NCBI GenBank assembly: GCA_041497675.1
Contig: JBGQGY010000013.1
Coordinates: forward strand, 1 to 43,429
Direction of reading: 5' to 3'
Origin: a bacterium
Lineage (GTDB): Bacteria; Sysuimicrobiota; Sysuimicrobiia; Sysuimicrobiales; Humicultoraceae
DNA: 43,429 bases
The notes beneath the pieces were generated by a model, which saw only the letters and a list, made by a program, of their open reading frames with translations, did no database searches and had not been told where the DNA came from. Below are positions 1 to 43,429 of the stretch, piece by piece. Within the stretch, counting starts at the first letter, position 1. Each line of letters begins with the position of its first letter. Made by a program: the position numbers and the translations under genes.

Positions 1-1
1 C

Positions 2-505
2 GGTCACGAGGGCGTAGTGGCCAAGGCGCTCGACAGCCCCTACGCGCCGGGGAGCCGGGGCAAGCGGTGGTTCAAGGTGAAGCCGGCGGAGACCATGGAC
101 TGCGTCATCACCGCGGTCGATTGGGGATCGGGCCGCCGGCGCGGCTGGCTGTCGAACTACCATCTCGCCGTCGCCGATGGCGCGGGCGGCTTCGCCCCGG
201 TGGGGAAAACGTTCAAAGGGCTGACAGACGCGGAATTTCGCGAGATGACCGATCGCCTACAGGCGCTCAAGGAACGAGATGATGGCTACACGGTGACGGT
301 GCGGCCTGAGATCGTGGTCGAGGTTACGTACAACGAGATCCAGCGCAGCCCACAATACTCGTCGGGGTTTGCACTGCGCTTCGCGCGCGTTACTCGCATC
401 CGCGACGACAAGGGGTCGCAGCAGGGAACGACCCTCGCGGAGTTGCGAACCTTCTACGACAGACAGTTCTCGACGAAAGGCCGCCGCGAAATTCGAGAGG
501 CATGA
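2..505 (+). CDS. lig: ATP-dependent DNA ligase, C-terminal part (5' truncated by window edge)
   Basis: Frame is open from base 2 (GHEGVVAK). Ligase motifs EGVVAK and WFKVKP, then an OB-domain with [14 protein letters not shown] and [14 protein letters not shown]; archaeal/LigB-like type. Confidence 0.93.
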
Positions 506-802
506 CCCGATCGGCGGGGAACACCAGTTCGGGCATGGTCTACATATTTCGTCATCTCGGCGCCCATGGCAGGAGGATAGGAGGAGGAGGGCGACGAATG
601 ACCAAGACAATCATAAGTGATTGGCGGAGAAACCCGGGTGTACCAGTACTAGCCTGCTAGCCTAGGATCGCACCCTGTCGTCGGAATTAGTTTCTGCACT
701 AGATCGGGCGCGATTGCTGTGAACAGACGCAGGCGTTAACGGCACCACGCACGCGCAAGCCGGAGAGCGTGTAATCTGTATGAAGCACCGGAGAGCGCGA
801 GC

Positions 803-1324
803 ATGGCTCAAGTTAACGCAACTGCGTCTTCTTGTTGGTTCGTCGCGCAAACGAGCGGTCGCGCCGAGCAGAGAGCCTGCGATTTCCTCAATCAGAAGGC
901 CGTAACGACGTATCTGCCGCGCTTGCTCGTTCGCCGGCGTCACGGCTCGCGGCGGTGGCAGGCGCTTGAACCGCTGTTTCCGGGTTATTTGTTCGTCCAG
1001 TTCGATCCGAGCCCCGAAACCATCTACCGCGTTCGATGGACGCCCGGGGTCGTGCGGCTGCTGGGCGACGGTGAGATGCCGATCCCTGTTTCCGATGAGG
1101 TCGTGGGGTATCTGCGGGGCCGGGAAGCACACAGTGGGTTCATTGTCCCACGGCACCCGCTCGTGCCGGGGCAGCGCGTACGATTCAAGAGTGGTCCATT
1201 CTCAATGCTCGAGGGCATCATTGAGCGGCCGGCCACTCGAGAAGATCGCGTGAGGGTGCTGCTGACTCTGGTTAACATGCAGGTAGCTGTTGAGGTGGAA
1301 GCCGACGTCCTAGAAGTCGGCTGA
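803..1324 (+). CDS. NusG-family paralog transcription antiterminator (RfaH/UpxY/LoaP-like)
   Basis: NGN domain (WFVAQT...EPLFPGYLFV...TPGVVRLLG...P.PVSD) plus KOW (PGQRVRFKSGPFSMLEG..RVRVLL). First gene of a polysaccharide locus. Confidence 0.92.
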   Translation: MAQVNATASSCWFVAQTSGRAEQRACDFLNQKAVTTYLPRLLVRRRHGSRRWQALEPLFPGYLFVQFDPSPETIYRVRWTPGVVRLLGDGEMPIPVSDEVVGYLRGREAHSGFIVPRHPLVPGQRVRFKSGPFSMLEGIIERPATREDRVRVLLTLVNMQVAVEVEADVLEVG

Positions 1325-1415
1325 TTCGGCACGGCCGCTAAGGCCGGACCGAACGAGGTCCGCAGTTTCGACCATAGATCGACCGGGATTGAGACAGCAC
1401 AAAGGGGTGAACAAT

Positions 1416-1667
1416 ATGTACCCTGATGGCGGAGCCATATCTGCCAAACGACCCGTGCTCCTACCAAACGGGGGCGACAAGGCTGCTGTGGATCATCCTG
1501 ATCCCGGGTTAAGGTCCTGCGAGACGAAACTCCTTGGCTTGATCCGCAACCGCTGGGCACTGGAGTTTGGTACGCGCGAGGTACGCCTGATGATCGAGTA
1601 CCAGGACAAAGTCCCGGTTCTGATTCGGATCACTGAGAACGTCGTCAAAGAAGAAAAGCTGAAGTAG
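1416..1667 (+). CDS. Small hypothetical protein (83 aa); C-terminal half resembles the YezD/DUF2292 pattern
   Basis: SD-like AGGGGTGA at 1403-1410 before ATG 1416. C-terminus ETKLLGLIR..EFG..V.LMIEYQDKVPVLIRITE...EEKLK. The family resemblance is judged by eye only. Confidence 0.6.
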   Translation: MYPDGGAISAKRPVLLPNGGDKAAVDHPDPGLRSCETKLLGLIRNRWALEFGTREVRLMIEYQDKVPVLIRITENVVKEEKLK

Positions 1668-1672
1668 CGACA

Positions 1673-1717
1673 GACAACTGAATAGCTTGTCCCTGACCCG
1701 TTGAGATGGGAGGGGAC
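1673..1717 (+). promoter_or_regulatory. Putative structured leader RNA / antiterminator element overlapping the terminator 5' arm
   Basis: GACAA(1673-1677)/TTGTC(1687-1691) hairpin around CTGAATAGC. GTCCC(1689-1693) can pair with GGGAC(1713-1717), enclosing CCCG/TGGG; this uses the terminator's left arm. Confidence 0.5.
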
Positions 1718-1761
1718 CGCAGGCTGCCGCCATCGCGGCAGTGCGGTCCCCTTCTTTTTTT
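1711..1761 (+). terminator. Strong intrinsic (Rho-independent) terminator upstream of the polysaccharide operon
   Basis: AGGGGACCGCA(1711-1721)/TGCGGTCCCCT(1742-1752) 11 bp, GG bulge, CTGCCGC/GCGGCAG 7 bp, CATC loop, followed by TCTTTTTTT (1753-1761). Confidence 0.9.
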
Positions 1762-1821
1762 GGGTCGGATTGGGTCGCCAAGACAGCAGCACGCAATGGC
1801 AGGGGATGGGGAGGTACGACA

Positions 1822-3300
1822 ATGCGTAAGCGATCGGGCATGGCCCAAATGCCTCACAGGCTGACGGCTCTCTTAGTCGCGTTGGTGTTTCTGTCGGCCG
1901 GCGTTCCCGCCGGCGCGCAGCAGACACCGCCGCCAACCGTCGGCGGTTACATTCTTGGCTCGGGAGATGTGTTAGAAGTGTCGGTCTGGGGGTATGCTGA
2001 TCTGACGCGTACGGTTGCCGTCCGGCCCGACGGCCAGATCACGGTGCCTCTGGTCGGCACCGTGACCGCCTCTGGGGTGTCGGTGGAGGAACTGACCCGC
2101 GTCCTGACCAGGGCATACAGTGCGTTCATCCGGAATCCTCAGGTCACGGTCATCGTCAAGGAGTTCCGCAGCATCCGGATCTCCGTGCTTGGCCAGGTTG
2201 CCAAGCCGGGCTCGTACAGCCTGCCGCCAGGCTCGCGCGTGCTTGAGGCCATCTCCGCCGCCGGCGGCATCCTAAACAGCGCTCTCGTCAAAGAGGTCCG
2301 TGTCATGCGGTCGAACAGGCAGACCGTGACATTGCAGACCGACGCTTTGCTGCGGGCAGACGCTCGGAACAACCCCCAGTTGCTTGGCGGCGAGACGATC
2401 TACGTGCCCGAGGTCAACAAGCTCAGCGTGTCCATTGTCGGCCAGGTCCACCGGCCTGGTTCCTACGAGTTGCTGCCGGGCACCCGCCTTCTGGATCTCC
2501 TCTCCGTCGCCGGCGGCGTGACGGACGTCGCTGCGCTGAGGGAGGCGCAGCTCCTGCGGCCCGGGGAACAGCCCGCCGTCGTGGACCTGGAAAAAGTACT
2601 CGCAGGCGACGCTGATGCCAACGTAACTCTGCGCGGCGGTGAAACGCTCGTTGTGCGCGAGGACCTGGTCAACGTCGTGAACGTCATGGGTGAGGTCGCC
2701 CGCCCTGGGCGGTATCGGCTCAAAGGCGAGATGCGCCTGGTCGACGTTTTGCTCCTGGCCGGCGGATTGACCGATCGGGCATCCGTCACGCAGGCGCGGT
2801 TGGTGCGGGCACGAGAGTCGCAGACCCTGAACCTGGACAACCTGCTCTTGCGCCAGGACATGAATTACAACATCGTGATGCAACCCGGCGATAGCGTGTT
2901 CGTCCCTGAAGAGACCAACAACAGATTCTATGTCCTCGGCGACGTCGCCCGGCCCGGGGTCTTTACGACGAAAGGCGGTCTGACGGTGCTTCAGGCTATC
3001 GCAATGGCGGGAGGCCCGGTGCAGCGCGGTGCCAGCACCGCCAAAACCGCCCACATTATCCGCCGTACCGGCACCCCGGAGCCCGCGGTGACTGCCTCGC
3101 TGACGGGCGTGAAGGTCGAGTCCCTGCCAAACGGCGCCAGCATGGTGACCCTGGACCTGCGGGCGCTCGTGCAAGCCGGCGACACCAGGCGCGACGTCCC
3201 AATTCAACCTGGCGACGTTCTCGTCGTTCCCCAGACCACGCTCGCCGGTATGTCGGGCATCCTCAGTATTCTGTCCGGAGTCTTCTGGTTCTTCCGATGA
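1822..3300 (+). CDS. wza: Polysaccharide export protein (Wza/OPX family) with Poly_export domain and several SLBB repeats
   Basis: GGAGGT SD before ATG 1822. Signal peptide; YILGSGDVLEVSVWG...VRPDGQITVPLVG; four repeats of V.G.V..PG.(Y/F)....AGG; hydrophobic C-terminal helix. Confidence 0.9.
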   Translation: MRKRSGMAQMPHRLTALLVALVFLSAGVPAGAQQTPPPTVGGYILGSGDVLEVSVWGYADLTRTVAVRPDGQITVPLVGTVTASGVSVEELTRVLTRAYSAFIRNPQVTVIVKEFRSIRISVLGQVAKPGSYSLPPGSRVLEAISAAGGILNSALVKEVRVMRSNRQTVTLQTDALLRADARNNPQLLGGETIYVPEVNKLSVSIVGQVHRPGSYELLPGTRLLDLLSVAGGVTDVAALREAQLLRPGEQPAVVDLEKVLAGDADANVTLRGGETLVVREDLVNVVNVMGEVARPGRYRLKGEMRLVDVLLLAGGLTDRASVTQARLVRARESQTLNLDNLLLRQDMNYNIVMQPGDSVFVPEETNNRFYVLGDVARPGVFTTKGGLTVLQAIAMAGGPVQRGASTAKTAHIIRRTGTPEPAVTASLTGVKVESLPNGASMVTLDLRALVQAGDTRRDVPIQPGDVLVVPQTTLAGMSGILSILSGVFWFFR

Positions 3301-5261
3301 ACGGCGCGACAACCGTTCAGTCGGTAACGCTGGAAGAACCGGAATTCAACCTGCGCGATTTCTTCAACGTCGTCGCCAGGCGTTGGAGGATCATCGTCGC
3401 ACCTTTCGCCGTCATCGTTGGCGCCGCCGTGGGCCTGTCCCTGGCCACACCACCTGTCTACCGAGCGTCCACCACCGTGACGACCGACAAATCCCCGCCG
3501 GTCATCTTGCTGGATCGATCTGGAGAGGTCAGCATGTTCTCCGACCAGCCGGCGACACAGGCGCCGGACGTACACACGCTGGCCGAACTGATCAAGAGCG
3601 ACGTCGTCCACGATGGCGCGATGGCCCGTCTGACGCCTGGGCTGGGAGGACAGGGGGCGAATGCAGCCCTGGCGAGCTTGAACGTCCAGCCCATTCGCGA
3701 CACGGAGTTGGTGCGCGTCAGCATCGAACACACCGATCCGAACGTTGCCGCCGACGCGGCCAACGCCGTCGTGGACAGCCTGATCGACATGAACCTCAAA
3801 GCCCGCCGCCGGCGTGCGACGGAGATCCAGCATTTCATCAAGCAACAGCTTGGCCTTGCCGGCGAGAAGCTGCGAAACAGCGAGGCCGAGCTCGTGGACT
3901 ACAAGAACCGCCACGGAGACGTCTCCCTCGCCCAAGAGACCAGCCTAACCCTGCAAAAGCTGGCCGAACTGGAAGCCAAGCGGGTGGACGCCCGTCTGCC
4001 TCGGCTCGAATCAGCATCACTCGTCGCCACCCTACAGAGCCAGCTCGCGAGCCTGGAGATCGAGTTCTCCGGGCTGCAGCAACAGTTCACAGAGAAGCAT
4101 CCCGCTGTGATCAGCACCAAGGCCAAGATCGAGGAAACAAAGCGACGGCTGCTGGTTGAGACGACCCGCGATCGGCAGACCGAGCAATCTCGCGAACGCG
4201 GGATTGCCGCGGCCATCGGTCAGTATGAGGACAGAGTGCGTGGGGTGCCGACGCGCGAAGCCGAGCTGGCGCGCCTCACGCGCAACACGAAGGAGGCCGA
4301 GCAGATCTACCTGCTCCTGTCGTCCAAATTTCAGCAGGCGATCATTGCGGAGGCGTCGATTGGCAGCGCGATCCAAGTCGTGGACACGGCCAAAGCGCCA
4401 AATTCACCGGCGAAGCAGCGAGCTCGCAGGACAATGTTCTTAGGCTCGATACTCGGCCTCATGTTCGGGATGGCGGCGGCCCTCTTCATCGAGCAGCTCG
4501 ACGATGCCGTGAGGTCGGCCAAAGACGTGGAGGAGGCGCTCGGTGCCCCAGTACTCGGAGCCATCCCGCTGGTAGACGTGCGACGTGATCGCAAGAAGGG
4601 ACGCCGCCGCGGTAGTGCGCCGCCGCTGCCACTGGCGCAGATGGATCGCTCGTCGGCGCTCAGCGAAGCATGCCGTACACTGCGCACGCATGTTCTCTCG
4701 GCGCTTCCCGGCAGCAGGCACAATTGTCTGCTCGTGACCAGCGCGCTGCCGGACGAGGGGAAGAGCACAGTCGCCGTCAACCTGGCGCTGGCCCTGGCGC
4801 ATGCCGATCGTCACGTGTGGCTTGTGGATTGTGACCTGAGACGATCCCGCCTGAGCCAGCTCTTCCCGGAAGCGGAGTCGCCGGGACTGGCGGCGTTCCT
4901 CACGGGCGACGCAGTGGCCGCCGGCGTCGTCCGGCCGACGAGCCATCCGGGGCTGTCGTTCGTGGCGAGCGGGCCGACCGCGTCAAACGCCGCTGAGCTC
5001 CTGGATAGCCCCCGTCTGGCGCGTTTCATCGAGGAGGCGCGTACCGGGGCTGATGTGGTGCTGCTCGATAGTCCCGCGGTGATGCCTGCAACTGACGCTG
5101 AGGAGATCGGCCGCAGGGTTGACGGCGTCCTGCTGGTGGTTCGGGCAGGCAAGACTGACCGGAGCGCTCTGGTCGAAGTACGGCACCGCATGGAACGGGT
5201 CGGAGCACGGATTGTGGGGGCCGTCCTGAATGGCGCTCCCGAGGGCCCATGGCGTTACTAG
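3297..5261 (+). CDS. wzc: Wzc/GumC-like polysaccharide co-polymerase with BY-kinase domain
   Basis: N-terminal Wzz region and TM (RRWRII...PVYRAS), coiled coil with KHP motif, second TM, Walker A SALPDEGKST, A' VDCDLRR, B LLDSP. ATGA overlap with upstream gene. Confidence 0.92.
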   Translation: MNGATTVQSVTLEEPEFNLRDFFNVVARRWRIIVAPFAVIVGAAVGLSLATPPVYRASTTVTTDKSPPVILLDRSGEVSMFSDQPATQAPDVHTLAELIKSDVVHDGAMARLTPGLGGQGANAALASLNVQPIRDTELVRVSIEHTDPNVAADAANAVVDSLIDMNLKARRRRATEIQHFIKQQLGLAGEKLRNSEAELVDYKNRHGDVSLAQETSLTLQKLAELEAKRVDARLPRLESASLVATLQSQLASLEIEFSGLQQQFTEKHPAVISTKAKIEETKRRLLVETTRDRQTEQSRERGIAAAIGQYEDRVRGVPTREAELARLTRNTKEAEQIYLLLSSKFQQAIIAEASIGSAIQVVDTAKAPNSPAKQRARRTMFLGSILGLMFGMAAALFIEQLDDAVRSAKDVEEALGAPVLGAIPLVDVRRDRKKGRRRGSAPPLPLAQMDRSSALSEACRTLRTHVLSALPGSRHNCLLVTSALPDEGKSTVAVNLALALAHADRHVWLVDCDLRRSRLSQLFPEAESPGLAAFLTGDAVAAGVVRPTSHPGLSFVASGPTASNAAELLDSPRLARFIEEARTGADVVLLDSPAVMPATDAEEIGRRVDGVLLVVRAGKTDRSALVEVRHRMERVGARIVGAVLNGAPEGPWRY

Positions 5262-6118
5262 AAGCCACCCGGGAACAGCGACGTTATCCGGAGCCCGCGC
5301 CGACGGTCGTGATCCGGCCGACCAGAGGATGGGCGTTCCTCGACGTCCGAGAACTATGGGCCCACAACGAGCTCATCTACTTCCTCACCGCTCGCAACAT
5401 CAAGGTCCGATACAAACAGGCGACGATCGGCATCGCGTGGGCCGTCCTGCAACCGCTCGCGATGATGGCCGTGTTCACGCTGTTCTTCGGGCGGTTGGCT
5501 CACTTGCCCTCGGCGGGCGCTCCATACCCGCTGTTTGCGTACGCGGGGTTGCTGCCCTGGCAGCTCTTCTCCCGGGCCATCACTGAGTCGACGAATAGTC
5601 TCATCATGCACCAGCGGCTGATCACACGGGTGTATTTTCCGCGAATCATCATCCCGATCTCAGTGACGCTCGCCGCGCTGGTCGACTTTGCGATCTCTGC
5701 CGTCCTGCTGCTGGGGCTCATGCTGGCGTATGGATTCAGACCAGGGGCTGCGGTCCTTTGGTTGCCGGTCTTCGTCCTGCTGCTGCTCTTGACGGCGTTC
5801 GGTGTTGGATTCTGGTTGTCGGCCCTCAACGTCGAGTTCCGCGACGTGGCCCAGGCCATGCCGTTTCTCAGCCAGTTGTGGCTGTTCGTGACGCCAGTGG
5901 TCTACCCCAGCAGCCTTGTCCCGGAGCAGTGGCGAGTGCTGTATGGGTTGAACCCGATGGCCGGCGTGGTCGAAGGCTTTCACTGGGCGCTGCTCGGCGC
6001 CGGGCCGGCACCCGGACCGATGCTGGCAGTCTCGAGTGCAGTGGCCGTCGGACTGTTCGTTAGCGGAATCGCCTGGTTCCGCCGCAGAGAACGCACCTTC
6101 GTGGATGTGGTCGGGTAG
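5249..6118 (+). CDS. wzm: ABC-2 type polysaccharide transporter permease (Wzm)
   Basis: IKVRYKQATIGIAWAVLQP, RVYFPR, TPVVYP, LNPM motifs; about 6 TM segments; ends FVDVV. Confidence 0.93.
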   Translation: MALLEATREQRRYPEPAPTVVIRPTRGWAFLDVRELWAHNELIYFLTARNIKVRYKQATIGIAWAVLQPLAMMAVFTLFFGRLAHLPSAGAPYPLFAYAGLLPWQLFSRAITESTNSLIMHQRLITRVYFPRIIIPISVTLAALVDFAISAVLLLGLMLAYGFRPGAAVLWLPVFVLLLLLTAFGVGFWLSALNVEFRDVAQAMPFLSQLWLFVTPVVYPSSLVPEQWRVLYGLNPMAGVVEGFHWALLGAGPAPGPMLAVSSAVAVGLFVSGIAWFRRRERTFVDVVG

Positions 6119-6120
6119 CT

Positions 6121-7368
6121 ATGGCCGCCGTGGCCGTCAGGGCAGAGGGGCTGAGCAAGCGCTACCGGATCGGGCAGAGAGTGCCATACAAGACGATTCG
6201 GGATACGCTGGCCGGCGCGATCTCAGCGCCATTCCGCTGGGGCCCGGCAGCGCTGAAACGCTCGGCCGCTCGGAACGGAGACCAAAATACCATCTGGGCG
6301 CTCAAGGACATCTCGTTCGAGGTCGGCGTCGGGGAGGTCGTGGGTCTCATCGGCCGCAATGGGGCCGGTAAGAGCACACTGCTGAAGATTCTCTCGCGCA
6401 TTACCGAGCCGACTGAGGGCGTTGCCCAACTCTATGGGCGCGTCGGCTCGCTGCTGGAAGTGGGCACCGGCTTTCATCCAGAACTGACCGGGCGCGAGAA
6501 CGTCTATCTCAATGGCGCGATCCTGGGGATGAAGCGGTTAGAGATCGACCGCAAGTTCGACGACATTGTGGCCTTCGCCGAGACGGAGAAGTTTCTCGAT
6601 ACACCGGTGAAGCACTACTCGAGCGGCATGTTCATGCGTCTGGGCTTCGCGGTCGCGGCCCACCTCGATCCGGAAATCTTGCTCGTCGATGAAGTCTTGG
6701 CTGTCGGCGACGTGGCTTTCCAGCGCAAATGCATGGAAAAGATCCGAGACGTGGCCCGGGGCGGGCGCACGGTTCTGTTCGTCAGCCATCGGATGAACTC
6801 CGTTCGGACGCTGTGCGGCCACTCGATCTGGCTGGAGGCGGGGCAGGTGAGAATGTCGGGCCCGACGGCCGAGGTCGTGAATGCCTACGAAGCAAGCTTG
6901 ACTGTCACGGACTCGGAGAGATGGGCGACCCGGGATGCGAATTCGGTCGCGCAGTTCCGTGGCTGGGAGATTGTTGAACCCCGTTCCGAACAGCCACACG
7001 TGTTAGAGACACAGGGCCCGCTCACTGTGAAGGTTGTCGTCGACGTGCGTTCCCCCATCCGGCATGGCGTTCACGCCATCAGTCTATGGAATACGGACGA
7101 CGTGTTGATTTGGGGATGGGCGACCGATGGCATCAACCTACCACCGGGAGTTCATGCCTTCATGTGCGATCTTCCGGGTTTGCCCTTGAAGCCCGGCGCG
7201 TATTCGTGGCGCGTCGGTCTCTACAGCGACGGATACCTTCTCGATCGGTGGCATTGTGTGCCGCAGATGATCATTGCCACGGCCGCGCTTGGGGACCGCC
7301 GAGACGAGTGGTCGGGACTGTTGAACATCCCGTGCGGATTCCGCGTGGTCGAGGACCGCCATTCGTGA
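6121..7368 (+). CDS. wzt: Polysaccharide ABC transporter ATP-binding protein (Wzt) with C-terminal Wzt_C-type domain
   Basis: Walker A GRNGAGKST, GFHPELTGREN, signature YSSGM, Walker B ILLVDEVL; about 150-aa beta-rich C-terminal extension. Confidence 0.94.
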   Translation: MAAVAVRAEGLSKRYRIGQRVPYKTIRDTLAGAISAPFRWGPAALKRSAARNGDQNTIWALKDISFEVGVGEVVGLIGRNGAGKSTLLKILSRITEPTEGVAQLYGRVGSLLEVGTGFHPELTGRENVYLNGAILGMKRLEIDRKFDDIVAFAETEKFLDTPVKHYSSGMFMRLGFAVAAHLDPEILLVDEVLAVGDVAFQRKCMEKIRDVARGGRTVLFVSHRMNSVRTLCGHSIWLEAGQVRMSGPTAEVVNAYEASLTVTDSERWATRDANSVAQFRGWEIVEPRSEQPHVLETQGPLTVKVVVDVRSPIRHGVHAISLWNTDDVLIWGWATDGINLPPGVHAFMCDLPGLPLKPGAYSWRVGLYSDGYLLDRWHCVPQMIIATAALGDRRDEWSGLLNIPCGFRVVEDRHS

Positions 7369-8084
7369 GCCACGCCATTACCATACAGATTCACGTACCG
7401 GGTTGGTTTCTCCGTCGGTTGCGCCACGGAAAGGCCCGACTGAAGGGAGCGTCCAGGGCTGTCGCGTCACCACCGGACCTGGCTGGGGACCGCGACGTGG
7501 AATGGTCCTGGGTCGCGTCTCATATGCCGGCCGGCCCTGGAGAGGCGTTGGATTTTGGACCGGGCGGCAGCCATCTCGGGCTCGTGGCCGCGCACAGAGG
7601 CTTCAGGGTCACGGCCCTCGATCTCCAGCCGGTGAACTGGTCGTACGTCCATCCCGGGCTCCGTTTCGTCCAGGGCGATCTCTTGACGCTGCCGTTCCCC
7701 AAACACCTTTTCGACCTGGTCGTTAACTGCTCGACCGTTGAGCACGTAGGGCTTACTGGACGGTACGGCGTGAGTGAACCTCGGCCGGACGGAGACCTCG
7801 AAGCGATGGCCTACCTCCGCACGCTAATGAAACCGAGCGCCACCATGCTGCTGACCGTTCCTGTGGGGCGGGATGCCGTGGTTGGGGCATTGCATCGCGT
7901 GTATGGGGCGCAACGATTGGAGAGACTGTTGGCGGGATACGTGATCGAAGAGCAGCAGTTTTGGTCGAAGGATTCTCAGAACGCCTGGACGCTTGTCGAT
8001 CATCGAGACGCGTTAATGGTCGATCCTGGGGCGCAGACGTACGGGCTGGGATGCTTTGTGTTGGCGCGCGGAATGGGCGGGTAG
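7365..8084 (+). CDS. Class I SAM-dependent methyltransferase, DUF268-like
   Basis: GTG start overlaps the wzt stop (GTGA). ALDFGPG motif I; STVEHVGLTGRYG...DGDLEAM...LTVPVGRD...HRVYG matches the DUF268-type pattern. Confidence 0.75.
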   Translation: MSHAITIQIHVPGWFLRRLRHGKARLKGASRAVASPPDLAGDRDVEWSWVASHMPAGPGEALDFGPGGSHLGLVAAHRGFRVTALDLQPVNWSYVHPGLRFVQGDLLTLPFPKHLFDLVVNCSTVEHVGLTGRYGVSEPRPDGDLEAMAYLRTLMKPSATMLLTVPVGRDAVVGALHRVYGAQRLERLLAGYVIEEQQFWSKDSQNAWTLVDHRDALMVDPGAQTYGLGCFVLARGMGG

Positions 8085-8085
8085 A

Positions 8086-8952
8086 ATGGTCACCATATTT
8101 GCTGTCCCAAAACCCTTCACGGGCCACATCGGAATCATCCAGCGAAACGCCATTCGCAGCTGGTCTAGGCTCCACCCGCGTGTAGAAGTCATTCTGTGCG
8201 GAGATGAACCGGGGACCAAGGAGATGGCGGACGAGGTGCACGCGACGTACCTGCCGCACGTAATCCGCAACCAGTACGGCACGCCCTTGCTGAACTCCGT
8301 GTTTGAACAGGCCGAACGAGCGGCCCACTCGCGGCTGATGTGTTACGTCAACGCCGATATCGTGCTGTTGGGCGACTTTGCGACGGCCATGCAGCGGATC
8401 GGGTTCCCCAGGTTCCTGATGGTCGGTCAACGTTGGGATGTCGACCTCACGGAATCGTGGGATTTTGAACAACCCGGTTGGGAGGGCGCGCTCCGCAGTC
8501 TCGTCGCGGCGCGGGGAAGACTGCATCCGCCAATGGGCAGCGACTACTTCGTGTTTCCGAGGAATCGCGGCGTGGCAACGCTGCCGCCCTTCGCCGTGGG
8601 GCGTCCCGAATGGGACAACTGGTTCATTTACCATGCGCGGCGGCATCGAGTACCTGTGATTGACGCAACGCGGGTGGCGACGGTCATTCACCAGAACCAC
8701 GGGTATGATCATGTGCCTGAACGCCGTGATGACACGTGGGAGGGGCCGGAGGCCGACTGGAATCGCAGTCTCGTCGGGCGCCGTGAGCATATCTACGTTC
8801 TCTCCGATGCGTCACATGTGCTGACGCCGAAATGGCTGATGCCAACGGTGGGGTTGAAGCTGAAGAGGTTGGCTCGTGCCGGCATCCAACGGTGTCGTCG
8901 CTCCCCATCCCTGTCACGTGCGTATCATCGCCTGAGGCAACGGTTGATTTGA
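8086..8952 (+). CDS. Putative GT-A fold glycosyltransferase-like protein
   Basis: KPF.GHI.IIQRNAI.SW, YVNADI, GSDYFVFP, GRPEWDNW, HQNH motifs; embedded in the operon. Confidence 0.6.
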   Translation: MVTIFAVPKPFTGHIGIIQRNAIRSWSRLHPRVEVILCGDEPGTKEMADEVHATYLPHVIRNQYGTPLLNSVFEQAERAAHSRLMCYVNADIVLLGDFATAMQRIGFPRFLMVGQRWDVDLTESWDFEQPGWEGALRSLVAARGRLHPPMGSDYFVFPRNRGVATLPPFAVGRPEWDNWFIYHARRHRVPVIDATRVATVIHQNHGYDHVPERRDDTWEGPEADWNRSLVGRREHIYVLSDASHVLTPKWLMPTVGLKLKRLARAGIQRCRRSPSLSRAYHRLRQRLI

Positions 8953-8953
8953 C

Positions 8954-9817
8954 GTGATGGCGGCCGTCTCTGTTGTGATGCCGACGTATAACCGGGGCCC
9001 GGTCATTTGGCGTGCGCTCCACAGCGTGGTGGCGCAAACGTGGCGCGATCTCGAGGTGATCGTGGTCGATGATGCGTCCACCGACGAGACGGTGGGCGTA
9101 CTGACCGAGCAGACTCGGGGAGACTCGCGTGTTCGCCTGGTACGGCATGCGCAGAATAAGGGGGCGCAGGCCGCACGCAACACGGGCATCAAGATCGCTC
9201 ACGGCGAGTGGATAGCGTTTCTGGATTCTGACGACGTGTGGTTTCCAGACAGCCTCGAGGTGAGACTGGACGAGGCCACGCGCACCGGGGCGCGGGTCGT
9301 GCATTCGGAGTGTGACGTGCTCGAGGCAGGTGCGAAGGACGCTCGGCCGTTCGGCGTCCCGCCTATGAAAGGTCGGATCTATGCGGAACTGCTTCGACGT
9401 CCCGGTCCCATGTTTCAGGGCTTGCTCGTGCGAAAAGAGGCCCTCATCCGCATTGGCTACCTCGATGAGAGTCTGATTGCGTATCAAGAATGGGACACGG
9501 CGATCAGACTTGCACGCCACGATGCATTTGCGTACGTGTCGACACCGACGTTTACTTACGATTGTCGCTCGGATGACGCGATCTCGCGGCACCGGCTTCG
9601 CGCAGCCGTCGCGTATGAGCGGATCATCACAAAGCATCGGTGGCCAATTCTTCGCCACCTGGGGCCAAAGGCACTGGCAACGCACTTTCGAACGGCCGCC
9701 GGACTGTATAGGGCCGCGAACCACGCCGGTGAGGCCCGTCGATGCCTGCGGACGGCATTTCTCTTGTGGCCCTTTCGACCGAGAGCGATCCTGCGTCACC
9801 TGCAGCGCTTTGCATAG
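8954..9817 (+). CDS. Glycosyltransferase family 2
   Basis: VSVVMPTYNR, VVDDASTD, ARNTG, FLDSDD. Confidence 0.92.
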   Translation: MMAAVSVVMPTYNRGPVIWRALHSVVAQTWRDLEVIVVDDASTDETVGVLTEQTRGDSRVRLVRHAQNKGAQAARNTGIKIAHGEWIAFLDSDDVWFPDSLEVRLDEATRTGARVVHSECDVLEAGAKDARPFGVPPMKGRIYAELLRRPGPMFQGLLVRKEALIRIGYLDESLIAYQEWDTAIRLARHDAFAYVSTPTFTYDCRSDDAISRHRLRAAVAYERIITKHRWPILRHLGPKALATHFRTAAGLYRAANHAGEARRCLRTAFLLWPFRPRAILRHLQRFA

Positions 9818-9839
9818 TCCATTGGCGACGCGGTAGACG

Positions 9840-11174
9840 ATGAGAATCGGCGTTGTTCCTGTCTCAAAGAGCGGTGGTGTCTATCAATACAGCGCCACCA
9901 TGCTTTGGGCTCTCGAGGGGCAGGTGGCGGATGGGGACGACGACGAGTTTCTTGCGTTTGTCGACGAGACGCAGCATCCGTATGCGGTGGGGTTGCGGCA
10001 GCGTGGGTGGACAACGAGGGCCATCGATCCACCGTCGCAGAGGCGGCGGGTGTGGGAGCGCCGGGCTTTGCGGGCATTACGCCAGGCTGCGGGCGAGGGC
10101 AGGGTTCGCGGCGGCTGGAGATGGCTCAAGCGCACGCTTGGGCACGCGCCTGGCCAGGACAAGGCGAGTTTGCCTGACCCCGACAGGGTCCGGTACCGTC
10201 CGGACATGAGCCGCTGGTTCCGGCAGTGCGGAGTTGAACTCATGCTCTACCCGTGGCCGAGGTCGCTGGCCTTTGAAGTCGACATTCCGTACGTGATGGC
10301 GATTCATGATCTGCAGCACCGGCTTCAGCCAGAGTTCCCCGAAGTATCGGCGAACGGGGAATGGGAGTGGCGTGAGTACTGCTTCCGTAACGGGGCACGG
10401 TATGCCACGTCACTCCTGGCTGATTCTGAAGTGGGCAAGGAAGACATCCTCAACTTCTACGGCGCGTACGGCGTGACATCGGACCGCGTAAAAGTCCTGC
10501 CGTTTCTTCCAGCCTCGTACCTTGCTGGCGAGGTATCCGAAGACGAGCGGGTGCGGCTGCGAACGACCTACCAGTTGCCCGAGCGGTATGTCTTCTACCC
10601 TGCTCAGTTCTGGCCACACAAGAACCACGCCGGCATCGTTCGAGCACTGGCACTGTTAAAACACGAGCATCGGCTGAGGGTTCCGGTCGTCTTTTGCGGT
10701 GCTTATAGTGGCGAGATCCGATCTCGCACCTTCCGAGAAGTCATGACGGTCGCGCGGCAATTGGGAGTCGACAATCAGGTCCAGTACCTTGGTTTCGTCC
10801 CGGACCAGGATATGTCTGGTCTCTATGCGGGGGCCGATGCGCTGGTCATGCCGACTTTCTTCGGTCCGACCAATATCCCTGTGCTCGAAGCCTGGGCGTT
10901 CGCCTGCCCCGTCCTCACGTCAGACATTCGGGGCATCCGGGAGCAAGCCGAGGACGCGGCGGTATTGGTCGATCCACGATCAGTGGAAGCGATCGCCGAT
11001 GGGATCTATCGACTCTGGACCGATGCGACGCTCCGGGATAGGCTGGCCGAGCGAGGCCGACGGCGTCTCGCCGGCTATGGTCCCGATGACTATACCCGTC
11101 GACTGAGAGAAATACTGGACGACGCAAGAGAGCGGGTGCGCTCCGACGCCAGAGCAGCCCTTCTGAGCTCCTGA
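9840..11174 (+). CDS. Glycosyltransferase family 4 (MtfB/WbdB-like)
   Basis: IHDLQH, YPAQFWPHKNH, PTFFGPTNIPVLEAW. Confidence 0.9.
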   Translation: MRIGVVPVSKSGGVYQYSATMLWALEGQVADGDDDEFLAFVDETQHPYAVGLRQRGWTTRAIDPPSQRRRVWERRALRALRQAAGEGRVRGGWRWLKRTLGHAPGQDKASLPDPDRVRYRPDMSRWFRQCGVELMLYPWPRSLAFEVDIPYVMAIHDLQHRLQPEFPEVSANGEWEWREYCFRNGARYATSLLADSEVGKEDILNFYGAYGVTSDRVKVLPFLPASYLAGEVSEDERVRLRTTYQLPERYVFYPAQFWPHKNHAGIVRALALLKHEHRLRVPVVFCGAYSGEIRSRTFREVMTVARQLGVDNQVQYLGFVPDQDMSGLYAGADALVMPTFFGPTNIPVLEAWAFACPVLTSDIRGIREQAEDAAVLVDPRSVEAIADGIYRLWTDATLRDRLAERGRRRLAGYGPDDYTRRLREILDDARERVRSDARAALLSS

Positions 11175-11211
11175 TTCGACTGACGCCGGACACGAAGTGG
11201 AGGACGCGCGC

Positions 11212-11673
11212 ATGAAGACGATGGATGGGTCGCCCGATGAAGTGTGGGATGGAGAGCGCCTGATCGCGCTCATCATTCGGGCCTCCTACCAGGCAGAGGG
11301 GATCATGTTCTTCACGGACCGGAGCCTCTCGCAGCAGCTCGGATACATGCGACGGCCGAGGGGATACGCGATCGGCGCGCATGTCCACAACAAGCTGCAT
11401 CGGAACGTCGAGTACACGCAGGAGGTCCTGATCATCCGCAAGGGACGGCTCCGGGTCGACCTCTACGACGCGGAGCACCGGTTCCTGACGGATCGAATCC
11501 TGGAGCCTGGGGACATCATCCTCCTCGCATCAGGCGGGCACGGGTTCGAGATGTTGGAAGAGGTGGAGATGGTTGAAGTCAAGCAGGGGCCATATGCTCC
11601 AACGGATGACAAGACGTTCTTCACACCTGCTCGGTCGCGGGGCGAGCAACGCCTGGCATCGGTGAAGCCATGA
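11212..11673 (+). CDS. Cupin-fold protein
   Basis: GGAGGA SD; HVH...TQEVL.I.KG.L...GDIILL..GGHGF cupin-type motifs; coupled to the DegT gene. Confidence 0.75.
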   Translation: MKTMDGSPDEVWDGERLIALIIRASYQAEGIMFFTDRSLSQQLGYMRRPRGYAIGAHVHNKLHRNVEYTQEVLIIRKGRLRVDLYDAEHRFLTDRILEPGDIILLASGGHGFEMLEEVEMVEVKQGPYAPTDDKTFFTPARSRGEQRLASVKP

Positions 11674-12806
11674 CGTCGATCACGTCTGAGGAACTCACAA
11701 TCCCCGTCAACGAGCCGGTTCTCGGCACGAGCGAGCTGGCCTACGTAAGGGAAGCTGTCGAAACAGGATGGATCTCATCGGACGGTCGGTTCGTCGGCGA
11801 GTTCGAGCGGGCGTTTGCGGCGTTCTGCGGACGTCGGCACGGCGTGGCCGTGTGCAACGGCTCGGCTGCGTTGGAGGTGGCGACCGCCGCGGTCAATCTC
11901 CAACCGGGGGATGAAGTCATCCTGCCGACATTCACGATCATCGCCTGCGCGGCCGCCATCATCGAGCGCGGAGCGATTCCGGTTCTCGTGGATAGCGAGC
12001 CGGACACCTGGAACATGGATACACACCAGATCGCCGACCGGATCACGCCCCGCACACGGGCGATCATGCCCGTCCACATTTATGGGCACCCGGTGGATAT
12101 GGACCCGCTGCTCGAACTTGCCGGAGCACACCATCTTATGGTCATCGAAGACGCGGCCGAAGTGCACGGGGCCGAGTACAGGGGACGCCGCTGCGGATCG
12201 CTCGGGGATGTCAGCACCTTCAGCTTTTACGCCAACAAGATCATCACCACTGGGGAAGGCGGCATGCTGGTCACGGATGACGATGCCCTCGCGGAGCGAT
12301 GCCGGCTTCACCGAAACCTCTGCTTCCAGGGCCCGCGTCGGTTCGTCCACCAGGAGTTGGGACGGAATTTTCGGATGACGAACCTGCAGGCAGCCGTCGG
12401 CGTGGCGCAGATGGAGCGGATCGAGCAGTCGATCGCCAAGAAGCGGTGGATCGGGCAGTCGTACACTGAGCATCTCCAGGGGATCCCCGGGCTCCTCCTA
12501 CCTATCGAGCGGCCGTGGGCCAAGCATGTGTACTGGGTCTACGGCTTGGTTCTCGATGACACCGTGCCATTCGACGCAACAGAGTTTGCTCGTCGGCTGG
12601 CCGCGCGTGGCGTGCAGACACGCCCCTTCTTCTGGCCGATGCACGAACAACCCGTGTTCCGGCAGATGGGACTGTTCCTCAACGAGCGGTACCCGGTCGC
12701 CGAGAGGCTTGCCCGCCGCGGGCTGTACCTGCCATCGGGTATGGCCCTGACGGAAAGCCAACTTGGCCATGTCTGCGACGCGGTCCGCGCGGTGCTCAAG
12801 GTATGA
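11670..12806 (+). CDS. DegT/DnrJ/EryC1/StrS aminotransferase (GDP-perosamine synthase-like) #1
   Basis: IPVNEP, VHIYGHP, IEDAAE.HG, FSFYANKIITTGEGG, GLYLPSG. Confidence 0.92.
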   Translation: MTSITSEELTIPVNEPVLGTSELAYVREAVETGWISSDGRFVGEFERAFAAFCGRRHGVAVCNGSAALEVATAAVNLQPGDEVILPTFTIIACAAAIIERGAIPVLVDSEPDTWNMDTHQIADRITPRTRAIMPVHIYGHPVDMDPLLELAGAHHLMVIEDAAEVHGAEYRGRRCGSLGDVSTFSFYANKIITTGEGGMLVTDDDALAERCRLHRNLCFQGPRRFVHQELGRNFRMTNLQAAVGVAQMERIEQSIAKKRWIGQSYTEHLQGIPGLLLPIERPWAKHVYWVYGLVLDDTVPFDATEFARRLAARGVQTRPFFWPMHEQPVFRQMGLFLNERYPVAERLARRGLYLPSGMALTESQLGHVCDAVRAVLKV

Positions 12807-13573
12807 GCGGCGTGGCTGCATTTGAGGCATACGCCGCCTTCTATGACGCCTTGTATCGTGACAAGGACTATGCGGGCGAATGCGACGTCCTCGAACGGAT
12901 CTTCGAGCGTTTCGCCGTGTCACCGGTGCGGCAGATTCTCGACGTCGGATGTGGTACCGGGGGGCACGCGATCGTCCTGGCATCCCGGGGTTACGCCGTC
13001 ACGGGCGTGGATCGCTCGGGCCAGATGCTGGCCGTCGCTCGCGCGAAGGACCACCCGCGCGAGCCAAATGTCCTATTTGAAGAGGCGGATATCCGCTCGT
13101 GGCGTGGGGGGAGGACGTGGGACGCGGCCCTGGCGATGTTCGCGGTCCTCTCCTACCAGGTTGACCATGACGACGTGGCAGCGGTGATCGAGAGCGTGAG
13201 GATGCACCTTGCTCCTCAGGGGCTCTTCGTCTTCGACATCTGGTTCGGCCCCGGAGTCTTGACCGAACCGCCGAGCGAGCGCACCAAGGAGACGCGCGAG
13301 CACGGTCATGAGATCACCAGGTACGCGTCGCCGCACCTTGACCTCGTCCGGCAGACGGTTGACGTCGATTACTTCATTACCGATGTGAATGGCCAGGGGA
13401 TGGTCCGGCGAGTCCGCGAGACTCACCGGATGCGATTCTTCTTTCCTAACGAACTGGACCTACTGCTGACGGCAGGTGGGTTCCGCCTTGTCCGCTTGTG
13501 TCCGTTTGGGCAGCTGGACGAGCCAGTGCAACGCGAGACCTGGAACGCGACAGTCATCGCCCAGGCCGTATAG
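12803..13573 (+). CDS. Class I SAM-dependent methyltransferase (sugar N-methyltransferase-like N-terminus)
   Basis: FYDALYRDKDYAGE, ILDVGCGTG, GVDRS..ML. Confidence 0.85.
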   Translation: MSGVAAFEAYAAFYDALYRDKDYAGECDVLERIFERFAVSPVRQILDVGCGTGGHAIVLASRGYAVTGVDRSGQMLAVARAKDHPREPNVLFEEADIRSWRGGRTWDAALAMFAVLSYQVDHDDVAAVIESVRMHLAPQGLFVFDIWFGPGVLTEPPSERTKETREHGHEITRYASPHLDLVRQTVDVDYFITDVNGQGMVRRVRETHRMRFFFPNELDLLLTAGGFRLVRLCPFGQLDEPVQRETWNATVIAQAV

Positions 13574-13575
13574 AC

Positions 13576-14880
13576 ATGGTCCCCACACCCTTGCGCGTGG
13601 CAATAAACGCCCAAATCTATCCGCTGGAGACGTTTGGAGGCGTCGCCACGACGCTTACTGGCCTTGTTCGATCACTGGGGACGCTCGACGGACCAGAGGA
13701 GTACGTGATCATTGGACCGTGGCAGGAGCCCGAGTGGCTGCGACCCTTTCTGGGGCCGAACCAGCGCATCGTCTCCGGTCCTCTGCCGCCGCGCCGTCGG
13801 CTTACCAGTGTTGTCGAACGGCTGCGCTCCGTATCCAGTCGGCTCCGCGCGCGCGCGGCCCGACCCGCGGCCGGAGCAGAAAAGTATCGGGCGCCCGTCT
13901 CAGATGGGTTCTACGAGCGGCTGGGATGCGACATGATCCATTTTCCGGATGTGGAATTCGTCGTATCTCGGTTGCCCGCGATCTACAACCCCCATGATCT
14001 CCAGCACCTGCACTTTCCTGAGTTCTTTACGCCCAAGGCCCTGATGTGGCGGGCCGCCTACCATCCGACTGGATGCCGGCTGGCGCATACAGTGGTGGTG
14101 GAGTCCCGGTGGGTCAAGGACGACATCGTGAAACAGTTTGGGCTCGATCCAAAGAAGATCCAGGTCATCCCCCTGGCCCCACCCACACAGACGTACCCGG
14201 AGCCATCTGTCGACGCCCCGAGTCACGTGCTGAACACCTACAGGCTCGAGCAGCCGTTCGCGCTCTATCCGGCGCTTACATGGCCGCACAAGAACCACGT
14301 CCGGCTCCTCGAGGCGCTCGCGCTCCTGCGCGACCGGCACCAGGCTCGGGTGAGGCTGGTCTGCACGGGTTATCAGAACAACTTTTGGCCACAGGTCGAG
14401 CGCCGGCTGCGGGACTTGGGACTCCAGGATCAGGTCAGGTTCCTCGGGATGATTCCCGCCGAGCATCTGCGAGCGCTCTACCGGCTTGCGCAGTTTGTCG
14501 TGATCCCGACGCTTTTTGAAGCAGCGAGCGAGCCAGTCTATGAGGCGTGGCACGACGGCGCACCGGTCGCCTGTTCCAATGTGACGTCCCTACCGGCACA
14601 GGCCGGCGATGCGGCATTGATCTTCGATCCTCTCTCCGTCGAGTCGATTGCCGCGGCTGTGGGAGAGATGGCGACAAACGCGCAATTGCGCGAGGCCCTG
14701 ATGCGGCGAGGTGCCGCGCGATTGAGGAACTTTAGCTGGGAGCGCACCGCGAAAGCGTACCGGGCCGTATACCGTCGGGCTGCGGGACGCGCTTTGACCG
14801 AGGAGGACCGATGGCTGCTGACGTGGGACTGGATGCAAGACACGAAAGAAGAACAGTCACCGGCACAGCGCGCGGGCTAA
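13576..14880 (+). CDS. Glycosyltransferase family 4 (MtfB-like), paralog of 9840-11174
   Basis: HDLQH, YPALTWPHKNH, PTLFEAASEPVYEAW, FSWERTA. Confidence 0.88.
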   Translation: MVPTPLRVAINAQIYPLETFGGVATTLTGLVRSLGTLDGPEEYVIIGPWQEPEWLRPFLGPNQRIVSGPLPPRRRLTSVVERLRSVSSRLRARAARPAAGAEKYRAPVSDGFYERLGCDMIHFPDVEFVVSRLPAIYNPHDLQHLHFPEFFTPKALMWRAAYHPTGCRLAHTVVVESRWVKDDIVKQFGLDPKKIQVIPLAPPTQTYPEPSVDAPSHVLNTYRLEQPFALYPALTWPHKNHVRLLEALALLRDRHQARVRLVCTGYQNNFWPQVERRLRDLGLQDQVRFLGMIPAEHLRALYRLAQFVVIPTLFEAASEPVYEAWHDGAPVACSNVTSLPAQAGDAALIFDPLSVESIAAAVGEMATNAQLREALMRRGAARLRNFSWERTAKAYRAVYRRAAGRALTEEDRWLLTWDWMQDTKEEQSPAQRAG

Positions 14881-15992
14881 GCCAGCCGCGAGTCATACCG
14901 GTCGCCGCACCCGTCCTCGCGGGCAACGAGCAGGCGTATGTTTTGGACTGCCTGCAGTCCACCTGGATTTCCGCGCATGGGGAATACGTCGGCCGATTTG
15001 AAACCGCGTTCAGCGAGTTCTGCGGGGCACGGCACGCGATCTGCTGTTCGAGTGGAACGGCCGCGTTACATCTCGCGCTTCTGGCTCTCGCCGTTGGACC
15101 CGGGGACGAGGTGCTCGTCCCGACCCTGACCTTCGTGGCGACGGCCAACGCGGTGACCTTTTGCGGCGCCCGGCCAGTTTTTATCGACGCCGAGTCGAAG
15201 ACCTGGAATGTCGATCCGTCACTGCTCGAGGCGAGGATCACTCCTCGTACGAAGGGTATTGTCGCCGTGCACCTGTATGGTCACGCGGCAGAGATGGACT
15301 CTGTGCTCGCCGTCGCTCAACGCCATGGCCTGTTTGTGATCGAGGACGCGGCGGAGGCTCACGGCGCCCAGTACCGCGGCCGGCCCGTGGGCACGTTTGG
15401 CAACATGGCGACCTTCAGTTTCTCCGGCAACAAGACGATCACCACCGGCGAAGGCGGCATGGTTGTCACCGACGATGCCGCGCTGGCAGCCAAGGTGTGT
15501 CAGCTGAAGGCGCAGGCGATGGACCCAACCCGGCGCTACTGGTTCCCGCGCATCGGTTTCAACTACCAACTGACGAACATTGCCGCGGCGATAGGACTGG
15601 CCCAAATGGAGATGGCGAGCTGGCACGTGCAGCGTCGCCGCCAGATCGCATCGTGGTATCGTGAGGATCTTGATGGGGTCTCGGGCATCACCCGGCAGGC
15701 CGAGCAACCATGGGCCAGCCATGCGTACTGGATGTTTAGTGTTCTCTTGGATGAGGCTGCAGCCGACCGTGACGCCGTCATGGCGCGGCTCGCCGAGCGG
15801 GGCATCGAGACTCGTCCCGTGTTCTACCCGCTACATACGCTGCCGCCATACCGTGCCGGCGCCGCCGACTCGGCGTTGCCCGTCGCCGAGCGGATCGCGC
15901 GGCGCGGGCTCAGCCTGCCCACCTGGGGCGGCTTGACCCGCGAGGACGTCCACTACGTGTCGGAGTGCTTGCGGGACTGCCTGGGGCAATGA
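14811..15992 (+). CDS. DegT/DnrJ/EryC1/StrS aminotransferase (perosamine synthase-like) #2
   Basis: AGGAGG at 14801-14806 before ATG. IPVAAP, VHLYGH, IEDAAEAHG, FSFSGNKTITTGEGG, ETRPVF. Start position uncertain (overlaps the upstream gene). Confidence 0.9.
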   Translation: MAADVGLDARHERRTVTGTARGLSQPRVIPVAAPVLAGNEQAYVLDCLQSTWISAHGEYVGRFETAFSEFCGARHAICCSSGTAALHLALLALAVGPGDEVLVPTLTFVATANAVTFCGARPVFIDAESKTWNVDPSLLEARITPRTKGIVAVHLYGHAAEMDSVLAVAQRHGLFVIEDAAEAHGAQYRGRPVGTFGNMATFSFSGNKTITTGEGGMVVTDDAALAAKVCQLKAQAMDPTRRYWFPRIGFNYQLTNIAAAIGLAQMEMASWHVQRRRQIASWYREDLDGVSGITRQAEQPWASHAYWMFSVLLDEAAADRDAVMARLAERGIETRPVFYPLHTLPPYRAGAADSALPVAERIARRGLSLPTWGGLTREDVHYVSECLRDCLGQ

Positions 15993-16936
15993 CGCTGCCA
16001 CGTGAACCGCTCGTTTCTATAGTCACGCCGTCCTTCAATCAGGGAGGCTTTATCGCCGAGACGATCGCCTCGGTCCTGGGCCAGGATTATCCCCATGTGG
16101 AGTACCTGGTCGTCGATGGCGGCTCGACAGATGGGACCCTAGACATCCTGCGCCGCTTCGGTCACCGGTTGAGCTGGAGCTCAGAACCCGACCGAGGGCA
16201 ATCGGACGCCATCAACAAGGGCTGGCGCGGGACTCACGGAGAGATCATCGCCTGGCTGAACGCCGATGATCTGTATCGGCCGTCTGCCATCACGAAGGTG
16301 GTCGCGTTCTTCCAGCAACATCCAGACATCGACCTTGTCTATGGTGACTGCGACTTTATCAACGAGGGCGGCGATGTCCTAGGGCGACACCATAAGGGGC
16401 AGGCCAGCGCTGCCGATCTGGTGCGGTCGCCCGTGAGCCTTATCCTTCAGCCCGCGGCGTTCCTCCGCAGGCGCGTGCTGGAGAGCGTCGGCTACCTGGA
16501 CGAAACGCTTCAATTCATCATGGACATGGAATACTGGCTACGGGTGGCCTCTCGGCACAACATTTCGCACCTTCCTGAGTGCCTCGCGGCCTTTCGTGTT
16601 CATGGGGGATCGAAGTCCGGTCGCCAGTCTCAGCGCTTCGAGGACGAGCGCCTGCGTGTCTACGAGCAGTTCTTCAAATCTCCGACTGTCCCGGATCATC
16701 TCAAACGACTCGAACGAGAGGCTATGCGCAACGTATACTCGCGGGCCGCGAATGATCACTTTCTAGCAGGCGATATGAAACAAGCCCAACACTTTGCCGC
16801 GGTCTCATGGCGGTACCTTCCGCTGAGGCCTCAACGCATCCAACTGAAGGTGCTGGTGCTGGGCCTGGCCGGGTCCCGGGGGGTACGGCTGGCGGCATGG
16901 CTCAGGAATTTTGCCGGAGCTGCCGGCGGGCTGTGA
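15989..16936 (+). CDS. Glycosyltransferase family 2 (WcaE/WfgS-like)
   Basis: VSIVTPSFNQG, VDGGSTDGT, EPDRGQSDAINKG, WLNADD; ATGA overlap. Confidence 0.92.
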   Translation: MTLPREPLVSIVTPSFNQGGFIAETIASVLGQDYPHVEYLVVDGGSTDGTLDILRRFGHRLSWSSEPDRGQSDAINKGWRGTHGEIIAWLNADDLYRPSAITKVVAFFQQHPDIDLVYGDCDFINEGGDVLGRHHKGQASAADLVRSPVSLILQPAAFLRRRVLESVGYLDETLQFIMDMEYWLRVASRHNISHLPECLAAFRVHGGSKSGRQSQRFEDERLRVYEQFFKSPTVPDHLKRLEREAMRNVYSRAANDHFLAGDMKQAQHFAAVSWRYLPLRPQRIQLKVLVLGLAGSRGVRLAAWLRNFAGAAGGL

Positions 16937-16962
16937 GACTCGGCCGTGGCGAGGGCTAGACG

Positions 16963-18024
16963 GTGACCCACGCGATGGTGGATTCGCCTCGCTTCGTGTG
17001 GTTCGGGCCGTGGTCACCGTACCATAACAATGCGCGATACGCGGACCTGCTGCCTCGACTCCGCAACGTCAGGACGATCAAGTATCCCCTGAGCACCATT
17101 CGTCTGGTTCGGGGGGCTCAGCTACGCGCCTATCCGCGAATCTTGACGCGGGCAGTGGACGGCCTGGGTCGGACATGGCGGGGTCTATTCTGCACGGACA
17201 TTCGGCAAATCCCGCACTTTCGCGAACGCGTCGTGGTCGATCATGACGACCCTGCGTTCACCATGAACGAAGTGCAGGCGCTGAATGCCCCGAATGTCAA
17301 ACTCGTGGTTCTCACGACGGAGCGTGCGAGAGAACGGCTGGTTGCGGAGGGACTTCGGTCGCCGACAGCCGTGGTGCCGCAGGGGGTCAGTCTGCGTGAC
17401 GTGCAGCTAGACCAGGTGAGTCGACTGCGCGCCGATCTGCGAACTTCGGGAGATGTCGTCATTGGATACACTCAGCCCTTCATGTTTTGTCGGAATGACT
17501 TTCGGGCTTTGACGGCTGCGCAGGAGATGTACTGCATTGACGACCTTCTGGACGCGTACCGGCGGGCATGTGCGGAAGCCCCAGAGCTGAGGCTGTGGCT
17601 GATCGGGAGACCGTCGGCATCGGTGCGCGCGCGTACGGCACAAATGAACAGCGTGCGGCTCTGTGGCCTCGTCCAGCCAAACCAGATCCTCGGCTATGTT
17701 GCCAACTTCGACATTGGAGTCTATCCACGGTTCGTCGATCTTGGTGGTCGAGAGAGCGTCAAGGTGATTCAGGCGCTCGCCTGTGGTGTACCGGTTATTG
17801 CCGCAAACGTCGCGGAGTCATTGCCTGTACGGGAAAGTGGCGGCGGGATCCTCGTAGACTCGGTCGATGACCTTGCGAGAGCGATGGTACGCCTGGCGAA
17901 GGACCGGGAGACCCGGATGGCGCTGGCCGCGAAAGCGAGGGCTTTTGGCACGCGACGCGACTGGGACATCTTAGCGCGCGGGTACGATGACCTTCTGTCA
18001 CTCTACGGAGAGCAAGAAAACTGA
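16963..18024 (+). CDS. Glycosyltransferase, GT-B fold (family 4-like, divergent)
   Basis: C-terminal FDIGVYP...SVKVIQALACGVPVIA...DWDILA pattern. Confidence 0.75.
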   Translation: MTHAMVDSPRFVWFGPWSPYHNNARYADLLPRLRNVRTIKYPLSTIRLVRGAQLRAYPRILTRAVDGLGRTWRGLFCTDIRQIPHFRERVVVDHDDPAFTMNEVQALNAPNVKLVVLTTERARERLVAEGLRSPTAVVPQGVSLRDVQLDQVSRLRADLRTSGDVVIGYTQPFMFCRNDFRALTAAQEMYCIDDLLDAYRRACAEAPELRLWLIGRPSASVRARTAQMNSVRLCGLVQPNQILGYVANFDIGVYPRFVDLGGRESVKVIQALACGVPVIAANVAESLPVRESGGGILVDSVDDLARAMVRLAKDRETRMALAAKARAFGTRRDWDILARGYDDLLSLYGEQEN

Positions 18025-18054
18025 CGATCTGCCATCAACGGGGAGCAACCATCC

Positions 18055-19146
18055 TTGCGACTTCTGCTCTTGAACTTTGCGACCGACCCTGATCACCCAG
18101 CGTGGGGTTTTGCCGTGCGCTGGATCGAAGCGCTGGCCAAGCGCGTTGCGTCCGTCCACGTCATTTCTCAGCAGATCGCGACGACTCACCTGCCCGACAA
18201 TGTCCGCGTGTACTCGATGGGCAAAGAGATGGGACTGCCGAGATCACGCATCCTTGCCAACTTCTACGGGCACCTGTCGCGTGTGCTGCGTGAAGATGAC
18301 ATTGACGTGTGCTTTTGCCACATGAATGTCCTGTTCGGCATCTTGGGCGCTCCACTGCTGAAAGCCCATGGCGTGCCGATTGTGACCTGGTACGCACATC
18401 CGACTGTCAACCGCACGCTCAAGACCGCGCATTGGCTTTCCGATCGTGTGGTCTCGAGTCTGCCGACGACATACCCCTACAAGCACGACAAACTGGCGGT
18501 TGTCGGCCAGGGCATCGACACAACCCTGTTTGCTCCGGGCGGCACAGCGCCGGAGACACCGCCGATGATTCTCTGCGTCGGGCGCCTGTCGCCGGCGAAA
18601 GGTCACCCGACGCTGCTGAAGGCCGCCGCGCTGTTGCGAGACCGCTGGAACGGGCCGTTCCAGGTGGTCATCCTGGGCGGGCCCGCAGCCCGCATCGATG
18701 AAGGGTACATCACCTCGCTGCGGGCGCTGACCGAGGAATTGAAGTTGCAGGATATCGTGCAATTTCAGCCGCCCGCTCCATGGGCCGCGCTGCCGGAGTG
18801 GTATCGCCGGTGCACCATCCAGGTCAACCTGACGCCGAATGGCTATGGGGACAAGGTTGCCTGGGAAGCCATGAGTTGCGCCCGGCCGTGCGTCGTTGCG
18901 AATCCTGGTTTTGCGGAGACACTGGGCCGGCACGCCCCGGAACTTCTGTTCCGTCACGACGACCATGAGGATCTTGCCGCGAAGATGATCGCAGTGCTGG
19001 ACCTACCTGCCGATGCCCGGCAGCGCATGGGCATGGACCTGCGGGAACAGGTCAGTCGACTTCACAACATCGAGACGTTGGCGGATCGGCTCGTGCTGAT
19101 TTTCCAGGATGTGCTGGACCGCAGCCGAGGACGCCGGTCCGCATAG
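18055..19146 (+). CDS. Glycosyltransferase family 4
   Basis: GQGIDTTLF, VGRLSPAKG, DKVAWEAMSCARP; TTG start after GGGGAG. Confidence 0.85.
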   Translation: MRLLLLNFATDPDHPAWGFAVRWIEALAKRVASVHVISQQIATTHLPDNVRVYSMGKEMGLPRSRILANFYGHLSRVLREDDIDVCFCHMNVLFGILGAPLLKAHGVPIVTWYAHPTVNRTLKTAHWLSDRVVSSLPTTYPYKHDKLAVVGQGIDTTLFAPGGTAPETPPMILCVGRLSPAKGHPTLLKAAALLRDRWNGPFQVVILGGPAARIDEGYITSLRALTEELKLQDIVQFQPPAPWAALPEWYRRCTIQVNLTPNGYGDKVAWEAMSCARPCVVANPGFAETLGRHAPELLFRHDDHEDLAAKMIAVLDLPADARQRMGMDLREQVSRLHNIETLADRLVLIFQDVLDRSRGRRSA

Positions 19147-19153
19147 GGGTCTT

Positions 19154-20632
19154 GTGCGTTCGCGAAGCAATCAACTCAACCTGGTCACCCTCTCCGCCCT
19201 GTGGCTTCTTGGCGCGGCGATTTTCTCGGGAATGCCGGGGACGGACATCGTGTTCTTCCCGCTCGCTTACCTGGCGCTCGTGCTGGCCTTCGTCACGACG
19301 AACCGCCAATGGCACGACGGCACCAATCCGCTCTCGGTGGTCCTCGTGCTCGGGTTCGTGCGGTTTGGGATTTCCGGGCTGTTACAGCTCATGGCGGTGA
19401 ACCCGGACCTGGATCTGTTTCACACCATGCGGCTGGATGACACTGATTGGCTGCTCGGCCATGCCCTTGCCCTGCTCGGACTCCTCGGTGTCGTCATCGG
19501 ATGGCAAATCCCTTCTAAGTCTCTCGGGTCGGTGTTTCGGCGGACAGCTCGGCGGGTCAATGTCCGGTTGACCCGGGGTGTTCGTTATGCTGCCGTAGCC
19601 GGCATGGTCGTGGGTTTCATCGCCTTGATGGCATTCGTCGCGAGCAACGCCCCGTTGGGAGACGTCGTCCGAACTGGAGATTTCCGACGAACCGAGATCC
19701 AGGTGGGGACAGGCATCTTCTTCTGGTTGAGTCTAATGCTGATCGCCAGCAGCGTGGTGTTGGCCGCTTATCTCATGGCGACGGACCGAGCTTGGTGGGT
19801 CTCGCTCCTGCCGGTCTGCTTCGCGACGGTCCTCTTCTGGGCCCTCGGGGGACGGGTCAGGGCCATCACGCCCTTTGCCACGGGCTTGTTGCTGCTATGG
19901 TACCGCAAGGGCCGTCCGGGACTCTCTGCCAAGAGCGGTGCGCTCCTGGTGATCGCACTGCTGCCCGTCGTGTTGCTCGCCGGGCAGCTGTATCGGGGAG
20001 GTCTCGGTGTTGAGGGTATCGGCCAAGCCTTCTCGATTGAGGGAGTCTCCGGCTACATCCAGAGCGCGGTTTGGGTCGACTGGGGGCAGCTCTATGCCCT
20101 GGCAGGCGCGACGGCTATTGGCCCCGCGGTCCTGGATGGAGGAACATTCCTGAAGACGTTCCTCTGGCCGCTGTCGGAGTACGTTTTTTCGATCAGCGGC
20201 AGGAGCGCAGGCGTGTTCCTAGCCGAGCACTTCGTCGGGTTTGGAAGCGGAAAGCCATGGGCTTTTCATTCGAGCCTCATTGGCGACGCCTACTTGAACT
20301 TTGGGTTGGCGGGCGTGCTCATCGCAACCGTTATTTTCGGGATTCTCCTCAAGAGATTGTACATAGGATGGAAAGAAGGATGGATCCAGGGGCCCGTTTA
20401 CCTCCTCAGTCTTCTCTACGGTACGCGAATCTTCTTCGAGTCTGTTGAGAAGTTTACCGAAGCGTGGATCGTCGTGGCAATGACGGTGGTCGTCGTCCGG
20501 GCAGGCCAGTTGACTTTCAGGCCAGCGCTAGGCGCGCGTGCGGTGGGGCGGCCGGTGACGTCCCGCTCCCCGTTGGCCCCGCAGTTCCCCTCGGCCGGTC
20601 AAGTGGACGCGGGACAGGGTGCGATCGGGTGA
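19154..20632 (+). CDS. Multi-pass membrane protein, O-antigen polymerase (Wzy)-like
   Basis: About 10-12 hydrophobic segments; GGR motif after TM; large loop then SLIGDAYLNFGLAGV (typical Wzy-like Y.NFG..G). Start uncertain. Confidence 0.65.
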   Translation: MRSRSNQLNLVTLSALWLLGAAIFSGMPGTDIVFFPLAYLALVLAFVTTNRQWHDGTNPLSVVLVLGFVRFGISGLLQLMAVNPDLDLFHTMRLDDTDWLLGHALALLGLLGVVIGWQIPSKSLGSVFRRTARRVNVRLTRGVRYAAVAGMVVGFIALMAFVASNAPLGDVVRTGDFRRTEIQVGTGIFFWLSLMLIASSVVLAAYLMATDRAWWVSLLPVCFATVLFWALGGRVRAITPFATGLLLLWYRKGRPGLSAKSGALLVIALLPVVLLAGQLYRGGLGVEGIGQAFSIEGVSGYIQSAVWVDWGQLYALAGATAIGPAVLDGGTFLKTFLWPLSEYVFSISGRSAGVFLAEHFVGFGSGKPWAFHSSLIGDAYLNFGLAGVLIATVIFGILLKRLYIGWKEGWIQGPVYLLSLLYGTRIFFESVEKFTEAWIVVAMTVVVVRAGQLTFRPALGARAVGRPVTSRSPLAPQFPSAGQVDAGQGAIG

Positions 20633-21819
20633 AGCTGCGAGTGTGTAATATCGCGAAGCACATCTACCCCCCCAGCTTGACTGGCCACGCCCAGAACCTT
20701 GAGACCTTCCGAGCGCTGAGTGGGTACTTTGACGAGATTCGCCTGATTGTGCAGTCTGCCGACCAGACCGCCCGGACGGAGCGAATCGACAATATCTACA
20801 TCTATCAGGTGCCGCGGATCAGGTGGAGTGGCATCGTCAATCATGTGACGTTCATCGGGCGGGCGTTCCTTCACAGTTACCTGCTGTACAGGAAGGGCAA
20901 AGTCGACGTGTGCGACGCGAGTGAGCCGTTGAGCGGGGGCGTCGTGGCCTGCCTGTTGCGCCGTGTGACAGGCGTTCCCTGTTTGGTCGAGTTGCAGGGA
21001 GACGGGCTGGAGTTCGAGGCCGGCGTTCATCCGCCGGTGCGGGAGCTCCTGTTTCGATCCATTATCCGCGCCGTGGTGCGGCAGGCCGATCACATCCGCG
21101 CCATCTCGGAACGGGTCGCCTCTCAAGCGAGGAGGGCGGGGGTCGACGAAAGCCGCATCACCGTGGCGACCAGTCGGGTAAACATGAGGCGGTTCGGAGG
21201 CCGGGGATCGACGGGTAAGAGAGAGGTGCTTCGGCGTGACCACAACATCGTCAACGATAGGGTTGTTGGCTGCGTGAGCCGGTTGCACCCGCTCAAGGGA
21301 CTGGCGGTTCTCGTGCAAGCCTGGCCGCTCGTCGCGGCGAAGGTGCCGGACGCGACGCTGGTCATCGTAGGGGACGGTCCGGAGCGCGAGCACCTCACCC
21401 GGCTCGCCTCAGACCTGGTCGGCAACTGTCGAATCGTGTTTGCTGGCGCATGTCATTACGACGACGTGCCGGCGTGGTTGGATGCCTTTGACCTCTTTGT
21501 CCTCCCCTCACTCACGGAAGGCACTCCGCGAGCGCTGCTGGAGGCGATGACGATGGAGTTGCCTGTTGTCGCCACTAGTGTGGGCGACATCCCGCATGCC
21601 GTGCTGGACCCCTCGTCGGGCCTCGTCGTGCCGCCGAGGGATGCGGAAGCGTTGGCGGACGCCATTGTGGAGCTTCTTGCCGACCCGACGCGCGCTGCGG
21701 CGATGGGGCGGAGAGCGCGCGCTACGGTCTTGCGGAAGTTTGGGTTCACCGAATCGATCAGGAACCTCGCGTTGTCCCACTATCGCGCGGCCGGGCGACC
21801 ATTTCCACACGGGGCCTGA
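20629..21819 (+). CDS. Glycosyltransferase family 4
   Basis: GTGA overlap; VSRLHPLKG, VGDGPER, FVLPSLTEGTPRALLEAM. Confidence 0.9.
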   Translation: MKLRVCNIAKHIYPPSLTGHAQNLETFRALSGYFDEIRLIVQSADQTARTERIDNIYIYQVPRIRWSGIVNHVTFIGRAFLHSYLLYRKGKVDVCDASEPLSGGVVACLLRRVTGVPCLVELQGDGLEFEAGVHPPVRELLFRSIIRAVVRQADHIRAISERVASQARRAGVDESRITVATSRVNMRRFGGRGSTGKREVLRRDHNIVNDRVVGCVSRLHPLKGLAVLVQAWPLVAAKVPDATLVIVGDGPEREHLTRLASDLVGNCRIVFAGACHYDDVPAWLDAFDLFVLPSLTEGTPRALLEAMTMELPVVATSVGDIPHAVLDPSSGLVVPPRDAEALADAIVELLADPTRAAAMGRRARATVLRKFGFTESIRNLALSHYRAAGRPFPHGA

Positions 21820-21825
21820 TGACGG

Positions 21826-22965
21826 ATGCGAATTCTTCGTGTCACGCGCGCGTACCCGCCGGTCTGGGATGGGGCTGCCAACCACGTCGTCGGCCTGAGC
21901 CGGCAACAGGCACGTGCCGGCCACCGCGTGTGGGTGCTTCAACCGCACATGCCGGATTTCTCGGACGACTCGACCATGCTGGCTCGGGTGCGCGTGATTC
22001 TGCCTCAGGCTCTCCAACACGGCATTTACGAGAGCAAGGCATCCATCGCCGCGTTTCACCTGCGCGCTACGTCGTTGGAGAGGCACATACAACACGACCA
22101 TGGTGTTGACGTTCTCCACGTTCACGGCGACGCGCTCGATGCGTTCCTACAAGGGAGGGTGGCCCGCCAATGCAACGTGCCGCTCGTTCAAACCGTGCAC
22201 GCTGGCCTCAGCCGCCGGTGGGTATACCGCCGCAGTGCGCCGCATCTTCTCCGGCGCGTGACGAGGTTTATTGCTGTCGCCCAGACCGTGGCCGCGGACC
22301 TCGTGGCCCTGGGCATACCGGAGGATCGAATCGCCGTCATCAGCAGCGGCATCGACGCGAGTCGCTTTAGCGGCTCGTCGCGCGCACATGGCTCGCACGT
22401 GCTGAGTATCGGCAGGCTGCACCCCGCCAAGGGCTACCCGTACCTGTTGGAGGCAGTGCGCCTGCTGGCTGAGTCGGGTCTCACGCCGGCTGTGACCATC
22501 GTTGGCGAAGGCGTAGAGCGCGAATCGCTTGTTGGCCTCGCTCGGGGCCTCCCAAATGTGCGCTTTGCAGGCGGCCTCCCCCACGAGCGGATCCCCGAGA
22601 TCGTCTCCACCGCGAGACTCTTCGTCCTGCCTTCGGTAGACCTGGAAGGCCAGACGGAGGGCACTCCAACCGTTCTCATGGAGGCGATGGCGGCGGGCTT
22701 GCCGATCATTACCACCGATGCGGGCGGCACCGCCCAACTCGTCCGCCACGGAGTCAATGGCCTTATCGTGCCGCAGCGATCGCCTTCCGCCTTGGCGGCG
22801 GCCATCAGGGCGTTGCTCGCCGATGAGGCCACACAGTGCCGGATGGGGGAGGCGAACCGCGCAAGAGCGGCCGAGAAGGATTGGTCCGTGATTGAACGCC
22901 AGGTCGCCGCCGAGTATGAGGTGGCGCTGCGCCAGTACGCGCAGCGTACCCCGTCCATGCGTTGA
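21826..22965 (+). CDS. Glycosyltransferase family 4
   Basis: YPPVWDG, IGRLHPAKG, FVLPS...EGTPTVLMEAMAAGLP. Confidence 0.9.
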   Translation: MRILRVTRAYPPVWDGAANHVVGLSRQQARAGHRVWVLQPHMPDFSDDSTMLARVRVILPQALQHGIYESKASIAAFHLRATSLERHIQHDHGVDVLHVHGDALDAFLQGRVARQCNVPLVQTVHAGLSRRWVYRRSAPHLLRRVTRFIAVAQTVAADLVALGIPEDRIAVISSGIDASRFSGSSRAHGSHVLSIGRLHPAKGYPYLLEAVRLLAESGLTPAVTIVGEGVERESLVGLARGLPNVRFAGGLPHERIPEIVSTARLFVLPSVDLEGQTEGTPTVLMEAMAAGLPIITTDAGGTAQLVRHGVNGLIVPQRSPSALAAAIRALLADEATQCRMGEANRARAAEKDWSVIERQVAAEYEVALRQYAQRTPSMR

Positions 22966-24122
22966 TGGAAATCAATCGCGTCATCATTGTATATCACGGC
23001 TTCCGATCTCGTGGCGCGGGTTTGCGGCGTCATATCCTCCAGTTGTGCCGCGAGCTGGGGAGAAGGGGCATCGACCCGCAAGTGCTTTCTCTCGAAGAGC
23101 TGCCATTCGTCAGTCGCTACGTGCCGCATCTCGTGCAGACGGTTGGCAATACCCTAGCGGCGCCTGCGGGCGATTATGCGCGGTTTCGGCTCACGCGTAC
23201 GTTACTGGGGAAGGCGTTAGGTCGTCGAGTGCGCGACGGCCGGGGCACGGCGGTGGTGTTTGAGGATGTGTACACGTCGTGTCCGGTGCCGGTTACGTCG
23301 CTGACGATTGCTCACGCCCTACAGAGCGACAACGTGTACGGACACGCGCTCACGGAGAGCGCCCTTCTCAGAGCTCGGTCGTGGGATCGCGTGGCCGTCA
23401 TGAGGTTGAAGGGCCCAGCAGTCACTGTCTCGGCCGAGTACCGGCGCCACATCGGCAAAGCGCTCGGCAGCGATGCAGCGATGCGGTTCGGCGTCATCCC
23501 GTTGGGGGTCGATTTGGAAGAGTTTGTGGAGACACCTCACACTCGGTCCGCCGACCACTTTGGTCTTGTGTGTCTGGGGACGTTGGAAGCACGCAAGAAT
23601 GTCGGGTTTCTGCTCGAGGTACTGTCAAGGATTCTCTCGGCGGGTTGCGATCGGGTGCGCCTGACGATCATAGGTGACGGGCCCTTGAGGTCCGCGCTGG
23701 AGGCTGAGGCCCACGCGCGCGGCGTGAGGCACATGGTTCAGTTCGCGGGATCGGTGGCCCCCGAGAATGTGCCCATGGCTCTCCAACGGCATCATATGCT
23801 TCTGCACCCGTCATTACGCGAATCGTTCGGTTACGCGCTGCTCGAGGCCAAGGTCTCGGGGTTGCGTACGGTTGCGACTACGGATGTCGAAGTTCCAGGC
23901 GAGTTTGTTGACAACGCGCTGCCACTCAACGCGGACGCGTGGGCCCGCGTCGTCGTGAGCGCGTACGGAGCGTGGGAGCGGGGCCTGTTCCGGCTCCCCT
24001 CGAGCGAGAGCGTGGCCTGGCTCCGCAGGCGATATGGCATTCAGCAGATGGTCGACAACTATCTGGCCGCGCTGCAGGGCAATGCGGTCCTCCCAGGGAG
24101 AGCCACGGTCGGCCGCCAATGA
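22962..24122 (+). CDS. Glycosyltransferase family 4
   Basis: PLGVD, GTLEARKNV, IGDGPLR, PSLRESFGYALLEA. Confidence 0.85.
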   Translation: MMEINRVIIVYHGFRSRGAGLRRHILQLCRELGRRGIDPQVLSLEELPFVSRYVPHLVQTVGNTLAAPAGDYARFRLTRTLLGKALGRRVRDGRGTAVVFEDVYTSCPVPVTSLTIAHALQSDNVYGHALTESALLRARSWDRVAVMRLKGPAVTVSAEYRRHIGKALGSDAAMRFGVIPLGVDLEEFVETPHTRSADHFGLVCLGTLEARKNVGFLLEVLSRILSAGCDRVRLTIIGDGPLRSALEAEAHARGVRHMVQFAGSVAPENVPMALQRHHMLLHPSLRESFGYALLEAKVSGLRTVATTDVEVPGEFVDNALPLNADAWARVVVSAYGAWERGLFRLPSSESVAWLRRRYGIQQMVDNYLAALQGNAVLPGRATVGRQ

Positions 24123-25312
24123 GCGCAGGGCCGCCAACCGGCAAGATTAAGATCGTGCGCGTGATTGCGAGGCTCAACGTCGGTGGCGCCGCGGTCCACG
24201 TCGTCCTGTTGAACACGCGCTTGAATCCCGCGCGCTTCGAGTCGTTACTCGTCTCAGGTACCGAGAATCCTGGTGAGGGGTCTATGCTAGATTTCGCCCA
24301 GTCGCAGGGTGTGCACCCCGTCGTCATCCCGGAGATCATCGGCGAGGCGAGCTTGAACCTCCGCGACCTGAAGGCATTGATCAAACTGTACCGTCTGCTG
24401 CGCGTCGAGCGGCCCCACATCGTCGACACGCACACCGCTAAGGCCGGATTTCTGGGTCGCCTGGCCGCGCGCCTCGCGGGCGTGCCGATCGTGGTCCATA
24501 CGTACCACGGGCATATCCTTCAGGGGTACTACGGTCCTGTCAAGGGGTGGCTCCTTCGCCTGATGGAGCGCGCCCTCGCCCGATGGACCGACAGCATCAT
24601 CGCCGTGAGCGATCGCGTCAAACGTGACCTGGTCGCCTACGGTGTCGCCCCGGCCGAGAAGATCGCCGTTGTGGATCTGGGGTTTGATCTGCAACCGTTC
24701 CTGGACTGCGCGGCGCACCGGGGGGAGTTTCGGAGGGAGTTAGGGCTCAACAATGGCGCTCGGCTCGTGGGGACGGTGGGGCGGATCTTCCCCATCAAGA
24801 ACCACCGTCTCTTCATCGACGCCGCGTCGCGAGTGGCAGCCCGGGAGCCGGGCGCCCACTTCGTGATCGTTGGCGACGGCGTGCTCCGGCCCGCGATGGA
24901 GGCGCGTGTTCGGGAACTCGGTCTGGCCGATCGGGTGATCTTCACCGGCTGGCGTCGCGATTTGCCGTCCATCTACGCCGACCTGGATGTGCTGGTGGTC
25001 TCATCGGACAACGAAGGCACGCCCGTGTCGGTGATCGAGGCCATGGCTTCCGGTCGCCCCGTGGTCGGCACGCGGGTCGGGGGTCTGCCCGATCTCATCA
25101 CTGAAGGTCAGAACGGCTACCTGGTCACACCCAGGGATGCCGACGGGCTCGCGGAGGCTATCCTGCGCCTCCTCAACGATGAAGAAACTGCACTCCGGAT
25201 GGGCCGGGTCGGTCGAGAGGCCGCACGGCAGCGATTTACCATCGACCGACTCACTTCGGGCATGGAGAGCCTTTACCAGCGGCTCCTGCTGAACAAGGGC
25301 ATCTCAGCCTAG
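24119..25312 (+). CDS. Glycosyltransferase family 4 (CapM-like)
   Basis: ATGA overlap; IARLNVGG, HTAKAG, HTYHG, SSDNEGTPVSVIEAMASG. Confidence 0.9.
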   Translation: MSAGPPTGKIKIVRVIARLNVGGAAVHVVLLNTRLNPARFESLLVSGTENPGEGSMLDFAQSQGVHPVVIPEIIGEASLNLRDLKALIKLYRLLRVERPHIVDTHTAKAGFLGRLAARLAGVPIVVHTYHGHILQGYYGPVKGWLLRLMERALARWTDSIIAVSDRVKRDLVAYGVAPAEKIAVVDLGFDLQPFLDCAAHRGEFRRELGLNNGARLVGTVGRIFPIKNHRLFIDAASRVAAREPGAHFVIVGDGVLRPAMEARVRELGLADRVIFTGWRRDLPSIYADLDVLVVSSDNEGTPVSVIEAMASGRPVVGTRVGGLPDLITEGQNGYLVTPRDADGLAEAILRLLNDEETALRMGRVGREAARQRFTIDRLTSGMESLYQRLLLNKGISA

Positions 25313-25377
25313 AGACTCATTCCTGCAAGGCTTCAAACCTACTGACGTTTCTATCGCATCGAGGGGGTGTGGTATCC

Positions 25378-26373
25378 ATGCGTGTCTTGATCACCGGCGG
25401 GGCTGGGTTCATCGGTTCACATCTGGCGGAGGCGCTGTTGGCCCGGGGGAATGAGGTCGTGGCACTCGACGACCTCTCGACGGGGAGCCTGCAAAACATC
25501 CTACACATCATGAAGCGGCCAGGATTCGAGTTCGCCCTCGGGTCGATCATGGACGAGGAGGCGGTGAACCGCGCCGTGGCCCGGTGCGACGTCGTCTATC
25601 ACCTTGGGGCAGCGGTGGGCGTCCGTCTGGTCTTCGAGCAGCCGGTCCGGACGATCGAGACGAACGTGAGAGGGACACAGACCGTCTTGGACGCCGCCCT
25701 GCGGTATGGGCGCAAGGTCCTCATTGCGTCGACATCAGAGGTCTATGGGAAGGACATGCACAATGGGCATGACTGCTTCCGGGAAGACGATGATATCATC
25801 ATCGGCACATCCATTCGTTGGTGCTACGCGACCTCGAAAGCGCTCGATGAGTTCCTAGCACGGGCGTGCTATCTGGACAAAGGGCTCCCGGTGGTCATCG
25901 CCAGGTTCTTCAACACGGTGGGCCCGCGACAGTCGCCGGCGTACGGGATGGTCATCCCCCGGTTCGTGGACCAGGCGCTCCGGGGCAGACCGATCACCGT
26001 ATACGGAGACGGCTCACAAGTGCGCAGCTTCACGTGGGTTGGCGACACGGTGGAAGCCATCATCCGGCTCATGGCGTCGCGAAAGGCCGAAGGCGACGTC
26101 TTCAACGTTGGCTCGGATGAAGCTGTGACCATCGAGGATCTGGCCGAGCGAGTGCGCCGGATGATCGACCCCAGCCTGAAGATCGTTCACGTGCCGTATG
26201 AGCAGGCGTTTGGACCGGGGTTCGAAGACATCCGGTATCGCGTGCCCGATATCACGAGGCTCCGCAAGACGGTCGGGTACGCGCCCACGGTTGAGCTCAC
26301 GGGCATTCTCGAGCGCGTGGTCGACTTTTCGCGGGAGAGACTGGGCGAGCGACTGGCAGTGGCGGCGAGCTGA
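25378..26373 (+). CDS. NAD-dependent nucleotide-sugar epimerase/dehydratase (extended SDR)
   Basis: ITGGAGFIGSHL, STSEVYG, YATSK, RFFNTVGPRQ, YGDGSQVRSF. Confidence 0.92.
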   Translation: MRVLITGGAGFIGSHLAEALLARGNEVVALDDLSTGSLQNILHIMKRPGFEFALGSIMDEEAVNRAVARCDVVYHLGAAVGVRLVFEQPVRTIETNVRGTQTVLDAALRYGRKVLIASTSEVYGKDMHNGHDCFREDDDIIIGTSIRWCYATSKALDEFLARACYLDKGLPVVIARFFNTVGPRQSPAYGMVIPRFVDQALRGRPITVYGDGSQVRSFTWVGDTVEAIIRLMASRKAEGDVFNVGSDEAVTIEDLAERVRRMIDPSLKIVHVPYEQAFGPGFEDIRYRVPDITRLRKTVGYAPTVELTGILERVVDFSRERLGERLAVAAS

Positions 26374-26408
26374 GTTCGTACCGGATACGTTTGAGGACGG
26401 TGATAACG

Positions 26409-27731
26409 ATGACGATGACGACCGATGTGGCACAGACGCTTGAGGGGCGAGTCACGGAGGCCACGGCCAAGGTGGCGGTGATGGGCATGGGGTACGTCGG
26501 GTTGCCCCTGGCCCTGGCCCTGGTAGAACGTGGGTGCGACGTGCAGACCATCGACGTGAGTCCCGAGAAGGTTCGGGCGGTGAACGCCGGGCGCAGCTAT
26601 ATCCGCGACATCCCGGCGGAAGTGGTCCAAGACTGCCTGGCGACAGGGCGCCTGCGGGCCACGACGGACGCCTCGGTGCTCGTCGACGCGGATGTGATCT
26701 TCGTCTGTGTCCCAACGCCGTTCACACTGCAGAAGGAGCCCGACACATCATATATCCGTGACGCCGCGAGACAGATTGCGGCGCATTTGCGCGTTGGGCA
26801 GTTGATTATTCTCAGGAGCACCAGCTATCCCGGGACGACTGAAGAGATCGTGCGACCCATCTTGGAGAGTACAGGGCTAGAGGTGGGACGCGATATCTTC
26901 CTGGCGTTTGCCCCGGAGCGGGTCGACCCGGGCAACACGCGGTTCACTGCCGATGAAGTCCCAATCGTCGTCGGCGGTTGCGACCCGGCGAGTACGGGCA
27001 TCGCCGAACGATTCTTGGAGCGTCTGACTAAACAGGTGATCCCGGTGTCCTCGCCCGCCGCCGCCGAAATGACCAAACTGCTGGAGAACGTCTTTCGGAA
27101 CGTCAATATCGCACTCGTCAACCAGGTCGCTCAACTGTGTGACCGCATGGGTCTCGACGTGTGGGAGATCACCAGCGCGGCTGCCACCAAACCTTATGGG
27201 TTCATGGCCTTTAGCCCCGGGATCGTCGGCGGCCACTGCATTCCCGTGGATCCCTACTACCTAGCCTGGAAGGCGCGCGAGTATGACTTCCACATGGACT
27301 TCATCGAACTGGCCGCTCGCGTGAATGAAGAGATGCCGTTCTATATTGTGAATAGACTCGCGGCGGCGCTCCACGATTCGTCTCCCCACAACGGACGCGA
27401 GCGTATTTTGGTTCTGGGGGTCGCCTTCAAGAGAGACGTGGACGACGCCCGATATTCGCCGGCAGTCAAGGTCATCGAGCTCTTGGGGCGGCGAAAAATG
27501 GACGTCGTCTTTCATGATCCCTATGTCCCGGAGATTCACGTCAATGGGGACCGCGTCCTCAGTCAGCCACTGACCCGAGAGTTGATCCAGAGCGCCGACT
27601 GCGTCTTGATCCTCACCGATCACTCGTGCGTTGACTATGAAGCGATTGTCGACGACGCGTCCATGGTCTTTGATACGCGCAATGCGACCCGACGTGTGTC
27701 CTCAGGCCGGGAGAAAATCACCAAGCTATGA
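26409..27731 (+). CDS. UDP-N-acetylhexosamine/UDP-glucose 6-dehydrogenase family (WbpA/WecC-like)
   Basis: GMGYVGLP, CVPTP, PERVDPG, KLLENVFRNVNIA, GGHCIPVDP (catalytic Cys). Confidence 0.93.
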   Translation: MTMTTDVAQTLEGRVTEATAKVAVMGMGYVGLPLALALVERGCDVQTIDVSPEKVRAVNAGRSYIRDIPAEVVQDCLATGRLRATTDASVLVDADVIFVCVPTPFTLQKEPDTSYIRDAARQIAAHLRVGQLIILRSTSYPGTTEEIVRPILESTGLEVGRDIFLAFAPERVDPGNTRFTADEVPIVVGGCDPASTGIAERFLERLTKQVIPVSSPAAAEMTKLLENVFRNVNIALVNQVAQLCDRMGLDVWEITSAAATKPYGFMAFSPGIVGGHCIPVDPYYLAWKAREYDFHMDFIELAARVNEEMPFYIVNRLAAALHDSSPHNGRERILVLGVAFKRDVDDARYSPAVKVIELLGRRKMDVVFHDPYVPEIHVNGDRVLSQPLTRELIQSADCVLILTDHSCVDYEAIVDDASMVFDTRNATRRVSSGREKITKL

Positions 27732-29104
27732 TTATTGTGACAGCCCGACGCAATTGGGGAGTTGTTCTGGTTCTCGTGGTCGCCCTCTGCAGCCTGGGCA
27801 TGGCGGAGGTCATGGCAGCCTGGGCACTTGCGCCGGCAACGACCGGGCCACGGTTCAACATCAGAGACTACGGAGCGACGGGAGATGGCCTGACGGATGA
27901 TACCGTGGCGATCCAGGCTGCCATCAACGCCGCCCCGAACGGGGGAAGCACCATCTACTTCCCTGCGGGCACCTACATTTCCAACAATTTCCAGGTCGGG
28001 ACTCGCAACGGACTTCGCTTTGAAGGCGACGGGTTCGCCTCAGTGATCAAGCGGCCGCCCCGCGCGGGGAACACTCGTATCGCGACCTTTGCCGGCAGCT
28101 CCAACATCACCATTACGAACTTGGCTTTTGACGAAAATGGTATTCAGAACTATGGTGGTGTCAACTTCTTCGGTGTCAAGAACGTCACGATCGAAAACAC
28201 GCGTCACTTCGACAACAAGCCGGCGCCCTTGGGTCCAGGCAATTGGACCGATAGGTATTCGTACGTATTCGGCCAGGGAGGTGCGCCAAGTGAAGACATT
28301 GCAATCCGCAACAACACCATTGAGGACTTGCAGCTCGAGGTCGATTTCGCGCGACGAGTGACGATCAGTGACAATAGGGTGTCGCGCAGCTGCTGCACAG
28401 CCGGCATTGGTGGTTTTACCTTGAAAGACAACGCAGTGATGGAAGACTATACGATTGAGCGGAACGTCGTGGTGGACCCTCGGCCAAACGGTTTTGGCAT
28501 CGTGGTGGATCTGGATCCTCCTTCCACCAATAACGGTTCAATCCGACGGATCCGAATTGCGAACAACACAATCATCAGGCGCACCACCAATGGGAACGGT
28601 ATCATGATCGGCACGCCAAATAACTCTGTGACCACCAGGGCAAACGTGTTTGAAGACATCACGATTGTCGGGAATCGGTTCCAGGTGGAGCCGACGGCGC
28701 CGCGCCTACCGGACGACATGGCCGCGATCAAGGCAAACAATCGACCGGACACGGCCAACATCGTCTTCAATCGGTTTGCCATCACCGGAAATATCATGAT
28801 GAACGTGGGGTATGGCATGGATCTCCGATTTATCCGAAACTCCGTCATTTCGGGGAATGACATCCGAGGAGCGGGTCCAGGAATCGCCCTCACCGATCGT
28901 ATGAGCCACAACGAAGTCTCTGGCAACCTGGTCGATCCCCGCGGGGGTCTCGCCTACTTCATGTCTTTCTCCGGTGGCAACAATACGTTTGCGCGGAATC
29001 GGTACACGGGCCGGTCGTCCACCCCGCTGCAGGCGCGGGAGATGGCCGGCAGTGATCTGATCGAACAACCGACCCACGAACCAAATCCACCCGCCCAACC
29101 ATAA
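27728..29104 (+). CDS. Secreted right-handed beta-helix protein with Pectate_lyase_3-type N-terminus (putative polysaccharide lyase/hydrolase)
   Basis: Signal peptide; NIRDYGATGDGLTDDTVAIQAAI..IYFPAGTY; Asn-rich I.NN.I repeats. Confidence 0.8.
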   Translation: MIIVTARRNWGVVLVLVVALCSLGMAEVMAAWALAPATTGPRFNIRDYGATGDGLTDDTVAIQAAINAAPNGGSTIYFPAGTYISNNFQVGTRNGLRFEGDGFASVIKRPPRAGNTRIATFAGSSNITITNLAFDENGIQNYGGVNFFGVKNVTIENTRHFDNKPAPLGPGNWTDRYSYVFGQGGAPSEDIAIRNNTIEDLQLEVDFARRVTISDNRVSRSCCTAGIGGFTLKDNAVMEDYTIERNVVVDPRPNGFGIVVDLDPPSTNNGSIRRIRIANNTIIRRTTNGNGIMIGTPNNSVTTRANVFEDITIVGNRFQVEPTAPRLPDDMAAIKANNRPDTANIVFNRFAITGNIMMNVGYGMDLRFIRNSVISGNDIRGAGPGIALTDRMSHNEVSGNLVDPRGGLAYFMSFSGGNNTFARNRYTGRSSTPLQAREMAGSDLIEQPTHEPNPPAQP

Positions 29105-29122
29105 ATCGCGCCCACCTAGAGT

Positions 29123-30892
29123 GTGCCCGTGAATAATCTGCTTGGTTTCGCCGTAGCATTGCTATTGTCGCTCTCGATAACGGCAGTCGTGCGCCGGGTG
29201 GCCGTTCACGCCGCCCTCGTGGACGCGCCCCGCGGAGACCGCTGGCACCGGCGTGCGGTGCCGCGACTCGGGGGAATTGCCATCTACGTCGCCTTTACGG
29301 CGACCCTGCTCTTGATCCACCGACCGGCGGTGACGCCTGCGATGATCGGCCTCCTGATCGGCGGGGCCGCGATCTTCCTCGTCGGCCTGGTCGATGACCT
29401 GCGCCGGTTGGAGAATCGTACGAAGCTCATTTTGCTGATCGTGTGCGCCGTGATTCCCGCGATCGCCGGTATACGGTTCACATTCTTCCCGGTACTTCTC
29501 GGGGTGCCGCTCGCCGTCGTATGGATCCTGGGAATCACCAACGCCTTCAACTGGCTGGACAACATGGACGGTGTCGCCGCGGGGGTCGCGGCGATCGCGA
29601 CGCTGAATCTGGTGCTGTTCGACCTGTTCTTCAATGGAGGTACGGTGGCACCGCTCGCGCTGGTCCTAGCGGGCGCCGCCTTGGGATTCTTGGTGCACAA
29701 CCTGCCGCCCGCACGGATCTTCATGGGAGACTCGGGCAGCGGGTTCCTCGGGTTCACGGTGGCGACGATCGCGGTGATCGGCAGCTACCGGGACGTGTCG
29801 AACGTGCTGCTGGCGGTGCTCGTGCCGGCCATGATCCTGGCGGTGCCGATCTTCGACACGGCCATGGTCACATTGATGCGGGTCCTCAACCGCCGGCCGG
29901 TTTTCAAGGGCGGACGGGACCACCCGGCGCACCGACTGGTCGCGATGGGGCTCCCCGAACGCCGGGCGGTCGCACTGCTCTATAGCCTGAGTGCGCTGGC
30001 CGGCGCCTCAGCGCTGGTGGCTTCCCTCCCGGGGTTGCTGACCGGCGTGACCGTGTCGATCGTGCTCATCCTGGGCTTTGTGGCGCTGGGCGCCGTGTTG
30101 GGAGAGCTGCAGGTGTACGAAGAGTTGCCGTCCGGCAACGGCCACCACCGGACCGTGTTGCCCAGGCCCTTCCAGAACAAGAAGTGGATCGCCTTGATCG
30201 GGCTTGATCTGGTGCTGATAGCCATTGCGTACGTCTCGGCGCACCTGCTTCGCTTCGAAGGGCAACTGGCTGGGTCGATTGGTGTCATTGTGGCCGAGAC
30301 GCTGCCGATCATGCTGGCCGCCAAGATGGTCGGTTTCGCGCTGTTCGGCGTGTACCGCGGCTCCTGGCGGTACGCCGGGTTGGTCGATCTGGTGAAGCTT
30401 GTGCAGGGCGCGAGCGTCGGATCGCTGCTCGGTGTGGCGGCCTTGTTCGTGTGGATGCACTTGTACGGGATGTCCCGCACCGCACTGGTCATCGATTGGC
30501 TGCTGACGCTGCTCCTGCTGTCCGCGAGCCGATTGTCTTTCCGGCTGGTGCGCGAGTACCTGGCCGCACAGGCCGAGGCGGGCCGCCGGGCGCTGATCGT
30601 CGGGACGGGCGAGGCCGAGACCGGTCTACTGGATCTGTTGCGCGTGCACCGCCCGTTGGCGTATCAACCCGTTGGCTTCTTGGACGATGACCCATCGAGG
30701 CGGGGGGCGATGATTCAGGGCTTGCCGGTCCTTGGATCGTGGCGCGAGCTCAGGCAACTCATCCGTCGACACCACGTCGATGAGGTGCTGCTCACCCCCG
30801 CCTCTTGTCCGCCCGAGATCATCGAGGAAATTAGCGGCGTATGTCGGCGCGCCGGTGTCCGAGCTAGAAAAGTCTCGCTCGTCCTTGAGTAG
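29123..30892 (+). CDS. WecA/MraY-family polyprenyl-phosphate HexNAc-1-P transferase fused to a TM + CoA-binding-like C-terminal module
   Basis: PRLGGIAI, GLVDD, NAFNWLDNMDG, IFMGDSG, RDHPAHRL; C-terminal RALIVGTG...GFLDDDP...GLPVLG. Confidence 0.85.
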   Translation: MPVNNLLGFAVALLLSLSITAVVRRVAVHAALVDAPRGDRWHRRAVPRLGGIAIYVAFTATLLLIHRPAVTPAMIGLLIGGAAIFLVGLVDDLRRLENRTKLILLIVCAVIPAIAGIRFTFFPVLLGVPLAVVWILGITNAFNWLDNMDGVAAGVAAIATLNLVLFDLFFNGGTVAPLALVLAGAALGFLVHNLPPARIFMGDSGSGFLGFTVATIAVIGSYRDVSNVLLAVLVPAMILAVPIFDTAMVTLMRVLNRRPVFKGGRDHPAHRLVAMGLPERRAVALLYSLSALAGASALVASLPGLLTGVTVSIVLILGFVALGAVLGELQVYEELPSGNGHHRTVLPRPFQNKKWIALIGLDLVLIAIAYVSAHLLRFEGQLAGSIGVIVAETLPIMLAAKMVGFALFGVYRGSWRYAGLVDLVKLVQGASVGSLLGVAALFVWMHLYGMSRTALVIDWLLTLLLLSASRLSFRLVREYLAAQAEAGRRALIVGTGEAETGLLDLLRVHRPLAYQPVGFLDDDPSRRGAMIQGLPVLGSWRELRQLIRRHHVDEVLLTPASCPPEIIEEISGVCRRAGVRARKVSLVLE

Positions 30893-30902
30893 ACGACGAA
30901 GA

Positions 30903-30919
30903 GGTGCGGTCGCCGCACC
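30903..30919 (+). terminator. Small GC hairpin just after the last polysaccharide gene (possible terminator or stabiliser)
   Basis: GGTGCGG-TCG-CCGCACC; no U-tract. Confidence 0.3.
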
Positions 30920-30970
30920 GGGCAAATCTCTCCGAGGCTGAGACCCATGATCAGTCAGGGAGAGGGATAT

Positions 30971-31738
30971 ATGAACCGATTACAGCATCGGGCGGCACTC
31001 GTGACGGGTGGCGCACAGGGATTGGGGCGGGCGATCGCGGTGGCCCTCGCTCGCGAAGGCGCTGCGGTTGGCGTCGTCGACATCGACGCGACCGGCGCCG
31101 GCCGCGTGGCCGACGAGATCGTGGCGTCCGGCGGGTCGGCGCTGCCGCTGCAGGCCGATGTCAGTCGGGCAGATCAGGTACGCGACGCCGTGGCGCGAGT
31201 GATCGATTGGTACGGCCGCCTGGACGTGTTGGTCAACAACGCGATGTGGTCGCGCCGAGATCCCGTGGCTGATGTAACCGACGAGACCCTCGATCGTATG
31301 ATCGGAGTCGGTCTGAAGGCCATCTTCTGGACCGTGCAGGCCGCCCTGCCCCACCTGCGGGCCGTCGGCGGTGGGTCGATCATCAACATGGCATCGCTCG
31401 CCGGAGAAACGGGGTTCGCGGATACCTCCGTCTACTCGGCGGTGAAGGCCGGGATCATCGGGGTCACGCGCTCGCTGGCCGCGGAACTCGGGACCGCCGG
31501 CATCCGCGTCAACGCCATCTCGCCGGGTGCGATCCCCACGCAGGGGTCGCAGGCGACCATCGATGCAGCAGGGTGGGAGGCCCGCCGCCGGCGCACGCCG
31601 CTGGGACGCATCGGGGCCCCAGAAGACGTGGCCGGCGCCGCCGTCTTCCTAGCGTCAGATGAATCGGCCTTCGTCACGGGGGAGGTCGTGCGCGTCGACG
31701 GGGGGTGGGGGATGGCCGGCTCTGTCCCCTCGACGTAG
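30971..31738 (+). CDS. Short-chain dehydrogenase/reductase (FabG-like SDR)
   Basis: TGGAQGLG, LVNNA, YSAVK, IRVNAISPG, VDGG; GGAGAGGG SD before ATG 30971. Confidence 0.92.
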   Translation: MNRLQHRAALVTGGAQGLGRAIAVALAREGAAVGVVDIDATGAGRVADEIVASGGSALPLQADVSRADQVRDAVARVIDWYGRLDVLVNNAMWSRRDPVADVTDETLDRMIGVGLKAIFWTVQAALPHLRAVGGGSIINMASLAGETGFADTSVYSAVKAGIIGVTRSLAAELGTAGIRVNAISPGAIPTQGSQATIDAAGWEARRRRTPLGRIGAPEDVAGAAVFLASDESAFVTGEVVRVDGGWGMAGSVPST

Positions 31739-31778
31739 ACTCGGCCGCCGGTATCGTCCGCGATCGGGCAACGTACGC

Positions 31779-31824
31779 GACACAACGAGGCCGGGCGGCA
31801 TGCGCCGTCCGGCCTCGTTGTGTC
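31779..31824. terminator. Long hairpin between convergent SDR and CHRD genes, probable bidirectional terminator
   Basis: GACACAACGAGGCCGG(31779-31794)/CCGGCCTCGTTGTGTC(31809-31824) is a perfect 16-bp inverted repeat, with an inner GCGGC/GCCGT stem and 4-nt loop. Confidence 0.8.
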
Positions 31825-31841
31825 TTAGTGAATCTGGAACG

Positions 31842-32321
31842 CTAGCGGATCTGGCCGCGAATCTCTCCGCCCGGGTTCGCCTGCGTGTGGAACTGGACGT
31901 ATGCGTTGCCGGCGTTGATCGCGTTGATGAGTGCGCTCATCGGCTGGTTCGCCAGCGGTCCCACGAAGTTCGCCGGGGTGATCGTGCCCTGACTGACGAG
32001 CCCGCTGTACGACCCCGGGATCGCGACCGGCGGAGGCGCCGCAGGATACAGCCACACCGCGACCGGACCGGCTACGCCCGGCGCGGCGATGTGGATGTGA
32101 CCCATGATCACGTTCGTGATGCCGTTGAGATAGGCCCAGTAGGTTAGCCCGCTGGGTGTCATCTGGAAGATGGCCGTCGCGGTCGCCTGCGAGTTCACTC
32201 GTGGCACGCTCTCCCCCGCCGACAGATACGCCACCCACGATGTCTGCTGGGCGGTCGAGGTGCCCATCGAGGCCGAGGCCAACACCACGAGTATTGCGGC
32301 TATCAGGAGTGCTCTCCTCAT
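31842..32321 (-). CDS. Secreted CHRD-domain protein
   Basis: Signal peptide MRRALLIAAILVVLA; LSAGESVP, GHIHIAAPGVAGPV, AYVQFHTQANPGGEIRGQI are CHRD hallmarks. Confidence 0.9.
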   Translation of the reverse strand: MRRALLIAAILVVLASASMGTSTAQQTSWVAYLSAGESVPRVNSQATATAIFQMTPSGLTYWAYLNGITNVIMGHIHIAAPGVAGPVAVWLYPAAPPPVAIPGSYSGLVSQGTITPANFVGPLANQPMSALINAINAGNAYVQFHTQANPGGEIRGQIR

Positions 32322-32456
32322 ATCATGTCCCCCCACCACAAGATGGCAGAACCCGGGCGCGTGGCCCGGGGCCGCCTCACTCGCTCTTATCTACACTAAT
32401 CGTAGTCCTCGAGTGTCACAAGAGAGTAACGGACCCCGGCCCGCAGGGATTCACCG

Positions 32457-32482
32457 ATCGTGTATCGTATACAATTCACGAT
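32457..32482. promoter_or_regulatory. Putative GntR-family operator overlapping a -10-like TACAAT
   Basis: ATCGTATACAAT (32464-32475) is a near palindrome resembling the TGTATACA-type GntR box, flanked by the inverted pair ATCGTG/CACGAT; directly upstream of the gntR-family gene. Confidence 0.6.
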
Positions 32483-33218
32483 GCACAGCAATGCTGCTCT
32501 CCCGTTCTGGGTCGAAGCCGGGCGTCTGGGACTCGAGCCGATCCAGACCGTGTCGCTCCATCACCAGGTCCAGGCCTACATCTTGAAGGCCACCTATGAG
32601 GGGCGCCTGCGCCCCGGTGACCGGCTCAACGAGAGCACCATCGCACCGCAATTGGGCGTGAGCCGCACGCCCGTCCGCGAAGCCCTCACCTATCTGGAAA
32701 GCACCGGGTTGGTCGTTCGGCACCCTCGCCGCGGGTTCTTTCTCGCCTCCCTTTCGGCCCAGGATGCGGAACACTGCTATGCGGTGCGCCAGCTGCTCGA
32801 AGGCCACGCGTCGCGGCAGATCGCCGGGAGGCTCACGGACGCGCAGGTTGACACGCTGCAGGCGATCATCGAGACGATGGGTCGTGCGGTCGAAGCCGGC
32901 AACTGGCCGCAGGCCGCCGGCCACAACATCGCATTCCACGAGACGATCATCGGGATCGCCGGGAACCCGGTGCTCCTGCGTATGTGGCAGTCTGTCGGGC
33001 CGGTGCTCTGGTACTTTGACTCGCTGACGCGGAGGATCGTGGACGCGCGCGCCAAAGAAGGATTTGTCAGGCGGCATCGGGCACTGCTCGCAGCCCTACG
33101 CCGTGGCGACGCTGCCGGCGCCGAGGCCGCGTTCGTCTCACATATCGCGGATGTCAGGCGGATCGTCGTACGTCGTTTGCAGACCGTGCCCGTCAACAAG
33201 AGGGGGGAAGGACGATGA
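32481..33218 (+). CDS. GntR-family transcriptional regulator (FCD domain)
   Basis: LRPGDRLNE..IA.QLGVSRTPVREAL HTH; FCD with N.AFHE.I...AGN...H..L..AL..GD. Confidence 0.92.
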   Translation: MHSNAALPFWVEAGRLGLEPIQTVSLHHQVQAYILKATYEGRLRPGDRLNESTIAPQLGVSRTPVREALTYLESTGLVVRHPRRGFFLASLSAQDAEHCYAVRQLLEGHASRQIAGRLTDAQVDTLQAIIETMGRAVEAGNWPQAAGHNIAFHETIIGIAGNPVLLRMWQSVGPVLWYFDSLTRRIVDARAKEGFVRRHRALLAALRRGDAAGAEAAFVSHIADVRRIVVRRLQTVPVNKRGEGR

Positions 33219-34528
33219 GCAGGACGTTCAGGCGTGCAGCTCTGGTGCTGGTGGTGTTGCTCGGCCTCTCGGTACTGACAACCACCCCGCTACGCGCGCA
33301 GCAGCAGGTGATCCTACGCGTGCTCGACGAGGGCCCGCAGACTGGGCCGTGGGCCAAGTACGCGGCCGAGTACGAAAAGAGCACCAATGGTCGGGTGAAG
33401 GTCGAATGGATCGCGTCGCCGTGGCCCGGCATCCAGACCCGGCTGGCCACGAGTTTCGCGGCCGGGGACACGTCGATCGACATCGCGAAGACCTGGGGCG
33501 GCTGGACCGTTGAGTTCTGGCCGTTCTTCCAGTCGGTGGATGAGCGGTGGCCGGCCAAGGAGCGCGACAACCTGCTCTCGTATGCCCTTCATCCGGTCTC
33601 CGCAGCAGGGCACGTATTCGGCGCCCCGCGGCACGTGACGCTCTACTACTTCTACTGGAACAAGAAGATGTTCCGCGACGCCGGGCTCGATGCGGAGAAG
33701 CCGCCGCAGACGTACGACGAGCTCGTCGCGGTGTGCAAGAAGCTGACCAAGACCGGCCCCGACGGTCGCGTGGTCCAGTGGGGTTACGCGGAGAGCATGG
33801 ACGGCGGCTCACCGATGCTGAACACGTTCGAGCGATGGCTCTATCGGGCCGGTGGCGACATCCTCGACTCGCGAGGCAACCCCACGCTGAACGACCGCCG
33901 CGGCCTGCGGGCCCTCCAGGTCATCTACGATCTGATCTACACGCACAAGTGCATGGACCCGGGCGCAATGCAGTTGGGGAACCCCGCGACCCGTCAGGTC
34001 TTCAACGCCGGACGTGTCGCCATGATGTCCATGTGGGGATCCGGGTGGGCCGAATCAAACGATCCGAACCGGGCCACCAAGGATGTCATCGGCAACGTCG
34101 GCGTCACGATCCTCCCGGCGCTCGATCTGTCGATCACCCGCAGTGCGACGATCCACGGATCCGAAGGGTACGCGATCACCAAGGCGGCCGCCCGGCGCGG
34201 CGTGGCGGATGAGGCCTGGAAGCTCCTCCAATACATGACGTCGGAGACCGTACAGATCGAGGCGCTCAAGACGCGCGGGTACATGCCGCCGTCCTTGAGG
34301 CTCTACAATGATCCGGAACTGAAGCGTGACCCCTACTTGGCCCCGCTGATGGCGGCCACCATTGAAGCCGGCAAGTATCCGGTCAAACGGTTTGTCTGGT
34401 CGGACTACGGCAGGATCGAAGACACGGTGGAATCTGAGCTGCAGGCCGCGCTCCGCGGTCGCAAGCCGCTGCAGGCCGCGCTCGACACGGCGGCCCAGGC
34501 GATAGCCCGCATCCTCAAGGGTCCCTAG
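33215..34528 (+). CDS. ABC transporter sugar-binding protein (CUT1 family)
   Basis: Signal peptide; YWNKKMFRDAGLD..KPPQTYDEL, FNAGRVAMM. Confidence 0.88.
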   Translation: MSRTFRRAALVLVVLLGLSVLTTTPLRAQQQVILRVLDEGPQTGPWAKYAAEYEKSTNGRVKVEWIASPWPGIQTRLATSFAAGDTSIDIAKTWGGWTVEFWPFFQSVDERWPAKERDNLLSYALHPVSAAGHVFGAPRHVTLYYFYWNKKMFRDAGLDAEKPPQTYDELVAVCKKLTKTGPDGRVVQWGYAESMDGGSPMLNTFERWLYRAGGDILDSRGNPTLNDRRGLRALQVIYDLIYTHKCMDPGAMQLGNPATRQVFNAGRVAMMSMWGSGWAESNDPNRATKDVIGNVGVTILPALDLSITRSATIHGSEGYAITKAAARRGVADEAWKLLQYMTSETVQIEALKTRGYMPPSLRLYNDPELKRDPYLAPLMAATIEAGKYPVKRFVWSDYGRIEDTVESELQAALRGRKPLQAALDTAAQAIARILKGP

Positions 34529-34546
34529 CTGAACCCTGAAGGCGTC

Positions 34547-35434
34547 ATGCAGAGACGGCGTCGCCTGCGGCTGCAGGCGACGCCGTTCGTCTTGCTGGCG
34601 CCGGCCATCGCGCTGCTGGTGGCGGTCGCCGCCTATCCGCTCTTTGGCGCGCTGCGTCTGAGCCTGCTGCAGTTCCGGCTCAACACGCCTGTGCGGTTCG
34701 TCGGACTCGCCAACTACCAGCGCCTACTCCAAGACCCGCAGACCCTCGAGTCGCTGGGTATCACCGCCGTCTTTGTGGCCGGCAGCGTGACCACGGTCAT
34801 GGTCCTGGCCTACCTGCTCGCGCTGCTCCTGTATCAGGACTTCCCCGGACGCCGCATCGTAAGAGCCATCGTGTTGATCCCATGGGCGCTGGCGCCGGTC
34901 GTTAACAGCATCTTGTGGAAATCCATGTACGCGCCGACCTTTGGTCCGCTCAACGATATCCTCACGAGAACAAAAGTACTGGCGCAGCCGGTGAACTGGC
35001 TCATCGACTATCCGATGCACAGCCTGATCCTGGCCTATGTCTGGAAGGTGCTGCCCCTGCCGACCCTGCTGGTCCTGGCCGGTCTCGAGGGCATCCCCAA
35101 CGAGCTGTACGAGGCCGCCCAGGTGGATGGCGCCGGCTCCGTGCGTCGGTTTCGGTTCATTACGTTGCCGTTGATGCGCACCGTCAGCCTACTCGCGCTG
35201 ATCCTGATGCTCGTCGACTCGCTGCACGTCTTTGCGATCGTGGACCTGCTCACACGCGGCGGCCCGGGAGGCCGCACGATGGTGCTGAACTACAGCATCT
35301 TCCGCACGGCCTTCCGGTATCTCGACTTTGGCTATGGTGCGGCCATGGCCTTCGCGCTCACCGCGATCGTCCTGATCCTGGCGTTTTTCTACCTCCGTGC
35401 GTCGGCCGAAGCCGCCATGGTGACGGAGCGGTAG
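34547..35434 (+). CDS. Carbohydrate ABC transporter permease 1
   Basis: FVGLANY, EAA motif IPNELYEAAQVDGA, LTRGGPG, DFGYGAA. Confidence 0.92.
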   Translation: MQRRRRLRLQATPFVLLAPAIALLVAVAAYPLFGALRLSLLQFRLNTPVRFVGLANYQRLLQDPQTLESLGITAVFVAGSVTTVMVLAYLLALLLYQDFPGRRIVRAIVLIPWALAPVVNSILWKSMYAPTFGPLNDILTRTKVLAQPVNWLIDYPMHSLILAYVWKVLPLPTLLVLAGLEGIPNELYEAAQVDGAGSVRRFRFITLPLMRTVSLLALILMLVDSLHVFAIVDLLTRGGPGGRTMVLNYSIFRTAFRYLDFGYGAAMAFALTAIVLILAFFYLRASAEAAMVTER

Positions 35435-35449
35435 GCGCGGGGCCATCCG

Positions 35450-36283
35450 ATGAGACGACTTGCGCCTCGCCTGAAGCGGCTCTTCGTGTACGCGGCGGTG
35501 ACCGGTGTCGTGGTCTGGGCATTGTTTCCGATCTGGTGGGTGGGCACCAGCAGCGTGCGGCCGCAATATGAGATCGTCCAGACGCCTCTCCGGTATATCC
35601 CGCAGACGGTGACCGCGCGCAGTTACCGCATGGCGTTTGAGGATCCCGCGTTCGTGCGCGCGCTCCAAAACACGATCGCCGTGGCGGGTCTGACAACCAT
35701 GCTGGCCGTGGGGACGGGCGCGTGTGCCGCCTACGCCTTTGCGCGGTTCACCTTCCCCGGCAAGCGATCGCTGTTCCTGGCGATCTTTCTGCTGCGGATG
35801 GTGCCGGCGTTCACCCTGGCGATCCCGCTGTTCGTGACGTTGCGGGCATACGGACTCATCGATACGATCCTGGCCCTGGTGTTGACGCACACCATCTTGG
35901 TGCTGCCGGTGTGCATCCTGATCATGCGGACGTTTTTCGAGGGGCTCCCGGTAGCCTTCGAGGAGGCCGCGCTGGTCGATGGCGCCACTCGCTTCCAGGC
36001 GATGACGCGCGTCGTGCTGCCGCTGTCGGCGCCGGCGCTGGTGGTGGCCGCCGTCCTCTCCATGATCACGTCGTGGAATGACTATCTGTTTGGGCTGCTC
36101 TTCACACTGTCGAGGGCCCGCACGCTCATGGTCGCCATCGCCGACGTGGAAGGGGCCTTCTACGTCGACTACCCCTTGATCGTCGCGCGGGGCATGATCG
36201 GGTTGATCCCGCCCGTCGTGGCCGCGCTGTTGTTCCAGCGCTATCTGGTCCGCGGTCTGACCGGTGGCGCGATGACACAGTGA
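35450..36283 (+). CDS. Carbohydrate ABC transporter permease 2
   Basis: AAYAFAR..FPG, LPVAFEEAALVDGA, SWNDY, QRYLVRGLTGGA. Confidence 0.92.
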   Translation: MRRLAPRLKRLFVYAAVTGVVVWALFPIWWVGTSSVRPQYEIVQTPLRYIPQTVTARSYRMAFEDPAFVRALQNTIAVAGLTTMLAVGTGACAAYAFARFTFPGKRSLFLAIFLLRMVPAFTLAIPLFVTLRAYGLIDTILALVLTHTILVLPVCILIMRTFFEGLPVAFEEAALVDGATRFQAMTRVVLPLSAPALVVAAVLSMITSWNDYLFGLLFTLSRARTLMVAIADVEGAFYVDYPLIVARGMIGLIPPVVAALLFQRYLVRGLTGGAMTQ

Positions 36284-36302
36284 GGCCAGGGGAGCGTCCT
36301 TC

Positions 36303-37232
36303 ATGAAACTTGCGGCCTTTAGCAGCGACGGGCGAAACGGAATCGGCGTGGTGACCGGGGACGAGATTCTCGACCTGACCGCGGCGTGGCCCGCGCTGGC
36401 CGGCGCGGGCGGCGGACGGGCGCCGGAATCGATTATCGAGTTGTTGAATCCCGACGGCCTCGCGGCACTGTCCGCGCGTCTGTCGCAGGCGTCCGGCGCC
36501 GGCGCCAGGCGACACGTGCTCCCGCTGGACCGGGTCCAACTACACGCGCCGCTGCCACAGACGGGCAAGTTGCTCTGCGTCGCATCGAACTACGCGGCGC
36601 ACATCGCCGAGGCCGGGCGCGAGGCTCCGGTGGACCGCCACAAGATCACGCCCTGGTTGTTTCTCAAACCGGCGACGTCGATCATCGGACCCGGCGAGCC
36701 CATTCCTATCCCACGCATGGGTCAGGCCATCGACTGGGAGGTGGAGTTGGCCGCGGTCATCGGGCGGGGTGGCCGGCACGTCCCCGTTGAGCGGGCGCTG
36801 GACATCGTGTCCGGATACACGATCGTCAATGACATCTCGGAGCGACGCTTCAAGGTGCCCGAGGGGCGGCCGAAACGCGACTTCGATGCCTTCTTCGACT
36901 GGCTCCACGGCAAGTGGTTCGATGGGTTCGCGCCGATGGGCCCGTGGGTGGTCACGGCCGACGAGATCCCGGATCCGCAGGGCCTGGCGATCGAGCTGCG
37001 CGTGGACGGCCGGGTGCGGCAGCAGGGGTCGACCGGCGAGATGATCTATCCCGTCGCCGAGCTGGTGGCCTTTGCCTCGTCGATCATGACGCTGCTACCC
37101 GGCGATGTGATCGCGACGGGGACGCCGCACGGCGTAGGCGCCGCCACCGGGGAGTTCCTCAAGCCCGGCGCCACGGTGGAGTGCCGGGTGGAGCGGATCG
37201 GGACGCTGGTCAATCCGGTGGTCGCCGAATGA
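36303..37232 (+). CDS. Fumarylacetoacetate hydrolase (FAH) family protein
   Basis: NYAAH..E, FLKP, DWEVELAAVIG, NDISER, GK.FDGFAPMGP, GDVIATGTP.GVG. Confidence 0.92.
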   Translation: MKLAAFSSDGRNGIGVVTGDEILDLTAAWPALAGAGGGRAPESIIELLNPDGLAALSARLSQASGAGARRHVLPLDRVQLHAPLPQTGKLLCVASNYAAHIAEAGREAPVDRHKITPWLFLKPATSIIGPGEPIPIPRMGQAIDWEVELAAVIGRGGRHVPVERALDIVSGYTIVNDISERRFKVPEGRPKRDFDAFFDWLHGKWFDGFAPMGPWVVTADEIPDPQGLAIELRVDGRVRQQGSTGEMIYPVAELVAFASSIMTLLPGDVIATGTPHGVGAATGEFLKPGATVECRVERIGTLVNPVVAE

Positions 37233-38236
37233 CGCCCGTCCGCGTGGCGGTCATCGGGGTCGGGCAGCCCTTTCATCACCTGCCGGCGCTTGCGCGCATC
37301 GAGGGCGCGGCGCTGGTGGCCCTGTGCGACGTCAGCGAGAGTCGACTGCAAGAGGCGGGGCGGACCTACGGGGTCTCGGCACTCTTCACCGACTACCGGG
37401 TGATGCTGGAGCGCGCGAAGCCCAACGCCGTGTACGTCCTCCCGAGCGTGGCCCGCACGGTCGAGGTGGCATCCGAATGTCTCGATCGCGGGTTTGCCTG
37501 CTTCATCGAGAAACCACCGGGCATCAAGGCGGCCGACACGCGCGGTCTGGCGCAGCAGGCGCGGCGGCGCGGGGTCACGGTCATGGTGGGATTCAACCGG
37601 CGGTTTCACCCGCTGGTCACGGCGGCGCGCGCGGCCATGACCGGCCACGGGCGGCCGTCGTCGGTGATTGCCGAGTGGTGGAAGCCGCTGCTGATGGACG
37701 ACATGGGACGCACCTTCCCGCCGGTGGTGCTCGACAACCTGTTGTCCGTGACGACGGTCCACAGCGTCGACACGCTGCGGTTTCTCGGGGGCGACGTCGA
37801 CGAGATCCTCGGGGTGGCCGGCCGGTGGTACAGTCCGTACCCGGACGCGGTGCACGCACTGCTGCGATTTCGTGGTGGTGGGGTCGGCGTGCTGCTGAGC
37901 GACTATCACACCACGAAGGTCGAGCGGTTGCAGATACACGGCGAGGGTGTGTTGATCGAACTGCACGGGACCGGCGCGCCGTACCGGGAAGGCCGCATTT
38001 TCGCCGCGGGCCGGTGGGCGCCGCTCGCGCCCGCCCCCGGCGACCGCACCGACCCCGACGGTTTCTTCGACGAAGATCAGCACTTCATCGCTTGTGTGGC
38101 CTCGGGGAGGTCCGTCGGGCCTGAGGGCGCCGATCTGGACGATGCCGTCCACACCATGGCCCTGGCAGAGGCGATCATGCAGGCGGCGCGTCAGGGCTGG
38201 GAGGGACGGTCACCGGCCCGCGTCGAGGGATCCTGA
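37229..38236 (+). CDS. Gfo/Idh/MocA family oxidoreductase #1
   Basis: ATGA overlap; VAVIGVG, IEKP, VGFNRRF, HSVD. Confidence 0.88.
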   Translation: MTPVRVAVIGVGQPFHHLPALARIEGAALVALCDVSESRLQEAGRTYGVSALFTDYRVMLERAKPNAVYVLPSVARTVEVASECLDRGFACFIEKPPGIKAADTRGLAQQARRRGVTVMVGFNRRFHPLVTAARAAMTGHGRPSSVIAEWWKPLLMDDMGRTFPPVVLDNLLSVTTVHSVDTLRFLGGDVDEILGVAGRWYSPYPDAVHALLRFRGGGVGVLLSDYHTTKVERLQIHGEGVLIELHGTGAPYREGRIFAAGRWAPLAPAPGDRTDPDGFFDEDQHFIACVASGRSVGPEGADLDDAVHTMALAEAIMQAARQGWEGRSPARVEGS

Positions 38237-39360
38237 TGATGATGGCCGATCTGGATACCCCCGTACTCGTCGTCGATCTCCCCCGGATGGAGCGCAACAT
38301 TCGCCGCATGGCGGACTTCGGACGCGAGGCCGGCGTCAAGGTGCGCCCACACGTCAAGACGCACAAGACCCCGGCGCTGGCCCACATGCAACTCGCGGCC
38401 GGCGCGACCGGTGTGACGGTTGCCAAACTCGGCGAGGCCGAGGTGATGGTCGATGCCGGGATCACCGACGTCCTGGTGTGCTATCCGATCGTCGGCGAAG
38501 ACAAACTCCTCCGCCTGGCCCATCTGGCCCGCCGCGCGAAGATGAGCGTTGCGCTGGATTCCTTTGAGGTGGCCGAGGGACTCGCGAAGACCGCCAGGGA
38601 ACACGGCGTGCACTTCGACCTGCTGGTGGAGATCGACTCGGGTCTCAACCGCTGCGGCCTGCCCCCGGGCGAGCCCGTCGTGGCGCTGGTGCAGCGGATC
38701 GTCCGGCTCACCGGTGTGACGGTCATCGGTCTGCTGACCCACGCCGGGCATGCCACCCGTGCGATTGCCCCCGACGAGCGAGACGCCATCGGCCGGTACG
38801 AGGGTGACTGCGTCGTCACGACCAAAATGCTGATCGAGGCGGCCGGGGTCCCGATCCGTGAGGTGAGCGTGGGCTCGTCGGCGACCGTCCGCGTCTCCGG
38901 CCGCGTGCCGGGGGTTACCGAGATCCGTCCGGGCACGTATATCTTCAACGACTTCATGCAGATGACTGTTGGCGCCTGCGCCGAGGAAGACTGCGCGCTC
39001 ACGGTGGTGAGCACGGTGGTAAGCTGGCCCGCGCCCGATCGCGCCATCGTCGACGCGGGGAGCAAGTGTCTGAGCAGCGACTTCCACCGGGCGAACAGCC
39101 GCATGACGGGTTATGGGTACGTGAAGGGCAGCGGCGGCGGATTGACTGTGGCGCGCGTAAGTGAAGAACATGGTGTGATCCAATTGTCTGAAGGATGGCC
39201 GCTGTCCGAAGGACAGCGGCCGATTTCGATCGGCGACCGGATCGAGATCGTCCCGAACCACGCCTGCGGCGCGCTGAATCTCTGGGACACGCTGGTCGGT
39301 GTTCGCGATGGTGACGTCGAAGCCGTGTGGCCGGTGCTGGCCCGAGGCAAGGTGCGGTGA
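38236..39360 (+). CDS. D-threonine aldolase / DSD1-type PLP enzyme (alanine racemase-like fold III)
   Basis: LDTP.LVVD, RPHVKTHK (PLP Lys), EIRPGTYIFND, DAGSK, SEEHG, PNHAC. Confidence 0.9.
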   Translation: MMMADLDTPVLVVDLPRMERNIRRMADFGREAGVKVRPHVKTHKTPALAHMQLAAGATGVTVAKLGEAEVMVDAGITDVLVCYPIVGEDKLLRLAHLARRAKMSVALDSFEVAEGLAKTAREHGVHFDLLVEIDSGLNRCGLPPGEPVVALVQRIVRLTGVTVIGLLTHAGHATRAIAPDERDAIGRYEGDCVVTTKMLIEAAGVPIREVSVGSSATVRVSGRVPGVTEIRPGTYIFNDFMQMTVGACAEEDCALTVVSTVVSWPAPDRAIVDAGSKCLSSDFHRANSRMTGYGYVKGSGGGLTVARVSEEHGVIQLSEGWPLSEGQRPISIGDRIEIVPNHACGALNLWDTLVGVRDGDVEAVWPVLARGKVR

Positions 39361-40409
39361 TCTACCGCGCCGCGATTGTCGGCTGCGGCCGCAAGGCGGC
39401 GACGCTCGACGACGAGGTTCGGTGCCGCATCAACTACAGCATTCCGCCGGATACGCACGCGGCGGCGTACCAAGTGATCCCGGCGGTCAGCCTGGTCGCC
39501 GCCGCCGATCCCAACGAGTCGAAGCGCCGTCTGATGCAGGCCCGCTACCGCATACGGGCGGTCTACGCCGACTACCGCGAGATGTTCGCGCGCGAACGCC
39601 CCGATCTGGTCAGCGTTACCACCCGCGCCCCGCTGCACGCGGAGGTGACGATTGCCGCCGCCGAAGCGGGCGCGAAGGGCGTCGTGTGCGAGAAGGCCAT
39701 GGCGACGAACCTGGATGAGGCCGACGCCATGATCGAGGCCTGCCGGCGCGCGGGGACGGTCTTGGTCATCAACCATACGCGGCGCTGGCACCCCACGTTT
39801 GAGCGCTCGGCGCGCCTGGTGCGCGGCGGCGCGATCGGCACGCTGCGCTGCGTCATCGGCGTCTGCCCCGGCCCGCTGATCCACAATGGGACGCACCTGT
39901 TCGATCTCATGAGGATGTTCGGCGGTGAGGTCGCGTGGGTCACCGGGGACGTGCGCTCGGACGCGCTCGAGGACGCGCCCGGCCGCGCGATGCTCGGGTT
40001 CCGCGACGGCGCCGTAGGACTTGTCGATTTGGACAGCGCCGTGGGGCTGGCGGTCGAACTGCAGGGGACCTCGGGGCGTCTGTTCATCGATCCTACAGAA
40101 GACGGCCTCACCCTGTGGGAGTATCGCGACCCGCCGCCGCCCGCGGGCCAACAGGCGTGGTATCAGGGCCGGCCGTGCCGGGAGCGCGTCGTGCGACACG
40201 TGCCGGGAGGCGGCGGCCGGGGGACGCTGGTCGCCGCCATCGAAGAACTGATCGCGTCGATCGACGCCGGGCGCGAGAACCGGTCGAGCGGTGAAGATGG
40301 GCGGGCGGCGCTGGAGATCGCGCTCGCAACCTACTCATCGCACGCTCGCGGCGGCGCGCGTGTCGCGCTGCCGCTGCCCGTGCGCGGTCTCACCGTCATC
40401 TCACGATAG
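39357..40409 (+). CDS. Gfo/Idh/MocA family oxidoreductase #2
   Basis: GTGA overlap; AAIVGCG, CEKAMA, NHTRRW, NGTHLFD. Confidence 0.88.
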   Translation: MIYRAAIVGCGRKAATLDDEVRCRINYSIPPDTHAAAYQVIPAVSLVAAADPNESKRRLMQARYRIRAVYADYREMFARERPDLVSVTTRAPLHAEVTIAAAEAGAKGVVCEKAMATNLDEADAMIEACRRAGTVLVINHTRRWHPTFERSARLVRGGAIGTLRCVIGVCPGPLIHNGTHLFDLMRMFGGEVAWVTGDVRSDALEDAPGRAMLGFRDGAVGLVDLDSAVGLAVELQGTSGRLFIDPTEDGLTLWEYRDPPPPAGQQAWYQGRPCRERVVRHVPGGGGRGTLVAAIEELIASIDAGRENRSSGEDGRAALEIALATYSSHARGGARVALPLPVRGLTVISR

Positions 40410-40449
40410 CCGCACACCGGGTGACGGCCCGAGGGAGGGACGGGTACGC

Positions 40450-41619
40450 GTGTCATCGGTGCTGTTGCGAAACGGCAAGGCGATGCAGTTGCAGGGCGTG
40501 TCCAACGGCGCCCATGTCGACATCGGTATTGATCGCAGCGGCCGGGTGATCCTGGCCGGAGCCTGGGACGGTCGCCAACCGTTCGATCGAACGGTCGATC
40601 TGCGCGACGCGTGGATCTCGCCGGCGTGGATCGACCTGCACGTGCACTGCTACTACGGCGGCACGTGGCTCTCCCTGCGGCCCGAGCAGATCGGCCCGGC
40701 GGCGGGTGTCGGTCTCTTGGTGGATTGCGGGAGCGCGGGCGCCGCGAACTTTGCGGGGCTACGCGAGTTCATCATCGAGCCGTCCCCATTTCCCATTCTC
40801 GCCTACCTGAATATCAGTCTGATCGGTTTGGTCGCGGCCAATCGCGTCAGCGAGCTCATCGGCGACGCCGTGCTCGATCCGGTGCGGACCGCGGCGTGTG
40901 TGGAGGCGCACCGTGACCTCATCCGGGGTATCAAGGTGCGGGCCAGTAACCAGGTCGTTCGTGAGTGGGGCATGGCGCCGGTCCGCGTGGCTAAGCAGGT
41001 GGCGCGCGCTGTTGGGCTGCCGTTGATCGTCCACATCGGCGAAGCGCCCCCCACGCTCGGCGAGATACTCGACATCCTCGAACCCGGTGACGTCGTCACG
41101 CACTGCTTTACCGGTCGGATCACCACGTCGATCGGTCGGCACGAGCCGTACTTTCGGCGGGTGCAAGACATGGCGGCGCAGGGCCTGATTCTTGATCTGG
41201 GGCACGGGCAGGGGAGTTTCAACTACCAGACCGCGCGCAGGGCTGTCGAGCGGGGTCTGCTGCCGCACGTGATCAGTACCGACCTGCACGTTGGCTGCAT
41301 CTGGGGGCCCGCGTGGGACCTGGCGACCACCATGTCCAAGATGCTCGCGGTGGGGATGTCTCCAACCGACGTCGTGGAGCGTGTGACTGCGGGTCCGGCG
41401 CGGTTTCTGCGCCTGGAACATTGGGGGGCCGTTCACACGGGCACGCCAGCGCGGTTTACGGCATATGAGATCAGCGAGGGCAGCGAGAGACTCCCGGATT
41501 CTGACGGAACCCTGGAGACGATTCGGGGATTCTACGAGCCACGATACACGATCATCGGCGACACGGTGACCCCCGCCGCGCGCAACACCATCCGGGATCG
41601 AACGAGCGTTTCGATCTAG
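40450..41619 (+). CDS. Amidohydrolase-superfamily metallo-deacylase (dihydroorotase-like)
   Basis: PAWIDLHVH, DCGSAG, GIKVRAS, VHIGE, THCF, DLGHG, ISTDLH metal-binding motifs; GAGGGAGG SD before GTG 40450. Confidence 0.85.
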   Translation: MSSVLLRNGKAMQLQGVSNGAHVDIGIDRSGRVILAGAWDGRQPFDRTVDLRDAWISPAWIDLHVHCYYGGTWLSLRPEQIGPAAGVGLLVDCGSAGAANFAGLREFIIEPSPFPILAYLNISLIGLVAANRVSELIGDAVLDPVRTAACVEAHRDLIRGIKVRASNQVVREWGMAPVRVAKQVARAVGLPLIVHIGEAPPTLGEILDILEPGDVVTHCFTGRITTSIGRHEPYFRRVQDMAAQGLILDLGHGQGSFNYQTARRAVERGLLPHVISTDLHVGCIWGPAWDLATTMSKMLAVGMSPTDVVERVTAGPARFLRLEHWGAVHTGTPARFTAYEISEGSERLPDSDGTLETIRGFYEPRYTIIGDTVTPAARNTIRDRTSVSI

Positions 41620-41684
41620 GAACCGGGAGGAAGCCGCACGCGCAGTCGCCAAGTGCATTAGACAGGCACCTCGGGGGGGGACGC

Positions 41685-42884
41685 GTGGATCCAATCACCA
41701 GGCGGATCCGGGACCTCGTGGATCGTGAACGAGCGTTCCGGGCCAGGGATCTCTACTTCTATCTCCAGCCGGTTGAGGCCGTGGACGGCGCCTACGCTGT
41801 GATCGGTGGTCGCCGGATGCTCATGGCGTCGTCCTATTCGTATCTCGGCCTCATCGGGCACGCTGCCATTGAAGAGGCGGCGAGAGATGCGGTGACCCGC
41901 TACGGCACCGGCACGCACGGTGTCCGGCTGCTCGCCGGCAACACCGACCTGCACGACCGGCTTGAGCGCCGTCTCGCCGTCTTCACCCGCGCGGAGGCCG
42001 CGGTCGTGTATTCGAGCGGGTACCTGGCCAACTTTGCCGCCATCTCGGCGCTGATCGGCCGGGGCGACGTCGTCGTCTGTGACAAGCTCGATCACGCCAG
42101 CATCGTCGATGGGTGCCTGCTGTCCGGCGCGCGTTTCATCCGTGTCCCGCACAACGACATCGCGGCCTTCGACCGCGAACTGGCTCGGGTGCCGGAGGGT
42201 TCGAGCGCGCTGGTCGTTGTCGATGCGGTCTTCAGCATGGACGGCGATGTCATCGACCTGCCGCCGCTGGTCGATGTCTGCCGGCGGCGCAACGCCTGGC
42301 TGATGGTTGACGAGTCTCACTCGCTGGGAGTGTTGGGTGAAGCCGGCCGGGGTATCGAGTCGCACTTCGGGCTGGAGGGCGCTGTCCAGATCAAGATGAG
42401 TTCGCTTTCGAAGAGCGTTCCCTCGCTTGGTGGCTACGTCGCCGGATCGTCTGAGATGGTGACCTATCTCAAGCACGCGTCGCGGGCGTTCATTTTCTCG
42501 GCTTCGCTTGCCCCAGCCAGCACGGCAGCGGTGATTGCGAGCCTCGATGTCATGGAATCTGAGCCCGGACGCGTGGTGCGCCTGCAGGCAAATATTCGCC
42601 GCCTACGAGCGGGGTTGCGCGCGGCCGGCGTCCCCGTGCGTGATGATCCCACGCCGATTGTTCCGGTGATCACGGGTGACGATGACGCTGCGCTGCGCAT
42701 GGCGCGGTATCTTTTCGACCGCGACGTCTTCGCGCTCCCGGTCCTGTCACCGGCCGTCCCACCGCACACGAGCCGGCTGCGGATCACGGTGACCGCCGCC
42801 CACACCGACGCGCAGGTGGACGAAGTCGCCAGCGCGGTCGCGGCGGCCTGGCGCCAGGTCGTGCCGGCCCTCGTGAAGGACTGA
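41685..42884 (+). CDS. Alpha-oxoamine synthase family PLP enzyme (BioF/Kbl/serine palmitoyltransferase-like)
   Basis: SYLGL, DKLDHASIVDG, HND, VFSMDGD, DESHSLG, SLSKS (PLP Lys), FIFSASL, RLRITV. Confidence 0.88.
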   Translation: MDPITRRIRDLVDRERAFRARDLYFYLQPVEAVDGAYAVIGGRRMLMASSYSYLGLIGHAAIEEAARDAVTRYGTGTHGVRLLAGNTDLHDRLERRLAVFTRAEAAVVYSSGYLANFAAISALIGRGDVVVCDKLDHASIVDGCLLSGARFIRVPHNDIAAFDRELARVPEGSSALVVVDAVFSMDGDVIDLPPLVDVCRRRNAWLMVDESHSLGVLGEAGRGIESHFGLEGAVQIKMSSLSKSVPSLGGYVAGSSEMVTYLKHASRAFIFSASLAPASTAAVIASLDVMESEPGRVVRLQANIRRLRAGLRAAGVPVRDDPTPIVPVITGDDDAALRMARYLFDRDVFALPVLSPAVPPHTSRLRITVTAAHTDAQVDEVASAVAAAWRQVVPALVKD

Positions 42885-42902
42885 TCGCTGGGAGGGGCAC
42901 CG

Positions 42903-43429
42903 ATGGGCGACATCGTCAACATCATCTGGATTCTCGTGCTGCTGCAGGTGTTTATCCCGCTCATCCAGCAGCGGATGCAGGCGGGGCGCCGGCTCATGGC
43001 GATCCGCGCCATTGAGACGCGGCGGAACTCTCGAGTGATCACCATGATCCACCGTCAGGAGACGATGAGCCTGCTCGGGCTGCCTATCGCCCGCTACATC
43101 GACATCGAGGACTCCGAACAGGTCCTCCGCGCGATACGGCTGACGCCCCCGGAGATGCCGATCGACATCATCCTGCACACCCCCGGCGGGCTCGTGCTCG
43201 CCGCGGAGCAGATCGCGTCGGCGTTGAAGCGGCACAAAGGGAATGTCACCGTGTTTGTCCCGCACTACGCCATGTCCGGCGGGACGTTGCTCGCCCTGGC
43301 GGCCGACGAGATCGTGATGGATCCCGACGCGGTCCTCGGACCGGTCGATCCGCAATTGGGCGGCCCGCAGGGCAGTTATCCCGCGGCGTCGATCCTCAAG
43401 GCCCTCGAACAGCCCAACCCCAATCGCGA
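42903..43429 (+). CDS. SDH_sah / ClpP-class periplasmic serine protease (3' truncated by window edge)
   Basis: Not in the ORF track because there is no stop in the window. GGAGGGG SD; translation gives MGDIVNIIWILVLLQVFIP...IHRQETMSLLG.P..RYIDIEDSEQVLRAI...LHTPGGLVLAAEQIA...PHYAMSGGT...LGPVDPQ. Confidence 0.88.
   Translation, partial: MGDIVNIIWILVLLQVFIPLIQQRMQAGRRLMAIRAIETRRNSRVITMIHRQETMSLLGLPIARYIDIEDSEQVLRAIRLTPPEMPIDIILHTPGGLVLAAEQIASALKRHKGNVTVFVPHYAMSGGTLLALAADEIVMDPDAVLGPVDPQLGGPQGSYPAASILKALEQPNPNR

Follow-up and report, generated by a model that had tools for sequence, protein, structure and literature searches.

The 29-kb polysaccharide operon in the stretch of DNA analyzed here (43,429 nt, hereafter the window) appears, on balance, to lie behind two separable read-through devices stacked at one locus: a specialized NusG paralog acting at an ops-like element, and a small protein acting at an RNA hairpin that competes with an intrinsic terminator. 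Sequence comparison establishes the order of the parts, their conservation, the mutually exclusive pairings predicted for the RNA and the separability of the two devices (Table 1), and it makes a role for the small protein in binding the hairpin, and thereby blocking the terminator, more likely than one as a NusG cofactor.

Table 1. Features of the locus, with coordinates in the window and the evidence for each.
Feature	Position	Strand	Basis
Specialized NusG paralog (NGN + KOW), member of a lineage-specific clade	803..1324	+	Pfam, cut-offs, PDB match, tree
Predicted RNA hairpin, candidate pause hairpin	1404..1424	+	Stem upstream of ops-like element, conserved among paralog loci
Small ORF, conserved core ~1497-1667 (helix + beta-hairpin)	1416..1667	+	Homologs, purifying selection, structure model
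Ops-like element GGCGGAGCCATA (consensus GGCGGAGCYRTG)	1428..1439	+	Enrichment after paralog genes; sole copy in window
Conserved box CAACTGAATA (CAACUGAAUA box; consensus CAACYGMATA) upstream of hairpin	1675..1684	+	Alignment A6
Predicted antiterminator hairpin with GA/A internal loop	1689..1717	+	Covariation over 22 copies; core common to DUF2292 loci
Predicted intrinsic terminator	1708..1761	+	Folding energy; equivalent stem in relatives with complete sequence
25-gene polysaccharide cluster	1822..30892	+	ORF list and Pfam

Results

The locus and its polysaccharide cluster

The window is contig C13 of genome G000, in which the end of a DNA ligase gene precedes the NusG paralog gene and 25 co-directional ORFs, beginning with wza at 1822, reach 30892 (29.07 kb). 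Besides wza and wzc the cluster holds an ABC transporter pair, glycosyltransferase, aminotransferase, methyltransferase, wzy-like, epimerase and UDP-sugar dehydrogenase genes and a glycosyltransferase family 4 initiator gene, and 23 of the 25 ORFs have Pfam matches suiting polysaccharide synthesis, modification or export. An initial annotation had described a NusG paralog, a small ORF, a hairpin, wza and about 25 co-directional genes over ~29 kb in that order, and both the layout and the extent are borne out. Terminator-like matches within the cluster do not rise above those in shuffled sequences. None is seen at the junction (30892/30893) with the sugar uptake and catabolism genes that continue co-directionally past the cluster (window 30893-42884). 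Genes for an ABC-2 exporter pair and for a Wzy-like polymerase occur together in the cluster (window 5249-7368 and 19109-20632), suggesting two polysaccharide pathways within one operon.

No promoter was located for the locus. Scanning for the sigma70 consensus, from which the lineage's own promoters may deviate, revealed no sigma70-like promoter before wza, and in two relatives (L054 and L057) merely 19-24 nt separate the terminator from the SD. The separate wza promoter between 1762 and 1821 that the initial annotation had set against a gating terminator did not emerge from these comparisons.

A specialized NusG paralog and its ops-like element

The 173-residue product of the paralog gene belongs to the NusG family (Pfam PF02357, E 1.4e-18), and RfaH is its best match both in the PDB (E 8e-13) and in NCBIfam. 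It scores below the cut-offs for RfaH (TIGR01955, 104.2 vs 144.5 bits), LoaP (NF033641, 70.8 vs 125 bits) and UpxY (NF033644, 67.4 vs 100 bits), and below the curated cut-off for NusG (44 vs 135.7 bits). Elsewhere in the genome, on other contigs, are the housekeeping nusG gene and a further NusG paralog. The second paralog (G000:C33:24246-24731), of another clade, follows a wzc-like gene, precedes a UDP-sugar dehydrogenase-like gene and has its own GGCGGAGCTGTA site 84 nt past its stop, without a small ORF; with one site consensus common to both paralogs, the question of cross-talk arises.

Up to 300 nt past the stop codon, GGCGGAGC is found at 48 of 52 paralog loci and at 0 of 21 housekeeping nusG loci, against a chance expectation of 0.014 per 300 nt; the 52 were scored out of 55, two being too short and one lacking the gene, and two of the 48 positives are duplicates. 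The remaining 46 distinct copies give the consensus GGCGGAGCYRTG, with T at position 11 in 42/46 (vs 64/379 background GGCGGAGC sites) and T11G12 in 28/46 (vs 18/379); at position 12 the window's site carries A in place of G. The element occurs beside paralogs both with and without the small ORF. It contains the mini-hairpin GCGNAGC (GCGGAGC in the window), which is described as an unusually stable DNA mini-hairpin (PMC13037366). The exact canonical E. coli core, by comparison, is missing: the ops sequence is given as 5'-GGCGGTAGCGTG-3' (PMC11880322), and a search downstream of the paralogs for canonical ops, GGCGGTAG, found the exact string GGCGG[AT]AG in 0 of 30 loci within 400 nt, the variant GGCGGAGCYRTG standing there instead.

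A stem of at least 5 bp ending 2-6 nt before the element is present at 37 of the 46 distinct paralog loci and at 155 of the 379 genomic GGCGGAGC sites, with mean energies of -11.1 and -7.8 kcal/mol, respectively; the window's own upstream hairpin is weak (-5.8). Between paralog and element there is no enrichment of sigma70-like promoters (mean score 5.4 vs 5.2 in shuffled sequence, 44 loci). In the Bacteroides opsX element, a GCG-AGC non-template hairpin and an RNA pause hairpin are reported to recruit UpxY (PMC11685472). We therefore predict with considerable confidence that 1428-1439 is the pause and loading site of the NusG paralog. The initial annotation had placed that loading site at 1670-1761, an assignment that gives way to this separate element accompanying nearly all paralogs.

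At L095 (G024:C275:836-1924, minus strand) two tandem cassettes, each of ops-like site, small ORF and hairpin/terminator, lie behind one paralog, and the second ops-like site reads GAGCGGAGC; at L056 (41-634 and 2152-2754) the paralog and ops-like site occur twice within 2 kb, and the small ORF follows the second only.

The small ORF encodes a conserved protein

The ORF runs from ATG 1416 to the stop at 1667 (83 aa), with an alternative start at GTG 1488 (59 aa). An in-frame ATG at the position of 1416 is found in only 3 of 18 scored copies (four further loci were missed by the pattern and one lacks upstream DNA), and just 9 of the 18 keep an open frame between the ops-like element and the core, which leaves the true start codon uncertain. 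The last ~51 codons are a real gene, with a core under purifying selection: a comparison of 21 copies gives 0.18/0.13/0.43 for differences at the three codon positions, and single-base codon changes number 3378 synonymous vs 951 non-synonymous. The initial annotation had seen here an 83-aa ORF with a good SD. The ORF and its conserved core are real, the 83-aa start is lineage-limited, and the SD (AGGGGTG, 1403-1409) doubles as the 5' arm of the conserved hairpin that precedes the ops-like element.

The protein has 17 close homologs and more distant ones, two candidates (P0025 and P0026) having been excluded as repeat artefacts. The close homologs are labelled 'Armatimonadota bacterium' at NCBI, a lineage that we take to be Candidatus Sysuimicrobiota. 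Neither the small ORF nor 14 members of its family have a Pfam or NCBIfam match, UpxZ included. The structure model is confident (pLDDT 89.7) and consists of a helix and a beta-hairpin (H7-19 E26-36 E39-52). Its best match among 48,161 solved chains is not significant (Z 3.6, rmsd 6.5, 53 aligned), nor is any in a viral library (best E 1.6). The ESM Atlas gave just sub-0.9 leads, to unnamed phage clusters, and for the distant homolog P0037 the nearest named cluster is DUF2292 at 0.76, a label carried by 30% of its members. No protein relatives were found on viral contigs; three pattern matches there fall inside coding sequence and were taken as chance.

A predicted terminator with a competing hairpin precedes wza

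The 18-bp hairpin and T7 tract that the initial annotation had read as a terminator before wza are well supported: the core stem (1711-1752, with a 2-nt bulge and a 4-nt loop) starts 44 nt past the small-ORF stop, the T7 tract occupies 1755-1761 and the folding z is -6.6. The structured segment noted as running into the terminator can be specified further, since the RNA can fold either as the terminator or as a competing hairpin, GUCCCU-GA-CCCG(loop)UGGG-A-GGGGAC, whose 3' arm overlaps the terminator 5' arm at 1708-1717 and makes the two pairings mutually exclusive. The predicted energies are -48.6 kcal/mol for the terminator form and -38.6 kcal/mol for the form constrained to the antiterminator, so that termination is likely the default. 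Over 22 copies of the competing hairpin, 97% of cells are paired and 3 of 11 pairs have changed on both sides, a degree of pairing that exceeds shuffle and slide controls and is inflated by related sequences. The upper stem of the terminator varies freely in sequence and length among relatives, several of which have interrupted U-tracts (5-9 T in 12 nt). We consider it highly probable that 1689-1761 is a terminator/antiterminator switch, as predicted from these pairings.

No Rfam family reaches its gathering score in the window, and 1300-1850 gives chance-level matches only; across 11 related loci Rfam returns one, unrelated, SAM riboswitch. Genome G000 contains 18 strict hairpins, and two of them have an overlapping terminator under a loose rule, the one in the window and a doubtful one on contig C151. 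The gene after the element is often wza, and elsewhere a GAF/HD-domain or zinc-ribbon gene. At L094:1003-3340, L056:3087-4431 and L097:1-1908 the hairpin/terminator stands before GAF or GAF+HD-domain genes, a possible link to cyclic-dinucleotide signalling.

The hairpin is shared with DUF2292/YezD genes

Of 80 DUF2292/YezD genes from various phyla, 37 have the strict hairpin core behind them and 50 the relaxed core, leaving 30 genes without even the relaxed hairpin; these 80 are the best of 571 matches and are rich in Bacillaceae. Upstream, reverse-strand and distant controls gave 0, 0 and 0 for the strict core and 2, 0 and 4 for the relaxed core, with fourth control values of 0.05 and 2.7. 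The first outer pair, unused for selection, is kept in 41 of 42 loci in the GA/A register and in 0 of 42 in the alternative register, varying between G-C and A-U, and a terminator overlaps the hairpin in 33 of the 42 under the loose rule. The CAACYGMATA box, by comparison, is present in 18 of 22 elements of the small-protein family and in 2 of 38 DUF2292-linked hairpins. RNA model R1 recovers the DUF2292 hairpins of the sister family at E 1-4 only, yet as the top five matches in 129 kb. In many Bacillaceae loci (within L100-L179) the stop codon of the DUF2292 gene and the hairpin overlap, and L102 has the SAM riboswitch on the opposite strand.

The protein comparison points the same way and is suggestive only. 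None of 14 core members of the small-protein family matches PF10055, nor does any protein of genome G000, and the distant homolog P0037 scores 13.6 bits vs a gathering score of 22 (E 0.051). Aligning the small-protein profile to the DUF2292 set with hhalign gives a weak match (E 4.7e-4, probability 32%). With the same profile, 47 of 91 DUF2292 proteins and no reversed sequence exceed the 99th percentile of shuffled scores, and the reverse test places just 6 of 77 above the shuffle threshold. Models of the two proteins share the order of secondary structure, helix and beta-hairpin. The small protein is thus a probable remote relative of DUF2292/YezD, to which the shared RNA hairpin is a stronger link than protein homology.

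A sister family has true DUF2292 genes that lie two genes ahead of wza, with this hairpin core and a terminator behind them and a response regulator, not a NusG paralog, as their neighbour. The order in this parallel gate (L044-L049, family f5) is response regulator, DUF2292 gene, hairpin/terminator, short unnamed gene and wza. The DUF2292 gene copy in G051 has an in-frame stop.

Conservation and separability of the two devices

The small protein is encoded in 9 of the 94 genomes of the class, all of one family, and R1 finds the element in the same nine and in none of the other 85; R1 was built from loci of those nine, so that the co-occurrence is partly circular, and the genomes are kin and not independent. 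Within these limits the synteny that the initial annotation had predicted holds, small ORF and RNA motif being conserved together beside related paralogs. A wider protein profile added one weak match among the 94 genomes (E 0.009), and thirteen metagenome loci hold further copies. A loose pattern search matched 92 of the 94 genomes and was too unspecific to use.

All copies of the small ORF with upstream DNA follow a NusG paralog gene, directly or as the second tandem cassette, and most paralog loci are without a small ORF. In a FastTree phylogeny of 53 sequences, small ORF and hairpin fall mainly in one paralog clade. They are absent beside three paralogs at the base of that clade (L013-L015), and at L053 they accompany a 38%-identical paralog from a different clade. 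In G051 and G060, a same-clade paralog with its ops-like site occupies one locus and a DUF2292 gene with the hairpin another. That the two devices exist apart at all these loci argues against a single three-part machine. At L013 and L014, the ops-like site behind the same-clade paralog is followed by one shared gene unrelated to the small ORF.

Discussion

Proposed mechanism

Transcription would start upstream of 803, and RNA polymerase would pause at about T1438, where the paralog could bind the GCGGAGC mini-hairpin of the non-template strand and ride along with the enzyme, giving processivity over the 29 kb as RfaH and UpxY do for their operons. With no ligand bound, the leader would adopt the terminator form, which has a predicted advantage of ~10 kcal/mol. 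Translated from this very transcript, the small protein would occupy the 1689-1717 hairpin for the ~35 nt that polymerase needs to complete the terminator 3' arm, and the bound hairpin would prevent the overlapping terminator from forming before wza, a positive-feedback on-switch. That the small protein is the ligand of the predicted antiterminator hairpin seems to us reasonably probable.

A more speculative extension, which we put forward as a doubtful possibility, joins the two devices into an AND gate in one leader, with the paralog and the small protein both required for the 29-kb transcript. The paralog, at an ops variant inside or just before the small ORF, might, as we tentatively suppose, aid translation of that ORF, because the SD is buried in the pause hairpin. 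Since the small protein would open the terminator, only paralog-bearing polymerases in cells already holding the small protein would make the full transcript. The small protein could then, no less speculatively, be a divergent member of an undescribed class of minimal (~55 aa) RNA-binding antiterminators of the DUF2292 type found across bacteria.

Relation to known systems and alternative explanations

In Bacteroides, as here, a NusG paralog, UpxY, heads a polysaccharide operon and is followed by a second regulatory gene, and the opsX element is described as an ops-like pause site that combines a non-template GCG-AGC hairpin with an RNA pause hairpin lying upstream (PMC11685472). However, opsX lies in the leader before upxY, whereas the site here follows the paralog gene; UpxZ inhibits non-cognate UpxY (PMC11685472), whereas the small protein has no Pfam relation to it and goes with an RNA switch; and the paralog falls short of the UpxY cut-off. 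The E. coli ops element has the same 12-nt length and G1G2..T11G12 frame, but its T6 is missing here (GGCGG-AGC), the RfaH gene stands alone whereas the paralog gene sits in the operon (PMC7819879, PMC7593976, PMC11880322), and only here does an intrinsic terminator with a competing hairpin follow. The LoaP/dfn leader resembles this one in that a NusG paralog lies upstream of a long operon and the leader contains an RNA hairpin and an intrinsic terminator (PMC12691694). In contrast to LoaP, the hairpin here overlaps the terminator and the paralog is below the LoaP cut-off; the LoaP UNCG hairpin is not found in window 506-802 or 1325-1821, and occurs in 2 of 13 relatives, at unrelated places.

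By analogy with LoaP, the paralog loaded at the ops-like site could override the terminator alone, with the small protein modulating in the opposite sense or inhibiting the genome's other paralog as UpxZ would. In vitro, LoaP alone is reported to be sufficient for passage through leader terminators (PMC12691694), UpxZ provides a precedent for an inhibitory second gene, and the second paralog of this genome has an ops-like site of its own. Yet this explanation accounts neither for the conserved competing hairpin nor for its recurrence after DUF2292 genes across phyla, no UpxZ match is found by Pfam and most paralog loci do without the small ORF, and we consider it rather unlikely.

The initial annotation had paired the NusG paralog with the small protein as its dedicated cofactor and had both load at 1670-1761. 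The invariable position of the small ORF behind a paralog, mostly of one clade, is what this model would lead one to expect, and the nearly family-specific CAACYGMATA box could be a NusG-linked determinant. We nonetheless hold it to be distinctly unlikely, given that a separate ops-like site is present, that the module stands beside the other-clade paralog of L053 and is missing from three same-clade loci, that at L094 a copy of the RNA element precedes the paralog gene and that the hairpin follows DUF2292 genes.

Translation-coupled attenuation, in which the fold would depend on a ribosome reaching the end of the small ORF and hardly on the peptide made, draws on the proximity of the hairpin core to the ORF stop (23-44 nt in 12 of 20 copies) and on the overlap with the stop codon in many Bacillaceae DUF2292 loci. 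The distance is, however, 80-216 nt in 5/20 and 1.1-2.8 kb in 3/20, and the protein shows purifying selection and a confidently predicted fold; we regard this explanation as very improbable. The most distant copies, together with the duplication of the element in L058 and L094, fit a diffusible factor.

Of similarly low probability is a plain terminator that ends a short nusG-ORF transcript, with wza served by its own promoter: the terminator is strong and the lineage's promoters may escape a sigma70 consensus scan, but no promoter-like site was found, 19-24 nt between terminator and SD in L054 and L057 leave little space and the alternative hairpin is conserved. A small-molecule riboswitch (e.g. 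for a cyclic dinucleotide) with the small gene as a passenger is the least credible explanation, for although a conserved unpaired box precedes the hairpin and the element stands before GAF/HD-domain genes (L056, L094) and a GAF-domain gene (L097), no Rfam family is found at threshold, the conserved core is just ~30 nt and the element was not found in those of the 94 genomes that are without the small protein.

DUF2292/YezD/OscA proteins (PF10055) share with the small protein and its locus the CU-GA-C..G-A-GG hairpin core overlapping a terminator, the size, the helix and beta-hairpin model, the FG..QD..V pattern and a basic-acidic C-terminus. From these the small protein differs in lying below the Pfam threshold and in a strand four residues longer, and its locus differs in the specific loop, the CAACYGMATA box and the place behind a NusG paralog and ops-like site. 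The BglG/LicT/SacY systems with their RAT hairpins (PMC5393181) offer a further parallel. There a small hairpin is stabilized by a protein and overlaps and blocks a terminator. The arrangement predicted here is alike, with a protein-bound hairpin over a terminator, but the small protein has no Pfam match to that family and no regulatory domains, and the RNA sequence is another; neither a CAT RNA-binding domain (Pfam; the ORF and 14 family members) nor a RAT sequence (Rfam) was found. Bipartite conAn antitermination also opens a very long operon with a protein gene and, behind it, an RNA element, but ConAn1 has 172 aa and conAn2 is described as a large, processively acting RNA (PMC8191782), whereas a ~55-aa core and a ~30-nt hairpin are predicted here to act on one overlapping terminator; identity with conAn was rejected on size. 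As far as can be judged from sequence, the parts would work like UpxY/opsX and RAT-type protein antiterminators but fall outside each of these groups in the sequence comparisons for membership.

Significance

How most specialized NusG paralogs are recruited has been stated to be unknown (PMC7593976), and GGCGGAGCYRTG with its upstream hairpin constitutes a precise candidate recruitment site for a whole paralog clade. The literature searched contained no polysaccharide operon controlled in series by an elongation factor that confers processivity and an RNA switch specific to one site. Searches on DUF2292/YezD/oscA and on small proteins with NusG paralogs likewise brought up neither the hairpin nor the layout, and the second device, small protein and hairpin switch, is apparently undescribed in print, although the motif may be listed in a catalogue of RNA motifs published in a supplement or subscription paper. 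If our interpretation of that device is true, it gives a function to DUF2292/YezD, a family of unknown function in many phyla, as a minimal RNA-binding antiterminator, and the same hairpin in Bacillus-type loci makes this reading accessible in culturable hosts. The tentative AND gate, if true, would be a bistable capsule switch that works without DNA inversion.

Follow-up and report, generated by a model that had tools for sequence, protein, structure and literature searches.

The logic of a protein that holds an RNA hairpin against a transcription terminator is known from several systems. RAT, on which BglG, SacY and LicT act, is described as a stem-loop of about 30 nt that partly overlaps an intrinsic terminator and is bound by a small dimeric, beta-rich RNA-binding module (PMC12591593). 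ANTAR proteins are likewise described as stabilising a structure that excludes the terminator, in this case two short hairpins with 6-nt loops that carry A at position 1 and G at position 4 (PMC3369931). RfaH is reported to require the 12-nt DNA element ops for its loading (PMC9630627), and NusA is reported to bind single-stranded sites of the kind present in nut and rRNA leaders (PMC2724277, PMC6614801). For the DUF2292/YezD/OscA family of small proteins, OscA has been described as co-transcribed with the gene for a sulfate-binding protein (PMC3596284), and we found no published RNA role for the family in the literature.

Here we analyse a 43,429-nt stretch of DNA (the window), which is contig C13 of a 3.97-Mb genome that is 98.6% complete. 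A 29-nt hairpin overlaps an intrinsic terminator in the gap between a small gene and a polysaccharide cluster. We hold it to be reasonably probable that this leader is a protein-stabilised antiterminator with the product of the small gene as the trans-acting factor, binding being predicted. The putative attenuator belongs to an undescribed but widespread family.

The leader and its competing folds

The leader element sits in a 154-nt gap that extends from the stop codon of the small ORF (1665-1667) to the ATG of a Wza-like exporter gene (1822). The exporter is the first gene of a co-directional polysaccharide cluster (1822..30892, + strand), delineated from its ORFs and Pfam matches, which also encodes Wzc-like and Wzm/Wzt-like ABC components, many glycosyltransferases and nucleotide-sugar enzymes. 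Judging from gene order, this cluster of about 29 kb may form a single transcript. No sigma-70-like promoter was found in positions 1-5000 of the window. On the same strand, 3' of the cluster, a GntR regulator, a sugar ABC transporter and catabolic enzymes (32460-42884) probably constitute a separate unit.

The candidate antiterminator hairpin (1689..1717, + strand; GUCCCU-GA-CCCG(U)-loop-(A)UGGG-A-GGGGAC), defined by covariation and a covariance model, consists of an outer stem (GTCCCT 1689-1694 with GGGGAC 1712-1717), an inner stem (CCCGT 1697-1701 with ATGGG 1706-1710) and the terminal loop TGAG. A previous sequence-only reading of this DNA had proposed both stems from words that all lie where it placed them; its TGA/A internal loop, however, is a GA/A loop closed by a U-G pair. 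The hairpin by itself has a folding energy of -16.1 kcal/mol, and the fold of 1665-1720 (-19.9, z -2.65) was equalled in 1 of 200 shuffles. The predicted intrinsic terminator (1708..1761, + strand) pairs 1708/1711-1730 with 1735-1755 around the loop CATC and ends in a U tract at 1752-1761. Its stem (1708-1755) with the U tract reaches -41.6 kcal/mol (z -6.5), which none of 200 shuffles matched, and a simple terminator scan detected its upper part only.

The 3' strand of the upstream hairpin is common to both structures over 7-10 nt (1708/1711-1717). GGGGAC is thus also the left arm of the terminator, as had been pointed out, and the proposed mutual exclusion of the two folds is strict for the outer stem. 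Since the inner stem-loop is compatible with a terminator that begins at A1711 and can persist alongside it, the outer stem is the switch. When the growing transcript is folded, the minimum free energy (MFE) structure is the upstream hairpin as long as the 3' end lies between 1717 and 1746; once it reaches 1749, the terminator takes over. Forcing the upstream hairpin costs 10.2 kcal/mol in the window and between 3.5 and 19.3 kcal/mol across the 18 family copies with sufficient sequence for this comparison. Because the terminator is favoured in all 18, the upstream hairpin needs help to win, in agreement with the sequence-only reading. For a single small protein, a deficit of about 10 kcal/mol is a lot to overcome without a contribution from kinetics.

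Two other pairings suggested for the leader fared less well. GACCC/GGGTC is part of the full-length MFE structure, but GGGTC is located 3' of the U tract and is confined to 2 of 18 copies, those of the window and its closest relative, and we rejected it as a functional pairing. The suggested competitor, GACAA/TTGTC, is a weak pairing, at -2.8 to -3.8. If the register is shifted so that GACAGAC 1669-1675 pairs with GCTTGTC 1685-1691, the result is an optional 5' stem (1669..1691, + strand) restricted to a sub-lineage, which would loop out the 9-nt word described below and compete for GTC. This stem is a perfect 7 bp with compensating changes in two copies only (L041 and L042; -10.9 and -10.3), and has one mismatch in the window; the remaining 16 of 19 copies are not predicted to fold this way.

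Conservation and covariation of the hairpin

When 41 relatives were searched at the DNA level, strong matches came from five other genomes, in which the core is identical and the terminator body differs; among homologues the terminator keeps its position while its upper-stem sequence varies. The covariance model has a 53-bit match at 1689-1717, its sole match in the window and in the genome, and no second copy of the hairpin was found in the source genome by patterns, BLAST or the covariance model. Across 94 genomes of the phylum, the RNA model matched nine at E < 1e-6, several copies from which had been included in its training, and two more weakly (E about 0.04).

The conservation and covariation anticipated for homologues are evident in an alignment of 30 copies, assembled from 15 of 19 family and 15 of 16 distant candidates after removal of near-duplicates. 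There, 89.5% of cells are paired and seven of ten pairs show two-sided changes; pairing as high was seen in 0 of 500 shuffles and lies far above slid controls, with the limit that the distant copies were picked partly for pairing and are therefore not independent. The invariant core comprises about nine bases (C-U-G-A-C / G-A-G-G) clustered at the internal loop, and the terminal loop varies freely in length and sequence while the stems covary. Invariant bases at the internal loop, covarying stems and a variable loop are what would be expected of a protein site.

Pattern scans located the element in Bacillaceae, Kurthia, an Oscillospiraceae, a Geobacteraceae and phage contigs, although their matches (62 viral, then 18, then at least 119 in genomes) are largely due to chance. 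Among the matches listed in the latter two scans, an overlapping terminator accompanies 16 of 128 distinct ones. The pair left free by the pattern is Watson-Crick in 11 of the 16 listed matches with a terminator versus 36 of the 112 without, and the pair flanking it in 12 of 16 versus 23 of 112, kin among these matches not being independent; Y-R pairs were not enriched in the terminator-bearing matches listed (11/16 versus 68/112). Rfam, the comparison first proposed for this leader, was searched and assigned no family: in Rfam 15 none reached the gathering threshold in the window, the best match in 1300-1900 having 17 bits versus 46, and nothing exceeded threshold at the motif in 20 related loci.

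Several loci have unusual arrangements. Six phage contigs (L058, L116, L081, L090, L126 and L067) carry the 9-nt word, hairpin and terminator, and four of them have a DUF2292-like small ORF immediately upstream, as judged by eye. In G024 (L037, G024:C275), a unit of ops-like word, small ORF, hairpin and terminator is duplicated in tandem and adjoins a tRNA gene and a truncated NusG paralog, and L049 has two hairpin-terminator copies on either side of inserted genes. A zinc-ribbon gene (PF09723 in L049) recurs directly after the small ORF or the terminator in L036, L046, L049, L050 and L037.

The small protein and its DUF2292 kinship

The small ORF upstream of the leader (1416..1667, + strand) has possible starts at ATG 1416 (83 aa) and GTG 1488 (59 aa), and its conserved core of 52 aa spans 1509-1664; the extension from ATG 1416 was rejected as a conserved part, as only the last 52 aa are kept among homologues. 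The protein has 75 close homologues, some labelled 'Armatimonadota bacterium' at NCBI, which reduce to 19 representatives at 50% identity. Pfam gave no match to it at E 10, PF10055 has none in the genome, and one distant relative scores 13.6 bits against PF10055, versus a cut-off of 22. When the small-protein alignment was compared by hhalign with 20 DUF2292 proteins, the probability was 91% (E 1e-6, 31 columns), dropping to 72% with the close alignment alone. The two profiles have in common a helix, an (F/Y)G motif, a strand, a QD turn, a second strand and an EK end. Together with the homologues and the structure model, this profile similarity indicates that the small protein is a distant DUF2292 relative below the Pfam cut-off.

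The structure model consists of a helix and a beta-hairpin (pLDDT 81.7). A PDB fold search returned no significant hit (best Z 3.3, rmsd 4.5, 48 aligned residues) and a PDB sequence search no significant match, and the null fold result does not show a new fold. In the ESM Atlas the best match (0.85) was to unnamed viral clusters, which we treat as a lead only, and a viral scan with the single protein gave 17 pattern stretches with no relative among them. A homodimer is predicted for the protein, joined through its first strands in antiparallel arrangement, with a score of 0.70 versus 0.00 for the best control; contacts agree in at least 97% across runs, with pLDDT of at least 84. Of solved homodimers, 20 of 30 reach the mark applied, as does 1 of 23 monomers.

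Within the phylum, the small protein is encoded in 9 of 94 genomes, which are the same nine that carry the RNA. The nine genomes are related members of a single family, and the eight NusG paralogs that stand beside the small protein are the closest sequence group among the paralogs, so the co-occurrence of protein and RNA partly reflects inheritance. At 12 metagenome loci chosen by the protein, the hairpin is present in 11, and the twelfth sequence stops just past the ORF.

The suggested recurrence of a motif of this kind downstream of small YezD-like genes was confirmed at true DUF2292 genes. Among 29 Bacillota loci chosen by the protein alone, with the training locus excluded and the hairpin sought from -40 to +210 nt of the stop, hairpin and overlapping terminator are found in 12, compared with 3 of 616 control windows, and are absent nearby in 17. 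DUF2292 is present in 27 of 151 sampled Bacillota genomes; a strict RNA search of the same 151 matched seven, five with DUF2292 and two with no PF10055 match. Five distant genomes that carry the RNA all encode DUF2292 above the cut-off, and in three of them the best RNA match abuts it. One hairpin copy each in Kurthia and a Geobacteraceae genome is distant from any DUF2292 match, the stop of the small ORF and the hairpin lie 19 nt to 2.8 kb apart, with genes inserted between them, and at two loci the hairpin is present twice. Variable spacing, double copies and copies remote from DUF2292 fit a diffusible factor. In L277, L280 and L281 the DUF2292 frame reaches into the hairpin or reads through it, its stop codon lying within the hairpin in two cases, and several Bacillota (L300-L304) encode tandem double-DUF2292 proteins with a conserved DGEGI/DGDGI tail.

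We propose the following mechanism. RNA polymerase would transcribe the NusG paralog, the small gene and then the leader, in which the 29-nt hairpin would form first. By default, the 3' arm of the terminator would strip the outer stem from the hairpin, and transcription would end at the U tract, ahead of wza. When the DUF2292-like small protein, which is probably dimeric with a sheet of four strands, is present and active, as a presumed signal would determine, it would bind the invariant U-G/GA/A internal loop. The bound protein would hold the outer stem; the terminator would be left with only an upper hairpin that stops 6-9 nt before the U tract, and the polymerase would continue into the polysaccharide cluster of 29 kb. 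A second and separate processivity aid would be the NusG paralog, which would load at an ops-like site of its own upstream.

A word of rRNA leaders ahead of the hairpin

Upstream of the hairpin lies a single-stranded word, AACTGAATA (1676..1684, + strand; family consensus AACYGMAUA), which matches the post-boxA word of rRNA leaders. GACAACTGAA occurs twice in the genome, in this leader and again behind a CCTT, 96 nt ahead of the 23S gene. From 34 family genomes, 15 16S leaders were recovered, and every one of them contains CCTTGA(C/A)-AACYRCATA-GTGG. A matrix of the rRNA word, built from 24 regex sites of which nine are promoter or other look-alikes that dilute it, scores at least 10 bits in 16 of 20 family copies picked by the hairpin, versus 0.3% of random windows. 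From the boxA core, only the terminal GAC/AC of CCTTGAC precedes the word in the leader, and the CCTTG part is absent. These matches suggest that a NusA-type word of rRNA leaders has been reused in an mRNA attenuator.

NusA of M. tuberculosis is reported to bind an extended element of the rRNA leader whose AUA is critical, and in lambda NusA is reported to bind the spacer 5' of boxB (PMC2724277); the extended element is also reported to pair with the 16S-23S spacer (PMC6614801). Such pairing, which we see in L252 and L323, offers an alternative reason for the conservation of the word in rRNA. The source genome encodes NusA, and the word at 1676-1684 is possibly a NusA site, presumably resembling the mycobacterial NusA ligand. 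As a general part of the element the word was rejected: it is missing in 11 of 11 correctly located, protein-picked Bacillota copies that retain the hairpin, a twelfth regex match (L306) being mislocated, and the distant copies with the word came from a pattern that required it. Upstream of the unlinked 23S gene (L253:4776-4910, G000 contig C16, minus strand) lies a near-consensus promoter of its own, after which the leader contains an AACYKMATA-type word, a GATGAGC/GCTCATC competing helix, a terminator and then boxA; this attenuator-like arrangement was seen in three of five genomes viewed (also L255 and L256).

It is conceivable, although we rather doubt it, that the leader is a minimal nut-like site in which the rRNA-leader word would dock NusA and a DUF2292-like dimer would clamp the hairpin, the resulting complex and the paralog-bearing polymerase passing a two-tier gate into the 29-kb operon. 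If this were true, DUF2292/YezD/OscA would be a new cross-phylum family of antitermination proteins. The opposite direction of control appears unlikely to us, whether the protein binds and promotes termination or represses, or NusA alone decides through the AACYGMAUA word. The rRNA-leader match and the presence of a NusA gene would be in keeping with it, as would the enhancement of termination by NusA described at a LoaP-controlled leader (PMC12691694), but the terminator wins unaided, the conserved fold is the one that excludes the terminator, and the Bacillota copies keep the hairpin without the word.

The NusG paralog and its ops-like word

The NusG paralog (803..1324, + strand; RfaH/LoaP/UpxY-like, 173 aa) was identified by Pfam PF02357 (E 1.4e-18); its best NCBIfam match is RfaH (E 6.6e-30), and it falls under the cut-offs of RfaH, LoaP, UpxY and NusG. 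An ops-like element, TGTACCC-N4-GGCGGAGCCAT (1417..1439, + strand), was recognised from a word that lies downstream of paralog loci, and its frame relative to the small ORF varies among loci; we take it to resemble the E. coli ops sequence. GGCGGWGCY is found within 300 nt downstream in 25 of 30 paralog loci of the phylum, compared with 1 of 315 opposite-strand windows. The word, GGCGGAGC(C/T), lies about 45-270 nt after the paralogs (L371-L400), often with a TACCC/CACC-type word in front. It is likely the cognate site of an uncharacterised NusG-paralog clade, and the element at 1417-1439 would probably be the loading site of the paralog.

With a paralog only 365 nt upstream in the window and present in nearly all family loci, the hairpin could be its ligand, as a leader hairpin is for LoaP, with the small ORF as a bystander or helper; LoaP is described as reading through its leader terminator only when the leader hairpin is present (PMC12691694). 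We regard this as improbable, in view of where the hairpin occurs. Eight of the 30 paralog loci encode the small protein, and seven of these have the RNA inside the stretch examined, the eighth having it at the cut end, but none of the 22 loci without the small protein has the hairpin, even though the ops-like word is so common among paralog loci. The second paralog locus of the source genome (L320:1223-3199, G000:C33), inside another polysaccharide locus, has the ops-like word, there overlapping the ribosome-binding region of the next gene, but neither small ORF nor hairpin. Conversely, 24 distant hairpin loci have no NusG-like gene within the 1.2-3.1 kb examined, and the hairpin has no UNCG loop. 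Taken together, the ops-like word tracks the paralog, whereas the hairpin tracks the small protein.

Downstream genes and spacing

Downstream genes at Bacillota hairpins are often for sulfur assimilation, as are seven of 17 downstream proteins scanned (four with a PAPS reductase domain, three ATP sulfurylases). The many Bacillota copies ahead of such genes, together with the invariant internal loop, might recall a small-molecule riboswitch aptamer embedded in the terminator, a reading to which we give very little weight, as only about nine bases are invariant, Rfam has no match, the tie to one protein family is tight, and the downstream genes are unrelated between lineages (polysaccharide export in the window, an ECF component, an Fe-ADH and phage loci). 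We consider equally remote a leader-peptide attenuation in which translating the small ORF would govern the folding in cis and the protein product would be secondary: the hairpin begins 19-29 nt past the stop in 9 of 20 family copies and the DUF2292 frame enters it at three distant loci, but the wide range of distances noted above argues against this model, with other spacings of 76 nt to 2.8 kb and whole genes inserted, the 52-aa core is kept like a folded protein, and some copies are remote from any such ORF.

Comparison with known systems

The leader had been likened to the targets of BglG/LicT (RAT) and ANTAR proteins, a likeness that holds for its RAT-like working and fails for membership of either class. 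As in the BglG/SacY/LicT systems, the 29-nt hairpin overlaps an intrinsic terminator, here by 7-10 nt; the candidate binder differs in being a stand-alone 52-aa helix and beta-hairpin without PRD domains, and the operon is not for sugar uptake. RAT membership was rejected because the CAT domain (PF03123) has no match in the 98.6% complete genome, the profile being positive in 4 of 14 controls. ANTAR-target membership was rejected as well, since the leader has one hairpin, with a loop that varies in length and sequence and with conservation in the internal loop; the sole ANTAR gene of the genome is on another contig. By analogy, the most likely reading is that the leader has a BglG/RAT-like logic built from new parts, with protein binding predicted.

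The locus resembles LoaP and RfaH systems in that a paralog, followed by an ops-like word, adjoins a long biosynthetic operon whose leader contains a terminator. It differs in that the paralog is below the RfaH and LoaP cut-offs and that the hairpin overlaps the terminator and does not track the paralog; LoaP-target membership was rejected on the lack of a UNCG loop and the absence of the hairpin from all 22 paralog loci without the small protein. With lambda nut and rRNA leaders it shares a single-stranded word that ends in AUA and is followed by a hairpin, the word being the post-boxA word of family 16S leaders. Unlike in those leaders, the CCTTG of boxA is absent, so that the full boxA core for NusB-S10 was not found in the leader, and the word is optional outside the lineage; since the hairpin overlaps the terminator, a local switch suffices.

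We found no paper describing this RNA, and both the RNA and the protein family are without description in the literature searched; the supplements of two motif surveys (PMC11109978, PMC5737381), which were outside the search, may list the motif, and the supplement of PMC2965389 has no match to yezD, DUF2292 or cysH, two of its five word matches, those listed, being unrelated. New here are the divergent DUF2292 subfamily, a polysaccharide cluster as the target, the distinction from the NusG module and the match to the rRNA word.

The closest comparison is with the DUF2292/YezD/OscA family itself (PF10055, NF033785). The same hairpin-terminator follows true members, and profile similarity to the window's protein is high, whereas that protein is under the Pfam cut-off, has a first strand four residues longer, and would gate polysaccharide instead of sulfur genes. 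The family would thereby be extended to a divergent subfamily gating surface-polysaccharide synthesis, apart from the co-located NusG-paralog module. DUF2292/YezD/OscA, widespread and with no known molecular function, gains a defined candidate RNA target of 21-29 nt, including in the sulfur-assimilation leaders of Bacillus.
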